From contig JBOHUE010000157.1 in NCBI GenBank assembly GCA_050734185.1, positions 1,430 through 65,429 on the forward strand: a stretch of 64,000 nt of DNA. The letters are read 5' to 3'. Source of the stretch: Candidatus Dormibacteria bacterium (GTDB lineage: Bacteria > Chloroflexota > Dormibacteria > Aeolococcales > Aeolococcaceae). The first letter of the stretch is position 1. Every line of letters begins with the position of its first letter. Positions 1 to 64,000 of this stretch are shown one piece after another. Position numbers and translations under genes: made by a program. The notes beneath the pieces were generated by a model. The model searched no databases and was not told the origin of the DNA. It saw nothing but the letters and a program-made list of their open reading frames with translations.

Positions 1-931
1 GCGGGTAGCCGTCGGCGTCCACCTCGATCTGGCGGAACAGCCGGTTGTCCCTGACATCCTCGATCCAGCTCGGCAGCTGTGGCTGCCAGATGGTGCCGTA
101 CACCGCGTCCTCGCCCCACGTGGGCACATTGGCAAACACGAAGCCGCCAGATGCGGTCAGCTCCGCGACCCGGCCGATGTATGCGTCGAGGCGGTTGGGG
201 TTGAAGTGCTCGAAGATGTCGAGCCCGAACACGAGGTCATACGGCTGCTGCAGATCGAGGGTGAGCAGATCGCCGCGGTGAATGTTCGAGCGAACCGTGG
301 CCGGCGCGCGGCGAATCGCAGCCGCGCTGATCTCGACACCCTCGGCACGTACTCCGCGGTCATGGAGGCACGCCAGCACCGCGCCGCTCGAGCATCCGAT
401 CTCGAGCGCGCGGCGCGCGTTGAATGACGACAGAAGCTCCGCCATCGTTCGCTTGTCATCGTCGATCGCCAGAGTCCAGATCCCTGGCTTCTCGTAATAG
501 TCGTATTCGAGGATGCACTGCTCGAGCCAGTCGAAGTCGCTCGCCTCGTGCACGGTGAACACGCGCGTCGTGCCGCCGGCGGCGCCGATGTCCTCGTAGC
601 TCTCGGGCCGGAGTTCGCGCAGGTTCTGTATGACGAACGCGCCGGCGAGTGCGCGATTCATCGACTCCTCTGACAGCGCCAGGCGCACCAGCAACTCGTC
701 GCGCGTGACGCCGGCGTCGAGCATCGCTCCGTAGAACGCGGTCCCGCTGGCGTCGGCGGGGCGGTGAAGCACCAGCTGGTAGGCATCGTCGATGAACGCG
801 TCATCTGAGCGCACGTCGGCTCGTCGGAGCGCAACTATCCGGTCTCGCACGCGAGGGATGACCTGCGCAAGCCCGGCTGTGGCGGACCGGCGAGTGAGCT
901 GATGGCGCGCGGCGCCGGCGCTGGTGCGCAT
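1..931 (-). CDS. DUF4214-like / class I SAM-dependent methyltransferase (partial; 3' end beyond window start)
   Basis: Hand translation of minus strand: ATG at 931..929, open frame to position 1 with high GC3 (absent from ORF track because no in-window stop). N-terminal DUF4214-like segment (DDAYQLVLHRPADASGTAFYGAML), MTase motif I LEIGCSSGAVL and post-I DLVFGLDIFEHF. Confidence 0.55.
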   Translation of the reverse strand, partial: MRTSAGAARHQLTRRSATAGLAQVIPRVRDRIVALRRADVRSDDAFIDDAYQLVLHRPADASGTAFYGAMLDAGVTRDELLVRLALSEESMNRALAGAFVIQNLRELRPESYEDIGAAGGTTRVFTVHEASDFDWLEQCILEYDYYEKPGIWTLAIDDDKRTMAELLSSFNARRALEIGCSSGAVLACLHDRGVRAEGVEISAAAIRRAPATVRSNIHRGDLLTLDLQQPYDLVFGLDIFEHFNPNRLDAYIGRVAELTASGGFVFANVPTWGEDAVYGTIWQPQLPSWIEDVRDNRLFRQIEVDADGYP

Positions 932-1215
932 GCGGACCCGACTCTACGCGTCTCGTCAGCACGCGCGGTCCGAAGCGTTCGGCCCGGCGGTAGCAGCACG
1001 TGGTCGCCGTGACGTGGCGGCCGTGCAACAACGCGTCCCACATCGGCGCGACAGGTCGTCGGACTGCGCTCCACGACGGTGCCGCTGCACGGTCACGAAG
1101 CGGTTGCCCATCGAGGGCGAGCGCCGCCGCGACTCGAAGCTAGGTCCATCGCCGCGGGTGTTGTCGAGGAAGGCCTCGCGGATCCCAACCATCGATCACG
1201 ACGTGAGGAACCCTG

Positions 1216-3402
1216 ATGCCCGCAGGCCGCGACGCCCGCACACGGAAACGCAGAGACACGATCAGCATCGGCGCATCACTGCTTGCGGTCGCGGCGGCCG
1301 TCGTATCGGGACTGTCGAGCACGGCGCTCAGCGCGCACGCGGCGGCGAATGCGAACACCCCTGCGAGCCCGGCGCACGACTCGCCGGCGATCCCGGCGGA
1401 ATGCCAGACCGGGACGGACTTTGTCAGCGTCGCGTGGCAGGGCCCGACGTGTCAGGCGCACGGTAAGTTCGTTGTCCGGTTGCGCAGCGGCCACGCCCTG
1501 ACGGTGGCACCACCCGACACCATTGCGGCGTTCGCCAGTGCTGCCCCGCCGGCCGCGGCAAACCCCGCACCCGCGAGCGGTTCGCTGGCGTGCGTCAACC
1601 CGTCGACGCATACGCACATCGAGCTCTGGTACGCGCACTTCGCCGGTCAGGCCGACAACATCGGCGGGCACGCGAGCGACGTGCAGACGATGTTCCAGCA
1701 GGTCGATTCGAGCTACGTCGACTACGACTCTCGCTACTACAACGGTCCGGACATGCACCTGTACGTGGAGTGCGATTCCTTCGGCAACCCCATCGTCCAC
1801 GACATCGGTCTGTCGACGACACTCAACGGCAGTGACTACTCCACGATCGTGAGTGACATGGAGGGCCAGGGACACTCGAGCAACCTCGCGCACTACTGGG
1901 TGTGGACCGACGGCAATCCCACGTCGGGCTACGCAGGGCAGAGCAGCGTGGTCGGCGACGACTCGGCGGGGTCGGGCAACGCGATCAACTCCACCAACGC
2001 ATATTCGATCAACTACGGATACACCGCGGGCTCCGGAGGCGCGTCGATCTTCGCGCACGAAAACGGCCACGCCATGGGCGCCGTGCAGCTGAGCGCACCT
2101 GACTCCACCGGAGCCTGGCACTGCACCGACGGCCAGGATGTCATGTGCTACAACGACGGCGGTCCCAGCGCGAACGCATTCACCACCGGTGACTGCGCCA
2201 ATTCGCCAATCGGCACTGCACTGCTCGACTGCCATCGCGACAACTACTTCAATCCGTGTCCCGCACCGGGAACCTACCTCTCCGGCCACTGGGACGTCGC
2301 GAGCACCAACAACGCCTGGGTCTCGGTGAACGCGCTGCCGAGTCAAACGGGATTCCAGGGCACGCCACAGAGCGTCATCCACGGGACCAACGCGCTCCTG
2401 ACCGTGTATGTCTACGGGGCGAGCTGCGGCGGCGGCACCGTCACGTTCACGTATGGCGGTGGCACGCTGGGTACGTCAACAGTCGGCAGCAATGGACTGG
2501 CGGCGGTGTCGCTGGCGTCATTGCCGTTGGGCCATTACTCGGTCACCGCGCAGTTCAGCGGCTCTGCATATGCGGCGGCGAGCTCCACGTCATCGCCCGC
2601 GACGTTCGACGTCGTTGCCTCCCCCTTCAAATCCCTCGTGGTCGCGGACGCGTATGGCGGCGTGTTCCCGGCTCAGGCGTCGGCGCTGGGTGTACAGGCC
2701 GACATGTGGCCGGGGTGGGGAATGGCGCGCGGCATGGCCCTGAGCTCTGACGGGAAGGGCGGGTACGTGGTCGACGCCTGGGGCGGTGTGCACCCGTTCG
2801 GCACTGCGCCGCCCGTCACCGGCACCGGCTTCTGGCCTGGGTGGGACATCGCTCGTGGGATTGCGCTTCGCGCTGACGGGAAGAGTGGCTACGTGCTCGA
2901 CGCCTGGGGCGGCCTGCATCCGTTCGGCGCCAGCGGCGACATGCCGCCGTACGTCACCGGGACCACCGGATACTGGGCCGGCTGGGACATCGCACGCGGC
3001 GTGGTCCTGCGGTCGGACGGCGTGAGCGGCTACACGCTCGACGGGCTGGGCGGCGTGCACGCCTTCGGTGGCGCTCCCACCCTGGGCATCTCGGCGTACT
3101 GGCCGGGTTGGACGATCGCGCGCGGATTCACGCTTGACCCGGATGGAGCCGGCGGCTATGTGCTCGACGGTCTCGGCGGGCTGCATCCGTTCGGCAATGC
3201 CACCACTGTCAGCATCTCGGCCTACTGGTCGAGCTGGGACATCGCACGGTCGGTGGTGTCAGTGCCCGGGAACGGATCACAGGGCTGGGTGGTCGATGGA
3301 TTCGGCGGCCTTCATCAGTACGGCGGCGCGCCGTCGCCGGCGGGCTCCCCGGCCGGATACTGGCCTGGCCAGGACACAGCCCGGGCCGTCGCGGCCAGCT
3401 AG
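1216..3402 (+). CDS. secreted metzincin-like zinc metalloprotease with Ig-like domain and C-terminal 42-aa tandem repeats
   Basis: GAGGAA Shine-Dalgarno 6 nt upstream of ATG; signal-peptide-like N-terminus (basic n-region, hydrophobic core, AHA). HENGH zinc motif at nt 2056-2070 followed by Met-turn-like DVMCY; Ig-like TVTFTYGGG...YSVTAQFSG segment; about 5.5 copies of the GYVLDxWGGxHPFG...YWPGWDIARG repeat at the C-terminus. Confidence 0.75.
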   Translation: MPAGRDARTRKRRDTISIGASLLAVAAAVVSGLSSTALSAHAAANANTPASPAHDSPAIPAECQTGTDFVSVAWQGPTCQAHGKFVVRLRSGHALTVAPPDTIAAFASAAPPAAANPAPASGSLACVNPSTHTHIELWYAHFAGQADNIGGHASDVQTMFQQVDSSYVDYDSRYYNGPDMHLYVECDSFGNPIVHDIGLSTTLNGSDYSTIVSDMEGQGHSSNLAHYWVWTDGNPTSGYAGQSSVVGDDSAGSGNAINSTNAYSINYGYTAGSGGASIFAHENGHAMGAVQLSAPDSTGAWHCTDGQDVMCYNDGGPSANAFTTGDCANSPIGTALLDCHRDNYFNPCPAPGTYLSGHWDVASTNNAWVSVNALPSQTGFQGTPQSVIHGTNALLTVYVYGASCGGGTVTFTYGGGTLGTSTVGSNGLAAVSLASLPLGHYSVTAQFSGSAYAAASSTSSPATFDVVASPFKSLVVADAYGGVFPAQASALGVQADMWPGWGMARGMALSSDGKGGYVVDAWGGVHPFGTAPPVTGTGFWPGWDIARGIALRADGKSGYVLDAWGGLHPFGASGDMPPYVTGTTGYWAGWDIARGVVLRSDGVSGYTLDGLGGVHAFGGAPTLGISAYWPGWTIARGFTLDPDGAGGYVLDGLGGLHPFGNATTVSISAYWSSWDIARSVVSVPGNGSQGWVVDGFGGLHQYGGAPSPAGSPAGYWPGQDTARAVAAS
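2638..3399 (+). repeat. in-frame coding tandem repeat, about 126-bp (42-aa) period, about 5.5 copies
   Basis: Repeated protein motif DIARGxxLRxDGxSGYVLDxWGGxHPFGxAP....YWPGW read directly from the translation of 1216..3402; copies differ at DNA level. Confidence 0.8.
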
Positions 3403-3431
3403 GGGCTCCTGAGGGCGGCATACTCCGCCTC

Positions 3432-4838
3432 ATGGCTACCGGCGAGGCCACAGTCCCGGTGCGCCGGGTTGGCCTGCGCGTACGCCTCAGCCCCTCTGCC
3501 GCGGTGCCGGTGCTCGTCATCGTCCTCGGCCTGCTCGCCTACCACCAGATCTACACGGTCTACCGGTTCGACACCCCGGTGCACGGTGACGGCGAGGGCT
3601 ACTACGCGTACCTCCCGGCGTGGTTCTTGTTCCACGACGCGGGCTTCAACTCTCTGATTCGTGATCACCTGCTGCCGGCGTACGCCGCGCTCGGCCATCA
3701 GCAGGCGTCGCAGTTCGGCTTCTCGCTGCAGGCGACCGGCAACTGGCTCGACAAGTACGGGGTCGGCGAAGCACTGCTGCTGCTGCCCTTCTTCGGCATC
3801 GGTCACGCGGTGGCGGTGTTCGCGGGCACGGCGGCGGACGGGTACACGAACGCCGAGGTCTACACGGTCGGTGCCGCGGCACTCGTCTACATGGCGGCGG
3901 GGCTGTTTGCGCTTCGCGCTGTGCTGCGGCGCTGGTTCCCCGAATGGGTGATCGTCACGACGCTGCTCGCGATCACGCTGGGCACGAGCCTCTTCGACTT
4001 CGCCACGTGGGAGTCGTTGGGCAACCATGCCTTCAGCTTCTTCGTGGTCGCGCTGCTGATGCTGGAGGCGTTCCGCTGGTACGAGCGGCCGCGGTCGTGG
4101 ACCGCTCCGCTGCTCATGGGCGCCCTCGCCGGACTGCTGCTCGACATCCGGCTGACCAATGCGGTGCTCCTCATCGCCGTGCCGCTCCTCGGAGTCGGGT
4201 CGGTGAAGCAGCTCCGCACACGCGGGCGGTTGCTGTGGGAGCAGCGTCTCAAGGTTGCAGCGGGGGCCGGCGTTGCGGTGCTGGTGTTCGTGCCGCAGAG
4301 CGTCGCGTGGTACATCGCGACCGGTCATGTGTTCGTCCGGTCGTATCCCGGCGAGTCATTCGACTTCCTGCACCCGCACCTGCTCGAGTCGCTGTTCTGG
4401 TTGCAACCGCACGGGCTGCTGCCGTACGCGCCGGTTCTCACGCTCGCGTTCGCCGGCCTCGTGTGGGCCTGGGTCAAGCGTCGCGACATCGCGCTGCCCG
4501 TCACGGCTGCGTTTCTCCCATTCTGGTACCTGGTGAGCTCGTGGTACGACTGGTCGTATTCGCAGTCATTCGGGCAGCGTGGCTTCATCGACGTGCTGCC
4601 GTTCCTCGCGCTGCCGCTCGCGTTTCTGCTCGCATCACTGCGCGCGCGCTGGGTGCGCGTCGCCGCCGTCGCCGTCACCGGTGTCATGGTGGGAGCAACG
4701 ACCGTGCTGATGGTCGCGTACTGGCAATACCGCGTGGCCGGCAACGGGCTCAACTGGACCGACTACGCGGCCATATTCCGGCACCCGCACCTGCTGTTCG
4801 GCCCGCCGCAGTTCCCCTCGTGGATGCCGCATCCATAG
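3432..4838 (+). CDS. polytopic membrane protein, GT-C superfamily glycosyltransferase-like (PMT/ArnT-like, presumably polyprenyl-phosphate-sugar dependent)
   Basis: About 11 predicted TM helices. First extracytoplasmic loop has acidic motif DTPVHGDGEGYYAYLPAWFLFHD resembling the DE/DEx loop-1 motif of GT39/GT83 enzymes. High GC3. Sits in the glycosylation cluster. Confidence 0.55.
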   Translation: MATGEATVPVRRVGLRVRLSPSAAVPVLVIVLGLLAYHQIYTVYRFDTPVHGDGEGYYAYLPAWFLFHDAGFNSLIRDHLLPAYAALGHQQASQFGFSLQATGNWLDKYGVGEALLLLPFFGIGHAVAVFAGTAADGYTNAEVYTVGAAALVYMAAGLFALRAVLRRWFPEWVIVTTLLAITLGTSLFDFATWESLGNHAFSFFVVALLMLEAFRWYERPRSWTAPLLMGALAGLLLDIRLTNAVLLIAVPLLGVGSVKQLRTRGRLLWEQRLKVAAGAGVAVLVFVPQSVAWYIATGHVFVRSYPGESFDFLHPHLLESLFWLQPHGLLPYAPVLTLAFAGLVWAWVKRRDIALPVTAAFLPFWYLVSSWYDWSYSQSFGQRGFIDVLPFLALPLAFLLASLRARWVRVAAVAVTGVMVGATTVLMVAYWQYRVAGNGLNWTDYAAIFRHPHLLFGPPQFPSWMPHP

Positions 4839-4854
4839 CTACACTCCCACGCCG

Positions 4855-6600
4855 ATGGCCGACGCGCGGCGCGTGAGCCCCGTGCTCATGCGACTTGTCA
4901 GGACGCTGCTGCCGATAGCGCTCTACCTCGGTGTCGCCTTCGCCCTCACCGCAGGCGTCTGGCATGACCCGGCGCACACATGGCCGGGACCGCAGGGAGA
5001 CGTCTACAAGTTCATCGACTTCATGTCGTGGGTGCCGCACGCAATCGCGCACGGCAAGGACCCCTTCTTCATGGGTGTGATCGACTATCCCGACGGCGTC
5101 AACCTGACATGGGAGACGCCCGCGTTGCTCGGCGACGTGCTGATCTGGCCGTTCACCGCGCTCCTCGGGCCGCTTCCCGCATACAACGTGTTCATCCTCC
5201 TGAGCATCACCCTCGACGGGTGGTGCACGTATCTCTGGCTGCGCCGGCATGTGCGCTCACCGTGGGCAGCCGCCCCGGCTGCGCTGCTCATCGCGCTCGG
5301 GCCCTGGGTGGCCGTGCACGCGCAGCAGCTCAACCTCATCTCGTTCTGGCCTCTCCCGCTGATCTTCATGGCGGCCGAGGATCTCCTCCGCGGGGAACGA
5401 AGCCGGGTGTGGACGGGGCTCGTGCTCGGCGTGCTGTTCGCGGTGCAGCTGTACCTCGCCGAAGAGCTCGCGGTCCTGGCCGCCATCGGCCTCGCGCTGG
5501 CGATCGTCGCCACCGTCCTCGCACTCGGCGCGAGCATCCGGCCCGCGATCCCCCGCGTCGTGGCGTCTGGAGCGATCGCGATTGCCACCGCGGTCGTGCT
5601 CACGGCGCCGCTGTTGATCTACCAGTTCAGAGGCCCGCGGCGCATCCACGGCATCATCCACCCCCCTGGTTTTTACGTCACCGACCTGCAGAACTTCCTC
5701 ATTCCCACGGGAGTCACGTGGGCGTGGCCGCAGTCGGTCACCGCGGCGGACGTGGGCGCGTGGAGCGGTCCGAGTGAGGCGGTCGGGTACATCGGCATCC
5801 CGCTGCTGCTGATTGCTCTGTACGCGGTGGTCCGATGGTGGCGCGAACCACTCGTCAGGATCGCCGGCCTGACCATCGCCGCGGCCGCAATCCTGAGCCT
5901 GGGGCCACATCTGCACATCGGCGGGGTCGACACCGGCATCCGCCTGCCGGGCGTGATCTTCAGCCGCCTGCCGCTGCTCGAGAACCTCATCCCGTCGCGC
6001 ATTGCGCTCATCACGGCGTTCGGGCTCGCGTTCCTGCTCGCGATCACGCTGGACCGCACGCTGCTGCGCAATCCGCTGCGCAGCGTGAGCACCGCGCTGG
6101 TGTCGGTTGTCGGCCTCGCCGCCATCGTCTCGATGGTGTCGCAGCTTCCGCTGCCGGCGTCGTCGACATCGATCCCGGCGTACTTCCAACCCGGCGGTGG
6201 CGCGACGCGACTCCCGGCGGGAACCGTCGCGCTGGTCGCACCGTATATCGATGACGGCGCCGTCTCACCCGTCGTCATGCTGTGGCAAGCTGAGAGTGAC
6301 TTTCACTTCGCGCTCACCGACGGTCTCGCCATCACCGCGGATGCGAATGGCAACGCAGCGTTTCTGCCGACGACGCCACTACGTCTGGCGTTCGACCAGA
6401 TCCAGCTCGAGGGCCATCTGCCCGCCGAGACCGCGGCGCTGCGAGAGAGCCTTCTGGCCACGATGCACGCCGACAACGTCAGCGTCATCATCGTCGGCCC
6501 CATGCAGCAGCGCGAGCTCGCGGTGGAATTCATCGACTGGCTCACCGGCCGTACCCCGGTGGACGGGGAGGACGTCAGCGTCTGGAGCGGGCCACCATAG
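4855..6600 (+). CDS. polytopic membrane protein with C-terminal soluble domain, YfhO/GT-C-like putative glycosyltransferase
   Basis: Multiple TM helices over about 400 aa, then a soluble C-terminal domain of about 150 aa. This architecture resembles YfhO-type polyprenyl-P-sugar-dependent glycosyltransferases. Family assignment not verified. Confidence 0.5.
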   Translation: MADARRVSPVLMRLVRTLLPIALYLGVAFALTAGVWHDPAHTWPGPQGDVYKFIDFMSWVPHAIAHGKDPFFMGVIDYPDGVNLTWETPALLGDVLIWPFTALLGPLPAYNVFILLSITLDGWCTYLWLRRHVRSPWAAAPAALLIALGPWVAVHAQQLNLISFWPLPLIFMAAEDLLRGERSRVWTGLVLGVLFAVQLYLAEELAVLAAIGLALAIVATVLALGASIRPAIPRVVASGAIAIATAVVLTAPLLIYQFRGPRRIHGIIHPPGFYVTDLQNFLIPTGVTWAWPQSVTAADVGAWSGPSEAVGYIGIPLLLIALYAVVRWWREPLVRIAGLTIAAAAILSLGPHLHIGGVDTGIRLPGVIFSRLPLLENLIPSRIALITAFGLAFLLAITLDRTLLRNPLRSVSTALVSVVGLAAIVSMVSQLPLPASSTSIPAYFQPGGGATRLPAGTVALVAPYIDDGAVSPVVMLWQAESDFHFALTDGLAITADANGNAAFLPTTPLRLAFDQIQLEGHLPAETAALRESLLATMHADNVSVIIVGPMQQRELAVEFIDWLTGRTPVDGEDVSVWSGPP

Positions 6601-6652
6601 CCGCGACCCTTTCCTATAATTCGCTGCCAATCGCCGGAGCGCAGGAGGCGCA

Positions 6653-7846
6653 ATGACTTTCCCCAACGACATCGTGATCATGGGTGGCTGCGGACACGTC
6701 GGCCTGCCGCTCGGGATCGCGTTCGCCTGCCGCGGTCTTCGCGTGGAGCTGTTCGACACCAATGCCGACGTCGTGCAGATGGTCAACGGCGGGCAGATGC
6801 CGTTTCGCGAGAATGGAGCCGATGGGGCGCTCGCCACCGTGCTGCGCGAGGGTCGTCTGACCGCCACCAGCGATCCCGCGTCGATCGCGCGTGCGGAGAA
6901 CGTGGTCGTGGTGGTCGGCACGCCGGTCAACCGCTATCTCAGCCCCGACATCGAGGCGGTGCCGCGCGCGCTGATGTCCGTCGCGGAACATCTCGTCGAC
7001 GGTCAGCTCATCGTGCTCCGCAGCACGGTGTACCCGGGTGTCACAGCGCTGGTCGAACGGCAGTTGCGCGATGCCAGCGCGTCAGTCGAGGTCTGTTTCT
7101 GCCCCGAACGGATCGCTGAGGGCCACGCGCTGGAGGAGCTGCACCAGCTGCCCCAGATCGTTGCCGCGCGCAGCCCGCACGCGATCGATCGCGCGAGCGC
7201 GCTGTTTCGCCAGCTCACCGATCACATCGTCGAGCTGTCGCCGGAGGAGGCGGAGCTGGCCAAGCTCTTCACGAACACCTGGCGTTACGTGAAGTTCGCG
7301 GCGGCCAACCAGCTGTTCATGATCGCCAACGACCGCGGCCTCGACTTCGAGCGCATCCGCGGTGCGATCACGCACATGTATCCGCGTGCGGCGGACATGC
7401 CCGGCCCCGGATTCTCCGCCGGCCCCTGCCTGTTCAAGGACACGATGCAGATCGCTGCATTCTCGGAAAACACGTTCACGCTGGGTCATGCCAGCGTCAT
7501 GATCAACGAGGGACTGCCGCTGTACGCCGTGGGTAAGCTGGAGCAGCGCTTCGACCTGTCGACGATGACGATCGGCATCCTCGGGATGGCGTTCAAGGGC
7601 GGCTCGGACGACACACGGGCGAGCCTCAGCTACAAGCTGAAGCGGCTGCTCAAACTCAAGGCTCTCGAAGTCCTCTGCACGGATCCCTACGTGTCGTCGG
7701 ACGACGACCTGACGCCGCTCGACGACGTGCTCGCGCGGGCGGACCTGCTCATCGTCGCGACGCCACACCCGGAGTACGCGGCGCTGCAGCCGGGCGTTCC
7801 CGTCGTCGATCTCTTCAACATTCTGGGACAGGGCGTCGTCATTTGA
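6653..7846 (+). CDS. nucleotide-sugar dehydrogenase (UDP-glucose/GDP-mannose dehydrogenase family)
   Basis: N-terminal Rossmann IVIMGGCGHVGLPLG; catalytic-region motifs FCPERIAEG and GFSAGPCLFKDT (equivalents of NPEFLxEG and GGSCFPKD); C-terminal UDP-binding domain. Confidence 0.85.
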   Translation: MTFPNDIVIMGGCGHVGLPLGIAFACRGLRVELFDTNADVVQMVNGGQMPFRENGADGALATVLREGRLTATSDPASIARAENVVVVVGTPVNRYLSPDIEAVPRALMSVAEHLVDGQLIVLRSTVYPGVTALVERQLRDASASVEVCFCPERIAEGHALEELHQLPQIVAARSPHAIDRASALFRQLTDHIVELSPEEAELAKLFTNTWRYVKFAAANQLFMIANDRGLDFERIRGAITHMYPRAADMPGPGFSAGPCLFKDTMQIAAFSENTFTLGHASVMINEGLPLYAVGKLEQRFDLSTMTIGILGMAFKGGSDDTRASLSYKLKRLLKLKALEVLCTDPYVSSDDDLTPLDDVLARADLLIVATPHPEYAALQPGVPVVDLFNILGQGVVI

Positions 7847-8598
7847 AGCCGCGCGTCTCGGTGGTCGTTCCCGTGCACAACGAGGGCGACGGCGTCACTG
7901 CGTTTCTCGAGCGACTGTTCGAGGCGCTGTCGCTTCCGGCTGAGGTGCTGTGCGTGTACGACGGCCCCGAGGACACCACGCTGCCGACGCTGCACCATGT
8001 TGCGCAACGCGAGCCGCGCTTGCGCGCCGTGCACAACACGTACGGGCGCGGCCCGGCGAACGCCATCCGCTTCGGCATCGACAACGCCATCGCGGATGTG
8101 GTTGTGGTCACGATGGCGGACGGCAGTGACGATCCGATGCAGATCGACCCCCTCACGCGGCTCGTCGAACGTGGCGTCGTGGTGGCGTGCGCCTCACGCT
8201 ACATGCGCGGGGGGCAGCAGGTGGGCGGCCCGTGGCTCAAGGGACGCATCTCGCGCACCGCAGGCGTCTCACTGCGGGTGTTCGGCAGAGTCGGGACGCA
8301 CGACGCCACCAACTCGTTCAAGGCGTATTCGCGAGCGTTCGTGCGCAAGGTCGGCATCGAGTCGGATGCGGGGTTCGAGATGGGACTCGAGATGGTCGCC
8401 AAGGCACGCCGGCTCCGGCTCCCGGTTGCCGAGCTGCCCACCATCTGGCTGGACCGTACGGGCGGTGTGTCCAACTTCAAGGTGCGCGCGTGGATGCCCC
8501 GCTACCTGCGCTGGTACTTGTATGCACTGGGGATGGGCAGGACGGACGCGCGCCGCGGCACGCAGCCGGACAGTTCTCTGGAGGCGGCGTCAGAGTGA
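7843..8598 (+). CDS. GT2 glycosyltransferase, polyprenol-monophosphate-sugar synthase (Ppm1/DPM1/CsbB-like)
   Basis: ATGA overlap with upstream gene; VSVVVPVHNE start and DGSDD (DxD-type) motif; about 250 aa, typical of the Ppm1 catalytic domain. Confidence 0.8.
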   Translation: MKPRVSVVVPVHNEGDGVTAFLERLFEALSLPAEVLCVYDGPEDTTLPTLHHVAQREPRLRAVHNTYGRGPANAIRFGIDNAIADVVVVTMADGSDDPMQIDPLTRLVERGVVVACASRYMRGGQQVGGPWLKGRISRTAGVSLRVFGRVGTHDATNSFKAYSRAFVRKVGIESDAGFEMGLEMVAKARRLRLPVAELPTIWLDRTGGVSNFKVRAWMPRYLRWYLYALGMGRTDARRGTQPDSSLEAASE

Positions 8599-9620
8599 GC
8601 ACAGTCCTTGTCACGGGATCGTCCGGGTTCATCGGCGGGTACGTCGTCGAGGAGCTGCTGGCCCGCGGCCACAGTGTGATCGGCATCGACAACGAGTCGA
8701 AGTACGGTCCGGTGTCCCGCTCCTACGACCAGCACAGCAACTACCGCCTCATCCGCGGCGATGTCCAGGACACAGCGCTGATGCGCGACGCGCTCGCCGG
8801 CTGCGATCACCTCATCGCCGGTGCTGCGATGATCGGCGGGATCTCGTACTTCCACACGTACGCGTATGACCTCCTCGCAACCAACGAACGAGTGATCGCG
8901 TCGACGTGTGACGCAGCCATCGACGCCCATCGGAACGGCAGGCTGCAGAAGGTCACCTACCTCAGCTCGTCGATGGTCTTCGAGTCCGCCGACCGCTGGC
9001 CCTCGTACGAAGGCCAGGAGCTCGAGGTCCCGCCGCCGAAATCGTCGTACGGCTTTCAGAAGCTTGCGGTCGAGTTCTTCGCGCGCGCGGCGCACCGTCA
9101 GTACGAGGTGCCGTTCACGATCGTGCGCCCCTTCAACTGCGTCGGCGTGGGCGAGGGACGGGCGCTCGGCGAGGTCGAGATCCTGAGCGGCAACGTGAAG
9201 CTGGCGATGAGCCACGTCGTGCCCGACCTGGTGCAAAAGGTGTTGAAGGGGCAGGATCCGCTGCACCTCCTCGGCGACGGCAGCCAGGTGCGTCACTACA
9301 CGTACGGCGGCGACCTGGCCAAGGGCATCGTCACCGCGATGGAGAGTCCTGCGGCGCTCAACGAGGACTTCAACCTCTCGACGCGCGACTCGACGACGGT
9401 GCTCGAGTTGGCCGAACAGATCTGGCGGCGGGTCCGGGGTGACGCGGTGCCGTTTCGCTACGTGTCGGATCCACCGTTCGAGTACGACGTGCAGCGCCGC
9501 GTCCCCGCGGTGGACAAGGCGGAGCGTGTCCTGGGGTTCGAGGCCACCACCACGCTCGATGAGATGCTCGACGAGGTGGTGCCGTGGATCGAGAGCGCCG
9601 TGGCAGCCGGCGCCATCTGA
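8595..9620 (+). CDS. NAD-dependent epimerase/dehydratase (extended SDR, UDP-sugar 4-epimerase/decarboxylase-like)
   Basis: GTG start at 8595 overlapping the upstream TGA (GTGA). The track ORF 8187..9620 is a 5' over-extension that overlaps the GT2 gene. Motifs VLVTGSSGFIGGYV (GxxGxxG) and SSYGFQK (YxxxK). Confidence 0.8.
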   Translation: MSTVLVTGSSGFIGGYVVEELLARGHSVIGIDNESKYGPVSRSYDQHSNYRLIRGDVQDTALMRDALAGCDHLIAGAAMIGGISYFHTYAYDLLATNERVIASTCDAAIDAHRNGRLQKVTYLSSSMVFESADRWPSYEGQELEVPPPKSSYGFQKLAVEFFARAAHRQYEVPFTIVRPFNCVGVGEGRALGEVEILSGNVKLAMSHVVPDLVQKVLKGQDPLHLLGDGSQVRHYTYGGDLAKGIVTAMESPAALNEDFNLSTRDSTTVLELAEQIWRRVRGDAVPFRYVSDPPFEYDVQRRVPAVDKAERVLGFEATTTLDEMLDEVVPWIESAVAAGAI

Positions 9621-9621
9621 T

Positions 9622-10911
9622 TCAGGCCGGCTGTGCGCTGCCGATGACCGCGTCGTCGGCCCGCGGCGCCTGGGTCGCGAACACCTCCCAGTCGAGACCC
9701 AAATCGTACTGGCCGGGCCGTCCCAGGTCATCGTTGACGCGGAACTCGAAGGATTGGTCCAGCCAGTCGTAAACGGTGGAGCCGGACTCGTTGTGCAGTC
9801 CGATGGTGGCGCGGTAGGTCCCCGTGAGGAACCGCAGTGCGTCGAGCTTGAACCGGAACACCGCGCCCTGGCCCGCCCGCAGCTGCGGCACCACGACGTT
9901 CGCCAGCTTCGTGTTGATGCCGCCGATGATCGAACCGTCGGCGCGATGCAGGCCGATGCCGACAATGGTGTCAGACACGTCGCGGTTGGCCTCGGCGGTG
10001 ATCTGGATCGTCATCGGCTCACCGGTGGTGAAGCTGACGTGCGGTTCGCCGTCGGCGCCGAGAAACCGCACGCTCTGCACGCGAATATCGCCGCTGCCCC
10101 AACGGCTGTCGCTGGGGCGGACATCGCTCAGGTCGACCAGGCTGCCACCGGACTCACGCCGCTCGTCGTCCTGCAGCTGGCCGATCAGCCGGTGATACCG
10201 AGCGGTCACGTCGGCGGCGTGCCCGTCCTCGACCACCTTGCCGTGCTCGAGCATGATCGCGCGGTCAGCGTAGAGCTCGACCGAGCTGAGGTCATGCGTC
10301 ACCAGGACGATGGTGCGTCCCTGGCGGCGGTAGTCGTTGAAGACGTCAAGGCATTTCGCCTGAAACCGCGCATCACCGACGGCGAGCACCTCGTCCATCA
10401 GAAGAATGGCCGCGTTCGCCTGGATGGCGACAGTGAACGCGAGGCGTACATGCATGCCCGATGAGAAGTTCTTCAGCTTCGTGTCGGCGAACTGATCGAG
10501 CTCGGCGAAGTGCAGCATCTCCTCCATGCGAGCCGAGAGGTCGCGTCGCGCGAGGCCGAGGATCGCGCCGTTGAGGAGCACGTTCTCGCGCGCCGTGAGC
10601 TCGGGATTGAAGCCCACGCCGAGCTCGAGAAAGGGCGACAGCTTGCCGTTGATTACCACTTTTCCGGTGGTCGGACGGTAGATGCGTGCCAGCATCTTCA
10701 GCAGCGTCGACTTGCCGGAGCCGTTGCGCCCGATGATGCCCATGAACTCGCCCTCGTGCACGTCGAAGCTCACGTCGTCGACCGCCAGAAGCGGGCGATA
10801 TCGCGAGGTGCTGCGCATGTGCACCACGCGGTGCTTGAGGGTGGCGCTCTTGTCGAGCGGTATGCGAAACCGCTTGGTCACGTGGCTGGCGGAGAGGGCG
10901 AGGTCGCTCAC
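9622..10911 (-). CDS. wzt: ABC transporter ATP-binding protein Wzt with C-terminal Wzt_C-like carbohydrate (chain-terminus) binding domain
   Basis: GTG start at 10911 overlaps the permease stop (GTGA). Walker A GIIGRNGSGKSTLL, signature FSSGMHVRLAF, Walker B ILLMDEVLAVGD. About 170-aa C-terminal beta-rich extension typical of Wzt/TagH. The upstream part of track ORF 9622..11865 is an out-of-frame artefact over the permease gene. Confidence 0.85.
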   Translation of the reverse strand: MSDLALSASHVTKRFRIPLDKSATLKHRVVHMRSTSRYRPLLAVDDVSFDVHEGEFMGIIGRNGSGKSTLLKMLARIYRPTTGKVVINGKLSPFLELGVGFNPELTARENVLLNGAILGLARRDLSARMEEMLHFAELDQFADTKLKNFSSGMHVRLAFTVAIQANAAILLMDEVLAVGDARFQAKCLDVFNDYRRQGRTIVLVTHDLSSVELYADRAIMLEHGKVVEDGHAADVTARYHRLIGQLQDDERRESGGSLVDLSDVRPSDSRWGSGDIRVQSVRFLGADGEPHVSFTTGEPMTIQITAEANRDVSDTIVGIGLHRADGSIIGGINTKLANVVVPQLRAGQGAVFRFKLDALRFLTGTYRATIGLHNESGSTVYDWLDQSFEFRVNDDLGRPGQYDLGLDWEVFATQAPRADDAVIGSAQPA

Positions 10912-11738
10912 AGGCTTTCGGCGAACGTCGGTGATAGCCAGCGGAACGTGAAGAGGCCCAGGACCAATAGCCCGATCGACAATGCAACCGGCACGGCGGC
11001 GAGAGCGTGGACCGACGCGATGCTGGACGCTGCGTCGGGCACGACGATGACGTGGCGCACGTCCTCGATGATCTGTGCGACCGGGTTGATGAAGAACAGG
11101 CCGTGGAAGCGCACCGGGACCAGCGTGATGGGGTACACGATCCCCGACGCGTAGAAGATGACCTGCGTGAGGATCTCCCAGATGTGTCCCAGATCGCGAT
11201 AGAACACGAACAGCGAAGCGAGCAAGAGCGAGAGTCCGAGCGAGAGCACGTAGAGCTCGAGCACGAGCGGAATCGCAAACAGTGAGCGAAGCCCGAGCTG
11301 GAGATGCCCCAACGGTGCAGCCACGACGACGATGAGCGTGAGGTTGATGACGAACGTCATCGCGGCGGTCATCGACGAGGCCACCACCAGTACCCAGCGC
11401 GGGAAAAACGCCTTCTGGATGAGACCGGGGTTGCCGGCGATCGAGCTCATCGCGGTGCCCGTGCACTCGGTGAAGAACGTGAAGATGACGATGCCGACCA
11501 GAAGTTGCACGGCAAACTCGTGCGCACGCTGTTTGAACAGCACCACGAAGATTGCGTACATGATGCTGAACAGCATCGCCGGCTTCAGCAGCGACCAGAG
11601 ATAGCCCAGCACGGACCCCGTGTACTTGAGCTTGAACTGCGTCCAGGCGAGCTCTCGAATCAGCGCGGCGTTGCGGGCGAAATCCGAGAAGCGGTCCGCC
11701 ACCGGTGGGCGCGCGCCCACTCGTGCGAGCACACTCAT
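10908..11738 (-). CDS. wzm: ABC-2 type polysaccharide exporter permease Wzm
   Basis: 276 aa with 6 TM helices; ABC-2 signature region FKLKYTGSVLGYLWSLLKP; translationally coupled to wzt. Confidence 0.85.
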   Translation of the reverse strand: MSVLARVGARPPVADRFSDFARNAALIRELAWTQFKLKYTGSVLGYLWSLLKPAMLFSIMYAIFVVLFKQRAHEFAVQLLVGIVIFTFFTECTGTAMSSIAGNPGLIQKAFFPRWVLVVASSMTAAMTFVINLTLIVVVAAPLGHLQLGLRSLFAIPLVLELYVLSLGLSLLLASLFVFYRDLGHIWEILTQVIFYASGIVYPITLVPVRFHGLFFINPVAQIIEDVRHVIVVPDAASSIASVHALAAVPVALSIGLLVLGLFTFRWLSPTFAESL

Positions 11739-11762
11739 GGCGGGCCAAGTGTACCAGGCAGG

Positions 11763-12974
11763 CTATTCGGGAGCAGCCGGCGCATGAGCGATCACCGCGT
11801 AGTCCTGCGGACCGAACAACACGTCGTTGAGCCGCGACAGCGCGACATTGATGTTCGTCGCCCACTCGGGAACGTCGCCGTCCGGCAGCAGCGGCAGATG
11901 GTATGCGGACGCCGGCGCGAAGTACCGAATCTCGACGTCGCGAAAGCCGGCTCGCTCGCAGAGAAAGATCAACAGCAGCGGGTGCAGCGGGCGCACGTGC
12001 GTGGGGTCGAGCACATACGAGTTGCCGAGCACGATGAGCGACGAAGGATTCGGTGTCTCGGCGATGAAGACGCCGCCGGGCTTGAGCCGCGAGACGGCGA
12101 GCTCGAGCAGCTCGAGCAGCTGCTCGAGCTGGAGATGCTCCACCACCTGCATGGAGACGACTGCACCGTACGTGTTCGGCGGAGCCATGCGCAGAGTGTC
12201 CACCGCGTCTGCCAGGCGAACGTTGCGGCCGAGCGCTGTCGCTTCGGCAACTGCGTCCGCACTCAGGTCGACACCTTCGGCGTCGATTCCTTCCGCCGCG
12301 AGCAGAGCCACGAGCTCACCCCGGCCGCATCCGACATCAATGACCGGGGCGTGATTGCGCAACACGCTGAGATAGCGTTCGCGCTGCGCGCCGGTGATCG
12401 TGTCCGAGTCGCCGCGGAACCGCCGCTCGAAGCCGGCGTAATCGAACCCGCTCGATCCCGCAGGCATCGGGGCAGCCGCCGCCGCGGCCGGAGCCGTCGC
12501 ACTCGGAGGCTCCGGCGTGGATTGCATGATCCGCCGCGTCCGCCGGTCGATGTCGTTGATGCGCTGGCGCAGCTCGCCCATGCGCACGCTCGCCCCCGAG
12601 AGCCCAGCGGTGGGCGCTATCGCGTCGCCGAGGTCGTTGAGAACGGCGAGCAGCGACCGCATCTCGGCCTTGTGCAGCTCCTGGTTGATCGTCAGCTCGC
12701 GCACCTGTCGCTCCGAGTCGCGCAGCGAGGCCCCGAGCTCCTGCTCGGCACTCGCCACCGCGGTGTGCGCTGCTGCCTCAGCTGCGCCGTCGACGTACCA
12801 CGCGATGCCGCGCCGGATTACACGCTTCAGCTGCGTCTTGGCAGCACCCAGTGGGGGCAGCGGCCGGCGCGCCGGGACCACATCGGGCGCGGCGTCGGTG
12901 GGACGGGTGACCGCCATGCGTTGCCGCAGGCGTTCGAACGCCTCGGGGTCGAGATACGCGGGCCGTCTTCGCAT
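11763..12974 (-). CDS. class I SAM-dependent methyltransferase with N-terminal coiled-coil (candidate WbdD-like chain terminator)
   Basis: N-terminal approximately 130 aa heptad/coiled-coil-like; C-terminal MTase motif I VIDVGCGRGELV and post-I VVSMQVVEHL; immediately upstream of wzm-wzt. Confidence 0.7.
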   Translation of the reverse strand: MRRRPAYLDPEAFERLRQRMAVTRPTDAAPDVVPARRPLPPLGAAKTQLKRVIRRGIAWYVDGAAEAAAHTAVASAEQELGASLRDSERQVRELTINQELHKAEMRSLLAVLNDLGDAIAPTAGLSGASVRMGELRQRINDIDRRTRRIMQSTPEPPSATAPAAAAAAPMPAGSSGFDYAGFERRFRGDSDTITGAQRERYLSVLRNHAPVIDVGCGRGELVALLAAEGIDAEGVDLSADAVAEATALGRNVRLADAVDTLRMAPPNTYGAVVSMQVVEHLQLEQLLELLELAVSRLKPGGVFIAETPNPSSLIVLGNSYVLDPTHVRPLHPLLLIFLCERAGFRDVEIRYFAPASAYHLPLLPDGDVPEWATNINVALSRLNDVLFGPQDYAVIAHAPAAPE

Positions 12975-13838
12975 TCAGGACGCGACCACAAACGGTTTGA
13001 GCGCGAGGCGAGCACGTCGACGGACCATCGCCGATTCCGGGGTGTTCAATGCGTCGAGCGCTGACTCGACGCGCATCAGCGAAAGCAATTCGGGCGAGCC
13101 GAGCAGGCCGAGCGCGGTCGCGACCCGGGCGCCGACGTTGCGGCGACCGCGACTCGACTCGATCAACCGCCGCCCCGAGCGGCTGAGCGCGGCGGCCCGA
13201 GGCATATCGCCCGCGACGTGCAGCGCGAGGTCGGCGAGCTGGTCGTCGAACCCGACCTCGACGTCGACACCCGGGCGCGCCCCGATGCGCTCGGCCGAGA
13301 GGCTGTCGGTGACGGTCGGCGCGGCCCACGCCAGCGCCTGCGTGAGCCCCTCGCCGATCGCAATGCATGCAGAACAGACGGTCAGCGCCGGCGCCAGCCC
13401 GCCGGCGGGGATGCTGTCCGTGCGCAGATCGACGACCATGCGCTCGGGCAGGCCCTCGCGGCGGCGGATTCGCGCCCGGACAAACGGGGCCACCGGAGGG
13501 ATCGCGTCGACATCGATGCCGCCGTCCGGGGGGATCAGGACGGCGCTGCGGTCGCGGGCAAGGTCGGCGTCGCCCGTGAGGAGCAGCGTCGCGGGCACCC
13601 CCACGGCACTGTCGGGATCCTCGTCGTCGATCCACATGGCAACGGGCTTGCCCGAACTCAGCGCCGCCGCCAGGCCGAGCGCGCGTGGTGAGGAGGCGAT
13701 GTAGGCAGCCGGGACACTCTCAGGCTCGACGAACAGCGGTGTCGCCCAGCGGCCGAGCTCGCGCAGCAGCCAGGCGAAATTCGGAGGGGGATCGGGCGCC
13801 GCGAGCACGCCGAGCAGCGGCAGCTGCGGGGAGCTCAT
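12975..13838 (-). CDS. hypothetical protein (possible degenerate GT-B C-domain)
   Basis: Strong GC3 bias in this frame; ATGA overlap with the upstream GT4 gene and abuts the methyltransferase start. No confident domain recognised; alternate-frame ORFs 12517..13704(+) and 12778..13635(-) judged artefacts. Confidence 0.45.
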   Translation of the reverse strand: MSSPQLPLLGVLAAPDPPPNFAWLLRELGRWATPLFVEPESVPAAYIASSPRALGLAAALSSGKPVAMWIDDEDPDSAVGVPATLLLTGDADLARDRSAVLIPPDGGIDVDAIPPVAPFVRARIRRREGLPERMVVDLRTDSIPAGGLAPALTVCSACIAIGEGLTQALAWAAPTVTDSLSAERIGARPGVDVEVGFDDQLADLALHVAGDMPRAAALSRSGRRLIESSRGRRNVGARVATALGLLGSPELLSLMRVESALDALNTPESAMVRRRARLALKPFVVAS

Positions 13839-14875
13839 CCGGCCAGCCGGCCCGCTGCCCGCGAAGCTCCCAGGAGCGCGTCGACGACGTCGTCCCAGTT
13901 GAGTCCGTTGGCGCGCCGCCGTCCCGCCTCGCCCAGGCGGCGCGCCAGATCGCGATCCGCGTCCAGACGCGCGATCGCCTCGGCAACGTGGTCAGGGCTC
14001 CCGTCGGTCACCAGGCCGGTCACGCCGTCCTCGACCCACTCGAGGACACCGCCGGAGTCGCGAGCGGTGATCACCGGCTTGCCGGAGAGGAACGCCTGCA
14101 GCGTCACGTAGCCGTAGTCCTCCTCGTGAGGCAGGTAGACGACGGCGAGCGCGCCGGCAAATCGAGCGATGAGATCCTCGTCGTCGAGAAAGCCGGTGAT
14201 CTCCAGCCGGGGTCCAAGCCGCAGGCGCTCGGCGGCGGCGCGGATCGCGGGTTCCAGCGACCCGGGACCGGTGAGCACGCCGCGGACGCCCGAGGGACAC
14301 CGCGCCAGCGCCTCGACCAGCAGCTGCGGGCGCTTGTTGCGCTCGAGGCGCATCGGGGCGAACACGTAGTCGCCAAAGGGCCCGGAGTGCAGTCGATCGG
14401 ACAGGGGTGGCGGATGGTACAGGGGTGTCGAGCCGAGCCCGTTGAAACGCAGCAGCCGCTCGCTGACGACGTGCGAGGTGGTGAACACGCGCTCCGCCTC
14501 CTCGAGGGCTCGCGTGTCCCAGTCCGTCATCACCTGCTGCGCCTCGAGCGAGTCGTCGTCGGTGCCGATGTCCGACCACGACGAATCGGCCGCGTCATAG
14601 AGCGCCCGATGTTGGTGAAAGAGCCACACAACCTTGTCGGGATGCGTCGCGAAGTACGAGGGAAAGTTCGTGCAGATGACGAGGTCGGCGTCAAGTGGGA
14701 GCAGACGCCACGCAAGCGCAGCGTCAAAGATCCGCACTCTGTCCCACGCGACCGGCAGTCTGACAAGCTCCGCCTCATGCCGGGCCCTGCCGAGCGCGGT
14801 CACGAGGTTCTCCATGTGCATCTCGGCGCCACCGCGCATGAACGGCTTTTGCGCCCCGCAAACGAGAATCCGCAT
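13835..14875 (-). CDS. GT4-family glycosyltransferase
   Basis: Real start taken at the internal ATG (MRILVCG, nt 14875; alternative ATG at 14902). The 407-aa track ORF start at 15058 would overlap the divergent gene. GT-B C-domain with FLSGKPVITARDSGGVLEWVEDGVTGL. Confidence 0.75.
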   Translation of the reverse strand: MRILVCGAQKPFMRGGAEMHMENLVTALGRARHEAELVRLPVAWDRVRIFDAALAWRLLPLDADLVICTNFPSYFATHPDKVVWLFHQHRALYDAADSSWSDIGTDDDSLEAQQVMTDWDTRALEEAERVFTTSHVVSERLLRFNGLGSTPLYHPPPLSDRLHSGPFGDYVFAPMRLERNKRPQLLVEALARCPSGVRGVLTGPGSLEPAIRAAAERLRLGPRLEITGFLDDEDLIARFAGALAVVYLPHEEDYGYVTLQAFLSGKPVITARDSGGVLEWVEDGVTGLVTDGSPDHVAEAIARLDADRDLARRLGEAGRRRANGLNWDDVVDALLGASRAAGRLAG

Positions 14876-14922
14876 CCTGCTCTCTGTACTCGCGGGCATC
14901 ATAGAGACTTTCCGCGTCAGCG

Positions 14923-16188
14923 GTGCACAATCCAGAGGAACCAGTGGTGAACGAATCTCGCCCCTACGGCCGCATCGGCTTCGTGGCCCCGCGGTTCGGC
15001 GAACGCGTCGTGGGCGGCGCCGAAGCCGTGCTGCGCGAGGTGGCGCAGGGCTTTGCACGCCGGGGCTGGGATGTCGAGGTCCTCACCACCTGCGCGCGAG
15101 ACCACTTCACGTGGGCAAACGAATACGCGCCGGGGACGGAGCGAGTCGGAGATCTCACGGTGCGGCGATTTCCCGCGGTGGTGTCAACCGCTCGCAGGGA
15201 CCGCGCGCGCATCGAAGCGGCCATCCTCGCTGGCGACACGGTGAGCGTCGAGGACCAGCAGTGCTGGGTGAACGACGACCTGCGAGTCCCCGAGCTGTTC
15301 CATCATCTCGTCGACCACGCTCAGGACTATCGCGCGCTCGTGTTCGCTCCGTACATGTTCTGGACGACGTTCGCGGGCGCGCAGGTGGCTCCCGAACGCA
15401 GCATCTTGATGCCCTGTCTGCACGATGAGGCCTATGCCCGGCTCGACATCTTCCAGCCGGTGTTCTCCGGATGCGCAGGCGCGTGGTTTCTCTCCGACCC
15501 CGAGCATGCGCTCGCGCATCGTCTGTTCACCGTCCCCGGCCGCCATGAGGTCGTGGGCTCGGGCGTGCGCGTGCCTGCGACCTATCAGCCGGAACGCTTT
15601 CGCGAGCGACACGGCATCCGCGACCGCTTCGTGCTGTTCGCAGGGCGCCGCGAGGGTGGTAAGGGCTGGGAGCTGATGCTCGACGCATTCGCCCGCGCCG
15701 TGCAACGGCATTCGCTTCCCTTCTCGCTGGTGACGATGGGCACCGGCATCGTGCATCCACCGGAGTCGATCCGCGACCGGGTGATCGATCTGGGATTCCT
15801 CGACGACGAGGACCGCGACGACGCCTTCGCGGCGGCCGATGCATACATTCAGCCCTCACCGCATGAGAGCTTCTCGCGAACCATCATGGAGGCCTGGCTG
15901 GCGGGAACGCTGGTCATCGCCAACGGCGCCAGTGAGGTTGTTCGCTGGCACTGTGATCGGTCCGGAGCGGGGCTGACGTACGACGACGACGTTGAGCTCG
16001 GTCAGTGTCTCGCGTTCGCCGCAGAGTCACCGCAGAGCGCAGCGGCACTGGCCGGCCGCGGACGCGCATACGTCCTGGCGCATTACGCGCCCGACGCGGT
16101 GTTGCAGCGGCAGGAGGACACAATCCTCAGCTGGTTTCCCGCGACCGGCTCGGTGCCGGCCCAACGGCCCGATGAGGCGATTGCGTGA
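14923..16188 (+). CDS. GT4-family glycosyltransferase
   Basis: EX7E motif region ESFSRTIMEAWLAG; N-terminal RIGFVAP. The start may instead be the GTG at about 14948 (GAGGAA SD upstream), which would leave a roughly 70-bp divergent promoter region. Confidence 0.75.
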   Translation: MHNPEEPVVNESRPYGRIGFVAPRFGERVVGGAEAVLREVAQGFARRGWDVEVLTTCARDHFTWANEYAPGTERVGDLTVRRFPAVVSTARRDRARIEAAILAGDTVSVEDQQCWVNDDLRVPELFHHLVDHAQDYRALVFAPYMFWTTFAGAQVAPERSILMPCLHDEAYARLDIFQPVFSGCAGAWFLSDPEHALAHRLFTVPGRHEVVGSGVRVPATYQPERFRERHGIRDRFVLFAGRREGGKGWELMLDAFARAVQRHSLPFSLVTMGTGIVHPPESIRDRVIDLGFLDDEDRDDAFAAADAYIQPSPHESFSRTIMEAWLAGTLVIANGASEVVRWHCDRSGAGLTYDDDVELGQCLAFAAESPQSAAALAGRGRAYVLAHYAPDAVLQRQEDTILSWFPATGSVPAQRPDEAIA

Positions 16189-17609
16189 CCCGCATCCTGG
16201 TCATCGCGCCATATCCGCCGGTGCGTGACGGCATTGCCGCGTACACGGTGCAGTCGGTGGCCCGCCTGCGTCACGCGGGCAATCACGTTGAGGTGCTGTC
16301 TCCGTACCCGTCCGCGGCACACCACCACCTGCCGCTCAACACCATCAACGGAGTGCTGCGGCTGATCCCGTACGTTCGCCGTTTCGACACGGTCCTCGTG
16401 CAGTACCACCCGGACATCTTCTTCCCGCGCTCGAGCAGCGCAGCGGAACGCGAGCGCATCGCCGCGGCCCTCACGCTCGTGTGGCGCAGCGCAGCGCACG
16501 TCGAGATTCGAGTCCACGAAGCTGATTACGCGCGGGCGCATCGCGGGCCGGCGTGGCTGGCGACGCGCGCGATGTGGCGCGCCGCGTCCCGGATAACGGT
16601 GCACACCGGCACCGAGCGGACACTGTTCCATCGAGCGTACGGCCTCCCGCTCGCACGCATCGAGGTGGAGCGTCACGGCAGCGACTTCGCCGTGCGCAGT
16701 GGCGACAGCCGTGATGACGCGCGTGCTCGGCTCGCGCTGCCGCGCGACCAGCTCATGTTTCTGTCGATCGGTTTCATCCAGCCGCACAAGGGCTTCGACC
16801 GGGCGATCCGGGCGTTCATCGCGAGTGGCGCCGCCGGATCGAGGGGGGCACGACTCGATGTCGTCGGTTCCGTGCGCGTCGAGGAACCGGCGTATGTCGC
16901 TCACCTGGAGGAGCTGCAGCGGCTCGCCGACGCGACCAGCGACGTGCATCTGCACGTGGGCTTCATCGGCGATGAGGAGTTCGATACCTGGATCGTCGCC
17001 GCGGACGTCATCGTGCTGCCGTATCGCCACATCTGGTCATCGAGCGTGATGGAGCGCGCCGCACTGTACGGCCGGCCCGTCCTCGCCGCAAGGGTTGGCG
17101 GCCTCGCCGACCAAGCGCGGCCGAACACCACCCTGTTCGACGACGACGCCGAGCTGGCAGCCGCCATGCGGCACATCGTTGCGGAGCGCGGCGTCGCCCT
17201 CGACACGAGTCCGGCGCCGCGCATCCCCTGGCCGGACCCCGAAACGGCCACGCGCGCCATCGTCGAAGACGAGGTGCGGAGCCGCGCGGCCGCCGAGCGC
17301 CGCGCTCTGTTCCCGAGTGACCGAAACGGCGCTGCGCCGCCCACCTCCACAAACGGCACGGCCCTCACCGGCGTGAGCGCACGGCTGCGCCGGCTCCCGC
17401 CACTGCAGCTGCCCGCCCCCGAGTCACCCCGGCCCGGCGCGACTCCGCTCAAGCGGTTGATCCAGCGTCTCACGCGCTGGCAGCTGGAGCCGATCGTGCA
17501 TCAGGTCAACGAGCTGCAGCGGGTCGTCGCCAGCACACTGGAGGACCGCCCGCTCGGGGAATCGGATCAGGCGCCCGACAGCCCGCGGACGCTGGTGTCG
17601 CCCCCGTAG
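16185..17609 (+). CDS. GT4-family glycosyltransferase with about 120-aa low-complexity C-terminal extension
   Basis: GTG start overlapping the upstream TGA; ILVIAPYPP N-terminus; C-domain motif VLPYRHIWSSSVMERAALYGRPVL. Confidence 0.75.
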   Translation: MTRILVIAPYPPVRDGIAAYTVQSVARLRHAGNHVEVLSPYPSAAHHHLPLNTINGVLRLIPYVRRFDTVLVQYHPDIFFPRSSSAAERERIAAALTLVWRSAAHVEIRVHEADYARAHRGPAWLATRAMWRAASRITVHTGTERTLFHRAYGLPLARIEVERHGSDFAVRSGDSRDDARARLALPRDQLMFLSIGFIQPHKGFDRAIRAFIASGAAGSRGARLDVVGSVRVEEPAYVAHLEELQRLADATSDVHLHVGFIGDEEFDTWIVAADVIVLPYRHIWSSSVMERAALYGRPVLAARVGGLADQARPNTTLFDDDAELAAAMRHIVAERGVALDTSPAPRIPWPDPETATRAIVEDEVRSRAAAERRALFPSDRNGAAPPTSTNGTALTGVSARLRRLPPLQLPAPESPRPGATPLKRLIQRLTRWQLEPIVHQVNELQRVVASTLEDRPLGESDQAPDSPRTLVSPP

Positions 17610-20113
17610 TTCGGAGAGAACACCGGCGGAGCCCCCGCGAACGAGTGGAACCCGCCGTAGTAGTCAACGACCCACCCCTGGGTGCTTGACCCCGGCACGA
17701 ACACGATGCCGCGGGCGATGTCCCAGGCGGGCCAGTAGCCGGTGATCTGCTGCGGGGTGAGCTGCGGCGGCGCGCTGCCGGGCACGCCGAAGGGATGCGG
17801 CCCGCCGAGGCCGTCCATCACATAGCCGCCGGTTCCGGCCGGATCGAGGGCGAACCGGTGGGCGATGTCCCAGCCGGGCCAGTACGCGGTCACGGCGGCG
17901 TTCGCCGGGATGTCGCCGCTCACGCCGAACGCGTGCACTCCCCCGAGACCGTCCAAGACGTAGCCGCTGACGCCATCCGACCGAAGCTGCACGTCGCGCG
18001 CGATGTTCCATCCCTGCCAGTACGCGGTCACCTGCACGCTCGGAGGCATGTCACCCGGCACGCCGAACGGATGCAGGCCACCGAGACCGTCGAGGACGTA
18101 GCCGCTCTGGCCGTCGGGGCGCACCGCGATGCCGCGAGCGATGTCCCAGCCGGGCCAATAGGCGGTCGCGGCAACCGGCGGCGCGGTGCCGAATGGGTGC
18201 ACCCCGCCGAAGGCGTCGAGCGTGTATCCGCCCGCGCCACCGGCGGCGACCGCGATGCCGCGGACGATGTCCCAGTTGGGCCATTCCGTGGCGCCGTACA
18301 TCGGCGCGGACGACCCGGGATCGAGGATGCCCGTCGCTGAAACGGCGTACAAGCCCTTGAAGGGAGTGCTGTACAGCGCCGCCGACGCGATGGTCGTCGT
18401 CGCCGTGTTGGTCGAGAACCCCGCATCCTGGGTCGCAGCCCGGGTGGCCGCCTGCACGGTGAAGGCATACGAGTGCCCGGGCACGCCGTTGAAGGGCATG
18501 CTCGTCTGGTTCGTCGTGCCGTAGCGAATCCAGCCGCCCGCAGCCTGGTCCCTGACCCAGACGATGTACGAGCTGGCGGGGACGCTCGACGGGTCGAGAC
18601 TCCAGGTGAGGGTGATCCCGGTCGTCGCCTGCAGCGGGGACAGCGCGCCCATCGTCGCGCTCGGCGCCATCTGACCGCTCAGCTGGGCGTTCCCGTGGAA
18701 GCCGGTCCACGATCCGGGCAAGATCTTCGTCGTTCCCGGGATGGGGAACGCCCGCACTGTCCAGGCGGTGCGCGCGCTGTTCGCCTGGCTGAGCGTGATG
18801 ACGCTCACCTTGCCGGCGCCCAGGTCCGCGAACGTCGGCGCCGCGAAGCCGCCGACGTCCAGCGGCCCTGCCGTCAGCGCCACCTGTCCCGCGTTGTTGT
18901 AGGCCCGCAGCGTCGCCCCGGCGATGATCCAGACGCCGTTGCTCGAGCCACTGCCGATCGGGCCGATTGCCGGATTCGACTCCAGGCTGCCCACGCCAGG
19001 ATGCGCCGGCCAGCCGGCGAGTGCGTTGCCGGTCCAGTCCCACGCGTAGAGCGAGCCGTCCTCGCTCGCCTCGACGACGTCGCGGCTCCCGTTGCCGAAG
19101 AGATCGCCGAGCGCGGGTGACGCAATGTTCATCGCCCCCGTTGACGCGGGCCAGCCGCCGAACGAGGACCCCGCACCGGTGAACCCATGCACCTGGTCGC
19201 CCGCGGGCCCGCTGTAGAGATTGCCGGTGCCCGCATAGATGGCGACGTTGTGGCCGTCGAGGTCCACAGCGGCGCTCGAGGACCAGGGAACCTGGTCGAT
19301 CGTGTGGGGCCAGCCCGGGATGACGCAGTTCGATTGGTTCGCGTAGCTGTTGGCCACGCACCCGGTCGGTCGGAAGGCCCAGTACACGCCGCCCGTCGGG
19401 TACGGCTCGTACAGCGGTCCGGAGGAATCGAAGCCGACCACGATGTCGAGCTGCCCGTGATGCTCGAGGTCGACCAGCGTGGGTGTATCGAACGCCGTGT
19501 CCCAGACGTGGAGCGGAAAGCCCGACAGCACGTTGCCGTAGCGATCCCACGCCCAGAGATGCTGGTCCCACGCAGCCGCCACCAGCTCCTTGTGGCCGTC
19601 ACCAAAGAGGTCACCCACGGCGACACCACCGAACACACCGGGATTCACGCCGGGTCCAGGTGGGTCGGTGTGCTGCGGCCATCCCGGGAACACCGATCCG
19701 TCGCCGTTGAAGACATAGATGTAGCCCGCCTCGGAGGTGGCGATCACCTCGTCACGCCCGTCGCCGGTGAGGTCGGCGACTGTTGGAGTGCTGTGGATGG
19801 GGCCACCGATGTACTGGGGCCAGCCCGGGAGCACCGCGCCGGTGACGCCATCGAACGCCCACACGCTGCCGTCGGGGAAGCCGGCCACGACCTGCTTGCG
19901 CCCGTCACCGAAGAGGTCGGCGACCGTTCCTCCGCCGAACGGCTCCGACGAGATCCCCGACGGCGGGCTCGACTTACCGGGCGCGACGTGGACGGTGGCG
20001 GACCAGCTCGCGGTCAGCGTCGGCGGCGCTGCAGGGGCCGGCGTGCTGCCACCAGCGCCGGTTGCGAACACGTAGGCCGACAGGACTGCGGCACTCCACG
20101 AAAACGCCCCCAT
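17567..20113 (-). CDS. secreted FG-GAP-repeat beta-propeller / FN3 / 42-aa-repeat protein
   Basis: Signal peptide; seven FG-GAP-like Ca-loop repeats (VADLFGDGRKQVVAG, VADLTGDGRDEVIAT, VGDLFGDGHKELVAA ...), each followed by a GWP motif; fibronectin-III-like segment (ITLTWSLDPSSVPASSYIVWVRD...YAFTVQA); six C-terminal copies of the 42-aa repeat. Confidence 0.8.
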   Translation of the reverse strand: MGAFSWSAAVLSAYVFATGAGGSTPAPAAPPTLTASWSATVHVAPGKSSPPSGISSEPFGGGTVADLFGDGRKQVVAGFPDGSVWAFDGVTGAVLPGWPQYIGGPIHSTPTVADLTGDGRDEVIATSEAGYIYVFNGDGSVFPGWPQHTDPPGPGVNPGVFGGVAVGDLFGDGHKELVAAAWDQHLWAWDRYGNVLSGFPLHVWDTAFDTPTLVDLEHHGQLDIVVGFDSSGPLYEPYPTGGVYWAFRPTGCVANSYANQSNCVIPGWPHTIDQVPWSSSAAVDLDGHNVAIYAGTGNLYSGPAGDQVHGFTGAGSSFGGWPASTGAMNIASPALGDLFGNGSRDVVEASEDGSLYAWDWTGNALAGWPAHPGVGSLESNPAIGPIGSGSSNGVWIIAGATLRAYNNAGQVALTAGPLDVGGFAAPTFADLGAGKVSVITLSQANSARTAWTVRAFPIPGTTKILPGSWTGFHGNAQLSGQMAPSATMGALSPLQATTGITLTWSLDPSSVPASSYIVWVRDQAAGGWIRYGTTNQTSMPFNGVPGHSYAFTVQAATRAATQDAGFSTNTATTTIASAALYSTPFKGLYAVSATGILDPGSSAPMYGATEWPNWDIVRGIAVAAGGAGGYTLDAFGGVHPFGTAPPVAATAYWPGWDIARGIAVRPDGQSGYVLDGLGGLHPFGVPGDMPPSVQVTAYWQGWNIARDVQLRSDGVSGYVLDGLGGVHAFGVSGDIPANAAVTAYWPGWDIAHRFALDPAGTGGYVMDGLGGPHPFGVPGSAPPQLTPQQITGYWPAWDIARGIVFVPGSSTQGWVVDYYGGFHSFAGAPPVFSPNYGGDTSVRGLSGA
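17570..18386 (-). repeat. in-frame coding tandem repeat, 42-aa period, about 6 copies
   Basis: Same GYVLDGLGGxHPFG...AYWPGWDIARG unit as in 1216..3402, read from the translation. Confidence 0.8.
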
Positions 20114-20250
20114 ACGACCCTGAGCCTATGGACCCCCTGCACCCGCCATCCGCGTCGCTACAGGCTCGTCGCAGCGCGGTCATCGATTGCGAAAGACGCC
20201 GCGGAACGCGACACGACGCGCCTGCCATGCCCACTACCATGTGATCGCAC

Positions 20251-21408
20251 ATGGCGGATACGCCCTTGCGGCTCTGCGTCGAAGCAAACGTCATCTGCGC
20301 GACACATCAAAGTGGCGTCGGCCACGCGGCCCAGGGGTTGATCACCGCGCTGGTGCGCGACACCGAAGCGCAACAGCATGTGCACGTCGTGCTGATCGTA
20401 CCGCTGCGCGGTGCTGCACGACTGCAGCGCGTGGGACTCGGCTCTGTGTCGCGACTCACGATACCGCTGCCGCTCCGTGGCTACGAGCGGTGGGCGGCAG
20501 TGCCGGTGTTGCCACCACTGGACGTGTTGTTCGGCCGCGGCACATACCTCTTCACGAACTACGGCAACTGGCCGTTGCTGCGCTCGAGATCGTTGACGAT
20601 CATTCACGACGTCGCATTTCTCCGCCACCCTGCGACCGTCGAGGAGCGCACCGGCGCCAGGCTGCGTCACAACGCACGGCGATGGGCGCACCGCACGTCG
20701 ATGGTGCTCGTGCCCTCGGAGTTCTCGCGCACCGAGCTGAGCGCATGCCTCGATCTCGATCCGGCGCGCATTGCGGTGATGCCGCTCGGCGTCGACACCA
20801 CGATCTTCTTCCCGCGCCGTGCCGACGAGGTGCACGCGACGCTGCGCCGCCTCGGGCTGTCTCCGGGGTACGTGCTGTATTTCGGCAACATCGAGCCGCG
20901 CAAGAACCTGGCACGGCTTGTGCGCGCCTACGGCGCTGTCGATCGCGAGCTGCAGCAGCAGCACCCCCTGGTGCTCGCCGGCAGCACCAGCTGGAGAGCG
21001 GAGGAGATCGAGCGCGAGATCGCGAACGCGCAATCGCGCGGATACAGAGTCGAGCGGCTTCCGGGCCGCATCAGCGACACGGATCTCCCGGCGCTGCTCA
21101 GCGGCGCGGCGATGCTGGCGCATCCGTCGCTGTACGAGGGGTTCGGACTGGTACCGCTGCAGGCGATGGCGTGCGCCACGCCGGTGCTCGTCTCCAATCG
21201 TGCAGCCATGCCCGAGGTCGCCGGCGGCGCCGGGTTGTACGTCGATCCCCTGCAGGAGGACGACATCACGCGCGGCATCGAGACGTTGTTGACCGACGCC
21301 GGCCTGCGCGCATCGCTGAGCGCCGCCGGCCGGTTACGCGCGTCCACCTTCACGTGGCAGCGCACGGCCACCAGCTTTCTGGACGCCGTGCGGACCCTCA
21401 ACACGTAG
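20251..21408 (+). CDS. GT4-family glycosyltransferase
   Basis: C-domain motifs GYVLYFGNIEPRKN and SLYEGFGLVPLQAMACATPVLVSN (EX7E); track ORFs 20187..21923 and 20158..21123 are overlapping artefacts. Confidence 0.8.
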   Translation: MADTPLRLCVEANVICATHQSGVGHAAQGLITALVRDTEAQQHVHVVLIVPLRGAARLQRVGLGSVSRLTIPLPLRGYERWAAVPVLPPLDVLFGRGTYLFTNYGNWPLLRSRSLTIIHDVAFLRHPATVEERTGARLRHNARRWAHRTSMVLVPSEFSRTELSACLDLDPARIAVMPLGVDTTIFFPRRADEVHATLRRLGLSPGYVLYFGNIEPRKNLARLVRAYGAVDRELQQQHPLVLAGSTSWRAEEIEREIANAQSRGYRVERLPGRISDTDLPALLSGAAMLAHPSLYEGFGLVPLQAMACATPVLVSNRAAMPEVAGGAGLYVDPLQEDDITRGIETLLTDAGLRASLSAAGRLRASTFTWQRTATSFLDAVRTLNT

Positions 21409-21507
21409 CCCACCATCCGCAACGACGTTGTTACGACGCCATCATTTCGTTCAGGCGGTTCACACCGACCATGCAACGGGCGGTATCGATAATCGCAGGA
21501 GCATGGT

Positions 21508-23730
21508 GTGGCGCAGCACGGCGGTACAGGTCGCAGTTGGCACAAACTGGCTGCGCTCGCACTCGCCGGCGCGGTGGTCACCGTCCTTGCGCCCACCGGT
21601 ATCACCGCGCACGCCGACACCGCACACTCACTCGTCACCGCTGGGGCGCCGCTGGCCATCGCCGGCGCCGTGGCGCCGGGCATCATCGACAACAACCTGT
21701 GCTCGAGTCATCCGTACGGGACGGTGATGATCAGTGGCGCGTCGTGGGCCGGCGGCCTGGGACATCCGCCGTCGTCGGGTGGCGCGACGTTCGATGTGTC
21801 CAGCAACTGGGACGGCTCGTCGTGCTGGCGCAGCGAGGAGCCGACCGACGGCAGGGACAGCTACGGAACGCAGTACCAGTGCACCGAACTGGCGATGCGT
21901 GTTGCCGACCTCGAGTGGGGTGAGGGCAGCGAGAGAGCGTGGTCGGCGGCAGGCTGGACCGGCGACGGTTACAGCATGTTCGACGCCGGCCCCAGGCTTG
22001 CTGTCCCGCTCGTGGCGACGCCCAACGGCTCAGGATCGCTGCCGAGTCCAGGCGACATCATGGTGTGGGACGCAACGCCGAGTGACACCACCGGCCACGT
22101 TGCGGTGGTCGAGCGAGTCGACACGGTGGCGCAGCGGGTCTGGGTCGTCAGCCAGAACAGCTACGCCGCCGAATATGGTCTTCCCTACTCCGGCACCACC
22201 ATCGATCCGACAGCTCAGTTTGGTCTTCCGCTGCGCGGTTGGCTCGGCAGTCCGCGGCCGACGCGCGGTGTCGCGCTGCGCAGCGACGGTGTATCGGGAT
22301 ACGCGCTCGACGGTTGGGGTGGCGTGCTCCCGTTCGGCGGTGCACCGCCGCTGAGCGTCAGCGCGTACTGGCCCGACTGGGACATCGCACGCGGGATGGC
22401 AATGCGCGCCGACGCGTCCGGCGGATACGTCCTCGACGCCTTCGGGGTCCTGCATCCCTTTGGCAGCGCGCCGGATGTCGCCATCAGCGCGTACTGGCCC
22501 GGGTGGGACATCGCCCGCGCCGTCGTGCTTCGATCCGACGGTGTGAGCGGGTACGTTCTCGATGGTCTCGGCGGCCTGCATCCCTTCGGCGGCGCGCCCT
22601 CGGTGGCGATCAGCGCGTACTGGCCGGGCTGGGACATCGCGCGTGCCGTCGTACTCCGGCCGGACGGCGTGAGCGGCTACGTTCTCGACGGACTCGGCGG
22701 CCTCAATCCATTCGGCGGCGCGCCGTCGGTCGGCGCCACCGCGTACTGGCCGTCGTGGGACATCGCCCGTGCCGTGACGCTGGTGACCGACAACAGCAAT
22801 CCACATGTGCCGGCGAACTCCGGCTGGACGCTCGACGGCTGGGGCGGCGTGCACCCGTTCGGCGGTGCGCCGGCCGTCGACTTCCCAGCAAATCCGTACT
22901 TTTCCGGTCGCGACGTCGCCCGCGGCATCGCCTTTCAACCGTTGATGGACGCCGGTGTGACGGTCGACGGCCGGTCGACCCCCGCAGCGTTTCGCGTCAC
23001 ACCGCCTGTCCGTGCACTCGCGTACAAACCCGGGACGAGCAGCGGCTACCTGCTGGATGGCTACGGAGGCCTCACGCCGTTTGCCGGAGCGCCCGCTCTC
23101 TCGGCTGCGTCGGCGAAACCGCGCTGGCCGGAGTGGGACATCGCGCGCGGCGTCGCTCTTCGCGCCAACGGGACGAGCGGTTACGTGCTCGACGGCTTCG
23201 GCGGCCTGCACCCGTACGGCGGGGCGCCGAACGTGGTCATCACCGGGTACTGGCAGGGCCACGATCTCGCACGCGGAGTGGTGCTCCGGGCTGATGGCGT
23301 GAGCGGCTACGTGCTGGACGCGCACGGCGCGCTGTGGCCGTTCGGCGGCGCACCCGCGATCGCGACGACGACCACCTGGTCGACCGACGTCGCCCGCGGA
23401 GTCGTGCTGACGTCGAATGGGACGGGTGGCTACGTGCTCGACGCATATGGTGGCGTGAATCCGTTCGGCTCTGCGTCGGCGAGTGCAGCGCCCATGTGGC
23501 CCGGATGGGACCTGGCCCGCAGCATCGCGCTCCTCACCGATACGAGTGGATACATCCTCGACAGCTGGGGCGGCGTGCACCCGTTCGGCGGCGCGCCACT
23601 CCTGCCCGGCGCCCGCTACTGGCCGGGGTCCGACGCCGCGCGAGGCATCGCGCTCTCCGGGTCATCGACCGCACAGTCGCCGTCGGGCACCGTCGCCTAC
23701 CTCAACGGAGCGACGAGCAGCGTCTCGTAG
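21508..23730 (+). CDS. secreted CHAP-domain amidase/peptidase with 12 C-terminal 42-aa repeats
   Basis: Signal peptide; CHAP catalytic Cys context YQCTELAMRVADL (aa about 125) and His context GHVAVVERVD (aa about 197); then about 12 tandem copies of the 42-aa repeat. Confidence 0.8.
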   Translation: MAQHGGTGRSWHKLAALALAGAVVTVLAPTGITAHADTAHSLVTAGAPLAIAGAVAPGIIDNNLCSSHPYGTVMISGASWAGGLGHPPSSGGATFDVSSNWDGSSCWRSEEPTDGRDSYGTQYQCTELAMRVADLEWGEGSERAWSAAGWTGDGYSMFDAGPRLAVPLVATPNGSGSLPSPGDIMVWDATPSDTTGHVAVVERVDTVAQRVWVVSQNSYAAEYGLPYSGTTIDPTAQFGLPLRGWLGSPRPTRGVALRSDGVSGYALDGWGGVLPFGGAPPLSVSAYWPDWDIARGMAMRADASGGYVLDAFGVLHPFGSAPDVAISAYWPGWDIARAVVLRSDGVSGYVLDGLGGLHPFGGAPSVAISAYWPGWDIARAVVLRPDGVSGYVLDGLGGLNPFGGAPSVGATAYWPSWDIARAVTLVTDNSNPHVPANSGWTLDGWGGVHPFGGAPAVDFPANPYFSGRDVARGIAFQPLMDAGVTVDGRSTPAAFRVTPPVRALAYKPGTSSGYLLDGYGGLTPFAGAPALSAASAKPRWPEWDIARGVALRANGTSGYVLDGFGGLHPYGGAPNVVITGYWQGHDLARGVVLRADGVSGYVLDAHGALWPFGGAPAIATTTTWSTDVARGVVLTSNGTGGYVLDAYGGVNPFGSASASAAPMWPGWDLARSIALLTDTSGYILDSWGGVHPFGGAPLLPGARYWPGSDAARGIALSGSSTAQSPSGTVAYLNGATSSVS
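22234..23727 (+). repeat. in-frame coding tandem repeat, 42-aa period, about 12 copies
   Basis: Read from the translation; the antisense 516-aa ORF 22030..23580 is an artefact of this GC-rich repeat. Confidence 0.8.
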
Positions 23731-23815
23731 CGGATCCCAGCCTCAGCCGCGGCACGACTGCCGGCGGCGCCGAAGCACGGACATACTATCGGTGCATCGG
23801 GTAAATCCCGACACC

Positions 23816-23886
23816 GCCCCCTTAGCTCATCGGTAGAGCAGCCGGCTTTTAACCGGTTGAGGGAGGTTCGATTCCTCCAGGGGGCA
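23816..23886 (+). tRNA. tRNA-Lys (anticodon UUU)
   Basis: Hand-folded cloverleaf: 7-bp acceptor GCCCCCT/AGGGGGC, D-arm GCTC-ATCGGTA-GAGC, anticodon arm GCCGG-CTTTTAA-CCGGT, T-arm GGAGG-TTCGATT-CCTCC, discriminator A; CCA not encoded. Confidence 0.8.
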
Positions 23887-25638
23887 TCAGCGACGGTGCG
23901 CGGCGCGCACCTGCTCCGCTGCAGCGATGTATCGCTGTGCCGCGTAACGCCTATACCGCTTGCTGCGGTACCACGGGCGCAACTGCAGCAGCATCGGTGG
24001 CCGGCCGCGGTACAGCGCGACAGCGCTCGACGAGTCCAGCTGGCGCAGCGCATCGGGTGGCGCGATGTTGTCGTTGCGCACCGAGTACGCGCGGCTGACG
24101 CGACCATCGGCTCTGCTGACCTGCACGTCGGTGACCGCGTGACGGCCGACGAGCCGGGAGAGCAGGTCGACGGTCTCGGGATCGGTGATGCCCGGAAGAA
24201 TCAGCTTCGCCGGGTGGTTGTTGAGGATCGAGTGCGCGCGATCCGCACCATAGCGCGCACGCAGTTGCGACAGGTCCTGCACGATCGACAGCAGCAGCAC
24301 GCCGCGACCTGCGCCCTGTGACGCGAGACCGGGAAGGTCCTCGATGGGGACGACGTTGGCGAGCTCGTCGAGAAACAGACCGAGCGCGTGATCGAGCCTG
24401 CCCCGCGGTGACTCCTCCGCGATGGTGTATGCCTCGGTCACGACGGTCATCAGAATGCCGACGAAGAGGCCGGCGATGCGCTCCGGCGCGAGTCGCGGCG
24501 TGCAGAGGTAGAGGGTGCCGCCACGTTCGAGGAAGGCTCGCGGATCGAACCTGCTCGACTCGGCCGATGCCGCGGCTGCCCGCTCGTTGAACACGTTGAA
24601 GATGCGCATCACCGTGGAGAACACGGTGCCGCGCTCACGTTCCGGGCGCTGATCCACCGACGCGACCATCGACAGCGCGCGCGCTGCATCCGCGTGGTGC
24701 GGCCGCGAGTCGTCGCTCTGCAGATCCTCCAGCAATGCCATCGGTGTCGCGAGGTCGAAGCCGTGGATCCAGGTGTGCACGTCGACGACGGTGCATCCCG
24801 CGTTGGCCGCAGCGAACAGCAGCGGTGCGATGAGCAGCTTGCCCGACTCCGCCCAGTGCGCCCAGTCGTTGTCGCCACGGCTGGAGCCCTGCTGCAGCCC
24901 GGCGCAGAGCCATGCAGCCACAAGCCATGCGCGGTCGAGGTCCTCACACCCGGCAAGGGGCGACCACGTGACCGACGGCGCGCGCTCGCCCAATTCCCCG
25001 GTGGGGTCGTACACATACACGGGTCCGACGCGTTGCCGGCGTGCCGCGGTCAGCGCGAGCAGCTCGCCCTTGGTGCTGGTAACGACCGCGGGCCCACGCC
25101 AGTCGAGCAGGTTCGGCACCACCAGGCACGTCGTCTTCCCCGACCGCGTGGGTCCGACGACGAGCACGCTGGTCTCGCGTTCGGTGAGGACGAGACGGCG
25201 CCACGCGCGACCGAGCACGAAGCGACCAGGGCGCGCGGAGCGTGCACGGAGACCGCGCATGTCGCGGGCGCGTGCCCACCGTGAGATCGCGCGGATGCGC
25301 CGCGGTGAGCGCGGAACGAGGAGTCGTATCACCAACACGGCGCCGGCCGGCGGCACCGCGCACAACACGGCGAACGCGGTGAAGAACACCGCCGCGTGCG
25401 TGTGCGCGCCGGCTCCCACCAGGTCCCATGCGGCGATGCCGCCGCCGGACCGCACGAGCGCCACGATGCGTGCGGGGTCGGCGTAGCGCAACAGGCCGAC
25501 GGTGGGGTGGCCACCGGCGACCACCGAGGCGACGGTGAGCACCACCCACGCCGCGCACCACAGCATTGCAAGCGCGGCGACGAGCGCAAGCTCGGCGTGA
25601 GCGGATCGGCTCGAGCCGCGCGGAGTGCTCGCTATCAC
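23887..25638 (-). CDS. type IV secretion coupling protein-like ATPase (TraG/TraD/VirD4 family), orphan
   Basis: Two N-terminal TM helices; Walker [12 protein letters not shown]; [21 protein letters not shown] and YVYDPTGE motifs typical of T4CP. Stop codon directly abuts the tRNA-Lys 3' end. Confidence 0.7.
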
Positions 25639-25697
25639 GCCCCGAGTGTTCGCCGTCGAGACGGACGCGAGCCGGACGATCTTCCCTTACGGGAGCG

Positions 25698-26573
25698 CTA
25701 CCTCTTCGCGAGGCCCTCTGCGGTGAGACGCACGACGTCCTCGAGCGTGTCGGCGATGCGTGCCCCCGCCGCGCGCAGCGCGTCGATCTTGCTCTGCGCG
25801 GTGCCGGTGTTTCCGCTGATGATCGCGCCCGCGTGCCCCATGCGCTTGCCCTCCGGCGCGGTGCGTCCGGAGATGAACGCGACGACCGGGCGATCAAAGC
25901 TCGACTCCCGCATCCACGCTGCCGCCGCCTCCTCGTCGGATCCGCCGATCTCGCCGATCAGCACCACGGCGTGGGTCTCAGGATCGTCCCCGAAGAGTCG
26001 CAACACGTCGGTGAAGCCGAGGCCGAGCACCGGGTCGCCACCGATGCCGACCGATGTCGTCTGCCCCATCCCCGCCTGCCCGAGCCCCTGGATGACCTCG
26101 TAGGTGAGCGTGCCACTGCGCCCGACGATGCCGACCGGGCCAGGCCGGTTGATGTGGTTCGGAATGATCCCCACCTTGCACTCATCCGGCGTCACGACGC
26201 CGGGGCAGTTCGGTCCGACCAGCCGCGCACCGTGCACGGAGACGAACTCGCGTGCGCGCACCATGTCGAGCACGGGGATGCCCTCTGTGATGCAGATGAC
26301 GAGCGGCAACGCCGAGGACGCCTCCATGATCGCGTCGGCGGCGAATGCGGGTGGCACAAACACCCCGGCGACGTTCGCGCCGGTCGCCGCCACAGCGGTG
26401 GCGACGGTGTCGAACACGGGCACGCCGTCGACGTCGCTGCCACCCTTTCCGGGAGAGACACCGGCGACGACGTTCGTACCGAACTCGCGCATCTGCGCTG
26501 TGTGAAACCGGCCCTCGCGTCCCGTGATGCCCTGCACCAGGACGCGGCTCTCACGGTCGAGCAGCACGCTCAT
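25698..26573 (-). CDS. sucD: succinyl-CoA ligase (ADP-forming) subunit alpha
   Basis: Full-length match by eye to SucD (CoA-binding, phosphohistidine region MGHAGAII); 4-bp overlap with sucC. Confidence 0.95.
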
Positions 26574-27748
26574 GCCTTCGTGAGCTCCACGATGGTCCGC
26601 GCCGCCTCGGTCGCGCTCGTGGCCGGCACGATGCCTGCTTCACGCAGCAGCGCGCGCCCCTCCTCCTCCATGGTGCCGGTCATGCGCACGACCAGCGGCT
26701 TGGTCAGGTGCAGCTCGTCGCGGGCGGCGATGACGCCGCGCGCCACCTCGTCACCGCGGGTGATGCCGCCGAAGACGTTGATGAACACACCGCGCACCTT
26801 GGGGTCGAGCAGCACCATCTCGAGCGCATTGCGCACCTTGTCGGCGCCGGCGCCGCCGCCGATGTCGAGGAAGTTGGCCGGCTCGCCGCCGTGCTGCTTG
26901 ACGAGGTCGACCGTGTTCATCGTCAGCCCGGCGCCGTTGCCGATGACGCCGACCGTGCCGCCGAGGTGGACGTAGGTGAGCCCCCGCAGCCGTGCCTCCA
27001 CCTCCAGCGGGTCGTCGCCACCGGCCGCGTTGTCAGCCGGGTCGTCCTCGCGCAGCTCCTCGACCAGGTCGCGGTGCCGGAACTCGGCGTTCTCGTCGAC
27101 TTCCAATTTGCCGTCTGCGGCCACCAGCAGCCCGCCGGCCGTGAGCGCCAGCGGGTTGATCTCACACGTGACGGCGTCGAGCGAGATGGCGAGCGCGTAG
27201 AGCTTCTCTCCGATGACCGCCAGCTGCGTTGCCAACTGGCCGGCCCGCCGTGCGAGGTCCCCCGCGCCGGTGAGCCCGGAGAACGCCAGCCGGCGGAGCT
27301 CGAACGGCAGCGGTCCGGCAAACGGATCGGGCCAGAGCTTGGCGATGCGCTCCGGGGTTTCGGTCGCAACCTGCTCGATCTCCATGCCGCCCGCGGCGGA
27401 GAAGATCACCGCCATGCGCCGCCGGTCGCGGTCGAGCGTGATGCCGAGGTAGAGCTCGTTGGCGATGTCCAGGCCCGTCTCGCACCACACGCTGCGGACC
27501 GGGTACCCGCGGATGCTCATCGCAAGGATCCGGGCCGCCTCGCGCTCCGCCTCGTCGGGGGTGTGGACCACGGCGATGCCGCCGGCCTTGCCCCGGCCGC
27601 CGATCGGCACCTGCGCCTTGATCGCCACGGTGCCGAGCTCGCGAGCAGCCTGCGCCGCCTCTGCCGGGGTGCGCGCCAGCCGCCCCTGGGGAACAGCGAT
27701 CCCGGCGGCCGCGAAGCGCTGCTTGGCCTGGTATTCGAGCAGCCTCAT
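26570..27748 (-). CDS. sucC: succinyl-CoA ligase (ADP-forming) subunit beta
   Basis: ATP-grasp N-domain (M)RLLEYQAKQ; ATG with an AAGGTG SD preferred over the upstream GTG of the track ORF. Confidence 0.95.
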
Positions 27749-27771
27749 CGGCGGCACCTTACTCTGCAGAG

Positions 27772-28983
27772 GTGAGCGCTACCGGGCCCGGCGCCGGCGA
27801 CAGCAGCGAGTCCGAGCCGTCCGGGTTCATGGAGCGGCGGCGGCGACGGTCGACCGACCGCTCGGCGATCGGCGTCCGCACGCTGGTTGTCGCAGCGCTG
27901 ATCGTCCTTAGCATCGTCGCGCTGGTCTTCCTACTCAGCCACCTCATCAGCATCCTGCTGGTCATCCTGGTGGCGATCGTCTTCGCGGAGGGCATCCGGC
28001 CGCTGGTGAAGCTGCTTGGAGAACGCCGGGTCCCCGAACCGCTGGCGATCGTATTGATCTACATCGTCATCCTCGGCGCGATCGTCGGGCTGGCCGCGCT
28101 GCTCGTCCAGCCACTCGTCTCGGAGGCGCAGAACCTCGCCAACAACTTCCCGACGTACCAGCGGCACTTCCTCGACTTCTTCAACGGCCTGGAGCAGCAG
28201 TTTCACTTCAGCGCGAACATCAACTCGTTCGTCTCGGGAGCGCTGGGCACCGCGCAGCAGGTGCTGATCACAATCGGCGCGACGACCTTCTCGGTGGTGA
28301 TCAACTTCGCCCTGGTGCTGGTCATCGGCTTCATGTGGCTCGTGAGCACAGACCGGCTCAAAGCGTTCGTGGTCGACCTGATCCCGGTGCGCCATCAGGA
28401 GCTGGCGCGCGACGTGATCCGCGAGATCGGGTTCCGCATGGGCGGATTCGTGCGGGCGACGATCATCAACGGCATCGCAGTCGGCGTGGCAACGGGGCTC
28501 GCCAGCTGGATCCTGGGACTGCCGAGTCCGATCCTGCTCGGCGTCTTCTCCGGTCTGATCGCGCTCATCCCGGTGGTCGGGGCGGTGGCCGGGGTGATTC
28601 CGCCGACGCTGCTCGCGTTCACCATCGGCCCCGCATACCCGATAGTGGTGCTAGCAGTTATGCTGGTAATCCAAATGGTCGATGCAAATACAGTAGTGCC
28701 GTTGGTTATGAACCGGGTTGTGGCGCTGCCCGCCCTCGTGGTGGTGCTGGCGCTGCTCATCGGTGGTGCGCTGGCGGGCGTCATCGGCGCGCTGCTCGCC
28801 GTGCCGGTTGCGGCGGCACTCCAGGTGCTCGTTCTGCGGGTCGCCGTGCCTGCGATCCATCACGCCCAGGGCCGAGACGATCCCATCTGGGACGAGTATC
28901 ACCCTGAGCCCGCGCCGGCCAAGGAGGGAACACGCCGCCGCGGCTCGGCCCTCCGCTGGGTGCCCAGGCTCAAGCGTCAGTGA
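27772..28983 (+). CDS. AI-2E family transporter (PerM/YdiK-like)
   Basis: 8 TM helices with conserved AI-2E region; contains an anomalous 45%-GC patch at 28641-28715. Confidence 0.85.
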   Translation: MSATGPGAGDSSESEPSGFMERRRRRSTDRSAIGVRTLVVAALIVLSIVALVFLLSHLISILLVILVAIVFAEGIRPLVKLLGERRVPEPLAIVLIYIVILGAIVGLAALLVQPLVSEAQNLANNFPTYQRHFLDFFNGLEQQFHFSANINSFVSGALGTAQQVLITIGATTFSVVINFALVLVIGFMWLVSTDRLKAFVVDLIPVRHQELARDVIREIGFRMGGFVRATIINGIAVGVATGLASWILGLPSPILLGVFSGLIALIPVVGAVAGVIPPTLLAFTIGPAYPIVVLAVMLVIQMVDANTVVPLVMNRVVALPALVVVLALLIGGALAGVIGALLAVPVAAALQVLVLRVAVPAIHHAQGRDDPIWDEYHPEPAPAKEGTRRRGSALRWVPRLKRQ

Positions 28984-30122
28984 CGGCGGGCGCGGGGGTG
29001 CGCCCTATCCGCGCGCGCCTGCTCGGCGCCGACGCCGTGCGCGCGGTTGCGATGCTCGGCGTGATCGGCGTTCACGCGGCGGCGTGGGGGCCGTCGGCGA
29101 CCTTCCACTCCATCGACGTGATCACCAGGTATTCGGTGCCGGCGTTCGTGCTACTCACCGGCGTGGTGATCGCCTACAGCCACACGGGCCGGCGACTCGG
29201 CACCGGGTTCGCCCGCCGTCGCCTGGCGCGGACGCTGCTGCCATGGGTGGCCTGGGCGCCGGTGTTCGTCGCGTTCAGCGTGTTGACGGGCACGCTTCGC
29301 CTCACCGTCCCCGATATCGGCGGGTTCGTAGTTCAGGGTGGGGGGCACCTCTGGTTCTTGCTGCTCGTGCCCCAGCTGTATCTGCTGTTCGTGGTCTGGC
29401 CGCGCAATCACCGCTGGGCACTGGCCGCGGCCGCGATGCTAGTGCAGATCGGCCTCTGCGTCATGCGCCTGTATGCCGTTCTCCCCGGGTGGCAGTCGCA
29501 GCTGGTCCTCAACTACGCAGCGGAGATCTTCCCGTTCTGGGTCGGCTACTTCGCCGTCGGTCTCGCGATGGGAACCTCGTTGCGGCGACCCGGCGGGCTG
29601 CGCCGCGCGCTCAACGTGTGGCGGTTGCAGCTGACGATCGGTGCCGCCGCGGCAACGGTCGTGTCCGGCGCGGCCCTTCTGCTCGTGCGCTATCCGGGGT
29701 CGCCGTACGCGGCCACGTACCTCACCGGAACCGGTGCGTTCCTCAACCCGGCGCTGCCGCTGCTCGTGCTGAGCGCCGTTGCCACGATCGCTACGGTGGT
29801 CCCGCCGCTGCTGCGTCGCTCGCGGTTGCTGACGCGCGCCGTCACTTCTGTCAGCGAGCAGTCGCTCGCCGTGTACATCGTGCACCCGGTGCCGCTGTTC
29901 TTTCTCGGGACCTACCTGCTCGAGGAGCGCATGGCGGTGCGAGGCGTGAGCGCGCTCATGGCATTCGCCGCGCTGGTGCTGTTCACGCTCATCAGCTCAC
30001 TGGTCGTGGTGCGTTTGCTCCGCACAACGCGCGCCGCCACGACGCTGGGTCTGTCGCAGCGACCGCTCACGCTGCCCTTCGCGGCTCGTTCGCGCGTCCC
30101 GCAACGCGAAGAGGCGGCATAG
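28980..30122 (+). CDS. acyltransferase family 3 membrane protein
   Basis: About 10 TM helices, N-terminal AVAMLGVIGVHAA and YSVPAFVLLTG motifs of Acyl_transf_3; ATGA/TGA-type overlap with the upstream gene. Confidence 0.7.
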   Translation: MTAGAGVRPIRARLLGADAVRAVAMLGVIGVHAAAWGPSATFHSIDVITRYSVPAFVLLTGVVIAYSHTGRRLGTGFARRRLARTLLPWVAWAPVFVAFSVLTGTLRLTVPDIGGFVVQGGGHLWFLLLVPQLYLLFVVWPRNHRWALAAAAMLVQIGLCVMRLYAVLPGWQSQLVLNYAAEIFPFWVGYFAVGLAMGTSLRRPGGLRRALNVWRLQLTIGAAAATVVSGAALLLVRYPGSPYAATYLTGTGAFLNPALPLLVLSAVATIATVVPPLLRRSRLLTRAVTSVSEQSLAVYIVHPVPLFFLGTYLLEERMAVRGVSALMAFAALVLFTLISSLVVVRLLRTTRAATTLGLSQRPLTLPFAARSRVPQREEAA

Positions 30123-30133
30123 CGGCGTGCGCC

Positions 30134-31801
30134 TTAGAGCGGAATGTTTCCGTGCTTACGCTTCGGCCGCTCGACCTGCTTGCTGCGGGCCATGCGCAGC
30201 GCGTTGATCAGCGACCAGCGCGTGTTGCGCGGCTCGATCACATCGTCGATGTAGCCCCGCTCGGCCGCGTAGTACGGGTTGGCGAACTGCTCGCGGTACC
30301 CCTCGATCAGCTCCTCCCGGCGCCTCGCCGGGTTGTCTGCGTCAGCTATCTCCTTCTTGAAGATGACGCTGACGGCGCCCTGCGGGCCCATGACCGCGAT
30401 CTCCGCGGTCGGCCACACCACGTTGTAGTCCGCGCGGATGTGCTTCGAGCACATGACGTCGTACGCGCCGCCGTACGCCTTGCGTGTGATCACCGTCAGC
30501 TTGGGCACCGTCGCCTCGCAGTACGCGTACAGCAGCTTGGCGCCGTGGCGAATGATGCCGCGGTACTCCTGGTCGGTGCCCGGCAGGAATCCGGGCACGT
30601 CGACGAACGTCACCAGCGGGATGTTGAAAGCGTCGCAGAAGCGCACGAAGCGCGCCGCCTTGGTGGATGCGTCGATGTCCAGCGCACCGGCGAGCACGCG
30701 TGGCTGGTTGCCGACGACTCCGACCGTGTCACCGTCGAGACGGGCGAACCCGCAGATGATGTTCTGCGCGTGGAACGGCATCACCTCGAGGAACCTCGCC
30801 TCATCGACGACGCGCGTCACCACCTCGCGCATGTCGTACGGCTGGTTGGGGTTGTCCGGGATCACCTGCTGCAGCTCGGGGTCGGCACGATGCGGCGAGT
30901 CGTTCGTCTCGCGATGCGGCGGCCGCTCGCGGTTGCTCGCCGGCAGGTACGAGAGCAGCTCGCGCATTTGACCGAACGCGTCGTCCTCCGTGTCGGCGAT
31001 GAAGTGTGCGACGCCACTTCGCTGGTTGTGCACGTCGGAACCGCCCAGGTCCTCGAAGCTGACCTGCTCGCCGGTGGTCACCTTGATGACGTCGGGGCCG
31101 GTGATGAACATGTACCCGATGCGCCGCACCATGAAGACGAAGTCGGTCATCGCCGGTGAGTACACGGCGCCACCGGTGCACGGCCCAACGACGAGCGACA
31201 GCTGCGGTATCACGCCGCTCGACGTGACGTTGCGAAAGAAGATCTCGGCATAACCGGCAAGCGAGACGACGCCCTCCTGGATGCGCGCGCCCCCGGAGTC
31301 GTTGATCCCGATGCATGGACAGCCCGTCTGCTCGGCGAGGTCCATGATCTTCACCACCTTCTCGGCGAACACCTCGCCGAGCGAGCCGCCGAACACCGAC
31401 GCGTCGTGGCTGAAGACGAACACCTGGCGGCCCTCGATCGTTCCCCACCCGGTCACGACACCGTCGCCACGGATGCGACGCTCCTCCATGCCGAAATTGG
31501 TGGAGCGATGCATCGCAAAGAGATCGAGCTCGGTGAACGATCCGGGGTCGAGCAACCGGTCGATGCGCTCGCGCGCGGTGAGCTTGCCCTTGGCGTGCTG
31601 CGAACGTTCTGCAGCTCCGCCACGACGAATCGCGTCGTAGCGCCGCTTTCGCAACACGTTGACCGCGTGTTCGCTGGCGCTGCCGCCCGTCCGCGCGCCA
31701 TTGTTGGCGTCCGGCGTGCGTTCCTCGAGTTCGTCGGCTGCGAGCTTGGCGGCGTCGGTCGCGCCTGCGGGAGGCACGGGCTTCCGCGTGTTGCGTGGCA
31801 T
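30134..31801 (-). CDS. pccB: acyl-CoA (propionyl-CoA) carboxylase carboxyltransferase beta subunit
   Basis: Full-length carboxyl-transferase (two crotonase-like halves); genomic context with methylmalonyl-CoA epimerase/mutase supports propionyl-CoA specificity. Confidence 0.9.
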
Positions 31802-31834
31802 CGAAGAACAGGCTACCTCACCCGCGACCCGTTT

Positions 31835-33405
<1,571 letters not shown>

Positions 33406-33409
<4 letters not shown>

Positions 33410-33837
33410 GAGCTCGGCGACGGCGCCTCAGGATCCGGCTGGCACAGCTCGGTGAGCACCCCGGCACCGGCGGACGGATGCAGGAAAGCGACCAGACGGC
33501 CCGCGGCGCCGTGACGCGGGCACGTGTCGAGCAGGCGCAACCCGAGTCCGGCGAAGCGATCGAGACTCTGCTGCACGTCATCGACGGCATACGCGACGTG
33601 GTGCAGACCGCCGCCCCGCTTGGCGACAAAGTTGGCGATCTTGGAGTCGGGACGTGTGCTGCCGAGGAGCTCGATTCGCGATTCGCCCACCTGGAACATC
33701 ACGGCCTCGATGCCGTCACTCTCGACCCGATCTCGGTGAGACGGGGCTGAATCGGTGAGCTCCGCGTACGCCGCCACCGCGGCGTCCAGATCCGCGACAG
33801 CGATGCCGATGTGATCAATACCGTTGAACGAGGCCAT
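33406..33837 (-). CDS. methylmalonyl-CoA epimerase (VOC/glyoxalase fold)
   Basis: 143 aa, HIGIAV...ELL...GGGLHHVAY metal-ligand pattern; only the last 143 codons of track ORF 33406..35157 are real. Confidence 0.85.
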
Positions 33838-33930
33838 CCTCGACCGAGTATAGGCAGCCGCTGTTTGACGGGGCTGCAACGATCCGGCCCGGCGAATCCC
33901 CGCGCGAGCGCCGCTCAATACGATCGTCCC

Positions 33931-35358
33931 GTGGCTCTGCGCAGGCTGCTCCTGGGCGGCCTTCTCGTGTTCACGATCGGGTTCGCGGTGTTCGCGCTGG
34001 AGCACATGTTCCCGCCGCAGCCGTATGGCATCGCCGACGACTGGCGCGTGTTCTACGCCGCTGCGACCGTGGTGCAGCACGGCGGCAACCCCTACGACGC
34101 GACGACGATCCACGCCGCCGAACAGGCGGCGCAGCACTATCAGAACGTGCAGCCGTCGCTCGACGACTTCACCGATCTCCCGATCATCGCGCTCGTGCTG
34201 CGCGCTGTCACGTGGCTGCCGTACTGGGCGAGCTACGCCGCGTTCAGCGCCGCCGGGATCGTCATCGTCATGGCGTCGCTCTTCGCATGGATGCGTGCGT
34301 GGGGCTGGCGCCGACCCGCGCTCTGGCTCCTCGGCGGCCTGGCGTCGTGGCCCGTGCTGCTCGGCCTGTTCTCGGGTCAGTTCGACGCGGTGCTGCTCGG
34401 CGCAACCATCGCCGCGCTCCTGCTGATGCGCCGGCATCGACCCGTGGCCGCGGGGCTGTGCATGGCCGCGGTGCTGTTGAAACCGCACCTGCTCTGGCCA
34501 CTGCCGCTGCTGCTGTTCGTCGTGTGGCTGGACGATCCGCGTCAGGCGTGGCGGTTCGCGGCGTCGGCGGCCGCCGTGATCCTGAGCGGCACGCTGATCG
34601 GATTCCTGCTCGTCCCGAATTCGTCGGGATTCGTCGGACACCTCCTTGGATTCGGGTCGCGGGTGGCCGACGTGCAGCCGGACCTCGCCGGCGTTCCGGG
34701 CATGCTCCTGCACCTGCCGGGAGGCAGAACCATTGCAGTGGCGGTCGCAGCCATTGGAGTGGCGGCGGTGTTCGCGCTGGCAGCATGGATCGCGGTGCGC
34801 GGACGGCGTCGCGAGATGGGAGAGCACGCACGCGCGTTGATCCCGCTTGCCGGGCTCGCGGTCTGGCTTGCGCTGACGCCATACGCCCACCCCAACGACG
34901 ACGTCCTGCTGTTCCCGCTCGTCGTGCTCATGGTGGGTCGCGATGCCGCCGCGCTCGAGGGGCGCGCCCTCGGCGCCGGTCTCGTCGCCGCGGCAGTCGT
35001 GGCCGCGGCCTTCATCGCCGCGCCGGCAATCGGCTTTCTCGCCGTCATCGGGGGCGCGAGCTGGCTGGTCGTGCAGCGGCATCGCGTCACCGCGCCGCTT
35101 GTGGCAGCACTCGCGTTCGCAGCCGTGGCGGTGCTCCCCACCGTCTGGCCGTTCCACGTGCTGACCGTTCCCGTGACACCCATCGCCGTGGTGCTCACCG
35201 CGCTGGCAGGGCTGCTCAGCGTCCGGGAGACCCTCGGGCCGCCGCAGCCAGGCTCAGTGAGAGAGCGCGTCGGGGAGCGCGAGCGGAGTGGGGGGATCGG
35301 TGGCGTAGTCGTAGAAACCACGCCCGCTCTTGCGGCCGAGGCGTCCGGCCGCAACTAG
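33931..35358 (+). CDS. membrane protein, DUF2029 / GT87-like (polyprenyl-P-mannose-dependent mannosyltransferase family)
   Basis: Start placed at the in-frame GTG at 33931 to avoid overlap with the divergent epimerase gene (track ORF starts at 33811); about 10 TM helices. The C-terminal 105 bp overlap the convergent dehydrogenase gene. Confidence 0.6.
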   Translation: MALRRLLLGGLLVFTIGFAVFALEHMFPPQPYGIADDWRVFYAAATVVQHGGNPYDATTIHAAEQAAQHYQNVQPSLDDFTDLPIIALVLRAVTWLPYWASYAAFSAAGIVIVMASLFAWMRAWGWRRPALWLLGGLASWPVLLGLFSGQFDAVLLGATIAALLLMRRHRPVAAGLCMAAVLLKPHLLWPLPLLLFVVWLDDPRQAWRFAASAAAVILSGTLIGFLLVPNSSGFVGHLLGFGSRVADVQPDLAGVPGMLLHLPGGRTIAVAVAAIGVAAVFALAAWIAVRGRRREMGEHARALIPLAGLAVWLALTPYAHPNDDVLLFPLVVLMVGRDAAALEGRALGAGLVAAAVVAAAFIAAPAIGFLAVIGGASWLVVQRHRVTAPLVAALAFAAVAVLPTVWPFHVLTVPVTPIAVVLTALAGLLSVRETLGPPQPGSVRERVGERERSGGIGGVVVETTPALAAEASGRN

Positions 35359-36120
35359 GCGGTCCAGCACCTCGACCGTCGCCTCGTCGCCCGGTTCGCG
35401 CTCGCGCTGCATGCGATCCCGGCGGACGCCGAGCACGGTGTCCAGCCCGGAGAAATCGGCGAGCTCGAATGGTCCCATGGGCCAGTTGAGCCCGGTGCGC
35501 ACCGCGGTGTCGATGTCCTCCGCCGTTGCCACCTCAGCGGCGAGCAGCGTGAACGCCTCGCGCGACGCGGCGCCGAGGATTCTGTTCACGATCAGCCCGT
35601 CGAGCTCGCGTTCGACGACGATCGCGGTGCGCCCGATGCGCCGCGCCCACGCGAGCGCGCGCTGCACCGTGTCATCGCTGGTTGCGGGGCCGCGCCCCAC
35701 CTCGCACATGTCCATGACCAGCACCGGGTGGAAGAAGTGCATGTTGCAGCACAGTTCGGCGCGTTGCGTCTCGCTCGCAAGCCGGGACACCACGATGTTG
35801 CTCGAGTTGGTGGCGATGCCGGCGCCCGCGGGCAGCGCGCGATCCAGCTCGGCGAACACCACGCGTTTGGTGCTCTCGTCCTCGACCACGGCCTCGATCG
35901 CCCATGCGGCGCCCGCCGCAGCCGCTGACAGGTCCGACGTGCTGCCGACTCGCTCGAACGCGGCCTCCGCGTGTTCGGAGTCGAGCTTGCCGCGTTCCAC
36001 GCGGCGCTCGAGCCACTGGCGATTGCCAGCCGACGCTCGCTGCAGCTGAGCCCGGCTGACGTCGACCAGTGAGACGTCGACGCCGTGCAGCGCCGCCTGC
36101 AGCGCGATCTGCGCACCCAT
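35254..36120 (-). CDS. 3-hydroxyacyl-CoA / 3-hydroxybutyryl-CoA dehydrogenase
   Basis: C-terminal GRKSGRGFYDY. The Rossmann loop IVGAGTMGAQIA straddles the annotated ATG, so the true start lies upstream (about 36144) with no canonical start codon in frame. Confidence 0.85.
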   Translation of the reverse strand: MGAQIALQAALHGVDVSLVDVSRAQLQRASAGNRQWLERRVERGKLDSEHAEAAFERVGSTSDLSAAAAGAAWAIEAVVEDESTKRVVFAELDRALPAGAGIATNSSNIVVSRLASETQRAELCCNMHFFHPVLVMDMCEVGRGPATSDDTVQRALAWARRIGRTAIVVERELDGLIVNRILGAASREAFTLLAAEVATAEDIDTAVRTGLNWPMGPFELADFSGLDTVLGVRRDRMQREREPGDEATVEVLDRLVAAGRLGRKSGRGFYDYATDPPTPLALPDALSH

Positions 36121-36176
36121 GGTGCCCGCGCCGACGATGAGCAGCCGCTCGTCAGGACTCGTGCGAGCCCTCCGGC

Positions 36177-36608
36177 CTACTCATCGGGCCATTTGACCGG
36201 AACACGTGTCGTGCACTCCACGAGTTCCTGGGACGCCTTGGTGTAGCGCACGATCGTGGGGAAGTTGCCACGCAGCTTCAGCTGCCCGAGCATGATTCCC
36301 TTGACGGCGTCGAGCTGCTTCGTCGCCACCTTCTTCCAGCGCGAGTACGAGGCGGTGATGACGAACGCTGCCTTCTCGGCTTCCTCGCGGCCGACGGCCT
36401 TGACGTCGCGCGCCTCTCCGTGCCAGAGGTCGAGAAAGATGCCGTTGTCGTTGGGCACGTTCTTGTCCGGCTCGGCAAGCACCACAAGCCCCACGGTTCC
36501 CTCCCAGCCGGCGGCCGCCTGCTTGTAGACCGAGGACTTGTTGATCTCATCCTTGAACGCCTGCGCCCACTCCGGGCTGTAGGGCTCGTACACCACGACA
36601 TCCACCAC
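36177..36608 (-). CDS. SCP2 sterol-carrier-like domain protein
   Basis: 143 aa; C-terminal MLGQLKLRGNFPTIVRYTKASQEL resembles the SCP2 fold; lies within the beta-oxidation operon. Confidence 0.5.
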   Translation of the reverse strand: MVDVVVYEPYSPEWAQAFKDEINKSSVYKQAAAGWEGTVGLVVLAEPDKNVPNDNGIFLDLWHGEARDVKAVGREEAEKAAFVITASYSRWKKVATKQLDAVKGIMLGQLKLRGNFPTIVRYTKASQELVECTTRVPVKWPDE

Positions 36609-36663
36609 CGCTGGACCTCCTTTGTTTCGGCGTGCGGCCCATTCAGGCGGCCGGCGCCCGTGG

Positions 36664-38859
36664 TCAGTGTGCCTCGCGGACCTCTGCTACTGCTTTGTCG
36701 TCCTCGGAATCCGCGAGCGAACGCGCCACGTACACCGCGACGTCGTCCACCGCGATCTTCTCGCCGAGGTCCTTGCTGGAGATGCCCTCGTCGAACATCG
36801 CCAGGCAGTACGGGCACGCGGTCGCCACCTTCGATGCCTCGGTGTCCACCGCCTGCTGCACTCGGGCGTGGTTGACGCGCGGCTGCTCCTCCTCCATCCA
36901 CATGCGCCCGCCGCCCGCGCCGCAGCACATGCCCTCGCTGCGACTGCGCGCCATCTCCACGATGCGCAGCCCGGGGATGCGTTCGAGGATGTCTCGCGGC
37001 GGCGCGAAGATGTCGTTCCAGCGCCCGATGTAGCAGGAGTCGTGGTACGTGATCGTCTCCTGCTGCGCCTTCGACTCGTCCAGCCGCAGACGCCCCGACT
37101 TCAGCAGCGCATCGATCACCTGCGTGTGGTGCTGCACCTCGTAATGGCCGCCGAAGTCCGGATACTCATTGAGCAGCGTGTTGAAGCAGTGCGGGCACGA
37201 CGCGATGATCTTGCGCACGTGGTGCTGCTCCAGCACCTCGACGTTCGCCCGCGCGCGCTCCTGGAACAGGTACTCGTTGCCGATGCGCCGCGCCACCTCG
37301 CCGGTGCAGCGCTCCTCGGTGCCGAGGATGGCGAAGTCAACCCCGGCAGCGCGCAGGATCTTCACCATCGCCTCGGCGATGGTGCGCGCGCGCTCGTCGA
37401 ATGACGACGCGCAGCCCACCCAGTACAGGTATTCGGCGTCGGGCTTCTCGTGCAGGAACTGAACGTCGAGGTCCTTTGCCCAGTCGGCACGTGTCTGATG
37501 CGACAGGCCGTACGGATTGGAGACGTTCTCGATGTTGCGCAACGCCGTCTCCGCCTGACGCGGCATGCGCGACTCGTCGAGCACCAGGTGACGGCGCATC
37601 TCGACGATCTTGGGCACGTGCTCGATGAGCACCGGGCACTGGTCCATGCACGCGCCGCACATCGTGCAGGCCCACAGCGTCTCGTCGCTCATGGTGCCGC
37701 CGAATAGCGGACGCGTGCCGCCGTTGCTCTCCACCGCCTGCGCCACCTGATCGGGTGCGAGCCACGAGGGCTGGAACTCACCGGGCAGGTCGTGCTGCGC
37801 GCCTTCCTCGTGGTCGCCGGTGACCCACATGCCCTCGTCCTCGTGCGCGTCGTGCGTCGTCGCCGCGTACCCGCCGGCGAGGTTCTCGTACGCGTGATCA
37901 CGCAGGTCGGTGATCAGCGTCTTGGGTGACAGCGGCTTGCCCGTGTTCCATGCCGGGCAGTGCGTCTGGCAGCGACCGCACTCGGTGCACGTGTACAGGT
38001 CGAGCATGTCCTTCCACGAGAAGTGCTCGATGGCCGCGGGACCGAAGTGCTGGTCGGCCTCGTCGGGGGCGGTCATCACCGCGTCGATGTCGAGTGTCGG
38101 CAGCGCTCCCTTGGGCTTCTCGCTGCGGAAGAACACGTTGAAGACCGCGGTGATGATGTGCAGGTGCTTGCTGTATCCGAGGTACACGAGGAAGCCGAAC
38201 ACCAGCGTCAGGTGCAGCCAGAAGAAGATGCCGTGGAACACCACGAGCGCCTCGCTGTTCGCGCCCAGCGGCCGGAAGATGCTGGAGAAAGCCGACGCCA
38301 CCGGGCGCCACTGGGCAACCGCCTCGGGCGACCGCTCGGCGATGCGCGTCGCGTAGTTGAGCTCCATCGCCAGCAGCAGGGTGCCGATCCACGCGAGGAT
38401 CAGGAGCGCGTCGCGGCGATGGCTGCCGCGGAACCGGATGGGATTGATGAACAGCCGGTTGACCAGCGCCATGACGACGCCCGCTTCGACCACCAGGAAG
38501 AACAGGTCCTGCAGGAACGCGATGGCGCCGCTGCCGGGCAGCAGATCGAAGCGGAATCCCTGCCACAGCGCCTCGATGATGCCCTGCACGATCGCGGTGA
38601 GCAGCACCACGAAGCCCCAGAAGATGAACGCGTGCAGGATGCCCGCGTAAGGCCAGCGCAACAGGCGAGCCTGCGCCAGCACGTAGACGCCGACCGCGCG
38701 CATGCGATCGGCGATGCGATCGAATCGAGCATCGCGCCGCTGCGAGCGGCGCATCAACCCCAGCAGCTTGTTCCAGCGCAAGCCCGCTGCGGCGGTCGCG
38801 GCGCCCGCGATCAGCACGAGCGCGATGGGACTAAGGAGTGCGGTCAACGGCCCTTCCAC
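36664..38859 (-). CDS. membrane-anchored Fe-S oxidoreductase (NarI-like cytochrome b domain + 4Fe-4S ferredoxin + CCG-domain, HdrD/GlpC-like)
   Basis: N-terminal 5-TM domain; CxxCxxCxxxCP motifs (CTECGRCQTHCP, CTMCGACMDQCP); two CCG cysteine-rich domains. Confidence 0.8.
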   Translation of the reverse strand: MEGPLTALLSPIALVLIAGAATAAAGLRWNKLLGLMRRSQRRDARFDRIADRMRAVGVYVLAQARLLRWPYAGILHAFIFWGFVVLLTAIVQGIIEALWQGFRFDLLPGSGAIAFLQDLFFLVVEAGVVMALVNRLFINPIRFRGSHRRDALLILAWIGTLLLAMELNYATRIAERSPEAVAQWRPVASAFSSIFRPLGANSEALVVFHGIFFWLHLTLVFGFLVYLGYSKHLHIITAVFNVFFRSEKPKGALPTLDIDAVMTAPDEADQHFGPAAIEHFSWKDMLDLYTCTECGRCQTHCPAWNTGKPLSPKTLITDLRDHAYENLAGGYAATTHDAHEDEGMWVTGDHEEGAQHDLPGEFQPSWLAPDQVAQAVESNGGTRPLFGGTMSDETLWACTMCGACMDQCPVLIEHVPKIVEMRRHLVLDESRMPRQAETALRNIENVSNPYGLSHQTRADWAKDLDVQFLHEKPDAEYLYWVGCASSFDERARTIAEAMVKILRAAGVDFAILGTEERCTGEVARRIGNEYLFQERARANVEVLEQHHVRKIIASCPHCFNTLLNEYPDFGGHYEVQHHTQVIDALLKSGRLRLDESKAQQETITYHDSCYIGRWNDIFAPPRDILERIPGLRIVEMARSRSEGMCCGAGGGRMWMEEEQPRVNHARVQQAVDTEASKVATACPYCLAMFDEGISSKDLGEKIAVDDVAVYVARSLADSEDDKAVAEVREAH

Positions 38860-39617
38860 ATCGGCTGGCGCTTCTGCAGGAACGCGCTGATGCCCTCGGC
38901 CGCGTCCTCGGTGCCGAACAGCTCGGCGAACTCGCGCTGCTCCAGTGCGAGCGCATCGGCGATGGGCAGATGCAGGCCGTCGTTCATGACGCGCTTGATC
39001 GCGGCCAGCGCGCGCGGCGCACGCGATCCCAGAAGCTCGGCCCAGCGCGCCGCGGCCTCGGTCAGGCCGCCGTCCTCGACCACCTCGGCCACGAGGCCGA
39101 GCTGCAGCGCCGAGTCGGCGTCGATGGGATCTCCGGTGAGCAGGAGCTCGCTGGCCCGCGCCCGCCCGATCAGGCGCGGCAGCCGCTGGGTGCCGCCCCA
39201 GCCGGGCATGATCCCGAGTTTGATCTCGGGCTGACCGAAGCGCGCGCTGCGCGTGGCGATGCGAACGTCGCAGGCGAGGCTGAGCTCGCAGCCGCCGCCG
39301 AACGCGACCCCGTTGACCGCGGCGATGATCGGCAGCCGGGAGCGCTCCAGGCGCAGGGTCAGGTCGACGGCGCCCCCGAGGCTGTCGTCGCCGGAGCCGA
39401 ACTCGGTGATGTCCGCCCCGGCGGAGAAGAACTTCGGGCCGGCACCGGTGATCACCAGCGCGCGGCAGGTGTCGTCCGCCTCGGCGCGCTCCAGCCCCTC
39501 AGCCAGGCCACCGACCACGGCGCTGCTGATCGCGTTGGCCGGGGGATGGTCGATGGTGAGCGTGCTCGTTCCACCCTCCCGCTCCTCACGCACCACGTCG
39601 TGCAGCACTTGGGCCAT
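38844..39617 (-). CDS. enoyl-CoA hydratase/isomerase (crotonase family)
   Basis: Oxyanion-hole motifs FSAGADI and AVNGVAFGGGCELSLACD. Confidence 0.9.
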   Translation of the reverse strand: MAQVLHDVVREEREGGTSTLTIDHPPANAISSAVVGGLAEGLERAEADDTCRALVITGAGPKFFSAGADITEFGSGDDSLGGAVDLTLRLERSRLPIIAAVNGVAFGGGCELSLACDVRIATRSARFGQPEIKLGIMPGWGGTQRLPRLIGRARASELLLTGDPIDADSALQLGLVAEVVEDGGLTEAAARWAELLGSRAPRALAAIKRVMNDGLHLPIADALALEQREFAELFGTEDAAEGISAFLQKRQPMWKGR

Positions 39618-40422
39618 GCGTCAGCCTCCTACGATCCTCGCGTCCGGGCCACGCGGTCGGTCATACCGCAAACGATCGTCCCTGCGTCAGCGCCATCGGG
39701 CCTGGCCCTGAGCTTGTGGCCCGTGCGGACTCGGCGTTAGTGGGCTCGAAGCGTGGTATCGGGAGGGACCATCGCAAGCTTGCGATCTGGGGATCGACTG
39801 AGCGAGTGGAGGATGAGCACGGCCGTACCGCCGCTGGGCCGTCCTGACGGCGCCGGCAAAGCTGCTGTCGTCGATGTCTGGGAGAAACGCACCAGGTTGT
39901 TCAATCCGCTAAACGGACGCCGCTGAAAAGGCCCAGGAGGCTCGGAACGAGGACGAGTCCATGTCACAGACCTTGGCTCGGCGGGCCCTGTCCGCTCGCG
40001 CCGGACAAGCGGTCAGCATCCGCGATGACACGGCACTGGGTGGAACCATCACGTAGTCGTGGGTGGGCCTATCGGCTGGCGCTCGACATTGCTGCGTGAG
40101 CTGGCGGAGCTCTACTCCGGCCTCGACCGTAAATCCGCACCGCCTCCCGCTATAGGAAGAATTCGCTTCTTTTCCATTAGTCGACCCTCCGAGGCGAGAA
40201 TCCATAGCGGGGCGGTCGCAGGGAGACCAGACTCCCTCCACTGGGGGCTGTTTGCGCCGCGCAACAGTGGCCCTGGCAAGCCGGCCCGCCAACCAGGCCA
40301 TCCACACCCAGGCGGGCGCCCAGGACCTGCGCGACCACAAAAGAAGCGTTGCTACACGAACGGGTGTTCGCTTATCCTAGCGGTGCCTAGCATCCAGCTT
40401 TGGAGACGTCACTTTTCTTGCC

Positions 40423-41997
40423 ATGACCCCGCTTCCGCCTAACTACTCGCCAGAACTAATCTTCGGAGTAATCGGACCTGCTGGCGCGGACCTGGGTGGA
40501 GTCAGCACAGCTCTTGAGAATGAGTTGCAGCGATACCGATACAAGGCGAAGATCCTGCTGGTAAGTGACCTTTTTAGGTCGCTTCCTGGCTTTGATCACC
40601 TGGGTGGAATCACTCGACCACGAGGCCTGAACGACTATGAGGTCCTGATGTCGGCGGGCGATGCCATAAGACGTCGAGCGAACCGGAAAGACGCCGCAAT
40701 TCTCATGGCCCTAACTAGCATCATCGATTCGCACGGCGATTGGACGAAGGAGCCGCGAGACACTGCCTGGATTCTGAACTCAATCAAAACTCCTCAGGAA
40801 GCGGACCTACTCAATGTCGTATACGGTGGACGCTGCTGGCTGTTATCAGTGTTTACGAAGCGAGAGAGCCGTATTCAGCAAATAGCCGACGAACTCGCGA
40901 GGCAGCGCGGAGGCACCGTCGGGAGAGTGGAGACTCAAGAAGCGGCCGACCTTGTGGAACGCGACGAGGGCGGTGTCACCATCGACGAATTCGGTCAGAA
41001 CGTCGGGGAAGCCTTCCCGCTCGGCGACTACTTCATAGACGTCGACAGAGACGACTTACAGGCACAGTTGCAAAGGTTTCTTCGCCTTGTCTTTGCTGAC
41101 CCATTTATGACGCCACAGCGCGATGAACAACTCATGTTTGTCGCGTACGGAGCTGCAATGCGTTCGGCATCGCTTTCCAGGCAGGTGGGGGCGGCGATCT
41201 CGGTCGAAGACGGCGCCATCGTCGCCATTGGGGCAAACGAAGTACCTAAGGCCGGAGGTGGTCAATATTGGGCTGAAGACTCCAATGCGAAGGCGACTGA
41301 TGATGGCAGGCAATTTCGACAGGCAGAGGATCTGAGCGAGACAACGAAGGACGCAATGGTCCGCGAGCTGCTGGCCTCAATTGAAGAACTACTCAAGGAT
41401 CCGGTTGATTCAGTTTTCGCGTCGCTTGATCGCAAGAAGCTTCGGGTGTTTGATCTCCTCGAGTTCTATCGTGAGATGCATGCGGAGATGGCCGCGGTCA
41501 TCGACGCGGCTCGCCGAGGGGTGTCAATTCGCGAGGGCACGTTAGCCACTACAACCTTCCCCTGCCACGACTGCGCTAAGCACATTATCGGGGCGGGCAT
41601 TAGACGCGTGCTCTTCATACAGCCATACGTGAAGAGCCGAGCGGCTGAACTCCATCGCGACGCACTAGTTATAGGTCATGAGCGCCCGATAGACGTTATA
41701 TTTCAGGGCAACCCCGTGACCTTCGAGACGTACCGCGGGATAGCCCCCAAACGCTACATCGAAGTCTTTCGAATGCCGGCCCGAAAGGTGGCTGGGACTC
41801 AGGTCACCTGGCGCGAAGGCGTTGCCGAGCCACGCACTGGGTTGCTGGGATCGAAGCTAACGCAGTTTGAGGTTGTAGAGGCAGAGCGTGCTGGACAGTG
41901 GTCAGGAGTTGTGGTGCGCGAGCAAGTTTTGGGAAAGAGACTACCCACAATAATCAAGGCCTTAGAGGAGGCTATCAATGCAGAACGGACCACATGA
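40423..41997 (+). CDS. AvcD/DCD-like anti-phage deoxycytidylate/dCTP deaminase (N-terminal CMP-kinase-like domain with degenerate P-loop + C-terminal zinc deaminase)
   Basis: C-terminal CDA/dCMP-deaminase zinc motifs HAE (aa 353-355, nt about 41479) and PCHDC (aa 380-384) preceded by VGAAISVEDGAIVAIGANEV. N-terminus IFGVIGPAGADLGGVSTAL resembles the cytidylate-kinase P-loop IxGPAGxGKST but lacks the Lys. Lower GC than flanks. Confidence 0.65.
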   Translation: MTPLPPNYSPELIFGVIGPAGADLGGVSTALENELQRYRYKAKILLVSDLFRSLPGFDHLGGITRPRGLNDYEVLMSAGDAIRRRANRKDAAILMALTSIIDSHGDWTKEPRDTAWILNSIKTPQEADLLNVVYGGRCWLLSVFTKRESRIQQIADELARQRGGTVGRVETQEAADLVERDEGGVTIDEFGQNVGEAFPLGDYFIDVDRDDLQAQLQRFLRLVFADPFMTPQRDEQLMFVAYGAAMRSASLSRQVGAAISVEDGAIVAIGANEVPKAGGGQYWAEDSNAKATDDGRQFRQAEDLSETTKDAMVRELLASIEELLKDPVDSVFASLDRKKLRVFDLLEFYREMHAEMAAVIDAARRGVSIREGTLATTTFPCHDCAKHIIGAGIRRVLFIQPYVKSRAAELHRDALVIGHERPIDVIFQGNPVTFETYRGIAPKRYIEVFRMPARKVAGTQVTWREGVAEPRTGLLGSKLTQFEVVEAERAGQWSGVVVREQVLGKRLPTIIKALEEAINAERTT

Positions 41998-42286
41998 GAC
42001 TCTGTCGACCCCGGACGCGGGTGGCGAAGCGGTAACTCGAGTAGGAACGCGAGCGCAACAGGCCAGCGAATCGTGGCCCGATTGGTTGAAACGTGCGGTT
42101 GAGTCACACGAGAAAGCATTCGAGAGTGAGAAGAAGCGCAATGGCGACGGAGATAGCTCGGGAATGGCTTAAATGTTGCCCGTTTGCTTCCCTTACATAG
42201 AGAGACCGCCCCATCGGAGCGCCTTCGTCCGGTTACGCGGCGCGGATCGCTGCTGAGCCGCTAGGCGTGCACCGGGAGAGAGAAGA

Positions 42287-43729
42287 ATGCGATTTAGCGA
42301 GTACTTCGGCGTCGCTGCCGCCGGCGTGGAGTGGTACGACCCAGTACTCACTGAGGACACTCCACTATATGTGGACCCGTTTCTTGTCTACGAAGATGCT
42401 GATCCTTTTTGGGCCAGCTCACATGACATCGTTGTCGAGTTCTTTGCGACCGCGCTGGGGCTGGTCCGCCGTGCGCCCGATAGGCGCCAGTCCGTGCATT
42501 GGCGCAAGGCGGAAAGACTTCTCACGTTCCCGGAACCCAAGGAGTTCGCGCTCGGCCTCGCTATGGGGACACCGGTTGGGTCAGGCACGGGAAGGGAATT
42601 CGCGCATGTCATGGCAGGGGCGTTGGGCGTCGTCGCCGGAAGCGGCATCAGTCAGGTCGAGTTTGTAGAGCTGTTCACGCTCTTTGCGCAGGGGCTGGGC
42701 CCCGATCGGATCAGCGATATCCTCTGTAACATCCTCAAGGCGCAGTTCATCGGCTACACACAGTCGATTGCGAAAGAGTTGGGGATTCAGTTATCGCCGA
42801 TACCGACCCGACACGTCAGGTGGAGCGCTGCGAGCACGCGGTGGGAGGACGGACTGTGTCTTCTGCCGCTAAGCCCGGTCACCAACGCAGGTATCCTCTT
42901 AACGCCGCATCGCTTCCTCAAGAACATCCCAACCGTAACGGCTCTGGGCTTCTGGAATTGGGCTGAGACGAGTGCCAGCCAAATTCTCCGCGACGACCTC
43001 AACTACGACCTCGCCGAGCATCTAAGCCGAAGCGAGCGGGAGAGGCGCGCCCGCGAGCTTGCGCATCTACGGCCGCCCCTGGCGCTTAGCTATCTGCAGC
43101 ACGTGGCGGAGGATGTCGAGCACGCTCCATACAATGTTGAAGACGATCCCGACCTACTAGTTGGTTGGCACGAGGCCGGTCGGCTCGCATTCGATCCTGG
43201 CTTGGCGCCAGATGGAGATCCACCGGAGGCTGACTTCTGCATTTGGGTAGGTGATCTGCTGGATCGCTTTCGGCATGCCGTAGAGGAAACGGATTTGTGG
43301 CGCGTGCTATGGAATGACGCTTTGACGAAGCCTCGAGCTGAGAAGATTGTCCAGGCGGTTGCAGGAAGTGTTCTGGCTCCCTACTGCGAAGCCGCTGATG
43401 TTGACCTATCGCGTGAGGCGAATATCGGTCGCGGCGCGGTCGATTTCAAGTTCGCTCGAGGCTGGAAGAAGCGCGCTCTCACGGAAGCTAAGTTGATATC
43501 AAGCAGTCATTTCGACAAGGGAGCCGGAAAGCAACTACCTCAGTATCTGAAAAGTGAACGCATCGAGTGCGGGTACTATTTGTGTGTTGGATTCTTCAAC
43601 GGCGATTTCGAAGGCGATCGCCTATCCAGAGTTACTGAAACGTGTCGGGTGTTATCCGAGCAAATGGGACGTCCGATAGCTCCAGTCATCGTTGATGCTA
43701 GACCCAAGGAATCCGCCTCAAAGTTGTAG
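42287..43729 (+). CDS. hypothetical protein, possible C-terminal PD-(D/E)xK nuclease fold
   Basis: 480 aa, no recognised family; C-terminal GAVDFKF...ALTEAKLIS fits a D...ExK nuclease core; island codon usage. Confidence 0.5.
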   Translation: MRFSEYFGVAAAGVEWYDPVLTEDTPLYVDPFLVYEDADPFWASSHDIVVEFFATALGLVRRAPDRRQSVHWRKAERLLTFPEPKEFALGLAMGTPVGSGTGREFAHVMAGALGVVAGSGISQVEFVELFTLFAQGLGPDRISDILCNILKAQFIGYTQSIAKELGIQLSPIPTRHVRWSAASTRWEDGLCLLPLSPVTNAGILLTPHRFLKNIPTVTALGFWNWAETSASQILRDDLNYDLAEHLSRSERERRARELAHLRPPLALSYLQHVAEDVEHAPYNVEDDPDLLVGWHEAGRLAFDPGLAPDGDPPEADFCIWVGDLLDRFRHAVEETDLWRVLWNDALTKPRAEKIVQAVAGSVLAPYCEAADVDLSREANIGRGAVDFKFARGWKKRALTEAKLISSSHFDKGAGKQLPQYLKSERIECGYYLCVGFFNGDFEGDRLSRVTETCRVLSEQMGRPIAPVIVDARPKESASKL

Positions 43730-43758
43730 TCCTCCACACGGAGCTCTCCGTATCCATA

Positions 43759-43802
43759 CCGCGTTGGCCATTACATCGCACCGCGTTGGCCATTACATCG
43801 CA
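43759..43802. repeat. perfect 22-bp tandem direct repeat x2 (CCGCGTTGGCCATTACATCGCA)
   Basis: Seen directly, 30 bp after the stop of 42287..43729. Confidence 0.8.
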
Positions 43803-43980
43803 GCGGGATGCTGCGATAACGGGCTCGCAAGTTTGATGGGGCTTGGCTACTTTGGCGTTGGTCGAGGCCACAAGTGCCACCACGGCGTCGGTTAGCTGAG
43901 CTCCTCGGTTGTCCACGGGCCTGCTCGTCGAGACGCTCGACGCACTCTCTGGGCTCGGCTAGATTCAGCTAGAGGAGGCT

Positions 43981-44010
43981 GTGTGATAAGGCCGCGGCGC
44001 CTCATCACAC
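43981..44010. promoter_or_regulatory. 30-bp near-perfect palindrome GTGTGATAAGG-CCGCGGCG-CCTCATCACAC (candidate operator or terminator)
   Basis: 11-bp arms with 1 mismatch around an 8-bp CG loop, about 100 bp upstream of the first HNH gene. Confidence 0.4.
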
Positions 44011-44107
44011 CCATGTTCGTCGATTGGCCCCTCTAACCCATCACGAATGAGGCGCCGGGAATCCGTCGTAGGCGTTCGGGAGGGGCCCGTTTGCCGTCGC
44101 GTCATCC

Positions 44108-45082
44108 ATGACGCTTGACCAGCTTCGGTGGCATAGTTGCGCATACTTCGGGATGGCCGCTCAATTCGCTGACGAGCCGGTGCGCTCCGCCGCCTTTGCA
44201 TTCCTCGCCGACCAGGCGCGGATCCGCGATCAGCCGTGGCCGCCTGTACTTCCACGGTCCCTCCTGCAAGCTGGCTTTGAGTTTGGCGGTCAGCGGGTTC
44301 CGCTCGTCGGCCCGCAGGGGATCTTCAAGCCGGCGGCGCTCCCCGGAACGATCCCACTCAGCATCACCACGGCTCCACCGGTGCTGCATCACGATGCCCC
44401 ATACGACGACGAGTTCGGGTACGGCCACCTCGTCTATCGCTATCGCGGCATCGATCCAAGCCATCACGAGAACGTGGGGCTGCGATCCGCGATCAAAACG
44501 CAGACGCCGCTGATCTACTTCCACGGCATCGTTCCCGGTTCCTACCTCGCGACGTGGCCGGTGTATATCGTGGGAGATCGTCCCGAGCAGTTGGCGTTTA
44601 CGGTTGCTTTCGAGCCGGGCGCTGTCGAACGGCTTCCTGAGGCGCAGCTCATGGAAGAAGACGCGAGGAGGGCATATGCAGAGCGCCTCGTCTTGCAGCG
44701 CCTCCACCAGGCTGGGTTTCGTGAGCGAGTACTGACTGCGTATCGGCGGTGCTGCGCACTGTGTCGGTTACGACACGCACCGTTGCTCGACGCGGCCCAC
44801 ATCATTGCGGACGGCCGGCCACGCGGAGAGCCGGTAGTGAGCAACGGCCTGGCGCTTTGCAAACTCCATCACGCGGCATTCGACGCGAACATCATCGGGA
44901 TCCGGCCGGATCGCGTTGTCGAAGTCAGGCAGGAGGTCCTTAGTGAGACGGATGGCCCGATGCTCGTCCACGGCTTGCAAGAGGTCCACGGGTCGCGGAT
45001 CTGGACGCCGCGTTCACCGGAGCTGCAGCCAACCGCGGCCCGACTTGAGGAACGCTATGAAGAGTTCCAGAAGGCCGGGTGA
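44108..45082 (+). CDS. HNH endonuclease (PF13391-like) with N-terminal reader-like domain; type IV restriction candidate
   Basis: HNH motif CALCRLRHAPLLDAAHIIA...NGLALCKLHHAAFD; N-terminal about 190 aa of unknown or PUA-like fold. Confidence 0.7.
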   Translation: MTLDQLRWHSCAYFGMAAQFADEPVRSAAFAFLADQARIRDQPWPPVLPRSLLQAGFEFGGQRVPLVGPQGIFKPAALPGTIPLSITTAPPVLHHDAPYDDEFGYGHLVYRYRGIDPSHHENVGLRSAIKTQTPLIYFHGIVPGSYLATWPVYIVGDRPEQLAFTVAFEPGAVERLPEAQLMEEDARRAYAERLVLQRLHQAGFRERVLTAYRRCCALCRLRHAPLLDAAHIIADGRPRGEPVVSNGLALCKLHHAAFDANIIGIRPDRVVEVRQEVLSETDGPMLVHGLQEVHGSRIWTPRSPELQPTAARLEERYEEFQKAG

Positions 45083-46020
45083 CAATGGGGCGCGTGTTCG
45101 TCGCCGTCACCGACTACGACTGGTATCGGAAGCTGCGGCAGATCCCCGATGTCGACGAGGTGAACTTCTGGCAGCCCAGCGGTGGTCGGAGATTCGGCGC
45201 AATCGGGGTTGGCGAGATGTTCCTCTTCAAGCTGCACGCGCCCTACAACGTCATCATTGGTGGTGGTTTCTTCGCACGCCACACAACGCTTCCGCTCCAT
45301 TTGGCCTGGGAATTCTTTGGGCTCAAGAATGGCGCAAGCAGCGAGGAGGAAATGGTCGTCAGGGTGGCACGCTACGTTGATAGCCTCAAGGGCGTGTCGG
45401 CGCTGCAGCGGAGCAAACACCCGATCGGCTGCGTGCTCCTCGAGCAACCGTTTTTCTTCCCAGAGACCGAATGGATTCCCCAACCCGCAGATTGGGCCCG
45501 GAACATCGTGCAGGGCCGCGGTTACGACCTCGCCGAGGCGACGGGCCAGAGCCTGCTAACAAGCGTCAGCGAGCGCTTGGCAGGTGAGTCCGTTGTGCTG
45601 CTTGATGAGGCGACCGGCCGGTACGGAGCACCAACTCTGGTGCGCCACCGCCTCGGACAGGGATCGTTCCGCGCTGCCGTGACTGACGCCTACCACCGTC
45701 AATGTGCCGTCACCGGAGACCGGGTCCTCTATGTGCTCGACGCGGCTCACATCCGGCCGTTCGCTCGGGGTGGTGAGCACAGCGTGAACAACGGGTTGCT
45801 TCTTCGGAGCGACCTTCACACGTTGTTCGATCGCGGGTATCTGGCGGTCGACCCACAACATAGGGTCCAGGTGAGTCGCCGGCTGCGCGAGGAGTTCGAC
45901 AACGGGAGAGAGTACTACGCACTGGAAGGCCGTCGCCTGCTCCTGCCGGCGGAGCGCGTCGACCTCCCCGATTCCGGTTTGCTGGCTTGGCATCGGCACG
46001 AGGTCTTCGTCGCTGCGTGA
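45079..46020 (+). CDS. EVE/PUA-like-domain HNH endonuclease (PF13391-like); type IV restriction candidate
   Basis: ATGA overlap with the upstream HNH gene; N-terminal EVE-like FWQPSGG...GEMFLFKLHAPYNVIIGGGFFA; HNH motif CAVTG...LDAAHIRPF...NNGLLLRSDLHTLFDRGYLAV. Confidence 0.7.
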   Translation: MTMGRVFVAVTDYDWYRKLRQIPDVDEVNFWQPSGGRRFGAIGVGEMFLFKLHAPYNVIIGGGFFARHTTLPLHLAWEFFGLKNGASSEEEMVVRVARYVDSLKGVSALQRSKHPIGCVLLEQPFFFPETEWIPQPADWARNIVQGRGYDLAEATGQSLLTSVSERLAGESVVLLDEATGRYGAPTLVRHRLGQGSFRAAVTDAYHRQCAVTGDRVLYVLDAAHIRPFARGGEHSVNNGLLLRSDLHTLFDRGYLAVDPQHRVQVSRRLREEFDNGREYYALEGRRLLLPAERVDLPDSGLLAWHRHEVFVAA

Positions 46021-46102
46021 CGTGCACACCTTCCGCGATGTGGAGGCACTTGGGAGGATTTTCCAGGCTCGTCCCGACTTTAGTGGAGTCACATTCTTGG
46101 AC

Positions 46103-46411
46103 TCACGCTGCCGTCGTAGGCTGATGCTGAGCCTCGAACTCGACTGGCGTCAGCAAAACCAGTGACATATCGTGGCGCTGGCGGTTGTGGAAGATCTCCA
46201 GGTACTCGAAGATCACGCTTGCGAGCTCAACCGGCGTCGACCAACCTGGCCAGGTCGCTTGAGCTGGTGCAACTCCGGCCGTGCGGACCCAGCAAGTGCG
46301 GGGTGTTACGCGTTCTCCAGCGCCGGGAGTGTTTCCACCACCACCTCCGTCGACCGTTGCGTCAGCTTGGCCACTGACCCGCCGCTGAAGTAGCGGCGAC
46401 GAACGGCACAT
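46103..46411 (-). pseudogene. IS3-family transposase (integrase core) C-terminal fragment
   Basis: IFEYLEIFHNRQRHDMSLVLLTPVEFEA matches the conserved C-terminal tail of IS3 OrfB (IFEYIEvFYNRxRRHSxLGYxSPxEFE); no upstream catalytic region present. Confidence 0.5.
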
Positions 46412-46775
46412 TCATCGTGCTGCTCCTTGAGCACGGCACGGACCAAGCGCAGCAACGAGTGGCGGTTGGAAACATGCCGACCACGTCGCAGCGTCGGCTG
46501 ACCTCCTAGTTAAGCCGCTCCGGGAGTTCGTGGACCAGATCACGCGGCGGTGCCCGACCGGGAACCCGTAATACGCGAGCACGTCGTCCTGGGCTGCCCC
46601 GGGGCACGTCACGAGCTTGGCGAAACGCTTCTCGAAGAGCCTGCACACGCGACCAACGGCGGCTTTTGGCTGTGACGCGATCGGGTGGGCAAAGAGGGTG
46701 CGAATCGTGGCGGCCGACATCCGGTGCGCAGCCTTCCGAACGGTGGCCAACGCGTTTCTCATGACGTGCACGGCC
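46412..46775 (-). pseudogene. IS256/Mutator-family transposase internal fragment
   Basis: VHVMRNALATV...LAYYGFPVGHRRVIWSTNSRSGLTRR matches the IS256 conserved block (CxVHxxRN...FPxxHWxxxRTTNxIE); truncated at both ends. Confidence 0.5.
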
Positions 46776-46857
46776 GCTCGGCCACCTGGCCCCGACGAAC
46801 ACCTACCGAGAGACGACCTGTTGACCCTGAACGAGCACTCTGGAAACATCCCGTCCG

Positions 46858-47452
46858 AATGGACATTGACGAAGTTCAACGATCGAGAGCGATCGCACGA
46901 CTTGGCAAGCTTGGCGGGTTCGCTCCCCCGGCTGGCGAAGCCCTCGTCGATGCCGCCATCGCCGGCGCTATCGACCATGCATTTGAGTTGATTAATGGCT
47001 CGGGCGCTGTTCCGACGAGCATGACAACTAGTAAGGCTGACCAGCTGCGTTTCATCTGCGAGCGCGCGGGGCGCCTCTTGTCCCAACGGGAGGTGGAAAT
47101 TCTGTTCCGCGTGACAGCGACAGCAGCACGAACGATCCTGACGACAATGCTCGCCACGTACGAGGAGGCTCTGCGTGAGAAGTTCGTGGCGCGCATGCGT
47201 AGCGATGCGCTGGTAGAACCCAGCGGCAGCGACGATGCTGGACTAAGCTGGACGCTGCGATTTACTGAGTCGGGCACTCTCGATACCGCCTGGAGTGAAG
47301 TCGTTCGACTTGGCATCGCAAGTCTTGGTGACATCAGCTCGTCACGGCGAACACTGACGATTCCTCGTAGCGCCACCATCCAGGGTGAGTCTATTGACGT
47401 TCTCGCCGCGCTTGGGCTGGAGCAACCAGCGACGCGTCCATCAAGGCGGTGA
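46858..47452 (+). CDS. hypothetical protein (island cargo)
   Basis: 198-aa ORF from ATG at 46858 with island-like (lower GC) codon usage; no recognised domain; partly overlaps the upstream part of the IS256-fragment ORF, which is non-homologous. Confidence 0.35.
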
Positions 47453-47793
47453 ATTCTCTCGCTGACCAGATCGGGCAGGCCGGTAGTCTGCTAGGTTTGC
47501 TGTTGGCGCTCGACACGCTATTTACCGCTGTCCAAGCACAGGCGCTCGCTGACGAACGGAACCACGAGGGTGGGGCAAGGCCTAAGCGCGTGAGAACCAT
47601 TCGTACTATTGCTATCGGTCTTGCAGTCGTTACGGTTTCAGCACTCGTCGCGCTATTTCCCCTCGTTCGAGATGTCTTGGCTACGATTGGCACCGGCAAT
47701 TGGGAGCCCGTGCTAGGCGTTTTCGATCTCACATGGCTCCTCCTCGCCGCACTCGCTATCTGGCAAGGGTGGATTGCATTGAGAAGCGGGTAG
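47449..47793 (+). CDS. small two-TM membrane protein
   Basis: GTG start overlapping the upstream TGA; two hydrophobic helices (LLGLLLALDTLFTAV, IAIGLAVVTVSALVALFPLV). Confidence 0.35.
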   Translation: MNSLADQIGQAGSLLGLLLALDTLFTAVQAQALADERNHEGGARPKRVRTIRTIAIGLAVVTVSALVALFPLVRDVLATIGTGNWEPVLGVFDLTWLLLAALAIWQGWIALRSG

Positions 47794-48314
47794 GCGTGGA
47801 TCCCGCCAGAGCCGATCGATGCCACTCCACAGCCCGAGACGCACGCCGCTCGGAGAGGTTGAGTTCTCCCGCGCGGACCACGGCTCACGCCGGCGGGTCG
47901 GGCTCACAAGTTGGCCCGTGCTACCTCGCGCAGTACCTCAAGGTCGAGCGCCTGGTCGCGACAGCTTGCGCAACCAATCGGCGTCGTCCGCCTTCATGCC
48001 GCCGTATTAGTTGCGCCAAGTGAAAAGTCTGCTCGCTGATCTCCAGCGTCGTCGTCACACCCGCAAATGACACGAGCGTCGGCCAGCAGCCGGTCACGCC
48101 TCCCTGAGTCTGCGCACGATCTGTTGTGTTGTGTGCTTGCGCCCTTTACAAGTGGTTTCTGCTTGCCCTTGTGGGCCTACGAGAACTCTCGTATCAGGTG
48201 GACCGACGTCAGGGGTCGGGCCACAGGGTCCAATGCATGCAAGTGACTGGGCTATCGTAGCGTGAGGGTGTCGCACCCCGAACGTTGCGTGTGTGAGCGC
48301 GCAACGCCGCGCGA

Positions 48315-48715
48315 ATGGATGATTGGCTCAGGAGAGTCGGAATGACTGGTCTGGAATGGCAGCGAGAGCCGGGCGTCTATTTCATTTACGACGTAGGGAA
48401 CGATCGCGTGAAGATTGGATATGCGACGGATCCGTACGACCGCATGACGACGCTGAAGACCGGAAATTCACAACAGCTCTTGCTCCTTGCTGTTGCAGTG
48501 CGAGAACGAAACACGATGAGCGTGCTTACCACGCTCAGTTCGCTGGCGATCTGGTCGAGGGGTCGCGCGAGTGGTTCAAGCCCAGTGGGCGGCTGAAGGC
48601 GCTCATCGAAGCCGTACAGCACAATTACGGCAACCATGGCGCCTATCCAGCCCCGTCCGGCGGGTTGCTTCGCTATCGCGTGCGGGGCGGCCCCGACGGA
48701 AGGCAGCGTCGCTAA
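48315..48715 (+). pseudogene. T5orf172 / GIY-YIG-like domain protein, frameshifted
   Basis: N-half in the frame of 48315 (GVYFIYDVGNDRVKIGYATDPYDRMTTLKTGNSQQLLLLAV). C-half (ERAYHAQFAGDLVEGSREWFKPSGRLKALIEAV) continues in the frame of track ORF 48323..48715. Shift lies at about 48490-48510. Confidence 0.55.
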
Positions 48716-49332
48716 GCATGGCCGGGATGGTTTCGAATCACCTCAGGCGCGTTTGGTACCGCGAGGCCGGGAAAATGTCCTCTGAACCTCCCGGGCAATA
48801 CTGGGACTCCTTCACGCCAGGAGGAGGATCTCGCGAGCGGACCGCATGCTTGCCGGTCCGCTCGTCCTTGAGAACCCCGCCCGGTATCGGGCAGCGCTCA
48901 TTGCGCTCCTCACACCCAACCAGGTCGAACCGGATGCCACCCTTGCACAGGCCGAGTCATCACAGCTGTATGCGCAGACGGCCGCGCTGACCGCGGCGGC
49001 AACTAGGACGCCCGCGTACGACACCTGCGTGCCCCTTGCAAACCGCGTCGAATCTGCCGCGCCCGAACAGATGGCTGCGGTCGAAGGCAGCTTCGCTCCA
49101 GCGGCGGCGTACGGCACCGAGACGCTAGACATGTTCTGGAGGGCCGGTGGTAGAAGCTCAAGTCGACCCAGTTGTTGGACACGCGGTGGGCGCTAGCGCC
49201 TCTGGAGTCGCGCGGTAGCGGTTGGCCAAGGTGCGTGGGCTGGTCGCTTCGTGTTACCGACGAGCATGCCAAGGTACGCTGCTTCACGGCCACCACGATC
49301 CAGATGGGAGTCGCGAGGCGGCTTGACCATCG

Positions 49333-52300
49333 CTACCCGGCGTTGAGATTACCGTGAGTCTGGCGACGGCCGAACGTCGCGTGATCTCGCTTGCTGGCCG
49401 CCCGCCAGCCAGACACTCGCATCTTCCCCACCGGCGCTTGACGAAGCTGTGGGTCGCGCACCGGATTGAAGACTGCCGTTAATTCGGGAATCCCGCCGTC
49501 GGTGAGGTGCTCAACGACGTAGACCCAGTAGTCGGCACCGAGCTTGGGATCTAGCGCAACCTCCCACTCACTCGTCTCCAGGATGAAAGCGTCCGCTGCG
49601 AGTCCTCCGGACGCTTTCAGTTCGATGTAGCGGCCATCGCTCGCCACGAAATCGGCTCCCACCAAGGGCCCCTGTCGGTGCACGACGAAGCCGCCGCGCG
49701 TTGCCTCGAACATCTCGACGTATGGACGAGCGGCATCCTCGACAGCAGTGTTCGGAGGGATTGGAGTAGCGTCATCGCGGGCTTGACTCGGTCGGTCGGA
49801 CTCCGGGCGCGGCTTCCGGCGACGCGCAGTCCTTGGGAGCTCCCGCACCGCCTGAGACCCCAGAGCGTCATGCTCGGTGCTCTCGATCGACAACAACTCG
49901 AAGGAGGAAGGGTCGGCAAACGTACGCTCCACATGTGATGGTCGCCTAGTTTCCGTGGACGTCCGTGAGGAGCCTGGGGCTGGCCGTGTTGCCTGTCGGA
50001 TCGCATCAATAGCAGCCTCAACATCGTCTGCATCGTCATGATCGCCCTCCGCTCCACCGAAGCCCGCTTCGACTGAGAGCACGCCTACGCTGGTCTCGTA
50101 GCGCTCGATCCGCTTAGCGAAAGCCTCGGGCGATCGGAAAGCTTCTCCAAGCAGCGCCGCCAGCGCGTTCGTCGCGGCGAGTTGTCGCCGCTGAACGAGG
50201 GAACCGAGTATTTCTGCGGCTGTGTGACCGAATACGTCAGCTGATTCCACCCCGACAAGTACTCCGTCTCGAAGCAGCACCCGCGGCTCGGTGTGCAGTC
50301 GAATGTTTCCCTGGTCGGGGAGGCGAAGGACCAATCGGCCTTCAATCTTCAGTGCAGTTGCCGGCTGAAGACCCGCCGCCCCTGCGGCGAGATTGGCAAT
50401 CACGGCGCGATCCCAGCCCCCTTCGGACCGAAGCAACTCTGGCCATGCGCGGACGGCAGCCAGCCATCGACCTCTGAGATCCGCGCTGAGGTCTCCTCCG
50501 GCCACGACCAGCCACTGTTCCTCAAGGACCTCTCCCGGTGTCAACTCCCTGACGGCGAGCCAACGGGCTGCGGTTCCCACGACGGAGGCGTCGTACGTGC
50601 CGGGCAACCACCACGCAAGGTGAGTCTGGAGGGCGGACCGAATCTCCGGCCGGGCAGTCCACCAAGCCTGGTCGGCATCAAGCCAGCCGCGGTCTGTCAG
50701 TGCCGGCACGCCTGCGGGTCCGGCGCTCCCATGCGACACGACAGACTCTAGTCTCACGACCAATTCCCCATAGAAGTGGCGTGCGATCTCATCAACTGGG
50801 CTAGCCGCCATTTCGTAGCGAATGATGTCCGCCATCATCTGCGGATCGAGGTCCGCTCGCACGCCCAACGCGTCCCAAAGTGTGGCGGATCTCGGATAAC
50901 GTCCGGCGAGCTGCCCAACGAACGGGCCGGCGACAGCAGACACGTCCGCTCGCACCGTACGAACCGGTGACCACCATTCGTTGCCGATAAAATCACCCGG
51001 GGGCGGGGCGAAGATGAGGCCGACGCGGCCATTCCCGTGGAACTTAGGCCGGATAAGCAGACGAACCAGATCGGCACGCGCGGAGTTCGGCAGTGCTGTA
51101 AGTTCGCCAGCTATGAGCTCGTAACAAGCCCCGGCTGCGCGCCGACGCTGATCGACTGTGAGTTCTGGAGCTGTATCGCGGAGCCGCTGCAAGGTTGAGA
51201 TAAGGCGGTGCGGCGCGGGTCGTTCGGCGATGCCGATGTCATCGAGCATCGCGTCTGGCTGACTAGGCCAACCTAGGACCGATGCGGCTTCGCTCGCCAA
51301 GGCGAGCTTCGTTGCAGGACTACTGCGAACGAGATCCTTGGGCTTCTGCAAGGATCGGTCCAGCGCGCCGACCCAAGCGATCGACTCGAGCAGTCCCACC
51401 CACGACGACGCTACCTGAGGCGGGTCAGGGATCCAGTTGTAATAGAAATGCGCCGGCGTGGTCTTGCTGGTCGGCGCGATTCGGCCCCAATCCGCCTGGA
51501 GTACAGTCCACAGGGCTCGAGCTCGTCGCCCGCGTTGACGCGTCGACAGTGATGGCCACCGATCTACCAACCACGTGAGGTCGTCGGAAACCCAATCGTC
51601 GATGACACCGGTGGGTCGGGTCATCGCGCTTGAAGGCCAGACAATCCACGGCATCGTCCCGCGTGCGATCCTCGTCACGCGGCGTCCGTCACCGACGGCT
51701 TCGCCGATTCGCGGGCTGATGTAGGGACCAACCAAGCCCCCCAGGAATCGCAAGAACTCGGGAGGGGACATCTGCGCTCGAGCCCCCCGCTGGATACCTC
51801 GACCTCTCGGCACCGGGATCGCGTGAGTGTGGATCTCGTCGACAATCGCTCGGTCAGGCTTTCCGTTTGTCACGGCTTCCATGCCGTCCTGGCTGAGCAT
51901 GGCCGAGCTCAAATATGTTCTTGTGAGCGGTCGAGCGACAAGTCGTCGCGATCGCCCTTGACCAACGACGGCAGCGACGCGGAGACTGTCGCCCAACTGG
52001 CGCGCGATCATGGCTTCGTCTTGAGCGCGATGTGCCCGGCGATAGTCGTTCACGAAGCCTCGCCATCGATGCCTGATGAACTCGACCATCCGAAAGAGCT
52101 GTTCCCGCTGCGATTCATCGATGTGATCAAGCTTCGCTAAGGCGGCCATCCGGGGAACGACCAGGTCTGTGACGACGTGGTATGGGCCAGCCTGAAGCGC
52201 TACTCGGAAGGGCTCCTGCGACAACATATCGCGGACCCGCACGCGCATATCGCCTTGGTCCCGTCCGCGGCGCCGAGCCGCAAGCACACCCGGGGCTGGA

Positions 52301-54051
52301 TCGAGGAACGGATCGACAAGGTGGATCTCAGACTCATTGAAGTACCGCCGCAAGTCGGTGAGAGTTGCGGAGCGTGAGTACCCAAGCAGGTAGCCAGTGA
52401 GCGCAATACGTGGAGAAGGCCGGATCCGACCGCCATGCTCGATTGGTATGCATGCCGTCGATGCGATGGACGCGCGCTCCTCTTGAGTCGCCGTGGTCGC
52501 AACTAGGTCCAGCGCTCGAAGCCACCACCGTCCGTCGCGACGACCGAAACGGAGGTCATCGAGCCTGAGCAGAGCGAGCAGGTCTGGGAGCGCCACTGCG
52601 CGACCTCCCAGGGTGCCAACGACCGAATGCATCCTGCGCTCGTCACTTGACCCAGTGGCTGGTGCAGTTGCGGGAGCGACATACGAGACAGCCGTGCCTG
52701 TCGCCAAATGCAGGTCCGTTTCTCGGATGACTTCACGGAACGCCTCGTCTGGAGCCCACACAGCGGCAGAGGGTACCCGCCAACCCGCGACCGTGCGAAC
52801 GAATCGACGGTCGCGAAGCTGGCTCATCGCTACGTCAAACGCACGGTGCTGGAGGGAGCCGGGAGCAACCTCTGACGCGAGAGGGATGAGTGGCCACGGG
52901 GGTTGACCGGAACGGGATTCAGCTTCTATCGCCTTGGCGATGACATTGCCGATCTCAGTCAACAGCCAGCGATTCCAGTCATTCTCACGGAGTCGTTCGC
53001 GTCCAGGTGTTGGGTCGAAATCGGCTTGCACAAGCCAACGCAGTTCCGATGTGACATCTAGGGGCAGAAAACAGTGCAGCTTCGTGGGGCCGACCGAGCG
53101 ATCAATGGGCCGTGCGAGAACGATTGTCGACGTCTCGCCCGCCTGAACTTCCCGGCCTTGGCGTGCCAATCCGCGCGGGACCGCAGACGTCGAGTACCGA
53201 TATCGTCGCCAAGCCTGTTGCTCACAGCCAGGCCACGATCCGCCGATGCGACACTCGTCCCAGCCGCGCGTCCGGTTTGAAACGCCTGAGCGCCGATAGA
53301 ACTGGCCGCGGCCGCGTCCGGTGACTCGATCAATAATGACGATAGATTCCAGGCTGTCGAGCGTCAACAACAGGTGCAGGAATTCAGGCCTGGTTAAGTC
53401 CTCGATGATCGACGCCAATCGACCACGCTCCGAGGGTCGTACATGCAGCGTGAAATGAGCGCCACGAGGCCGGCGCGGCGGGAGCGGAAGCGGATCGGGA
53501 TAGATCTTGTCCTCAATACGAAAGGCGTACGAGCCTGACTCAATCTGCGGCGAATCAGTCAGCTTAAACACGGACTTGAAACCGATCCCGAAGAATCCGA
53601 TCTTGTTCTTCTTGGGACTATGCCCGGCCGAGCAGATTGCCCATACGTCTGGGGCCGAGAATGCCTGACCATCGTTGTGTACGCGGACCTCATCAGGCTC
53701 AAATAGAAAGAGTATTCGCCGCGCTCCTGCGTCTTCGGCGTTCTGGATCAATTCCAGCGCCCAATGGATGTCGCGCCCGTACAGCTGCTCGGACGCGATC
53801 GACAGGAGCGGACCAAGGTCGGGACTGCCGCGAAATTCTTCTTTTAGCGACCGAACTGCGCCGACGAACGTCTCATTCCAGTTCGGGTCGTCCTCCGGCA
53901 ACGATTCGACAGGGAGCCGCCGAGCCAGGCGCTCGACGGCATTGGCGGCGGCAGCCCGAAGTGAATCCACACCGGGAGAGGGTTCATGGACACCGCGGAT
54001 ACTGGCGCTCTTGGAGCGATTCGGGTCGATCAGCGTGGCGGTGGCCTCCAA
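49333..54051 (-). CDS. giant (1572 aa) sacsin/MORC-like GHKL ATPase with C-terminal DUF3883 / PD-(D/E)xK-like nuclease domain; defense-island protein candidate
   Basis: N-terminal HATPase_c_3-type N-box ELIQNAEDAGA and G-boxes KIGFFGIGFKS; C-terminal GADFVASDGRYIELKASGG...FILETSEWEVA...YWVYVV fits the DUF3883 GYDIxS...IEVKxT...lSxNE pattern. Confidence 0.75.
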   Translation of the reverse strand: MEATATLIDPNRSKSASIRGVHEPSPGVDSLRAAAANAVERLARRLPVESLPEDDPNWNETFVGAVRSLKEEFRGSPDLGPLLSIASEQLYGRDIHWALELIQNAEDAGARRILFLFEPDEVRVHNDGQAFSAPDVWAICSAGHSPKKNKIGFFGIGFKSVFKLTDSPQIESGSYAFRIEDKIYPDPLPLPPRRPRGAHFTLHVRPSERGRLASIIEDLTRPEFLHLLLTLDSLESIVIIDRVTGRGRGQFYRRSGVSNRTRGWDECRIGGSWPGCEQQAWRRYRYSTSAVPRGLARQGREVQAGETSTIVLARPIDRSVGPTKLHCFLPLDVTSELRWLVQADFDPTPGRERLRENDWNRWLLTEIGNVIAKAIEAESRSGQPPWPLIPLASEVAPGSLQHRAFDVAMSQLRDRRFVRTVAGWRVPSAAVWAPDEAFREVIRETDLHLATGTAVSYVAPATAPATGSSDERRMHSVVGTLGGRAVALPDLLALLRLDDLRFGRRDGRWWLRALDLVATTATQEERASIASTACIPIEHGGRIRPSPRIALTGYLLGYSRSATLTDLRRYFNESEIHLVDPFLDPAPGVLAARRRGRDQGDMRVRVRDMLSQEPFRVALQAGPYHVVTDLVVPRMAALAKLDHIDESQREQLFRMVEFIRHRWRGFVNDYRRAHRAQDEAMIARQLGDSLRVAAVVGQGRSRRLVARPLTRTYLSSAMLSQDGMEAVTNGKPDRAIVDEIHTHAIPVPRGRGIQRGARAQMSPPEFLRFLGGLVGPYISPRIGEAVGDGRRVTRIARGTMPWIVWPSSAMTRPTGVIDDWVSDDLTWLVDRWPSLSTRQRGRRARALWTVLQADWGRIAPTSKTTPAHFYYNWIPDPPQVASSWVGLLESIAWVGALDRSLQKPKDLVRSSPATKLALASEAASVLGWPSQPDAMLDDIGIAERPAPHRLISTLQRLRDTAPELTVDQRRRAAGACYELIAGELTALPNSARADLVRLLIRPKFHGNGRVGLIFAPPPGDFIGNEWWSPVRTVRADVSAVAGPFVGQLAGRYPRSATLWDALGVRADLDPQMMADIIRYEMAASPVDEIARHFYGELVVRLESVVSHGSAGPAGVPALTDRGWLDADQAWWTARPEIRSALQTHLAWWLPGTYDASVVGTAARWLAVRELTPGEVLEEQWLVVAGGDLSADLRGRWLAAVRAWPELLRSEGGWDRAVIANLAAGAAGLQPATALKIEGRLVLRLPDQGNIRLHTEPRVLLRDGVLVGVESADVFGHTAAEILGSLVQRRQLAATNALAALLGEAFRSPEAFAKRIERYETSVGVLSVEAGFGGAEGDHDDADDVEAAIDAIRQATRPAPGSSRTSTETRRPSHVERTFADPSSFELLSIESTEHDALGSQAVRELPRTARRRKPRPESDRPSQARDDATPIPPNTAVEDAARPYVEMFEATRGGFVVHRQGPLVGADFVASDGRYIELKASGGLAADAFILETSEWEVALDPKLGADYWVYVVEHLTDGGIPELTAVFNPVRDPQLRQAPVGKMRVSGWRAASKRDHATFGRRQTHGNLNAG

Positions 54052-54908
54052 GCGATATGCGCGAGTGCTAGGGCCTTTCGATGAGAGATGTCAAGCGATC
54101 ACACAACAAGCCCTCGCCCTCCGCATCCGCCACATTCGTCGCCAAGTTCAGGAGCGTTATACCGTCCGCGGCTCGGTCGGTGCGCGCGGGGCAGCCCACG
54201 GCTCTAAGCGCGCACCAAATAGTGCACAGAGTTGAGCACGGAAAGTCCACAGCTCTGATTGACGGGGACCATAGCCTTCCCCCGGTGCCCCGCTGAGCCG
54301 TGCACATCGCGCGACCAGTAGCGGTCCGTTGTTGGTCGACGTACTTGCTCATCGCGGTTGCCGCGGGTCGAGCTCCCGCGCGGAGAAAGCTGACGCCGAC
54401 TTGAGGATCTCCTTGGCTCGGGTGCAAATCGCTGTTCTCTCGCTCGAACTGTGCGATGCGGAGGTCTCTTCCGTCGTGGTCCCGGTGCGCTTCCCATCAT
54501 CCATCTCGGCTTCGTTAACCCAGGTGCTCGACGACTCAGCGTCAGGGCCCCATTAATTGGCGACGCGGCTGACACTCCCGAAGCGCTCACGGGACTGCTC
54601 ATATGCCTGGTGGGACCATCCGGATCCCCCCTCTCTGAGCTTAGTGATGCGTCCGCGCGCTCCGAAGTATTGGAGCTCACCTAACCTTCGGGGCCAAGGC
54701 ATCGCGAATCTCCGTATCGCGCCAGTTCCAGAGCTTGGTGGCCGACGCGCACCTAGCTCCGATGCCAGCAATCCTTATGCCGCGATTTGGCCGCACCCTC
54801 TACGTGACGGGCCAGCGACCGCTGAAGACGCCCCAGGCTTCCGGCGTCCCGCGAGCATAGACTCGCATCCTGGGCGGAGCGGGACGTCCGAAGACGAGGA
54901 GTGTCGCG

Positions 54909-55778
54909 ATGGCAGCTGTTGCACCGGTTGAGGGCATCGACGCAATGTCGTACGTCACGGTCGGGGTCGAGAACAGCACCCCGATTCGGATCCACTACGA
55001 GGATCACGGCAGCGGTCAGCCGATCGTCCTGATCCACGGTTATCCGCTCAATGGGGAGTCCTGGGAGAAGCAGGAGCGTGCGCTGCTGCCCGCCGGCTAC
55101 CGCGTCATCACGTACGACCGCCGCGGCTTCGGCGCGTCGAGTCACCCCACCGTGGGCTACGACTACGACACGTTCACCGCCGACCTCGACGCGCTGCTCG
55201 ACCACCTGCATCTCGACAATGTCGTCCTCTGCGGGTTTTCCATGGGCACCGGTGAGGTGACGCGCTACCTCGGCACCCACGGATCAGCGCGCGTGCGCAA
55301 AGCCGTGCTCATGGGCGCGATCCCGCCCTTCCTGCTGAAGACTGCGGACAACCCAGAGGGCGTCGACGCTTCGGTCTTCGACGGCATCAAGGCACTGGTC
55401 CTCAAGGACCGCTACCTGTGGTTCAAGAACTTCTTCGACAACTTCTACAACACGGACGTGCTGATGCCCGAGCGCATCACCGAACAGGCATGGCAGGCAA
55501 GCTTCAACCTCGCGTGCACCGCGTCGCCGTACGCCAGCTACGCGTGCGTCGACACATGGCTCACCGACTTCCGCAGCGACCTGCCGAAGATCGACGTGCC
55601 CACGCTCGTGGTGCACGGCACTGCCGACCGGATCCTTCCATTCGAGGCGACGGCGAAACGCCTGCCGGCGCTGATCAGGGGCGCGCGTCTGGTCGCGGTC
55701 GACGGCGGCCCGCACAACATCGCATGGACACACCCCGATGAGGTCAACGACGCGCTGTTGACGTTCCTCGCGGAGTAG
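54909..55778 (+). CDS. alpha/beta hydrolase (non-haem haloperoxidase/esterase-like)
   Basis: HGYPLNG and GFSMGTG (GxSxG nucleophile elbow); C-terminal His/Asp region VVHGTADRILP. Start may be the internal ATG at 54945. Confidence 0.9.
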   Translation: MAAVAPVEGIDAMSYVTVGVENSTPIRIHYEDHGSGQPIVLIHGYPLNGESWEKQERALLPAGYRVITYDRRGFGASSHPTVGYDYDTFTADLDALLDHLHLDNVVLCGFSMGTGEVTRYLGTHGSARVRKAVLMGAIPPFLLKTADNPEGVDASVFDGIKALVLKDRYLWFKNFFDNFYNTDVLMPERITEQAWQASFNLACTASPYASYACVDTWLTDFRSDLPKIDVPTLVVHGTADRILPFEATAKRLPALIRGARLVAVDGGPHNIAWTHPDEVNDALLTFLAE

Positions 55779-55878
55779 CAGGTTAACGCCCGGCGAAGGT
55801 GCCGGAGGGCGCGAGTGGCTGTGCTAGCGTCGCTGCTCGCTGCCCCTGCAGCGGTGGACGGTAATGAGGAGCGTTGTC

Positions 55879-56682
55879 ATGGCTGAAACCCAGACGGTGA
55901 CCATGAACAAGCCGGGGTGGCTCGATCTCAGCAGCACCGACGCCGCGGCGTCGCGTGACTTCTACTCGAAGCTCTTCGGCTGGGAAGCGACTGTCATCCC
56001 GGACCCGGCCGCCGGCGGGTACGCGATGGCCGTGCTCGACGGCAAGGAGGTCGGTGGCATCGGGCCTGTGCAGAACCCGGAGCAACCCAGCGCCTGGACG
56101 ATCTACATCCTGGTCGAGAACGCCGACGACGCCGTGACGCGCAGCCGCGACGCCGGCGCCACCGTACTCATGGAGCCGATGGAGGTCATGGGCCAGGGGC
56201 GCATGGCGATCATCGGCGACCCATCCGGAGCGGCCATCGGCCTGTGGCAGCCGATGGGGCACGCCGGGTGGGAGGTCGAGGGCGTCCCGGGATCGGTCTG
56301 CTGGGTGGAGCTGACCGCGCGCAACTTCCCGGCTGCGAGGAAGTTCTATGCCGACGTCTTCGGCTGGACGGCCGTGAAGTTCGATGCGCCCGACGGTCAG
56401 GCTCAGCCCGGACTGCCCGAGTACTTCACGTTCAAGCTTGGCGACGCCGACGCGTTCGGCGGTGGGCTCGAGACGCCGGCCGATGTGCCCGCGGAGGTGC
56501 CGTCGTACTGGCAGCCGTATTTCCTCGTCACCGATACCGACGCGATGACGGAGAAGGCGAAGGAGCTCGGCGCCACCGTCCTGATGGGGCCGGCTGAGGC
56601 GCCGAATGTCGGGCGCTGGTCGATCCTGCACGACCCGCAGGGCGCGATCTTCGCCGTTCTGCAGGCACCCGAGGGCACTTAA
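55879..56682 (+). CDS. VOC family protein (two glyoxalase/bleomycin-resistance modules)
   Basis: Tandem beta-alpha-beta-beta-beta modules; start taken at MAETQT (track ORF starts 15 nt upstream). Confidence 0.8.
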   Translation: MAETQTVTMNKPGWLDLSSTDAAASRDFYSKLFGWEATVIPDPAAGGYAMAVLDGKEVGGIGPVQNPEQPSAWTIYILVENADDAVTRSRDAGATVLMEPMEVMGQGRMAIIGDPSGAAIGLWQPMGHAGWEVEGVPGSVCWVELTARNFPAARKFYADVFGWTAVKFDAPDGQAQPGLPEYFTFKLGDADAFGGGLETPADVPAEVPSYWQPYFLVTDTDAMTEKAKELGATVLMGPAEAPNVGRWSILHDPQGAIFAVLQAPEGT

Positions 56683-56795
56683 CGACGGAGCTGCCGCCGC
56701 TCCCCGACGCGGTCGACGCTGCGACGCTGCAGTCGCTGGCCGAGCCCGACCTCGAGGGCGTCGAACGCGACCTGCGCTCCGCCGAACGAGCCACG

Positions 56796-57254
56796 GTGGC
56801 GGCGATGTCGCCGTGGGACCAGCAGCTGCGCGAGATCCGGGCCCGGCTGGCGGAGCTGTCCACGGAGCGGCGGCGGCGTGAACGCGCCGCGCACATCGCG
56901 CAGCGCGCGAGCGTCCGCGATATGGCCAAGTCCGGCACGATGCCGAGCCTCGCCGACGCGCTCGCCGCCCCGGACGATCTCTTCGACGCTGCCACCGCGC
57001 TTACAGCAGTGAAGGTGTTTCTCAAGAGCGGCGGCGAGGTGGGTCTTGGGTTCGCCCAGCGGCCGGGGACGATCGCGTTCAGTGACGGCCGCCGCCAGCA
57101 GCAGGCGAAGACCTGGGGCGAGGCGCGTGGCCTGGTCGCGGCCGGCTGGGAGCCGGGCTCCGCAGGCATCGCCGGCGTGCGGATCCACCTCAGCGGAAGC
57201 CGGGTGGAGCGTGTGGTGAGCGCCGATGAAGTGGTGGTCGAGCCCGTCGCTTAG
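56796..57254 (+). CDS. hypothetical protein
   Basis: High GC3 in frame; the frame stays open upstream to the VOC stop, so the start is uncertain (the GTG at 56787 is also possible). Confidence 0.4.
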   Translation: MAAMSPWDQQLREIRARLAELSTERRRRERAAHIAQRASVRDMAKSGTMPSLADALAAPDDLFDAATALTAVKVFLKSGGEVGLGFAQRPGTIAFSDGRRQQQAKTWGEARGLVAAGWEPGSAGIAGVRIHLSGSRVERVVSADEVVVEPVA

Positions 57255-58648
57255 GTGCTGCCACGCTGGAACTGGCGCGGTAGCTGCACGCGGAACACCG
57301 TGGCGCCGGGGCGCGAATCGATGTCGATGCTGCCGTGGTGCCGGTCGACCACGATGCGGCGCGCGATGTCAAGGCCAAGGCCGGTCCCCTTGCCGACGTC
57401 CTTGGTCGTGAAGAAGGGATCGAAGGCGCGATCCCGCACCTCCGACGGCATTCCGGGCCCCGTGTCAGTCACGTCGACGATCACGTCGTCGGTGCCCGCG
57501 CGGGCCGAGAGGCGCAGCGTGCCGCTGCCGCCCATGGCATCGATTGCATTGACGATGAGGTTGGTCCATACCTGGTTCAACTCTCCCGGAATTGCCTCGA
57601 TGCTCGGCAGGTCGCGCTCGTAGTCGCGGACAACGGTCACCCCGCGCAGCCGGTCCTTCAGCATCACAACCGTGCTGTCGAGTCCCTCGGTGACGTCGAT
57701 GATCTGGTGCGGCGCCCTGTCCAACTGCGTGTACGAACGCATGTCGTTGACGAGCGCCGAGATGCGGCCGGTCGATTCCTTGACCTCGGTGATCAGCGAC
57801 TCCATCGTGAGCGCGTTCGCCACCCAGTCCAGCCCGAGCGTGAGCAGCGATCGCGGTAACACCGCGGCAGCGCGCTCGCACCACGCGATGTCGGCGCCCG
57901 CGGCAGCCAGCGATGGCGCCACTCGCCATGCGGAGTCGACGCCACGCTCCTCGAGCCATGACGTGAGCTCATCCTCTCGCGCTGCAAGCCGCACGGAATC
58001 GCCCGCCGCAATCGGCAGGCCGATGTCGAGGCGCAGGTCATCCAGAACCGCGAACTGCTCTGCGCTCATCGACTCCCGCGCCAGCGCGCGGGTCGATTGC
58101 AGCAGGTCTGCCGTGGTGGTCTGCAGGGCTTCGACGGAGCGAGTTGCTGCCGACGCGGGATTGTTGAGCTCGTGCGCGAGCCCCGCGGCGAGCTGGCCGA
58201 GCGCAGCCATCGCCTGCTGCTGACGGGATGTCGCCTCGAAGTTGATGATCGTCTGAAACATCCCGTCGAGCAGGTGCGCGCCGAGCGGGAAGAGTGCGAG
58301 GGTGAGGTCGCGCAGCGCGGCTGAGGGAACCCGAAGTACCCGCCCGGGAATCGCCCCCCGGCCGCTGGTGAAGTAGCCCCCAGCCGGTGACCAGGCGCGG
58401 AAGCCACCTCCCCAATCGCCGGGGTGTTCCAGCAGCGCGGCAACCGTCGGCTCGCTGTGAGGCGTGCGGCGCATCAGCTCGATCCGGCCCTCGAGCAGCA
58501 CCCACCAGTACTCTGCAGGCGTCCCCTCGTGCCACAACACGTCGCCCGTCGCAAAGGCGACCTCGGTGCTCGCGCGGATCAGCGTTGCAAGCTGCTCCTG
58601 AGGGAGGCCCGCGAACACATAGACGCTCCGTAGCGCGTCGAGATCCAT
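57251..58648 (-). CDS. sensor histidine kinase with N-terminal cNMP-binding-like domain
   Basis: Start at the internal ATG 58648, 5 nt after the tmk stop (the 791-aa track ORF upstream part is antisense of tmk); cNMP/CAP-like VFAGLPQEQLATL...GDVLWHEG; HisKA H-box LAHELNNP; HATPase_c G-boxes DTGPGMP and GKGTGLGL. Confidence 0.8.
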   Translation of the reverse strand: MDLDALRSVYVFAGLPQEQLATLIRASTEVAFATGDVLWHEGTPAEYWWVLLEGRIELMRRTPHSEPTVAALLEHPGDWGGGFRAWSPAGGYFTSGRGAIPGRVLRVPSAALRDLTLALFPLGAHLLDGMFQTIINFEATSRQQQAMAALGQLAAGLAHELNNPASAATRSVEALQTTTADLLQSTRALARESMSAEQFAVLDDLRLDIGLPIAAGDSVRLAAREDELTSWLEERGVDSAWRVAPSLAAAGADIAWCERAAAVLPRSLLTLGLDWVANALTMESLITEVKESTGRISALVNDMRSYTQLDRAPHQIIDVTEGLDSTVVMLKDRLRGVTVVRDYERDLPSIEAIPGELNQVWTNLIVNAIDAMGGSGTLRLSARAGTDDVIVDVTDTGPGMPSEVRDRAFDPFFTTKDVGKGTGLGLDIARRIVVDRHHGSIDIDSRPGATVFRVQLPRQFQRGST

Positions 58649-58653
58649 TTCGC

Positions 58654-59310
58654 CTAACGGCGCGCGCCCGCGAGCAGCCCCAGTGACTCGGGCAGCCGCG
58701 CTGCCACCGTGTCGGCGATGGTCTGCGCCACCTCCAGAGCCGGCATGGTGGCGTCGATTGCCACCACGCGGTGCTCGCTCAGCGCCGCGATGTCCTCGAA
58801 GGCTGCGGCCACGGCAGCGTGGAAGTTCTCCGGCGCGCCCTCGATCCGGTCGAGCGGCAGCTGCTGCGCGTGTTGCCGGGTGACGGCCACCTCGATCGGG
58901 ATGCGCAAATACAGCGTGAGGTCGGGCCAGATGTCGCCGCACGCCTGGCGGTGCAGCTCGAGCAGTGGTTCGACGGGCAGGCCGCGACCACCACCCTGGT
59001 AGGCGATCGTCGAGTCCGTGTAGCGATCGGCGAGCACGAGCGCACCACGGTCCAGCGCGGGGACGATCACCTCGTGCAGCAGCTGCACGCGCTCGGCGAA
59101 GAACAGCAGCGCCTCCGACCATGGTTGCAGCGCCGGACCGCGCTGGTGCTGCAGCACGAAGCTGTGCAGCAGCTCGCCGAGCAGTGTCCCGTTGGGACGC
59201 ACGGTCACCACGTCGAGCCGCTGCTTGCGCAGCCACGCCGCGAGCGCCGCGACCTGCGTGCTCTTGCCGGCGCCGTCGAGCCCTTCGAGCGAAATGAAGT
59301 AGCCGCTCAC
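58654..59310 (-). CDS. tmk: thymidylate kinase
   Basis: P-loop [13 protein letters not shown]-type motif ADRYTDST, lid region. Confidence 0.9.
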
Positions 59311-60965
59311 TCCTCGGGCCGCAGTATGACCAGCCGCCGGTTGGGTTCGTCGCCGGTGCTGCGCGCCGACATGTCGTGCTGCTCGACGAGCTGATGCTGC
59401 AGCCGGCGCACGAACGAGTTCTGCGGCGCCAGCTCCACCTCGGCGCCCGTCTGCTGCGCGCGGTCGATCCCCTCGCGCGCCTCCTGCAGCGCGATCTCGG
59501 TGGGGTCGGGCTCCTCCAGGTCGAACACCTTCGCCAGCGCTCCCTTGATCTGCGCCACCGTGTTGCTCCGGAGCACCTGGATCGGGATCCCGCTCGACTC
59601 CGCGGTGCGCACCGGGGAGTCACCACGGCGGTAGTAGTTCTTCAGAGTCAGCACGACGTCTGCCTCTTCGACGTGTTGCTGGATGCGCGCCGGGACGCGC
59701 ATCTCGCGCAGCGATTGCTCGAGGTACGTGCGCGACACGCCGTAGGGAAAGATCGAGAGCGGATGGCCGGCTCGCACGACGGGGAGCGCGTCGCCGTCGC
59801 CGCCGCGGTCGCGATCGCGCCGCTGCGTCGACAGGTAATCGTCCACGTCAAAACGGCGGCGACGCTCACGCCCGCGGCGGCGCGCCGTGCCCGTGCCGGT
59901 GCCAGGGAACGGCGCCGTCTCGAACTGCGACGGTTGCAACACGCGTGGGCTCGTGTCGATGCGGCTCACGACCTGTCCCGCCTCGCCGCGCAGGCGCAGC
60001 TGCGGCGGGCGCACGCGGCCACGGAGCGCCTCGTCAACCGTCTCGGCCACGGGCTGATGCACCGCCACGCGGTCGCGCTCCTGGATCTCGACGAGGACGT
60101 CGAACGTCGGCGGCGATTTGCGCTCCAGCACCGACTTCTGCGTGCCGCGGCGGCGCGCCTCCTCGTCGGACAGCGTCACCGTCTGGATGCCGCCCACCAG
60201 GTCGTTCAGCGTGGGGTTGACCAGCAGGTTGTCGAGGTTGGTGCCGTGCGCGGTGGCCACCAGCTGCACGCCGCGCTCGGCGATGGTGCGCGCCGCCATC
60301 GCCTCGAGCTCGATGCCGATCTCGTCGATGACGATGCACTGGGGCATGTGGTTCTCCACCGCCTCGATCATCACCGCGTGCTGCAGCGCCGGCGTGCGCA
60401 CCTGCATGCGCCGTGCCCGGCCGATACCGGGATGCGGGATGTCGCCGTCGCCGGCTATCTCGTTCGAGGTGTCGACAATGACCACGCGCTTGCCCATCTC
60501 GTCGCTGAGCACCCGCGCGCATTCGCGCAGCATCGTCGTCTTGCCGATGCCGGGAGGCCCGAGCAGCAGGATGGACTGTCCGCTGACAACGATGTCCTTG
60601 ATGATGTCGATCGTGCCGGTGACGGCACGGCCGACGCGGCAGGTGAGCCCGACGATGTCGCCCGCGCGGTTGCGAATGGCGCTGATGCGATGCAGCGTCC
60701 GTTCGATACCGGCGCGGTTGTCGTCGCCGAAATCGGCGACGTGCTGCGCCACATAGTCGAGGTCGGCGTGACTCACCTGCGATGAGTCGAGCACCACCTC
60801 GGCATCGGTGAAGCGCGCCTCGGGTTCGCGGCCGAGGTCGAGCACGATCTCGAGCAGGTCGCCGCGGCCCAGCGAGCGTCGCTGTGCAGCGTCGGCGATG
60901 CGGGGTGGAAGCGCTTGGAGGAGCAGGTCGAGCTCCTCTTCCCACGAGGGACCAAAGGGCATCAT
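59307..60965 (-). CDS. SpoIIIAA/ycf45-like P-loop ATPase with C-terminal nucleic-acid-binding (R3H-like) region
   Basis: Walker [12 protein letters not shown], Walker B CIVIDEIG; overall layout like the ycf45 family; R3H assignment tentative. Confidence 0.6.
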
Positions 60966-62059
60966 GTTCGCGACGATCTCTTTTTCCTCGGTGGCCGGCT
61001 GACAAGGACGTGGAGCGAGACCGGTGATTCGACTGCAGGCACGCTCTGAGCGACACCTGCGCGCACGAGGATCGGTTTCTTCTGCTTGTCACGCGCTGTG
61101 TCACGCAGCCGCACGCGCTGGCCCAACTCACGCACCAGCAGCAGCTGCGCGCCGTAGACGGCGAAGCCTCGCTGTTGCAGCGATCGGATCAGCTCGGAGT
61201 CGTAGTGACGCAGCACGCACGCCGCCGGGCCCGAGGGCAGCTCGGCCAGCACCGCGTCGATGAAGGCGTCGCGCAGCTCGGCGTCGTGCCCGTCGCACAT
61301 GAGCACCAGCTGCGCGGGCCGCGTCGCCGACGGCTGGCGCACCTCCGCCCACGCAACGACTCCGGGACGCTCGAGCACGAAGTGACGCGCGTCGTCGCGC
61401 CCCAGGCGGGCCACGTCGCCCTGGGCGAATCCCGCGAGCCACGCGTTTAGGGTTGGTGCTTCGATCTCCACCACCTGCGACGGCGTGGTGCGCAGATAGA
61501 GCAGGTGGATCGCGGGGATGTCCTCGCGTTTGGCGAGGCGCAGCAGCGCGTCGCCGCCCGCCGGCGGTTCGCCGTGCCCGTCGTCGCGGTACAGGATCTG
61601 CTCGGTGGCGAACTGCGTGAAGTGCTCCTGCAGGAACACGGGGAGCAGCGCATGTCCCTGCGGCAGGCGCACGTGGAAGCGATGCACGCCGCGCTCGAGG
61701 CCGGCGTTGCACAGCGCAGCGATCAGCTGCTGGCGTGCGAAGTGACCCGCGGCCGTCGCGGAAGCGCAGAGGTTCAGGATCTGCCAGGCCTTGGTGCGGC
61801 CGGGCGGCGCCTGCGCCTGGATGAACGCGACCACTCCCTCCGACGGATCGTCGGCGACGAGCAGCGCATCGCTGGTGTCGGTGATGGGCACGAGCGAAGT
61901 GATCGACTTGGTCAGCGCCGACCAGATGCGCAGCAGCGTCGCCTGGGGCACGGGGCTGTCCTGCGACACCTGCGCGGGCGAGTCCTCGTCCTCCACGGCC
62001 TTGCGGTACAGCAGCTCGATGCGCCCCATGTCACGGAACGACGCCGGCCGGATGTTCAT
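60962..62059 (-). CDS. GNAT-like acetyltransferase-fold protein
   Basis: Start at ATG 62059 overlapping the pdxT stop (ATGA); the track ORF 5' extension to 62146 overlaps pdxT. Confidence 0.5.
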
Positions 62060-62640
62060 GCCACGCTCCGCTCGCGAAGCTCGTCGACGCGCTCGACGAA
62101 GTACCGGTGCAGCCGGATGTCGTCGGTCATCTCGGGGTGGAAGCACAAGCCCAGATGCGGACCCTGCTCCACCGCCACCGGCATGCCGTCGAGCTCGGCG
62201 ATGACGGTGACATCACGCCCCACGTCCACGATCTGCGGCGCGCGGATGAACACACCGCGCAGCGGCACGACACCGAGCGGCTCGACCTCGAGGTCGGCCT
62301 CGAAGGAGTCGACCTGACGTCCGAACCCATTGCGCCGCGTCACGACGTCGAATGTTCCCAGTGTGAGCTGGTCGCTGCGGCCGTCGAGAACCGCGCGGCT
62401 GAGCACGATGAGTCCGGCGCACGTCGCCATCACCGGCATCGCATCATCCAGGCGCGCGCGCAGCGCCGGCTCCAGGCCGAAGACGCGGAGCAGCCGGCTC
62501 ATGGTCGTGGACTCCCCCCCGGGCAGCACCAGCGCGTCGACCGTGGCGAGCTCGTCGGCGGTGCGCACGATCACCGGCTCGGCGCCGGCAAGCGAGAGAG
62601 CGACCACGTGCTCACGCACATCGCCCTGCAAAGCGAGCAC
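62056..62640 (-). CDS. pdxT: pyridoxal 5'-phosphate synthase glutaminase subunit
   Basis: GVLALQGD N-terminus, class I GATase Cys in MATCAG, His/Glu near the C-terminus; GTG start. Confidence 0.9.
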   Translation of the reverse strand: MLALQGDVREHVVALSLAGAEPVIVRTADELATVDALVLPGGESTTMSRLLRVFGLEPALRARLDDAMPVMATCAGLIVLSRAVLDGRSDQLTLGTFDVVTRRNGFGRQVDSFEADLEVEPLGVVPLRGVFIRAPQIVDVGRDVTVIAELDGMPVAVEQGPHLGLCFHPEMTDDIRLHRYFVERVDELRERSVA

Positions 62641-62751
62641 GCCTATCCGCGCGATGGTGCTCGACCTCTCAGCGGACGCGACGCCTCCCTACCCTGCGTC
62701 CGCCGAAACTGAACCGCACCTCTCGAGTGTACCCCCGGCGTGGCCCCTTGG

Positions 62752-63669
62752 TCACCAGCCGCGACTGGCGAGCAACTCCTCCGGGGCCATGCTCGCGATG
62801 TCGAGGCCGCGCATCGCACCGCCGAGGCCGTCGCTCGCCTGTGCAACGACCTCCGGCTTGTCGAAGAACGTGGTGGCGGCGACGATCGCCTTGGCGTAGG
62901 CGGCCGGGTCGTCGCTCTTGAAGATGCCGCTGCCGACGAAGTTGCCCTCGGCGCCGAGCTGCATCATCAGCGCGGCGTCGGCGGGTGTCGCGATACCGCC
63001 CGCCGAGAAGTTCACCACCGGCAGCTTCCCGGTCCGGTGCACCTCCTGTACCAGGTCGAGCGATGCGCCAAGGTGCTTCGCCTCGGCGGCGAGCTCATCG
63101 CCACGCAGCGCCTGCAGGCGGCGGATGCCCCCCTGCATCGCGCGCATGTGTCGCACGGCCTCCACCACGTTGCCGGTGCCCGCCTCGCCCTTGGTGCGGA
63201 TCATCGCGGCGCCTTCGGCGATGCGTCGCAGCGCCTCACCGAGGTCGCGCGCACCGCACACAAAGGGAACGGTGAACTGCCACTTGTCGATGTGATGCTC
63301 TTCGTCCGCTGGCGTGAGCACCTCGGACTCGTCGATGTAGTCGACGCCCAGTGCCTGCAGCACCTGCGCTTCAACGAAGTGACCGATGCGCGCCTTGGCC
63401 ATGACCGGGATCGTGACCGCCGCCATGATCTCCTTGATCAGACCGGCGTCGCTCATGCGCGCCACGCCGCCGTCGCGACGGATGTCCGCGGGGACGCGCT
63501 CAAGCGCCATCACGGCCACAGCACCGGCGTCCTCGGCGATCTTCGCCTGGTCCGGCGTGACCACGTCCATGATCACGCCGCCCTTCAGCATCTCGGCGAG
63601 GCCGCGCTTGACCCGTTCTCCACCTGTGGCGGCGTGATGTCCGTTCGCCGCCGATCGTTCCCTGCTCAT
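62752..63669 (-). CDS. pdxS: pyridoxal 5'-phosphate synthase lyase subunit
   Basis: [18 protein letters not shown], conserved Lys region; start at ATG 63669 with a GGGAG SD (the track ORF starts at 63702). Confidence 0.9.
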
Positions 63670-63718
63670 GATCGATACTCCCGGGGCCGGGTGCGCCTCC
63701 AACAGCCCCGCCCCGATT

Positions 63719-64000
63719 CTACCCGGCCCAGACGCCGGCGGCGAAGCGGCTCAGCAGCCACACGTTGCTTGCCAGACCCAGCACCGATACGGCCACGGTG
63801 ATCGGGATCCAGCCCCGTGGCAGCCGGCTGCGGAGCAGCGCGAGCGCAAGCAGCCACAGCGGCACGAGCGTTGCCAGGTATCGCGATTGCGCACCGAGAT
63901 TGCCGTTCACGAACGCGACGACCATCGCCAGCGCGCAGTACAACGCCGCCGCACGGTGGCGGCGAATCGCGTACAGAAGCGGCACACCGACGAGCAGCAG
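63719..64000 (-). CDS. membrane protein (partial; 5' end beyond window)
   Basis: Hydrophobic C-terminal helices; the frame stays open to the window edge. Confidence 0.3.

Follow-up and report, generated by a model that had tools for sequence, protein, structure and literature searches.

A conserved VirD4/TrwB-type coupling protein gene of the Dormibacterota, probably displaced from a VirB4/Tad-like operon

Introduction

TrwB of R388, VirD4 of Agrobacterium and TraG of RP4 are coupling proteins (T4CPs) with N-terminal membrane helices, Walker A and B motifs and an all-alpha domain, and the protein described here is like them in these respects and in its Pfam families. Cagβ (Cag5) of the Helicobacter pylori Cag T4SS offers a further likeness, being the T4CP of a relaxase-free, chromosomally encoded secretion system. 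The actinobacterial "helicase/secretion neighbourhood" Tad-like locus has a DEAH helicase as its partner, in place of VirB4, an M23 peptidase and a T4CP. Patescibacteria, the sister of the Dormibacterota, possess a monoderm-type chromosomal T4SS that is VirB4-based and lineage-wide, with relaxases being rare; in most cases the genes for their VirD4 homologues lie at a distance from virB4, and non-conjugative roles are suspected (PMC12102498).

We have analyzed a T4CP gene carried on a stretch of 64,000 nucleotides, the whole of which is called the window. In the searchable literature on the T4SS, T4CP or pilus of Dormibacterota we found no description of the gene cluster to which this gene leads.

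The coupling protein gene and its product

The gene and the features of its product are located as follows.

23887..25638, minus strand: CDS of a VirD4/TrwB-type T4CP, 583 aa (Pfam, PDB sequence matches, AF2/Foldseek, GC3)
25519..25608, minus strand: first predicted N-terminal membrane helix, codons 11-40 (AF2 helix H11-40; hydrophobic in the family alignment)
25318..25395, minus strand: second predicted N-terminal membrane helix, codons 82-107 (AF2 helix H82-107; hydropathy scan)
25132..25155, minus strand: Walker A, GPTRSGKT, residues 162-169 (invariant in the 17-sequence alignment)
24355..24378, minus strand: Walker B region, LFLDELAN, residues 421-428 (invariant in the 17-sequence alignment)

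The reading frame, which begins with GTG and ends with TGA, is intact and represents a genuine gene. Three Pfam families were matched, these being T4SS-DNA_transf (PF02534; E = 2.8e-42, 145.6 bits against a cut-off of 20.1), TraG-D_C (PF12696; 1.8e-22, 80 bits) and TrwB_AAD_bind (PF10412; 3.9e-12, 46.2 bits), while FtsK_SpoIIIE (PF01580) gave no match at E ≤ 0.01. The choice between T4SS-DNA_transf and FtsK, on which the original prediction had hinged, is settled by these results: the protein is confirmed as a VirD4/TrwB-type T4CP and is not a member of FtsK/SpoIIIE. It scores below the curated cut-off of each of the named NCBIfam T4CP equivalogs (CD1115 family, IncP TraG, VirD4, Ti TraG and SXT TraD), the highest score being that of conju_CD1115 (117.7 bits against a cut-off of 250), with the rest further below.

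Sequence matches in the PDB are to Cagβ and TrwB. The AF2 model, which is of moderate confidence (pLDDT 70.6), displays a TrwB-like fold, with a RecA-like nucleotide-binding domain and an all-alpha domain; Foldseek ranked Cagβ first (8dol; 4e-14, TM 0.49-0.53), followed by TrwB (1e9s; 1e-10), with HerA and VirB4 behind. A hydropathy scan of the orthologue at locus L083 revealed membrane segments at positions equivalent to the two helices listed above, and both Walker motifs are invariant among 17 T4CP sequences of 54-91% identity. The protein is probably functional and membrane-anchored, as predicted from these sequence features, with its Walker A and B motifs intact and a soluble domain covering approximately residues 115-583. 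Two differences from the relatives lie at its ends: the ancestral ATG has mutated to ATA, a GTG that follows a G-rich stretch being available as the start, and the C-terminal tail falls short of theirs by a few codons. The gene is an ordinary member of the coupling-protein family; its genomic history and the cluster found outside the window are moderately interesting.

Genes adjoining the coupling protein gene

The genes on either side of the T4CP are the following.

23816..23886, plus strand: tRNA-Lys(UUU), no encoded CCA, convergent with the T4CP gene (ARAGORN; Rfam RF00005, 69.1 bits)
25639..25697, minus strand: sucD-T4CP spacer of 59 nt, the rearrangement junction that replaces the ancestral upstream operon (partly conserved in L084 and L052)
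25698-26573, minus strand: sucD (Pfam CoA_binding/Ligase_CoA)
26570-27757, minus strand: sucC (Pfam ATP-grasp_2/Ligase_CoA)

The original prediction described an orphan coupling ATPase downstream of sucCD with its stop codon abutting tRNA-Lys, and this arrangement was borne out in every part. ARAGORN and Rfam place the tRNA 3′-end against the T4CP stop with a spacer of 0 nt: the discriminator base A (23886) is followed on the plus strand by TCA, the reverse complement of the TGA stop of the convergent T4CP gene. On the other side sucCD lies upstream on the same strand, 59 nt separating the sucD stop from the T4CP start. Profile HMMs of 11 partner families built from relatives matched no ORF in the window, and Pfam revealed no other transfer gene there. 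Metabolic and cell-envelope genes account for the ORFs scanned against Pfam in the 15 kb or so that flank the T4CP on each side, and no integrase or relaxase domain was detected in these or in the others scanned in the window, the small ORFs having been covered in part.

No promoter-like or terminator-like site was seen in the 59-nt spacer, the scan of the sucD-T4CP-tRNA region being uninformative; since the spacer has no terminator-like site, co-transcription of the T4CP gene with sucCD is possible.

Two other roles were considered and set aside. The 740-aa CHAP protein encoded downstream is a repeat-rich surface protein that is linked to the T4CP only in the window and L052, and as it has no similarity to the partner protein X discussed below and no T4CP linkage beyond these two, it was rejected both as a T4SS hydrolase and as X. 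PADLOC gave only weak P-loop matches for the T4CP as a member of a defense system.

Conservation of the coupling protein in Dormibacterota

Full-length orthologues (54-90% identity, Walker A and B invariant) were found in more than 60 species-level genomes of Dormibacterota, and every related genome retrieved contains one. The best 120 database matches are all full-length, 54-100% identical and furnished with all three Pfam domains, the named sources among them being labelled Dormibacteraeota/Dormibacteria or VirD4. A scan of one genome per species yielded 114 relatives, of which the best 65 are nearly all labelled Dormibacterota, with a few other MAG labels. Outside the phylum the nearest relatives are found in Acidimicrobiia, at 30-40% identity, where they adjoin TrwC relaxases.

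More than 150 alignment columns are invariant, including both Walker motifs. The window protein deviates at six of the 199 positions conserved to 95% or more, against a median of one for the orthologues, and none of the six lies in a motif. Its dN/dS is 0.13 against L084 and 0.19 against L052, values similar to those for pairs of T4CPs still residing in an operon (0.10-0.18). The three genomes that share the sucCD junction are separated by dS values of about 0.4-0.95, and the frame is intact in all three. GC (0.68-0.73) and GC3 (0.84) are like those of the flanking genes. By its sequence record, the T4CP appears to be a long-kept, vertically inherited chromosomal gene of this soil phylum that is under purifying selection.

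The VirB4/Tad-like operon and its separation from the T4CP gene

Most of the phylum has a conserved operon, about 12 genes long, with the T4CP gene either at its end or next to it. This operon codes for a VirB4-family ATPase, an M23 peptidase, proteins resembling CpaB, CpaE and CpaF/VirB11, two membrane proteins of TadB/C size and four small membrane proteins. The VirB4 family is matched by TraC-F-type (1.7e-31), VirB4_CagE (1.8e-26) and PDB entry 4ag5 (2.7e-13), and the T2SSE ATPase best by the TadA-family model TIGR03819 and then by TrbB/VirB11; the matches of the Ssd/CpaE-like and CpaB-like proteins are weaker. The two polytopic proteins, of 300 aa, are putative TadB/C homologues, as judged from gene order, size and one match at E = 0.09; upstream of VirB4 two further proteins, of 94 and 463 aa, are encoded. 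No pilin, VirB6 or VirB8 was identified among the operon proteins, and profile searches of protein X and the TadB/C-like protein against PDB sequences found nothing. No relaxase was detected within 10 kb in the Dormibacterota loci, where conserved flanking families and selected flanking ORFs were scanned; TrwC appeared solely in the actinobacterial outgroup.

The T4CP gene is physically linked to this cluster in about 43 loci, comprising approximately 19 in which a collinear operon ends in the T4CP, with a gap of about 50 nt, and approximately 24 in which the same cluster is inverted beside it. In approximately 19 further loci protein X is the only partner, and in three (the window, L052 and L084) neither X nor the cluster is present. 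X adjoins the T4CP in about 58 loci and is absent from the window clade. Elsewhere, the upstream neighbors of the T4CP are the secretion operon, X, tRNA-Arg or other genes.

Among 88 related loci, the sucCD-T4CP junction was found, apart from the window, only in L052 and L084. L052 (GCA_036378495.1, contig DASUWI010000007) is instructive, for the same assembly contains on contig DASUWI010000083 (L088) a complete operon that lacks the T4CP and ends in F16-188aa-Lactamase_B-ACAD; L087, L089 and L090 have the same T4CP-less end. In L083, whose T4CP is 74% identical to that of the window, and in L085 the whole operon still ends in the T4CP. The operon is probably retained in the genome of the window as well, an extrapolation from the sister MAG (T4CP 78% identical) that depends on correct binning. 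A second separation is seen in the L001 genome, where the cluster is located 190 kb from the T4CP on a single contig of 1.87 Mb. In L003, VirB4 through F17 have been deleted and the T4CP is intact (dN/dS 0.10 against L083), which indicates that the T4CP can persist once the machine is gone, or may have an independent role.

The association with tRNA-Lys is common to five related genomes. The tRNA is 100% identical in L003, L052, L083 and L084 and is situated between 84 nt and about 5 kb downstream of the T4CP, the shortest distance being that of L083. Because L083 still has its upstream operon, the pairing is ancestral in the clade and older than the loss of that operon. In the relatives the T4CP-tRNA slot is filled with differing cargo of 2-5 kb; these inserts were rejected as integrated elements, since none encodes an integrase, and what they carry is a histidine kinase, a STAND-type regulator with SnoaL proteins or a giant TIG-domain protein.

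Origin and probable function of the isolated gene

We consider it probable that the window contains a functional T4CP of the Dormibacterota that was displaced by rearrangement from a VirB4/Tad-like operon and now acts in trans. Ancestrally, the T4CP would have closed the approximately 12-gene operon, with a convergent tRNA-Lys beyond it. The ancestor shared by the window, L084 and L052 would then have acquired a breakpoint between F16, the last small membrane protein, and the T4CP, which stayed by tRNA-Lys and gained sucCD as its upstream neighbor, while the remaining operon would now end in unrelated genes elsewhere in the genome. Later insertions and deletions in the slot between stop and tRNA may have produced the 0-nt abutment seen in the window. 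The protein would still serve in trans as the substrate-receptor ATPase of a VirB4/Tad-like envelope machine, its gene owing its transcription either to read-through of sucCD or to a start within the 59-nt spacer. As none of the loci examined has a relaxase along with the system, the substrate is probably not a conjugative plasmid strand; a protein, or DNA handled without a canonical relaxase, is more likely.

The original prediction regarded the gene as the last remnant of an integrative conjugative element (ICE) inserted at tRNA-Lys. In its favor, the T4CP lies exactly at the tRNA 3′-end, the slot with its varied 2-5 kb cargo in the relatives marks a recombinationally active site, and the nearest out-of-phylum relatives adjoin relaxases. 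Against this stand orthologues in over 60 species, set among housekeeping genes whose synteny is conserved, purifying selection (dN/dS 0.13-0.19), native GC and GC3, the want of any integrase or relaxase in the scanned ORFs and, in L083, a tRNA-Lys pairing older than the loss of the operon. A 26-nt segment of the tRNA 3′-end, searched with up to three mismatches as the direct repeat expected of an insertion, matched only itself in the 64 kb, and a look for repeat families in the window revealed none of relevance. The synteny comparison set in advance as the test of this idea also went against it, T4CP and tRNA-Lys being paired in five related genomes and sucD and T4CP in three; we regard such an origin as very improbable and, on the conservation of the gene and the selection upon it, as refuted. 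The original prediction had offered as its alternative a domesticated DNA translocase co-transcribed with sucCD. Domestication was right in spirit and co-transcription is possible, but the sucCD adjacency is a lineage-specific rearrangement junction and not a functional pairing. That the protein is functionally coupled to succinyl-CoA synthetase and selected within a sucCD operon is scarcely credible: the shared strand, the short gap devoid of a terminator-like site and the persistence of the junction in three genomes to a dS of about 0.94 would agree with it, but the adjacency occurs in only three of approximately 70 loci and has no biochemical rationale.

A stranded gene on its way to decay, already nonfunctional with disabling mutations yet to accumulate, would explain the isolation from all partners in the window, the excess of changes at highly conserved positions (six against a median of one), the loss of the ancestral ATG and the shortened tail. 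This is improbable, since the frame has survived in all three post-rearrangement genomes with dN/dS no higher than in the in-operon orthologues, the catalytic motifs are all intact, and a GTG start with its G-rich stretch is available. Rather unlikely, in our estimation, is an exapted T4CP whose role, for instance in handling DNA or protein at the membrane, alone or elsewhere with X, is independent of the VirB4/Tad-like machine, its detachment reflecting that independence. The linkage of the T4CP is tighter to X than to the cluster (about 58 against about 43 loci), X accompanies it with no cluster nearby in about 19 loci, and the L003 gene has stayed intact after the VirB4-F17 deletion. We know of no T4CP that works without a translocon, and we count this against such a role; moreover, every check that a long contig or the same assembly permitted found the cluster in place (L086 and L088), and 43 loci preserve the linkage, 19 of them with the T4CP as terminal operon gene. 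In favor of an independent role, most VirD4 homologues of Patescibacteria are likewise distant from virB4, and for these a possible exaptation has been discussed (PMC12102498). On balance, displacement with continued action in trans remains the reading that we prefer.

Significance

Finding a lone VirD4/TraG gene by a tRNA is no sufficient ground for annotating a decayed ICE; the present one belongs to the core genes of its lineage, is under selection, and points to a conserved VirB4/T4CP plus Tad-like cluster spanning the uncultured Dormibacterota, which parallels the chromosomal, apparently non-conjugative T4SS of the sister phylum Patescibacteria. The arrangements that occur naturally (collinear, inverted, split and partly deleted) constitute a comparative test of whether the coupling protein acts in trans or independently of the translocon. 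Tentatively, and with more doubt than confidence, we propose that the cluster encodes a hybrid machine, vertically inherited and present throughout the phylum, with a Tad-like pilus module set inside a monoderm-type T4SS (VirB4, M23 hydrolase and T4CP) with no relaxase, serving contact-dependent protein delivery or relaxase-independent exchange of chromosomal DNA, the window T4CP being a functional part in trans. If that is true, an uncultured soil phylum would possess a class of secretion or DNA-exchange apparatus that has not been described before.

Comparison with known systems

TrwB is the second-best structural match of the window protein, but the identity to TrwB, VirD4 and TraG is only 16-18%; unlike these, the window gene is chromosomal and vertically inherited, with no relaxase/oriT context found and no adjoining T4SS gene. 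Cagβ, the best PDB match in both sequence and fold, is 13-14% identical and belongs to a diderm, effector-translocating T4SS residing on a pathogenicity island. T4CPs encoded by T4SS-type conjugative elements of Actinomycetota are the nearest outside the phylum (30-40% identity), and VirB4-like or TrwC genes immediately precede them; these elements differ in carrying a relaxase and in lacking the Dormibacterota synteny.

Within NCBIfam, the ParA-like protein and the T2SSE ATPase of the cluster match best to Ssd/TIGR03815 and TadA-family TIGR03819, respectively, both from the actinobacterial Tad-like locus, all of the matches to that locus lying below the curated cut-offs. The order CpaB-CpaE-CpaF-TadB-TadC is the same in both. 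The archaeal pairing of the Ups-pilus with Ced is a loose parallel to the proposed DNA-exchange machine. The Dormibacterota differ from the Patescibacteria in having a Tad-like module (CpaB, CpaE, CpaF and TadB/C-like) between VirB4 and the T4CP, and also in that the T4CP remains linked to its cluster in the majority of Dormibacterota genomes.

The coupling protein gene

Within the VirD4/TrwB family the type IV coupling protein (T4CP) is divergent but unremarkable, and its gene lies in a moderately interesting genomic context.

Features at the junction
23887-25638, minus strand: T4CP, 583 aa, GTG start
23816-23886, plus strand: tRNA-Lys(UUU), identified by ARAGORN and Rfam (RF00005, 69 bits)

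The protein matches T4SS-DNA_transf (PF02534; E = 2.8e-42, 145.6 bits against a cut-off of 20.1), TraG-D_C (PF12696) and TrwB_AAD_bind (PF10412), and no FtsK/SpoIIIE match was found in the Pfam scan. Since the NCBIfam T4CP models (CD1115-type, IncP TraG, VirD4, Ti TraG and SXT TraD) all match it far under their cut-offs, it is a VirD4-type T4CP that belongs to none of the curated subfamilies. The family profile retrieved Cagβ and TrwB among solved structures, and a Foldseek search with the AlphaFold2 model (mean pLDDT 70.6; long N-terminal helices at residues 11-40 and 82-107, then an α/β ATPase domain) placed Cagβ at the top (4e-14) and TrwB at 1e-10, with HerA and VirB4 ranking lower.

The two genes are convergent with a spacer of 0 nt, the discriminator base of the tRNA being followed at once on the plus strand by TCA, the complement of the T4CP stop codon TGA. 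Upstream, on the T4CP strand, lie sucD and sucC, with a 59-nt spacer between the stop codon of sucD and the T4CP start in which nothing resembling a terminator was detected. The original prediction of an orphan T4CP abutting tRNA-Lys downstream of sucCD, to be told from FtsK by HMM, is correct as written. The ATG start of two related loci, L084 and L052, is ATA in the window (25630-25640), where translation likely begins at a GTG one codon upstream, preceded by GGGG; an identical protein in one database copy is annotated 24 codons shorter.

Just past the tRNA is a 740-aa protein (21508-23730, plus strand) that has a CHAP domain at its N-terminus and, after it, about ten tandem repeats of 42 aa (126 nt) each. 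The repeat domain recurs in the window in an FG-GAP protein (17567-20113, minus strand) and an Ig-like/metalloprotease protein (1216-3402, plus strand).

Conservation across the Dormibacterota

The T4CP is native to, and conserved across, the phylum Dormibacterota. A protein search returned 275 scored matches, the best 120 of which are all full-length, 54-100% identical and equipped with all three Pfam domains; source names, where present among these 120, are Candidatus Dormibacteraeota/Dormibacteria or VirD4. Scanning one genome per species brought up 114 relatives. Nearly all of the top ~65 are labelled Dormibacterota MAGs, a few carry other MAG labels, and the set includes two complete chromosomes; below them come proteins 30-40% identical from Acidimicrobiia and other Actinomycetota. 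The alignment (54-91% identity) has more than 150 invariant columns, including Walker A (GPTRSGKT) and Walker B (LFLDELAN). At 199 positions conserved in at least 95% of 50 other orthologues, the window protein is off-consensus at 6 (median 1); these changes are mostly conservative, and none falls in the motifs.

Four loci (L004, L016, L040 and L041) have a T4CP and synteny typical of Dormibacterota, yet their MAGs are labelled Candidatus Acidiferrales or Saccharimonadales, probably through mislabelled taxonomy or binning.

The usual genomic context

ORFs of all fetched loci, every comparative one from a MAG or metagenome contig, were clustered and the families re-detected with profile HMMs; two contigs are represented twice among the fetched loci (L002/L030 and L001/L062). 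Ancestrally, the T4CP is the terminal gene of a VirB4/M23/Tad-like operon, which is located outside the window.

Conserved cluster around the T4CP gene, with the two genes ahead of its first member
Directly before gene 1: 94-aa and ~465-aa proteins, function unassigned (L087 3462-5322; L089 1148-3062)
Gene 1: VirB4-family ATPase (F14; TraC-F-type 1.7e-31, VirB4_CagE 1.8e-26, PDB VirB4 4ag5 2.7e-13)
Gene 2: M23 peptidase
Gene 3: CpaB-like protein (F10; weak match)
Gene 4: ParA/CpaE/Ssd-like protein (F26)
Gene 5: T2SSE ATPase (F4; top match TIGR03819 TadA-family, next TrbB/VirB11)
Genes 6-7: polytopic proteins F7 and F9, ~300 aa each, TadB/C-like in size and place (T2SSF at E = 0.09 only)
Gene 8: 3-TM protein (F17)
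Genes 9-10: membrane protein with ParA-like domain (F2/F6)
Gene 11: ~200-aa single-pass protein (F16)
Gene 12: T4CP

In locus L083 the genes overlap or sit a few bases apart, as expected of an operon. That the conserved cluster is a hybrid of Tad and T4SS parts is suggested in part by weak matches. The 94-aa and ~465-aa proteins could by position be VirB3-like and VirB6-like; the only match obtained, to an ICE membrane-protein family, is insignificant (E = 0.049).

By counts that are approximate owing to the short flanks of some loci, the collinear cluster ends in the T4CP in ~19 loci and lies inverted next to it in ~24; in ~19 the sole partner is protein X (F1; ~390 aa). Three loci (the window, L052 and L084) have neither cluster nor X despite flanks of at least 7 kb on both sides. 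Many species share a flank order of glycoside hydrolase, MFS transporter, DNA polymerase III delta-prime-like gene and SDR, and this conserved order of housekeeping genes points to vertical inheritance. Among the conserved gene families and selected flanking ORFs scanned, none of the Dormibacterota loci showed a relaxase; in the actinobacterial outgroup a TrwC relaxase or VirB4-like gene precedes the T4CP, the arrangement of true conjugative elements.

Protein X adjoins the T4CP in ~58 loci, upstream on the same strand or convergent downstream (e.g. L001 11787-12977, minus strand; L022 8878-9924, plus strand), and is absent from the window clade. It has no match in Pfam, NCBIfam, PADLOC or PDB sequences. 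At its N-terminus a conserved stretch of ~180 residues seems to comprise two tandem repeats, reminiscent by eye of PATAN/DUF4388. The CHAP protein of the window was considered as X and rejected, the two being unrelated.

Origin of the window arrangement

The T4CP was displaced by a rearrangement in the window lineage.

Slot between the T4CP stop and tRNA-Lys (T4CP identity to the window in brackets)
L083 (74%): 11800-11884; 84 nt
L084 (90%): 11788-14395; 2.6-kb HisKA_3 kinase insert
L052 (78%): 10157-13517; 3.4-kb insert with an HTH-AAA-TPR regulator and two SnoaL proteins
L003: 8876-13937; 1624-aa TIG-domain ORF
Window: 23886/23887; 0 nt

L083 retains the whole operon up to the T4CP, followed by the convergent tRNA-Lys, an acyltransferase and glycosyltransferases. 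L084 has the window order (carboxyltransferase, Acyl_transf_3, AI-2E, sucC, sucD, T4CP) and, after its insert, the tRNA-Lys-acyltransferase-GT2 flank shared with L083; L052 has sucCD-T4CP and, beyond the tRNA, a CHAP protein and GT1, matching the window. Because the five loci share a 100% identical tRNA-Lys by the T4CP, with differing tRNA flanks, the pairing is ancestral in this clade and the slot variable. The spacer of the window is one extreme of that variation, at the cost of a few codons of the non-conserved T4CP C-terminal tail. The decisive change is upstream of the T4CP, where, in the ancestor that the window shares with L084 and L052, a breakpoint between F16 and the T4CP put sucCD in place of the operon.

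The original prediction had read the gene as the last remnant of an integrative conjugative element (ICE) inserted at the tRNA, which is now refuted and very improbable. The T4CP region has the GC (0.68-0.73) and GC3 (0.84) of neighbouring genes, and the 26-nt tRNA-Lys 3′ end has no repeat in the whole 64 kb with up to 3 mismatches allowed. No integrase was seen in the five slots, and no integrase, relaxase or T4SS component among the ORFs scanned within ~15 kb either side, which encode glycosyltransferases, methyltransferases, an ABC-2 permease, succinyl-CoA synthetase, an AI-2E transporter, carboxyltransferase, methylmalonyl-CoA mutase and similar functions. Phylum-wide conservation and the shared synteny, T4CP/tRNA-Lys in five loci and sucD-T4CP in three, likewise stand against a remnant.

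The sole compositionally odd stretch, at 40-55 kb (GC 0.57-0.64 against about 0.68-0.72 elsewhere), holds no transfer genes.

Features of the low-GC stretch
40423-41997: cytidine-deaminase-domain protein
44108-46020: two adjacent HNH_2 endonucleases
49333-54051, minus strand: Sacsin/NOV_C protein, 1572 aa

It also encodes a 480-aa protein without assigned function, and looks like an acquired island, possibly defence-related.

Fate of the operon

A sister MAG of the window lineage still carries the operon, at a site away from the T4CP. Contig DASUWI010000083 (L088) belongs, as far as binning can be relied on, to the same assembly (GCA_036378495.1) as L052 (DASUWI010000007). It carries the VirB4-like, M23, CpaB-like, CpaE-like and T2SSE ATPase genes with F7, F9, F17, F2, F6 and F16, and then genes for a 188-aa protein, a Lactamase_B-like protein and an acyl-CoA dehydrogenase; an HMM check found no T4CP on it. 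The same T4CP-less end occurs in L087, L089 and L090. In the L001 genome, cluster and T4CP share a single 1.87-Mb contig at a distance of 190 kb, so that the two have separated, with both kept, at least twice independently. L003 may represent a lineage losing the machine and keeping the T4CP: an internal deletion (2522-8876) joins an MFS/cytidylate-kinase-like gene to a truncated F2, removing VirB4-like through F17 and leaving F2-F6-F16 and an intact T4CP.

Function

The T4CP gene has been displaced but maintained, as part of a chromosomal secretion or transfer system that extends across the lineage. We infer that the T4CP would still act in trans as substrate-receptor ATPase of the VirB4/Tad-like machine, expressed by sucCD read-through or from the 59-nt spacer, a sequence that L084 and L052 conserve in part. 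As no relaxase accompanies the system, a protein, or DNA processed non-canonically, is the more likely substrate.

The main rival, a T4CP role independent of the cluster, is favoured by a linkage to X tighter than that to the cluster, by loci with X and no cluster, and by the intact T4CP of L003; we consider it unlikely. Incipient decay is poorly supported and quite improbable. The window, L084 and L052 split later than the rearrangement, and their Nei-Gojobori dN/dS values (0.13 for window-L084, dS 0.40; 0.19 for window-L052, dS 0.94; 0.20 for L084-L052) fall within the 0.10-0.23 of in-operon or mixed pairs; purifying selection has been maintained at the new site. Functional coupling with sucCD, also poorly supported, is scarcely credible.

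Relation to known systems

Among solved structures the closest relative of the window T4CP is Cagβ, a T4CP that serves a secretion system without a relaxase. By its best NCBIfam matches, all under cut-off, the Tad-like module is similar to the actinobacterial Ssd/TadA "helicase/secretion neighbourhood". We found no literature on a Dormibacterota T4SS, T4CP or pilus, and this phylum-inherited VirB4, M23, Tad-like and T4CP operon may thus be undescribed. In concept the best counterpart is found in the sister phylum Patescibacteria, whose chromosomal monoderm-type T4SS is rarely accompanied by relaxases and has most of its VirD4 homologues encoded at a distance from virB4; exaptation has been considered there (PMC12102498).

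Follow-up and report, generated by a model that had tools for sequence, protein, structure and literature searches.

The closest described counterparts of the locus studied here are the defence hotspots of E. coli, Pseudomonas and Acinetobacter (PMC10121019, PMC11723918, PMC12629846). Like them, it gathers unrelated defence genes and IS debris, shows variable occupancy between conserved flanks and a deviant composition, lacks a dedicated integrase, and has relatives with a toxin-antitoxin pair at the same site. It differs from them in its host, which belongs to the uncultured phylum Dormibacterota, and in the comparison, which is made here between species. Dormibacterota are abundant, uncultured bacteria of soil and permafrost. 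To our knowledge, their phages and their immunity are almost entirely unexplored, and we found no papers on defence islands of this phylum in the literature searched.

Individual genes have described counterparts too. Tiamat (TmtA) is said, after work by Millman and co-workers in 2022, to be a single-gene defence system. Its mechanism is unknown and it is enriched in Actinobacteria (PMC10482375). The anti-phage dCTP deaminase depletes dCTP, according to the account of Tal et al. 2022 given in PMC13276650, and T7 mutants escaping it carry changes in genes for inhibitors of host transcription (bioRxiv 10.1101/2022.08.27.505566). Finally, fusions of a PUA domain with an HNH nuclease restrict DNA in a modification-dependent manner (PMC6765204, PMC7897488).

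Our results indicate that the locus is very probably a horizontally acquired anti-phage defence island, probably assembled stepwise in the divergent promoter region of about 100 bp that separates a conserved ORF, o152, from the gene for an enoyl-CoA hydratase, and predicted to provide layered immunity. As such, it is typical of defence islands and does not represent a novel type of system. An earlier note on this DNA had proposed a horizontally acquired anti-phage island, and composition, absence from relatives and matches to defence genes all support the proposal.

An insert between two conserved genes

The window, i.e., the whole 64-kb stretch of DNA that was analysed, comes from a metagenome-assembled genome of Candidatus Dormibacteria, and its own proteins are NCBI entries of "Candidatus Dormibacteria bacterium". 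The insert, its flanks and its two rightmost genes are:

38844..39617, minus strand: left flank, enoyl-CoA hydratase, core gene (Pfam ECH_1, E=4e-63; syntenic in 30 relatives)
39677..56688, no strand: whole insert, ~17.0 kb (tblastn synteny with 30 genome loci and blastn against relative L082)
40001..54908, no strand: compositionally deviant island core (GC 0.57-0.63, against 0.685 in the core genome)
54909..55778, plus strand: alpha/beta hydrolase, GC3 0.87 (Pfam Abhydrolase_1; missing from the relatives' loci)
55864..56682, plus strand: two-domain glyoxalase/VOC protein, GC3 0.89 (Pfam Glyoxalase)
56688..57254, plus strand: right flank, conserved Dormibacterota 152-aa ORF o152, core gene (synteny, junction alignments)

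Between 40.0 and 55.0 kb the mean GC content is 0.614 (sd 0.028, n=30), against 0.685 (sd 0.024, n=94) outside, and all 500-bp windows in this range have a GC below 0.66. Tetranucleotide usage correlates with the core profile at 0.87-0.92 inside the island and at 0.97-0.99 outside, and GC3 is 0.58-0.76 in island genes, against 0.87-0.92 in the flanking genes. All three measures agree with the drop in GC that had been noticed from about 39.7 to 54.9 kb. The uniform composition that would have spoken against an island is not what we found, since the difference is significant (500-bp windows, Mann-Whitney p=1.6e-15). GC is also uneven within the island (0.573 at 40423-43729 and about 0.625 at 43730-54908), which is made up, mosaic-like, of three or more compositional blocks with dead IS3 and IS256 fragments between them.

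The left flank, described as "fadB-type" in the earlier note, is according to Pfam a 4Fe-4S/CCG-domain protein gene (36664-38859) followed by the enoyl-CoA hydratase gene. The latter and o152 are transcribed divergently and are direct neighbours in 28 of 30 related Dormibacterota loci (tblastn synteny); therefore, the island is an insertion. The tblastn matches of the two genes lie 173-340 bp apart in 28 of the 30 loci, but the true spacer is only about 100 bp, because the o152 match begins at a truncated GTG start. The region is missing at this position from 30 related Dormibacterota genomes and from one related metagenome contig, of which the closest available have protein identities of only 65-89%. 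The reverse, a region syntenic and conserved in all relatives, thus does not hold for any of the 31. None of the island genes occurs in the 22-kb loci of 30 relatives, nor in the closer relative L082. Deviant composition and absence from the syntenic position, the generic marks of a genomic island, are therefore both present.

Of the 31 relatives compared, 28 have nothing inserted at this site. At the same point L082 has a Phd/YefM-RelE/ParE pair, and two other relatives (L023 and L062) have a PAS-GGDEF-EAL gene at this site. Since the same site holds different cargo in other relatives, it is, as judged from this comparison between species, a variable hotspot that is either empty or occupied by other accessory genes.

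Blastn to L082, the closest relative, aligns only positions 39512-39672 and 56690-57577 of the window, and junction alignments fix the breakpoints to about +/-10 bp. In L082, o152 is intact and encodes 195 aa. Here, the right junction falls within its coding sequence, which is still recognisable, and the insert displaced its ancestral start codon and promoter region. The stop codon of the glyoxalase gene is 5 nt from this junction. The hydrolase and glyoxalase genes have a host-like composition, yet sequence comparison places both inside the insert defined by synteny; the hydrolase gene had previously been taken for a flanking core gene. The right edge at 54.9 kb thus stands for composition, whereas by synteny the insert extends to about 56,688.

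The source being a metagenome-assembled genome, and the composition of the low-GC block being unlike that of the remaining contig, one might suspect an artefact of assembly or binning, i.e., a chimeric contig. This is scarcely credible. A separate Logan assembly of SRR27067723 is 100% identical from HNH1 (see below) to o152, with TmtA, the hydrolase and the glyoxalase in between, and, judging from the coordinates, its 20.5-kb contig ought to span the left junction too. Furthermore, host-type genes occur on both sides in conserved order and orientation, and the right junction lies inside an o152 that can still be recognised.

Defence genes and candidates in the island

Five genes of the island core encode defence proteins or candidates for such a role:

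40423..41997, plus strand: anti-phage dCTP deaminase homologue, 524 aa (PADLOC dCTPase model, E=1.9e-131)
42287..43729, plus strand: DUF8370/DUF8371 protein, 480 aa (motif and fold)
44153..45082, plus strand: HNH1, HNH_2 endonuclease, 309 aa (Pfam HNH_2, E=4.8e-9)
45085..46020, plus strand: HNH2, PUA-superfamily (ASCH/EVE-like) reader and HNH_2 endonuclease, 311 aa (Pfam HNH_2, E=1.4e-13)
49333..54051, minus strand: TmtA of Tiamat, 1572 aa (PADLOC PDLC03968, E=5.5e-105 over 12-1474/1486)

The deaminase, the PD-(D/E)xK-like protein, the two HNH nucleases and the giant GHKL-nuclease of the earlier note were all recovered, the last as TmtA. The PADLOC search that it had suggested returned the dCTP deaminase and TmtA, both of which align essentially over their full length with models of defence systems that have been established by experiment. 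Together with two type-IV-like HNH_2 endonucleases they lie within 14 kb, the kind of clustering by which defence islands are recognised.

The deaminase, a putative anti-phage enzyme, shares with the described one (PADLOC dCTPdeaminase) a full-length alignment to defence-specific models, intact zinc motifs of the HAE and PCxxC type (H353-A-E and P380-C-H-D-C) and a defence neighbourhood. It differs in its score against NCBIfam NF041025, which is 361.8 bits over 1-434/437 and thus just under the 400-bit equivalog cut-off. Pfam dCMP_cyt_deam_1 and dCMP deaminases in the PDB are matched as well. Pfam gives no match for its N-terminal domain, whose P-loop-like segment, GPAGADLGG, lacks the canonical GK[ST].

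TmtA aligns end to end with its profile. Its N-terminus is a sacsin-like GHKL ATPase with intact motifs (E100-x3-N-A-x-D, D127-G and G152-F-F-G-I-G-F), and its C-terminus is a PD-(D/E)xK-like NOV_C/DUF3883 domain (NOV_C at 1441-1518; D1467...E1477-L-K). These traits are those of Tiamat, as is the chromosomal location, which is typical of the system. Further matches are to Pfam SACS and NOV_C, NCBIfam P_loop_sacsin and sacsin in the PDB. Yet, the protein represents a diverged subfamily, for which the other six TmtA models match the ATPase region only, in a phylum without a known earlier study of Tiamat.

HNH1 and HNH2 both have a C-terminal HNH_2 catalytic domain, with matches to TagI and VcaM4I and with DAAHI and NGL...H..FD motifs for the pair. 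HNH2 has an N-terminal PUA-superfamily barrel followed by HNH_2, in the same size and order as VcaM4I and TspA15I (EVE-HNH) and TagI and ScoA3IV (SRA-HNH). HNH1 has the HNH_2 catalytic half in common with TagI, its closest solved relative (HNH part only, E=8e-4), and the PADLOC HNH and NCBIfam PT-DNA_restrict models match its C-terminal half only. Its N-terminus (residues 1-160), a suspected SRA reader, is matched by no Pfam or PDB profile; hhalign gives it a probability of 0.3% when aligned to the N-terminus of HNH2 and of 2% when aligned to an SRA_ScoMcrA protein. Orthologues in L089 and L091 suggest that its true start is M16, and its stop overlaps the longest HNH2 ORF by 4 bp. As for the described PUA-HNH enzymes, there is no methyltransferase gene nearby: none of the island ORFs scanned with Pfam, PADLOC and NCBIfam has such a domain. 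By sequence, the two proteins resemble type IV restriction enzymes in architecture or in catalytic domain, and as a mobile pair they are found again in three unrelated contexts.

The C-terminal domain of the DUF8370/DUF8371 protein is a PD-(D/E)xK nuclease (D386...E400-x-K402...Q416xxxY420) on a restriction-endonuclease-like alpha/beta core. Its N-terminal domain, of about 220 residues, is common to the PADLOC candidate PDC-M36A (E=2.9e-22). We rejected the protein as a member of PDC-M36, because the domain is shared but the match is partial (residues 2-219 against 7-218 of the 457 model positions, less than half, with the PD-(D/E)xK domain not covered) and neither the partner nor any other M36 component was detected among the island ORFs. 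A 313-aa neighbour of some homologues, also not in PADLOC, is absent here. Elsewhere, the family adjoins Wadjet, Lamassu, OLD-nuclease, MazG/SLFN and AbiE genes, and many Actinobacteria carry it in their defence islands; it also occurs in phages.

One might instead suppose that the ancestor of Dormibacterota already had the region and that relatives lost it repeatedly, or that its genes have housekeeping functions in nucleotide metabolism or DNA repair. Proteins of the dCMP deaminase, HNH and PD-(D/E)xK types do have housekeeping roles too, and the hydrolase and glyoxalase genes have a host-like codon composition. Yet, we hold this to be extremely unlikely: the same site lacks the region in 31 of 31 relatives across the phylum, the island genes differ in GC3 from the core genes, the best matches are to defence-specific models (the ComEB equivalog gives the deaminase only 50.6 bits, with a cut-off of 219), and homologues occur in defence islands of other genomes.

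Additional cargo

The remaining features of the island core are:

46103..46243, minus strand: IS3-family transposase 3'-end remnant (Pfam rve_2, 21-54/56; tblastx to a Cellulomonas IS3)
46369..46780, minus strand: IS256-family fragment, C-terminal part only (Pfam Transposase_mut, 252-341/379)
46859..47452, plus strand: o197, conserved protein, first of a two-gene cassette (110 cluster representatives, E<=1e-3)
47449..47793, plus strand: o114, small predicted membrane protein with hydrophobic segments (homologue in L095)
48315..48715, plus strand: T5orf172 (GIY-YIG-like) pseudogene (frameshift near 48,500)
54314..54642, minus strand: IS3-family 5' remnant, OrfA and frameshift region (blastn to IS3 transposase genes)

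The homologues of o197 are mostly full length (185-200 aa), and it has no match in Pfam, PADLOC, PHROGs or NCBIfam. It overlaps o114 by 4 bp; in L095 a 45% identical o114 homologue has the same overlapping arrangement, beside a GmrSD_N-HNH gene, and L096 has a partial o114 homologue. This cassette (46859-47793) fills one of the long gaps that had been read as noncoding. About 3 kb of the island, at 39.7-40.4, 47.8-48.3, 48.7-49.3 and 54.05-54.9 kb, have no assignable gene.

The T5orf172 gene of the earlier note is present, though as a frameshifted pseudogene and not as an intact gene. Its stitched frames match T5orf172 (31.1 bits), MUG113 (33.4 bits) and PHROG 8130, whereas neither single frame matches Pfam and there is no intact PF10544 ORF. 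The gene is dead.

Predicted layered immunity

By analogy with the described systems, the island would provide layered, nucleic-acid-directed immunity. The deaminase may be switched on when a phage stops host transcription; it would then convert dCTP to deoxyuridine nucleotides and starve phage replication. HNH1 and HNH2 would cleave incoming DNA with modified bases, in the way of the type IV enzymes VcaM4I and TagI, with the PUA/ASCH-like domain of HNH2 as the predicted reader of these bases. In TmtA, a GHKL ATPase coupled to a NOV_C domain probably senses, and then cleaves, nucleic acid. The DUF8370/DUF8371 protein is a candidate single-gene nuclease defence, acting through its restriction-endonuclease-like PD-(D/E)xK domain.

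The locus overturns no current view and opens no long-standing question. It suggests that Dormibacterota share the tool-kit of Actinobacteria (dNTP depletion, Tiamat and type IV restriction) and keep these genes in variable hotspots. It is possible, if doubtful, that o197 and its membrane-protein partner, the stand-alone DUF8370/DUF8371 protein, or HNH1-HNH2 as a two-reader type IV cassette are undescribed defence modules, and that the hydratase/o152 site is a phylum-wide, integrase-independent hotspot. A two-reader tandem would cover two classes of DNA modification. These three conserved, uncharacterised cassettes are cheap candidates for defence-system screens.

Assembly of the island

The discrete, compositionally foreign segment might have integrated site-specifically in one step, for instance as what is now a prophage remnant, as an ICE/IME or as an integrase-borne island. 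This would fit with the homologous HNH cassettes that in other genomes sometimes lie beside tyrosine integrases, and with PHROG, in which both the dCTP deaminase and the DUF8370/DUF8371 protein have full-length families; phage genomes thus carry relatives of both. Yet, no integrase or recombinase was found in the 64-kb window with three recombinase probes (tblastn), nor among the Pfam-scanned island ORFs; no tRNA gene is nearer than 16 kb, the only one being at 23.8 kb; and the searches revealed neither flanking direct or inverted repeats nor phage structural or conjugation genes. With at least three compositional blocks in addition, such an origin is very unlikely. The earlier note, too, had spotted no integrase and no flanking direct repeat, and the recombinase probes and the repeat search agree. 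Given the mosaic blocks, the dead IS fragments and the lack of integrase, att sites and tRNA, stepwise assembly is probable: the island was probably built by IS-mediated events and/or recombination through the conserved flanks, and not from one element.

The IS debris noticed earlier proved to consist of IS3 and IS256 fragments. The 5' and 3' remnants of IS3 are on the same strand, in an order that fits a single element in which about 8 kb of other DNA took the place of the interior, and the IS256 fragment abuts the IS3 3' end. The block, or its part at 46-54.6 kb, might thus have been delivered or rearranged by IS, in the manner of a composite transposon, with the IS3 remnants on either side of the TmtA segment as scars. 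We consider this rather unlikely, because neither an intact transposase nor terminal inverted repeats could be detected, the remnants are small and have diverged (70-72% nt, 32-41% aa), and the two IS3 pieces could equally be two separate dead copies. It is in any case a compatible sub-mechanism of stepwise acquisition rather than a replacement for it. In blastn, the IS256 fragment matches annotated IS256 transposases of actinobacterial plasmids. The IS3 5' remnant corresponds to 160-300 nt from the 5' end of a Cellulomonas IS3 CDS, with tblastx matches in two frames, and an Rfam ALIL pseudoknot scores below threshold at 54283-54391 on the minus strand (E=0.036).

An insertion between two conserved neighbours

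The drop in GC that the earlier note had seen by eye between about 40 and 55 kb is real and significant: mean GC is 0.614 inside and 0.685 outside (500-bp windows; Mann-Whitney p=1.6e-15), and none of the inside windows reaches 0.66. In 1-kb windows, GC ranges from 0.565 to 0.643 between 40 and 55 kb, against 0.66-0.74 elsewhere. The shift extends to tetranucleotide usage, whose correlation with the remainder of the window is 0.87-0.92 in the island vs 0.97-0.99 elsewhere, and to GC3, which is 0.87-0.92 in flanking genes and 0.58-0.76 in island genes. Sub-blocks of the island also differ among themselves, with GC of 0.573 (40423-43729), about 0.625 (43730-54908) and 0.666 (54909-56689). Elsewhere, at 11-12 kb, there is a smaller dip (GC 0.63; AT skew +0.25) at the position of a gene for a polysaccharide-export ABC transporter ATPase of the Wzt type (ABC_tran + Wzt_C; 9622-11865).

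The gene at 36664-38859, previously read as fadB-type, encodes a 4Fe-4S dicluster and CCG-domain protein (heterodisulfide-reductase/GlpC-like). Its surroundings are beta-oxidation-like (enoyl-CoA hydratase, SCP2 protein and 3-hydroxyacyl-CoA dehydrogenase), and this gene order is conserved phylum-wide. When genomes were scanned with the Fe-S protein as query, Dormibacterota MAGs were recovered at 65-80% amino-acid identity, and one partial match at 89%. For the analysis of synteny we used 30 Dormibacterota loci (22 kb each) containing both the enoyl-CoA hydratase gene and o152, a conserved ORF. The genes at the edges of the insert are:

38844-39617, minus strand: enoyl-CoA hydratase, left flank
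54909-55778: alpha/beta hydrolase, within the inserted DNA, host-like composition
55864-56682: two-domain glyoxalase, within the inserted DNA, host-like composition
56796-57254: o152, right flank

The hydratase gene and o152 are direct, divergent neighbours in 28 of the 30 loci, where their matched ends lie 173-340 bp apart; the true spacer is only about 100 bp, because the o152 match starts at the truncated GTG start. These related 22-kb loci contained none of the island genes and lacked the hydrolase and glyoxalase as well. A metagenome scan for a near-identical strain with an empty site gave no strain-level relative and a single 1.8-kb contig, L082, with 78-87% identity (o152 87%, hydratase 80%). 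Its alignment is restricted to the flanks, at 39512-39672 and 56690-57577, so the extra DNA in the window amounts to about 17.0 kb, from ~39,677 to ~56,688. Since the relatives are distant, these breakpoints are accurate to about +/-10 bp. The right boundary, earlier drawn just before the hydrolase, moves accordingly to ~56,688, with both hydrolase and glyoxalase inside the insert. The window comes from a MAG. A separate Logan assembly is identical over the right-hand part of the island, junction included, and by coordinate arithmetic its contig should span the left junction too. An exact-protein look-up of the hydrolase returned the same sample only.

The right junction lies 5 nt past the glyoxalase stop codon. 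The insert took away the ancestral GTG start of o152 together with its promoter (window 56685-56796), and ACG now replaces GTG. The 37 codons of the old N-terminus (ELPPLPDAV...) remain in frame and conserved, and no ATG, GTG or TTG start for o152 occurs upstream of 56796. Either o152 has lost its N-terminus and its transcription now comes from the glyoxalase gene, or translation begins at a non-canonical codon.

Predicted defence genes of the island

Each identifiable component of the island falls in a known family or is a diverged relative of one, and the overall arrangement is that of a textbook defence island. The genes of the island are:

40423-41997: anti-phage dCTP deaminase homologue (PADLOC E=1.9e-131)
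42287-43729: DUF8370/DUF8371 protein, with likeness to the PADLOC candidate PDC-M36A limited to the first 219 residues
44153-45082: HNH1, endonuclease (Pfam HNH_2)
45085-46020: HNH2, endonuclease (Pfam HNH_2)
46859-47452: o197, conserved, overlapping o114
47449-47793: o114, small membrane protein, forming a conserved overlapping pair with o197
48315-48715: T5orf172 domain gene, disrupted by a frameshift
49333-54051: full-length TmtA of Tiamat (PADLOC E=5.5e-105 over 12-1474/1486)

A further ORF (39909-40340, minus strand) is probably non-coding, with a weak DUF7351 match (17 bits for a 31-bit cut-off) and a poor codon signal.

The deaminase has intact zinc motifs (HAE and PCHDC). It scores 361.8 bits over 1-434/437 of NCBIfam NF041025, slightly below the 400-bit cut-off, vs only 50.6 bits with the housekeeping ComEB model (cut-off 219). 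In the DUF8370/DUF8371 protein, whose PHROG match is full-length, residues D386, E400, K402, Q416 and Y420 are invariant in an alignment of 42 sequences; a Foldseek search of the PDB gave no significant match for the N-terminal DUF8370 domain. Its homologues are mostly actinobacterial, at <=59% identity, and adjoin Wadjet, Lamassu, OLD nuclease, MazG/SLFN-helicase and AbiE genes. The idea that this gene and the deaminase form a two-gene system is not supported, as none of four independent contexts includes a deaminase. Next downstream of some homologues, a gene encodes a conserved 313-aa protein (L085, 7512-8453; L087, 7467-8408) that lacks Pfam and PADLOC matches and is absent from the window; the pair may represent the module in a two-gene form. 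The 313-aa gene is not a counterpart of HNH1 or HNH2, to which it has no similarity. In the 420 bp between the DUF8370/DUF8371 gene and HNH1, 29 nt past the stop codon of the former, the 22-nt sequence ACCGCGTTGGCCATTACATCGC stands twice in perfect tandem (43758-43801).

The tandem genes HNH1 and HNH2 share 33% identity, confined to the catalytic half. The architecture of HNH2, a PUA/ASCH-like reader domain followed by HNH_2, is established for modification-dependent restriction enzymes (PMC6765204, PMC7897488). Relaxed-threshold Pfam, two PDB profile searches and hhalign gave no assignment for the HNH1 N-terminus; motifs recognized by eye offer the lead that this domain may be SRA-like. The cassette recurs in three unrelated contexts, with HNH1/HNH2 identities of 89/87% (L089), 87/80% (L090) and 60/54% (L091), and the two homologue lists share several contigs. 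That the two are an obligate pair is weakened by the occurrence of each alone (L092, L098). The o197-o114 pair adjoins a GmrSD-like gene in another genome. TmtA retains intact GHKL motifs and an intact NOV_C domain. How Tiamat works is still given as unknown (PMC10482375), and the literature searched contains no study dedicated to TmtA/Tiamat mechanism or PDC-M36.

Our direct observations concern composition, absence from relatives, domain content, catalytic motifs and two confident structure models. From what is known of the families, the HNH enzymes would restrict modified incoming DNA, the DUF8370/DUF8371 protein would cleave DNA, and TmtA would couple ATP-dependent sensing to a nuclease-like effector. 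The deaminase would deplete dCTP after a phage blocks host transcription (PMC13276650; bioRxiv 10.1101/2022.08.27.505566). We found no papers on Dormibacterota defence islands in the literature searched; the novelty lies in the host phylum, the definition of the insertion site and three conserved, experimentally uncharacterised cassettes.

Mobility and assembly

Neither Pfam nor tblastn searches with three recombinase probes detected a recombinase, and the only tRNA in the window is at 23.8 kb. The borders showed no convincing att-like direct or inverted repeats, the best pair (19 nt, 84% identity) lying within genes. Predicted promoters and terminators were not enriched relative to shuffled sequences. 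The Rfam scan of 39.0-57.5 kb gave only two matches, both sub-threshold, and hence no retron, group II intron or riboswitch. The traces of mobility are three fragments of insertion sequences:

46103-46243, minus strand: IS3 3' end (rve_2)
46369-46780: IS256 C-terminal fragment
54314-54642, minus strand: IS3 5' portion, including a sub-threshold ALIL frameshift-pseudoknot match, used solely as support for the IS3 remnant

The IS3 pieces bracket an 8-kb segment with the IS256 fragment, o197/o114, the T5orf172 pseudogene and TmtA. Both are on the same strand, and their order fits one element with its interior replaced by this segment, which is suggestive of a single disrupted IS3. The island was probably assembled stepwise, via IS activity and/or flank-mediated recombination, and not by site-specific integration.

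A recurrently variable site

Other cargo occupies the same position in relatives. L082 has a Phd/YefM-RelE/ParE toxin-antitoxin pair (187-766) at the same hydratase/o152 intergenic point, and two related Dormibacterota loci have a PAS-GGDEF-EAL signalling gene at the site (L023, 6892-9066; L062, 6821-9064). The hydratase/o152 spacer is thus a variable site, used more than once.

A motif upstream of the hydratase gene, GGTCATACCGCAAA(C/T)G (window 39660-39676), is kept across Dormibacterota relatives, most of which have it as GTCATACAGCAAATGG. The island in the window and the L082 toxin-antitoxin insertion both start directly after it, and the motif may be an operator/promoter element or a preferred recombination point.

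Downstream of o152 lies an ORF for a cNMP-binding histidine kinase (57251-59626). If the longest ORF is taken, it shares about 320 bp with the next gene (59307-60965), so the kinase start is probably later. A homologue was detected in L082 (81% identity), but the remaining relatives showed none within their 22-kb loci; the kinase marks a second variable spot.

Follow-up and report, generated by a model that had tools for sequence, protein, structure and literature searches.

The open reading frame (ORF) described here probably encodes an anti-phage dCTP deaminase of the AvcD/DCD family, as a nucleotide-depletion defence gene carried on a genomic island in Candidatus Dormibacteria. The enzyme itself is real and, among the known bacterial anti-virus enzymes that destroy dCTP, a fairly ordinary one. 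What is new here is a family of small ORFs that is coupled to these deaminases, together with a LexA-type palindrome placed before a -10-like element. Coordinates of all features are given in Table 1 and are those of the window, the whole 64 kb stretch of DNA that was analysed.

Table 1. Features at the deaminase locus, with positions in the window
Feature	Position	Strand	Remarks
Perfect palindrome CGAAC-GGGT-GTTCG, candidate LexA (SOS) operator of Gram-positive/actinobacterial type	40357..40370		53 nt before the start codon
-10-like hexamer TATCCT (TANNNT)	40373..40378	+	2 nt 3' of the palindrome; L001 reads TATGCT there
Deaminase gene	40423..41997	+	524 aa, ATG start; two-domain dCTP/dCMP deaminase homolog, AvcD/DCD family
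N-terminal domain, P-loop nucleotide-kinase fold	40423..41112	+	residues 1-230; lacks the Walker A Lys/Ser-Thr and the Walker B Asp
Degenerate P-loop G18-P-A-G21-A-D23-L24	40474..40494	+	from homolog column statistics and cross-branch alignment
S120-I-K122-T-P-Q-E126	40780..40800	+	end of strand 3; K122 and E126 invariant in every family branch
Zinc-dependent dCMP/dCTP-type deaminase domain	41116..41781	+	residues 232-453; helical insertion of ~65 residues (about 280-345)
HAE, zinc ligand and catalytic glutamate	41479..41487	+	H353-A354-E355, invariant in 70 homologs
PCHDC, zinc-binding cysteines	41560..41574	+	P380-C381-H382-D383-C384; P380, C381, H382 and C384 invariant (70 homologs)
Long C-terminal helix	41866..41991	+	residues 482-523, past the end of the NF041025 match (residue 453); AlphaFold secondary structure
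Shine-Dalgarno GAGGAGG	41965..41971	+	6 nt before the ATG of the small ORF, within the end of the deaminase gene
Small ORF, unannotated WPxW small-protein family	41978..42172	+	64 aa; other frame, 20 nt overlap with the deaminase gene
W33-P34-D35-W36, core motif of the small protein	42074..42085	+	kink between two predicted helices

Gene model, family and genomic setting

The NCBI gene call for the same sequence is 449 aa long (P0001) and starts at M76, so that strand 1 and what is left of the P-loop are missing from it. The 524 aa ORF is judged to be the correct gene model, because residues 10-75 are conserved among the homologs (P10, E11, G21, L24, L35, Y40). This protein is matched over its length by the PADLOC dCTPase model PDLC02373 (E = 1.9e-131, residues 9-477) and by the NCBIfam model for anti-phage dCTP deaminase, NF041025 (E = 4.8e-108, residues 11-453, profile positions 1-434 of 437), in agreement with an earlier, sequence-only reading of this DNA that had placed it in the AvcD/DCD family of nucleotide-depletion defence proteins. 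The NF041025 score is 361.8 bits, under the equivalog cut-off of 400 bits, and the deaminase is therefore counted, by its profile scores, as divergent within the anti-phage dCTP deaminase family.

A search with the deaminase returned 612 homologs at E ≤ 1e-5. All 120 listed homologs carry deaminase Pfam domains, with a similar length in nearly all, and the named ones among them are called 'deaminase', 'cytidine deaminase' or 'anti-phage dCTP deaminase'. Among the matches listed, the closest relative, at locus L001, is 76% identical, and the other nearest ones are about 40% identical. The homologs are patchily spread on plasmids and phages; those on plasmids are annotated as 'anti-phage dCTP deaminase' at an identity of only 29-36%. 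No experimentally tested member of the clade was found in the searchable literature.

The GC content of the island is 58%, compared with 68-70% in its flanks. Its other genes include TmtA/Tiamat (E = 5.5e-105), a PDC-M36A-like protein, two HNH restriction-like proteins, and transposase remnants, and the deaminase gene is thus assigned to a defence island that this Candidatus Dormibacteria MAG acquired by horizontal transfer. The PDC-M36A-like gene (42287-43729) was considered as a linked partner of the deaminase and rejected; it is missing from all other deaminase loci and is therefore an independent gene of the island.

A candidate LexA operator upstream of the deaminase gene

The arms of the palindrome upstream of the deaminase gene fit CGAAC-N4-GTTCG, which we take to be a LexA box from the Gram-positive/actinobacterial consensus, one that may not be that of the host. 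It is the sole exact match, 10 of 10 positions, in the 64 kb, where 0.11 would be expected by chance. In L001 a palindrome is present at the same relative place, CGAAC-AGAC-GTTCG, with the arms kept, the spacer different and the flanking DNA diverged, such that nothing upstream is conserved between the window and this closest relative besides the palindrome and the -10 element. In locus L027 the same box lies between a -35 element (TTGACT) and a -10 element (TAATAT).

There is a chance a little short of even that the palindrome is not a LexA site, but serves another regulator as its operator or arose by chance. Its presence in just three independent loci (the window, L001/L002 and L027), with most actinobacterial homolog loci lacking the box, would fit this. 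Against it are the exactness and rarity of the match, the TANNNT element directly 3', the retention of the arms in L001 while the spacer varies, and the position of the box between promoter elements in L027. A strict sigma-70 scan of the region did not pass the TATCCT hexamer and returned no good -35. Transcription probably starts just 3' of the LexA-type operator, and from these sequence features the chances that the deaminase operon is SOS-inducible appear evenly balanced. Further SOS boxes with one mismatch were sought in the window; the 6 that were seen, against 4.2 expected, are taken as chance.

A small protein gene at the 3' end of the deaminase gene

The deaminase gene and the small ORF that overlaps its end are predicted to form a translationally coupled two-gene operon. 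Neither this small ORF nor the SOS-box-like operator had been noted in the sequence-only reading. The ORF at the equivalent place in L001 encodes a protein of 43% identity (E = 1e-16). Of 81 related loci, 48 (~59%) have a match to a profile of this WPxW family directly 3' of the deaminase and the other 41% have no detectable copy; the profile gave no off-target match at E < 0.01 among ~13,000 segments. In the reverse direction, a deaminase is directly upstream in all seven evaluable look-ups from WPxW proteins. The WPxW protein is strictly linked to the deaminase clade. The start of the small ORF varies from -32 to +67 relative to the stop codon of the deaminase, an overlap of 4 nt being the commonest arrangement. 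Scans of Pfam, NCBIfam and PADLOC with all 27 WPxW members returned scattered chance matches only and no family, and there were no Rosetta-stone fusions of the deaminase and the small protein among the 120 homologs or the best 150 of the 277 clusters. DUF3892 was considered as a third gene of the operon and rejected, being present only in a Solirubrobacterales-type sub-lineage and absent from the window.

By analogy with the rest of the family, infection would activate the deaminase, the C-terminal domain of which would turn dCTP/dCMP into dUTP/dUMP; dC nucleotides would then run short and phage DNA replication would be starved. The N-terminal domain most likely acts as a pseudokinase regulatory module, without phosphotransfer. 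The 64 aa protein could be a labile inhibitor or regulator in the role that the AvcI RNA has for AvcD, so that when a phage shuts off host gene expression the small protein would decay and the enzyme would be released. This analogy is tentative, if quite possible, for the small protein itself. A broader proposal is the more speculative and rather unlikely one that in most environmental bacteria, and in some archaea, the WPxW protein regulates dCTP-deaminase defence or acts as its sensor, as a labile inhibitor replacing the AvcI RNA. In that case the 'single-gene' system would consist of toxin-antitoxin-like pairs, in which the antitoxin switches between RNA and protein, and in this lineage the pair would also be wired to the SOS response.

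It is unlikely that the small ORF instead encodes an activator, sensor or adaptor without which the deaminase would not fire, for example through recognition of a phage component, or an assembly factor. The linkage evidence is identical for such a role and is silent on the sign of the effect, and co-translation from one mRNA fits an obligate subunit equally as well as an antitoxin. A 2026 review lists as unknown how these deaminases stay inactive and how they sense infection (PMC13276650). However, loci L101 and L102 combine an intact small ORF with a deaminase gene that carries a frameshift near HAE, as would be more usual for an orphan antitoxin. The small protein also diverges much faster than the enzyme (43% versus 76% identity with L001), and antitoxins often evolve fast. 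The known regulator of the family, AvcI, is an inhibitor, and a labile one that is lost upon transcription shut-off (PMC10511110). Phage escape mutants have been mapped to inhibitors of host transcription (10.1101/2022.08.27.505566).

That the small ORF arose by chance or has no function, and that the conserved signal comes from an RNA or DNA element in the 3'-terminal part of the deaminase gene, is very improbable. The ORF is short and mostly missing from RefSeq annotation (for example at L097), and the structure model of the protein, helical and partly disordered, is of moderate confidence (pLDDT 66). Across 34 loci, on the other hand, the WPxW motif persists although all four proline codons are in use and the x codon is free, and protein-level selection on the motif is therefore indicated. 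SD-like sequences precede most members of the family, and the protein profile, while free of off-target matches, detects members across phyla, archaea included. There are at least 277 clusters, all of short proteins, and tandemly duplicated versions occur.

The deaminase domain

The C-terminal domain had been read from the sequence as a dCMP/dCTP deaminase on its HAE...PCHDC motifs, and this is upheld by the motifs at residues 353-355 and 380-384 and by a match to Pfam dCMP_cyt_deam_1 (PF00383; E = 5.6e-15). A role in polynucleotide editing or as a toxin deaminase (MafB19-like or TadA-like), with DNA or RNA rather than free nucleotides as the substrate, is highly unlikely.

The dCMP deaminase type of the catalytic domain, as seen in the PF00383 match, would also suit a housekeeping enzyme of pyrimidine metabolism (ComEB/Dcd-type) with an extra N-terminal domain, as would a partial match to the ComEB model TIGR02571 (E = 2e-13) and the fact that the nearest solved structures come from dCMP deaminases with metabolic or viral roles. 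Such an enzyme is scarcely credible here. The sequence-only reading had itself named a housekeeping ComEB/Dcd enzyme with an unrelated N-terminal fold as the case that would speak against it; what was found is a TIGR02571 score of 50.6 bits against a cut-off of 219, over residues 350-406 only (57 residues), and an N-terminal domain with a kinase fold. The protein has 524 aa in two domains, where ComEB is a single domain of ~150 aa, and its full-length match is to the defence family. The position of the gene in an island of low GC content, together with Tiamat, HNH restriction-like genes and remnants of transposases, and the patchy occurrence of the family on plasmids and phages, likewise argue against a housekeeping function.

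The N-terminal domain and its lost catalytic residues

Residues 18-29 of the deaminase are GPAGADLGGVST (40474-40509). Neither the Walker A position nor its surroundings carry a lysine, so that the loss of the P-loop lysine, first noticed from the sequence alone, is borne out. It is not a peculiarity of this one gene, as the canonical Walker A, GxxxxGK[ST], is present in none of the 120 closest homologs listed, and any P-loop lysine is missing from 11 of 15 diverse family representatives. Family-wide loss of the lysine is ruled out by the same cross-branch alignment, in which the loss is clade-wide and the majority state; G-S-G-[IV]-K-[ST], with a shifted lysine, is kept only in the branch of E. 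coli, Klebsiella, Photobacterium and V. coralliilyticus, which is that of the AvcD-like enterobacterial and Vibrio proteins. The P-loop motif of the clade here is G-[AP]-x-G-[TSA]-D-L, and in 70 aligned homologs G21 is invariant, D23 is found in 52 and L24 in 63.

As a correction to the sequence-only reading, the motif does not contain an insertion of DLGG into GK[ST]. In the AlphaFold model the first beta strand comprises residues 12-17, helix 1 runs from L24, and D23 and L24 occupy the positions of the canonical G and K. The likeness of S28-T29 to the 'ST' of the motif is a coincidence, because these residues are one helical turn into helix 1 and are not conserved within the family. The proposed resemblance to cytidylate kinase stands as far as the kinase fold goes, although other members of that fold match the structure better. 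For the isolated N-terminal domain there was no sequence-level match in the PDB, the evidence being at the level of the fold and of weak profile matches.

N119-S120 stand where AvcD has its Walker B D162-Q163, directly before the invariant lysine, with the AvcD numbering mapped via homologs rather than the V. cholerae sequence. S52 and D162/Q163 of AvcD are needed for activity, as determined by mutagenesis (preprint 10.1101/2021.03.31.437871). The suggestion that the N-terminal domain senses rather than phosphorylates nucleotides is strengthened because the Walker B aspartate is absent as well as the lysine. The domain has an invariant set of its own, comprising K122, E126, Y134, R150, D181, G191-Q192, D202 and R218. 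It is most likely, to judge from its residues, a non-catalytic regulatory module that binds a nucleotide or other ligand and not a kinase.

Comparison with known systems

AvcD with its AvcI RNA is the best-studied branch and is not typical of the family. A kinase-like domain without the catalytic lysine is the state of most branches, and in the large environmental clade the deaminase gene is closely followed by that of a conserved small protein without annotation. The small protein offers a concrete candidate for how the deaminases are held inactive or sense infection, and its gene is currently overlooked by PADLOC, NCBIfam and genome annotation.

AvcD (DcdV, VC0175; the toxin of the AvcID toxin-antitoxin system of Vibrio cholerae VSP-1, with homologs in V. 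parahaemolyticus, P. mirabilis and ETEC) has the same two-domain architecture as the protein here. They are 532 and 524 aa long, match the same family models and both have a zinc deaminase with HAE...PCxxC, and their presumed effect, depletion of dC nucleotides, would be alike. Identity to the enterobacterial and Vibrio plasmid homologs is about 29-34%, and where the AvcD branch has G-S-G-[IV]-K-[ST] and a D-Q 'Walker B', the protein here has G-A-D-L-G-G and N119-S120.

The AvcI RNA, of 152-174 nt, is directly 5' of avcD, in the same orientation and co-transcribed, whereas here there is a conserved small protein gene 3' instead. Only a tRNA was found by Rfam in the window at the gathering threshold and no AvcI-like RNA, although AvcI RNAs, having no sequence in common (10.1101/2021.03.31.437871), could escape such a search. 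The ORFs at 39.7-40.4 kb have no meaningful Pfam match. Between the candidate promoter and the ATG of the deaminase there are 45-50 nt, which would be too little space for an RNA of the AvcI type.

DCD (PADLOC dCTPase; NF041025), the 'dCTP deaminase' reportedly described by Tal and co-workers in 2022 as a single-gene defence system, shares with the protein here the full-length profile matches and the defence-island setting, and its trigger, for which the reported cue is host transcription shut-off, may be common to both. DCD is modelled as one gene, whereas the clade here forms a two-gene unit in ~59% of loci and the NCBIfam score of the deaminase is below the cut-off.

The bifunctional dCMP/dCTP deaminase of PBCV-1 (7fh4) and other dCMP deaminases (2hvv, 1vq2, 2w4l) have neither the kinase-like N-terminal domain nor the helical insertion of ~65 residues, and their roles are metabolic or viral. 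Vertebrate CDADC1, a dCTP deaminase (9hfq), is a distant relative with tandem deaminase domains and no kinase-like domain. The N-terminal domain differs from the archaeal AdkA-like/UPF0200 proteins (3lw7, 3h0k) and from NMP kinases, including cytidylate kinase, in lacking their Walker A Lys/Ser-Thr and Walker B Asp.

Although the WPxW protein, unlike type II antitoxins, has no DNA-binding fold, the gene order here resembles that of type II toxin-antitoxin systems in which the toxin comes first (for example higBA). In both there is a tight overlap, often of 4 nt, between the gene of a potentially toxic enzyme and that of a small, fast-evolving and partly disordered protein, and the orphan small ORF beside a decayed enzyme gene that is known from such systems is likewise seen at L101 and L102.

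The deaminase and its family

The deaminase ORF and its HAE and PCHDC motifs are all present where the sequence-only reading had placed them. The PADLOC dCTPase model matches residues 9–477 (E 1.9e-131) and NCBIfam NF041025, 'anti-phage dCTP deaminase', matches over nearly the whole model length (E 4.8e-108); its score, 361.8 bits, falls short of the curated equivalog threshold of 400. Housekeeping ComEB, which that reading had named as the comparison that could count against it, reaches only 50.6 bits where 219 are required and covers 57 residues. Among the matches listed, the nearest relative is P0002, a 76% identical protein from soil metagenomes, the rest being ~35–44% identical; no solved structure of any full-length relative was found. 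The protein belongs, as had been proposed, to a known defence family, within which it is divergent, and its family membership, both folds, and the intact deaminase site are counted among the results here. The two-domain architecture stands, with the exception that other kinases are nearer to the N-terminal domain than the cytidylate kinase first suggested.

The same deaminase sequence is present in the public MAG GCA_975305505.1, where the NCBI product begins at M76. Since homologs conserve residues 10–75, including P10, E11, G21, L24, L35, and Y40, the 524 aa ORF is the right gene model, and the 449 aa call loses strand 1 together with what remains of the P-loop. The public contig stops ~630 nt past the gene, within the island.

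Features of the window and of homolog loci
Feature	Position	Strand	Description
Unassigned stretch	39620-40356		~700 nt, enoyl-CoA hydratase gene to SOS-box-like site
Deaminase ORF	40423-41997	+	524 aa
P-loop remnant region	residues 18-29		GPAGADLGGVST
HAE	residues 353-355
PCHDC	residues 380-384
Small ORF	41978-42172	+	64 aa; starts 20 nt ahead of deaminase stop codon, other frame
Shine-Dalgarno	ahead of small ORF start		GAGGAGG
PDC-M36A-like protein	42287-43729	+	480 aa; N-terminal 220 residues match PADLOC candidate PDC-M36A, E 2.9e-22
Two paralogous HNH_2 proteins	44108-45082 and 45079-46020	+	4-nt overlap
Mobile-element debris	46103-47086 (-) and 48315-48596 (+)		rve_2 integrase-core fragment, Mutator-family transposase fragment
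TmtA, Tiamat defence protein	49333-54051	-	1572 aa; PADLOC TmtA E 5.5e-105, nearly full length
L003, public deaminase annotation	GCA_975305505.1, CDIAAJ010000239.1, 10001-11350		449 aa from M76; first 75 conserved residues missing
L027, promoter and ORF	2688-2962		textbook promoter, SOS box in spacer: TTGACT-CGAACGTATGTTCG-GG-TAATAT
P0177, tandem small protein	L099 88-387		99 aa, two copies of core (RGWL...WPAWQRGLEP)
Frameshifted deaminases, two assemblies	L101 957-2449; L102 382-1874		frameshift ~residues 346-355 near HAE; adjacent small ORF intact
Mycolicibacterium/Rhodococcus plasmid homologs	L094 2897-3070; L093 3127-3387		different, non-WPxW small ORFs right 3' of deaminase

The kinase-like N-terminal domain

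In the structure model, strand 1 is formed by residues 12–17 and helix 1 begins at L24, so that D23-L24 stand where the canonical Gly-Lys would be. Homologs do not conserve the 'ST' of residues 28–29, and its likeness to a Walker motif is coincidental. The missing lysine, the headline of the sequence-only reading, is not a peculiarity of this protein, being common to most of the family. Among the matches listed, not one of the closest 120 homologs carries GxxxxGK[ST]. The motif characteristic of the clade is G-[AP]-x-G-[TSA]-D-L; G21 is invariant, D23 occurs in 52 of 70 homologs, and L24 in 63 of 70. In a cross-branch alignment of 15 diverse N-domains, including those of plasmid homologs annotated by NCBI as anti-phage dCTP deaminase, G-[SA]-G-[IV]-K-[STR] is present only in the E. 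coli, Klebsiella, Photobacterium, and V. coralliilyticus branch, where the lysine falls one position later than canonical, and there is no P-loop lysine in the remaining branches.

AvcD activity is abolished by S52K ('Walker A') and by D162A+Q163A ('Walker B') (10.1101/2021.03.31.437871). N119-S120 of the deaminase aligns with the D-Q of VDQIKH in the enteric branch, to which AvcD D162/Q163 can tentatively be mapped via homologs; both classical catalytic kinase residues are therefore missing here. The kinase site is degenerate, and G21, Y40, K122, E126, Y134, R150, D181, G191-Q192, D202, and R218 are invariant in every branch. Judged from the sequence, the N-terminal domain can reasonably be given a non-phosphorylating role, either ligand-binding or regulatory.

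A small ORF at the deaminase stop codon

The small ORF overlapping the 3' end of the gene is strictly linked to the deaminase. The closest relative has an ORF in the same place (43% identity, E 1e-16), and the WPxW motif is encoded with all four proline codons while the x codon is free. Of 80 homolog loci from GTDB genomes scanned with a regular expression, 72 could be evaluated, and 29 of these had a WPxW ORF of ~35–110 aa, mostly 53–70, at the stop codon of the deaminase gene, where ~0.03 per locus would be expected by chance. With a profile the count was 48 of 81 loci (59%), and all matches with E < 0.01 in ~13,000 six-frame segments were immediately 3' of deaminase genes; the database proteins that went into the profile had been found via locus ORFs, such that its sensitivity, not its specificity, is partly by construction. 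Reverse look-ups from the small protein found a deaminase directly upstream in all seven evaluable cases, one of them being the frameshifted deaminase of L101 and L102. Starts range from -32 to +67 relative to the deaminase stop codon, a 4-nt overlap being commonest, and most copies are preceded by Shine-Dalgarno-like sequences.

Source databases label the members 'hypothetical protein', and no Pfam, NCBIfam, or PADLOC family matched the small protein. Exhaustive profile searching found at least 277 clusters (E <= 0.001), the best 150 of which are all short (39–121 aa), without fusion to another domain and with a few tandem duplications such as P0177; two further representatives, of 121 aa, likewise have two matched stretches. 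The AlphaFold model (pLDDT 66) has two helices, a kink at W-P, and floppy ends.

In loci L101 and L102 the intact small ORF may be an orphan regulator next to a decaying enzyme gene, or the frameshift may be an assembly error common to both. Among 12 annotated plasmid and phage homologs only that of Vibrio nigripulchritudo, which also has a lysine-less P-loop, carries the small ORF, unannotated there. The plasmid loci L094 and L093 suggest that these deaminases may have small 3' partners from more than a single family; in one of the two, ORF and deaminase gene share 4 nt. In a Solirubrobacterales-type sub-lineage (L021, L042, L055, L086, L088, L090, L100) there is a 92 aa DUF3892 gene ~100–130 nt past the small ORF, possibly making a three-gene unit; this gene is absent from the window.

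The promoter region

Upstream of the deaminase, the window and its closest relative have in common only CGAAC-N4-GTTCG with TANNNT after it; the palindrome arms are identical and the spacers differ. In the window this is the sole exact match in 64 kb (0.11 expected), 53 nt from the ATG. It is a candidate LexA box, with the consensus of Gram-positive/actinobacterial lineages, which the LexA of Dormibacteria may also use. In a Solirubrobacterales homolog (L027) this box sits between TTGACT and TAATAT; most actinobacterial homolog loci are without it. At the L027 locus, which has no WPxW ORF downstream of the deaminase, a 52 aa ORF (from ATG; 69 aa from an upstream TTG) behind a strong AGGAGG sits between promoter and deaminase start, an AvcI-like position. 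Upstream of an Acidobacteriota homolog (L037, positions 241 and 2549), a ~60-nt element with TTCGAACCGGAGTTCGGG is present twice, 2.3 kb apart.

The surrounding defence island

The GC content drops from 68–70% to 58–63% at ~40–56 kb of the window, and this region is a defence island. The unassigned stretch, which has no convincing gene, gives no Rfam match, and is not conserved in the closest relative, may be its left junction. TmtA has Sacsin/HATPase-like and NOV_C Pfam domains. The PDC-M36A-like protein has no Pfam domain, and its gene accompanies the deaminase in no other homolog locus. The C-terminal halves of both HNH_2 proteins resemble the phosphorothioated-DNA-binding restriction endonuclease model NF045808, below cut-off, and their N-terminal halves match no assigned family. 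The mobile-element debris also includes a weak T5orf172/MUG113 fragment, below cut-off.

Comparison with AvcI-regulated deaminases

In the known system AvcD is inhibited by AvcI RNA, which is lost upon transcription shut-off (PMC10511110), and phages that escape carry mutations in host-transcription inhibitors (10.1101/2022.08.27.505566); the sensor of dCTP deaminase defence has been listed as unknown (PMC13276650). As its family suggests, the deaminase would act on dCTP/dCMP, depleting deoxycytidine nucleotides during infection. It is proposed that the small protein would be a labile inhibitor or regulator replacing AvcI in this clade, within a deaminase–small ORF operon under SOS control. 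The main rival is that the small protein is an activator or adaptor of the deaminase. Enteric members have a small ORF upstream, at the place of AvcI, instead of the downstream WPxW ORF, and it is this contrast with the AvcI-type branch, together with the unannotated conserved partner gene, that is new against the databases and papers searched and has a clear experimental path.

Follow-up and report, generated by a model that had tools for sequence, protein, structure and literature searches.

A DUF8370-DUF8371 protein as a candidate single-polypeptide immune nuclease in a low-GC island of a Dormibacteria bacterium

The gene and its place in the window

The window analysed here, a stretch of 64,000 nucleotides from a Candidatus Dormibacteria bacterium, carries on its + strand a complete open reading frame of 480 aa with an ATG start (42287..43729, stop codon included), and the ORF listing confirms it as it had been described in the original prediction. 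Its upstream neighbour on the same strand encodes an AvcD-like dCTP deaminase of 524 aa (40423..41997). A spacer of 289 nt (41998..42286, + strand) lies between the deaminase stop and the start of the 480-aa gene, and most of the length of a 64-aa ORF (41978-42172) falls inside it. The surrounding island has a GC content of 0.57-0.64, compared with 0.67-0.72 in the flanks. It holds IS remnants, and no convincing att-like repeats or tRNA were found at its edges.

A purine-rich, Shine-Dalgarno-like stretch read from the sequence, GGGAGAGAGAAGA (42274..42286, + strand), directly abuts the ATG. The identical MAG protein has been called at NCBI as 452 aa, versus the 480 aa used here. Judged by residue conservation, the start used here is the right one and the NCBI call is too short: it begins downstream of the conserved R2, F3, W16, D24, P26 and L27. 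That residues 2-27 are conserved in the homologues speaks for the ATG at 42287. A consensus scan of the spacer revealed neither a sigma-70-like promoter on the + strand nor a terminator-like site, and the counts of promoter and terminator sites in this region are not above those of shuffled sequence. Since the scan gave none, a transcription separate from that of the deaminase is suggested by the comparative data only.

Domain composition and effector exchange

Precomputed matches to Pfam PF28123 (DUF8370) and PF28130 (DUF8371) exist for the exact 480-aa protein (Logan contig), for a 100% identical NCBI protein (P0001) and for all 120 homologues listed. The order in which the matches are listed suggests DUF8370 as the N-terminal part, and the C-terminal nuclease domain presumably corresponds to DUF8371. 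Scans of the 480-aa protein with NCBIfam and with a local Pfam-A copy, which does not hold these two models, gave no match. Altogether 236 homologues of about 480 aa each were found, and DUF8370-DUF8371 proteins of this size form over 1000 sequence clusters from eight or more phyla. PHROG 30194 aligns end to end (residues 3-479 with 10-476 of 478, E 1.1e-47), and PHROG 27295 matches as well, the common part being the core of the N-terminal domain (residues 1-215). In the PADLOC scan, the match to PDC-M36A is confined to the N-terminus (residues 2-219 with profile positions 7-218 of 457, E 2.9e-22) and does not extend over the full profile; a second model covers residues 131-218.

The protein had been introduced as a member of an unknown family. 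This holds insofar as no function is attached to it: DUF8370, DUF8371 and PHROG 30194 are placeholder entries without one, and a literature search for PDC-M36, PF28130/PF28123 and DUF8370/DUF8371 found no mention. The family is nevertheless catalogued, as DUF8370 + DUF8371, as PHROG 30194 and N-terminally as PDC-M36A. The suggestion of a new defence component thus overstated the novelty, with the N-domain already in PADLOC and both domains present as Pfam DUFs. A PDB sequence search with the single protein returned nothing; the sole PDB match of a 42-sequence profile, Schlafen-12, was dismissed as insignificant (E=1.2).

The C-terminal block had been read as a PD-(D/E)xK core, and both the alignment of homologues and the structure match show it to be genuine and conserved. 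The nuclease domain covers residues 346-480 (43322..43726, + strand), with the motif block GAVDFKFARGWKKRALTEAKLIS at residues 383-405 (43433..43501, + strand). Its predicted structure displays the alpha-beta-beta-beta-alpha-beta core fold of the PD-(D/E)xK superfamily, and core strands 2 and 3 bear the D...(D/E)xK catalytic residues. These residues, encoded on the + strand as D386 (43442-43444), E400 (43484-43486) and K402 (43490-43492), are invariant across 42 homologues. Of 85 divergent representatives, 66 retain D386 (five more carry E), 74 retain E400 and 78 retain K402, and the complete set E352/E377/D386/E400/K402 is intact in 62. The original prediction was to be given up if the protein proved homologous to a metabolic enzyme family or if its putative catalytic residues were not conserved; Pfam, NCBIfam and PDB sequence searches gave no metabolic enzyme, and the residues are kept in homologues.

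On the helix that follows the ExK strand, Q416-L-P-Q-Y420 (43532..43546, + strand) forms a QxxxY-like motif, which we take to resemble that of the RecB/Cas4 family. Q416 and Y420 are invariant in the 42 homologues and kept in 67 and 71 of the 85 representatives, respectively. The C-terminal tail D470-A-R-P-K-E-S-A-S-K-L480 (43694..43726, + strand) is conserved and predicted to be disordered, with pLDDT <50 at residues 478-480. D470 and R472 are invariant in the 42 homologues, in which K474, S476, A477 and S478 are at least 90% conserved; in the representatives, S476 occurs in 59/85, A477 in 61/85 and S478 in 65/85. The closest structures are Type II enzymes of the BamHI / BstYI / OkrAI / BglII group, at 7-13% sequence identity.

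The N-terminal ~345 residues yield a confident structure model, which matched no solved structure and none of the known DNA-reader folds (SRA, PUA/EVE, winged helix, DUF262). Near-invariant positions of the conserved core (residues 1-215; 42287..42931, + strand) are D24, D30, P31, E83, G90, G98, G100, D140, S143, D144, Y157, T158, W186 and P207. The core is joined to the nuclease by a more variable helical region (residues 219-340; 42941..43306, + strand), in which Y282 and D287 are near-invariant. D24, P31, G90, G98, D140, D144 and P207 occur in all 94 near-full-length representatives, E83, G100, T158, Y282 and D287 in 93 and D30 in 91, values that are partly inflated because the representatives were chosen by N-domain similarity. 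The acidic and glycine-rich putative site of the N-domain resembles the active site of an enzyme more than a typical, fast-evolving sensor surface, so that to speak of a control domain may undersell it.

A phmmer search with the N-domain returned 1338 representative clusters at E<=1e-3, and in every one of them this domain is N-terminal. The DUF8371 nuclease follows it in 84 of the 94 near-full-length representatives. P0246 joins the N-domain to PNP_UDP_1, a PNP-type phosphorylase, without the nuclease; P0244 and P0262 carry an additional TIR, P0210 an additional EAD1+CHAT and P0208 an additional EAD1; and in the PDC-M36A-type protein a different D..ExK module follows. The catalytic positions of the nuclease are decayed to N/K/Q in P0210 (EAD1+CHAT), and the TIR forms show D386->I and K402->R (P0244) or E352->Q and E400->L (P0262), while all N-domain signature residues are kept in the TIR and CHAT forms. 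As read from these sequences, the N-domain stays constant while the effectors joined to it are replaced. DUF8371, in turn, is found without this N-domain: in a plasmid protein of B. thuringiensis it follows an unrelated N-terminal part. EAD1 has been described as an adaptor that brings effectors to other core systems (PMC7159879), and so the whole protein may, in some lineages, act as an effector that is recruited, and not as a sensor-effector working autonomously.

Neighbouring genes and genomic context

The protein had further been proposed as a partner effector or sensor of the deaminase. We sampled the neighbourhood of 81 loci and searched the flanking ORFs within 8 kb of 80 homologues for relatives of the window's deaminase. 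None was found (BLASTP E<=1e-3), nor did one appear in ten further annotated contexts; an Amycolatopsis homologue has a DCD-type dCTP deaminase about 4.6 kb away, which belongs to a different Pfam family. The most widespread neighbour family is present in at most 13 of the 81 loci, the larger clusters being shadow ORFs of the 480-aa gene itself, and every family among the 134 nearest neighbours occurs at most four times. Neighbours vary in size, strand and distance, with gaps often of 100-600 nt. The notion of a two-gene system in which the 480-aa protein is the second component, effector or sensor, beside the AvcD-like dCTP deaminase is largely refuted by these co-occurrence data and can hardly be upheld. 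It could draw on the adjacency of the two genes on the same strand of the same low-GC island and on the lack of a terminator-like site between them in the scan, against which stand the 289 nt that separate them and the models of the anti-phage dCTP deaminase in PADLOC and NCBIfam, which describe a self-sufficient single protein.

Other candidate partners were rejected as well. The downstream HNH genes have an HNH2-like counterpart near just 2 of 80 homologues, and a 313-aa gene directly downstream of homologues is restricted to 11 loci of one subclade and absent from the window by profile search. A cognate methyltransferase of the kind expected in a classical Type II R-M system does not flank the 480-aa gene in the window. 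The gene has no obligatory partner and stands solo in most loci.

By raw count, defence or mobile-element genes occur in 13 of 14 annotated contexts; the Amycolatopsis context is the one without them. In the window itself, the dCTP deaminase, two HNH_2 genes and a Tiamat-like TmtA are present. The other contexts comprise Wadjet JetABCD; AIPR with CTD10/MC6; NB-ARC, HNH and an integrase fragment; HEPN-helicase, SRA-McrA, Schlafen-type helicase + MazG and AbiEi/Eii; LmuB_C, MC3/CTD7 and caspase-EACC1; the cargo of an actinomycete integrative conjugative element (RepSA, FtsK/SpoIIIE, excisionase); a Type ISP R-M system beside SmpB; Shedu SduA_C; a plasmid with SIR2, DUF3427 and GIY-YIG; a Gabija-like TOPRIM + UvrD pair with an integrase; an MTase-helicase-GIY-YIG operon with a distant homologue as its last gene; and Tn3 cargo on pSmeSM11a, beside Tn3/IS256 transposases. 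The bulk scan of the 134 nearest neighbours also shows housekeeping genes; integrases account for four of these neighbours, and some homologues lie on small plasmids.

These contexts, from Wadjet, Lamassu-type, Shedu, AbiE, SIR2 and Gabija-like genes to Type ISP R-M, NB-ARC, CTD/MC conflict genes and mobile elements, fit the other option of the original prediction, an independent restriction-like or defence enzyme, as do the fusions to TIR, EAD1-CHAT and PNP_UDP. For the annotation of this genome, the island at 40-55 kb is a set of several independent defence genes (the dCTP deaminase, the 480-aa nuclease, two HNH enzymes and the Tiamat-like TmtA) and not one composite deaminase system.

Interpretation and comparison with known systems

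We consider it probable that the 480-aa protein is a self-contained, single-polypeptide immune nuclease, directed against phages or mobile elements, and that the low-GC defence island carrying it was acquired horizontally. The basis of this candidate assignment is what we observe here: the nuclease fold, the conservation of the catalytic residues, the absence of an obligatory partner, the defence or mobile-element context in most of the loci examined and the exchange of effectors in relatives. We infer from it a DNase activity and its autoinhibition, and likewise the nature of the trigger and the mode of action, direct restriction versus abortive infection. The C-terminal ~135 residues would be the effector, a Mg2+-dependent PD-(D/E)xK endonuclease in which D386 and E400 bind the metal and K402 positions the attacking water, with E352 and E377 as putative auxiliary carboxylates and Q416/Y420 as putative phosphate contacts. 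The N-terminal ~340 residues (DUF8370) would be the constant control module of the family, whose near-invariant acidic, glycine-rich site would most likely bind a cue, be it a metal-nucleotide or a nucleic acid, or perform chemistry of its own. This module may hold the nuclease silent until infection, whereupon invader DNA, host DNA or both would be cut.

A more far-reaching reading is put forward only tentatively. Here DUF8370 would be a hitherto unrecognised immune control domain of a new fold, driving killing modules that can be exchanged for one another (PD-(D/E)xK DNase, TIR, PNP-type phosphorylase, EAD1-CHAT protease), and its acidic, glycine-rich pocket would bind or process a nucleotide or nucleic-acid cue derived from infection. 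The DUF8370-DUF8371 proteins would then make up a widespread anti-phage system of a single gene, new both as a system and in the chemistry of its sensing. Single-polypeptide sensor-nuclease proteins are already a known kind of bacterial immunity. In this family the constant part is a large domain without a solved structural relative, with enzyme-like invariant residues and with at least four immune effector classes attached. If the protein is protective, it would offer a compact 1.4 kb system in which a regulatory fold and a trigger or ligand, both new, could be discovered, and it would provide a function for two Pfam DUFs and one PADLOC candidate.

Unlikely in our judgement is a solitary restriction endonuclease, Type IV-like (modification-dependent) or orphan Type II-like, which would cut directly without activation of the abortive-infection type and use its N-domain as a DNA-recognition or NTP-binding module, by analogy with GmrSD/BrxU. 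It would agree with the closest structures, which are those of genuine Type II enzymes (BamHI/BglII group), and with the lack of a cognate methyltransferase (C5-MTase, PF00145, in 2/134 nearest neighbours), as expected for Type IV. The two HNH_2 neighbours in the window, which resemble phosphorothioate-DNA-dependent restriction enzymes, the MTase-helicase-GIY-YIG operon that ends in a distant homologue, and the embedding of PDC candidates in BREX, DISARM and Type I R-M loci (bioRxiv 10.1101/2024.01.29.577857) point the same way. However, the N-domain matches no DNA-reader fold and no solved structure, and the swap or addition of TIR, PNP_UDP and CHAT together with nuclease-site decay is typical of sensor-effector immune proteins and hard to reconcile with a role in the cutting of recognised DNA only. 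Quite improbable is a non-immune DNA-processing nuclease serving mobile elements in maintenance, entry exclusion, recombination or addiction, and present in defence islands only because these double as cargo zones of mobile elements. The homologues in an actinomycete ICE, on pSmeSM11a, on small plasmids and beside integrases (4/134) are compatible with such a role, and so are the IS remnants in the window's island and the matches to PHROG 30194 and 27295. Yet there is no steady association with one element type or recombinase, tblastn of the 480-aa protein against 50,697 phage genomes gave no match, and the TIR, CHAT/EAD1 and PNP_UDP fusions are characteristic of conflict systems rather than of genes that maintain an element.

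The immune nuclease that we favour can be set beside several known systems. Enzymes of the BamHI / BstYI / OkrAI / BglII group lack a 345-residue N-terminal domain, unlike the 480-aa protein, which in turn has no partner methyltransferase and shows a classical ExK together with the QxxxY-like motif, whereas BamHI carries ExE and BglII ExQ.

PDC-M36, with PDC-M36A as its protein A, stems from a 'guilt-by-embedding' screen that also recovered BrxU; it is the nearest catalogued relative of the family, is among 145 candidates stated as untested and is given in the supplement as a three-gene cassette, FAM_01399>>FAM_00303>>FAM_00303 (bioRxiv 10.1101/2024.01.29.577857). The N-domains of PDC-M36A and the 480-aa protein are homologous, and a D...ExK module likewise forms the C-terminal end of a PDC-M36A-type protein encoded on a Bacillus mycoides plasmid. 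The nucleases of the two are of different subfamilies ('IDISF...FVECKNY' versus 'VDFKF...TEAK'). The three-gene cassette was not seen in the window, where the gene is solo and PDC-M36 models matched none of the seven neighbouring proteins scanned.

Type IV enzymes of the GmrSD / BrxU / SspE type combine an N-terminal DUF262 NTP-binding domain with a C-terminal nuclease. A functional analogy is possible, in that a conserved, probably nucleotide- or metal-binding N-domain would control a C-terminal nuclease, and a further likeness is the solitary occurrence in or near R-M/BREX-type loci. The 480-aa protein differs from these enzymes in lacking the DGQQR motif and in having PD-(D/E)xK instead of a His-Me finger; the folds are unrelated, and the corresponding models in Pfam and PADLOC gave no match to it.

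Shedu (SduA, DUF4263) is a defence nuclease that consists of one protein, in which a variable N-terminal region for regulation or sensing precedes a C-terminal PD-(D/E)xK domain. A Shedu gene lies near one homologue. The Shedu models in PADLOC and DUF4263/SduA_C in Pfam gave no match to the 480-aa protein. The likeness is at the level of architecture, namely one polypeptide with an N-terminal control region, a C-terminal PD-(D/E)xK effector and residence in defence islands. In the DUF8370 family, however, conservation lies in the N-domain and variation in the effector, opposite to the arrangement in Shedu.

The gene, its family and its nuclease domain

The gene under study (42287..43729, + strand) has an ATG start, encodes 480 aa and begins 289 nt after the stop codon of the upstream dCTP deaminase gene. 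A purine-rich stretch, GGGAGAGAGAAGA, lies directly 5' of the ATG (42274-42286). The start of the 480-aa version is correct, because homologues conserve its first 30 residues (R2, F3, W16, D24, P26 and L27). For an identical protein of a Candidatus Dormibacteria MAG, the NCBI call of 452 aa starts 28 codons too late (window 42287-42370); judged by the alignment, this call is too short and cuts off conserved residues of the N-terminal domain. At 29 nt past the stop codon, within the 378-nt spacer to the first HNH gene, a 22-nt unit (ACCGCGTTGGCCATTACATCGC) is present in two perfect tandem copies (43758-43801).

Scans of the protein against a local Pfam-A copy and NCBIfam gave no match; two newer Pfam families, PF28123 (DUF8370) and PF28130 (DUF8371), are assigned in precomputed annotation to the identical protein and to all homologues listed. 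PHROG 30194 matches from end to end (E 1.1e-47), PHROG 27295 over the first ~200 residues only, and PADLOC PDC-M36A (457 positions) partially, with residues 2-219 aligned to positions 7-218 (E 2.9e-22). The PDC set comprises 145 'phage defence candidates', all of them untested, which go back to genes nested within BREX, DISARM and Type I R-M loci (bioRxiv 10.1101/2024.01.29.577857); PDC-M36 is a three-gene cassette. A literature search for these Pfam and PDC identifiers found no mention of them. The family is thus catalogued and functionally blank, with a partial relative among the PADLOC candidates.

A database search returned 236 relatives, of which the 120 listed are mostly ~480 aa long, a few reaching 628 aa; all named ones are 'hypothetical'. 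The original prediction had read a D...ExK block (residues 383-405) as a possible PD-(D/E)xK core, and this assignment holds. Across 42 aligned homologues that share 46-59% identity with the protein, D386, E400 and K402 are invariant, as are E352, E377, Q416 and Y420. In the confident AlphaFold2 model built from this alignment (mean pLDDT 84.8, pTM 0.77), E352 begins helix 352-369, D386 begins strand 387-391, E400 and K402 lie inside strand 395-403, and Q416 and Y420 sit on helix 409-423, a predicted layout that corresponds to the textbook PD-(D/E)xK arrangement. The core E352/E377/D386/E400/K402 is intact in 62 of 85 far more divergent representatives. Neither homology to a metabolic enzyme family nor unconserved catalytic residues, either of which would speak against the assignment, was found. 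The last residues (D470-A-R-P-K-E-S-A-S-K-L480) show strong conservation, yet are predicted to be disordered; a tail that autoinhibits the enzyme or contacts another subunit is conceivable, as is a degradation signal.

A conserved N-terminal domain and its effector modules

Residues 1-240 were searched against 1.84 billion representative proteins, yielding 1338 clusters at E<=1e-3 and 531 at 1e-10. Of the 150 matches listed, only a handful have the N-terminal domain (N-domain, presumably DUF8370) starting more than ~30 residues into the protein, and proteins of 450-500 aa are the most common. Conservation counts come from 94 near-full-length representatives with 27-56% identity across this region; these were chosen by similarity to the N-domain itself, and the counts are to be read accordingly: D24, P31, G90, G98, D140, D144 and P207 occur in all 94, E83, G100, T158, Y282 and D287 in 93, D30 in 91, and S143, Y157 and W186 in 89. 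Several carboxylates and a glycine-rich loop, the only low-confidence part of the AlphaFold2 model, resemble a site for catalysis or for metal/nucleotide binding.

A DUF8371-type nuclease follows the N-domain in 84 of the 94 representatives. Other modules are seen among the remaining and the longer proteins. In P0246 (734 aa) the N-domain is followed by a PNP_UDP_1 phosphorylase domain, without a nuclease. A TIR domain is added in P0244 and P0262, EAD1 plus CHAT in P0210, and EAD1 in P0208; PMC7159879 describes EAD1 as an adaptor that recruits effectors for conflict systems. In the TIR and CHAT proteins all signature residues of the N-domain are retained and the nuclease sites are degenerate (D386->N, E400->K and K402->Q in P0210; D386->I and K402->R in P0244; E352->Q and E400->L in P0262). 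Three further proteins point the same way: in a PDC-M36A-type protein of Bacillus mycoides another kind of D...ExK module is attached to the N-domain, an Acinetobacter plasmid protein of 314 aa is the N-domain alone, and a B. thuringiensis plasmid protein carries the DUF8371 module after an unrelated N-terminus. These architectures are most simply read as a control domain at the N-terminus that stays constant while the killing module is exchanged; in our protein that module is a predicted nuclease with all catalytic residues present.

Genomic surroundings and candidate partners

Gene and deaminase are part of an island of ~15 kb with lower G+C (window ~40000-55500; 0.57-0.64 versus 0.67-0.72 on either side). 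Its edges carry no tRNA, the sole one in the window being tRNA-Lys at 23816-23886, and a search of the flanks for direct repeats gave none that was convincing. The 524-aa deaminase (40423..41997, +) matches the PADLOC anti-phage dCTP deaminase (E 1.9e-131) and scores 361.8 bits against NCBIfam NF041025 'anti-phage dCTP deaminase', under the curated cutoff of 400; by these profiles it is a divergent anti-phage dCTP deaminase. Its stop codon is overlapped by a 64-aa ORF (41978-42172, +), which is called as a gene where this sequence was assembled independently. Downstream, two tandem paralogous genes with a 4-nt overlap (44108-45082 and 45079-46020, both +) each encode a C-terminal HNH_2 domain. 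Both domains resemble phosphorothioate-DNA-dependent restriction endonucleases, and the N-terminal ~190 residues of each protein are unassigned. Three small features at 46103-47086 (-), 46685-47793 (+) and 48315-48596 (+) comprise remnants of insertion sequences (a Transposase_mut fragment), two uncharacterised ORFs of 255 aa and 114 aa that overlap each other, and a fragment with weak T5orf172/GIY-YIG likeness. A TmtA (Tiamat)-like protein of 1572 aa (49333-54051, -; full-length PADLOC match, E 5.5e-105) carries Sacsin-type and NOV_C domains and is a further independent defence gene of the island.

Including this window with its deaminase, HNH_2 genes, IS remnants and TmtA, 14 annotated contexts were inspected. 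Homologues lie near a complete Wadjet operon (Kribbella); AIPR and CTD10/MC6 conflict genes (Longispora); NB-ARC, HNH and an integrase fragment (Cnuibacter); HEPN-helicase, SRA-McrA, Schlafen-type helicase with MazG, and AbiEi/Eii (a metagenome contig); LmuB_C, MC3/CTD7 and caspase-EACC1 (Streptomyces); Shedu SduA_C (a second metagenome contig); SIR2, DUF3427 and GIY-YIG (a Rhodobacter plasmid); a Gabija-like TOPRIM and UvrD pair with an integrase (a Bacillus mycoides plasmid); an MTase-helicase-GIY-YIG operon (a Paenarthrobacter plasmid); and Tn3/IS256 (pSmeSM11a). The Lentzea homologue sits within an integrative conjugative element, that of Clavibacter adjoins SmpB and has a Type ISP R-M in its vicinity, and Amycolatopsis shows no evident defence gene. 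Defence or mobile-element context was thus seen at 13 of 14 loci, as a raw count. No match was found in 50,697 phage genomes. The setting is therefore that of an independently mobile gene of defence islands.

Partners were sought in 80 loci of relatives (29-56% identity) from Actinomycetota, Bacillota, Bacteroidota, Pseudomonadota, Acidobacteriota, Ignavibacteriales and Nitrospirales. When the flanking ORFs were clustered all against all, each neighbour family was present in at most 13 of 81 loci; larger clusters consist of shadow ORFs of the gene itself. The nearest neighbours have no constant size, strand or distance (gaps usually 100-600 nt), and a Pfam scan of the 134 nearest substantial ones found no family more than four times. 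C5 methyltransferases occur only twice among them; there is therefore no cognate methylase. A relative of the window's second HNH protein is near a homologue in only 2 of 80 loci. A gene for a conserved 313-aa protein lies 18-62 nt downstream of the homologue only in 11 loci of one apparently Micrococcales-centred subclade (L011:9481-10422, L085:9445-10386, L087:9467-10408, L098:9486-10427, L099:9546-10487 and six more). This protein has no Pfam or PADLOC match, its gene is absent from the window, and its role may be that of an accessory, or of a second component, specific to the lineage. In the loci examined, the nuclease protein itself has no obligatory partner.

Proposed mode of action and relation to known systems

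We consider it probable that the protein is a partner-free immune protein whose nuclease is controlled by the N-domain. The N-domain would hold the putative DNase in check and release it once the domain's conserved pocket engages a cue that arises from infection, possibly a nucleotide, a metal-nucleotide or a nucleic-acid feature; upon activation, invader and/or host DNA would be cleaved. Our confidence in any one particular trigger is much lower than in this overall picture.

The main rival reading takes the protein as a solitary restriction enzyme, Type IV-like or orphan, whose N-domain reads DNA directly. The BamHI-like fold of the nuclease, the lack of a methylase and the R-M-type neighbours speak for it, but the TIR, PNP and CHAT substitutions in relatives and an N-domain without any known DNA-reader fold make it unlikely. 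A housekeeping role for a mobile element, which the plasmid and transposon settings bring to mind, appears less likely still. Partnership with the deaminase, one option of the original prediction, is highly improbable, as the co-occurrence check found no deaminase relative adjoining any of the 80 homologues; the other option, an independent restriction-like defence candidate, stands.

The novel conserved N-domain and the clear effector replacement make the protein a good experimental candidate. Compared with known systems, it is a putative single-polypeptide immune protein of control domain plus nuclease, a known kind and not categorically new in type; the N-domain is its novel, highly conserved part.
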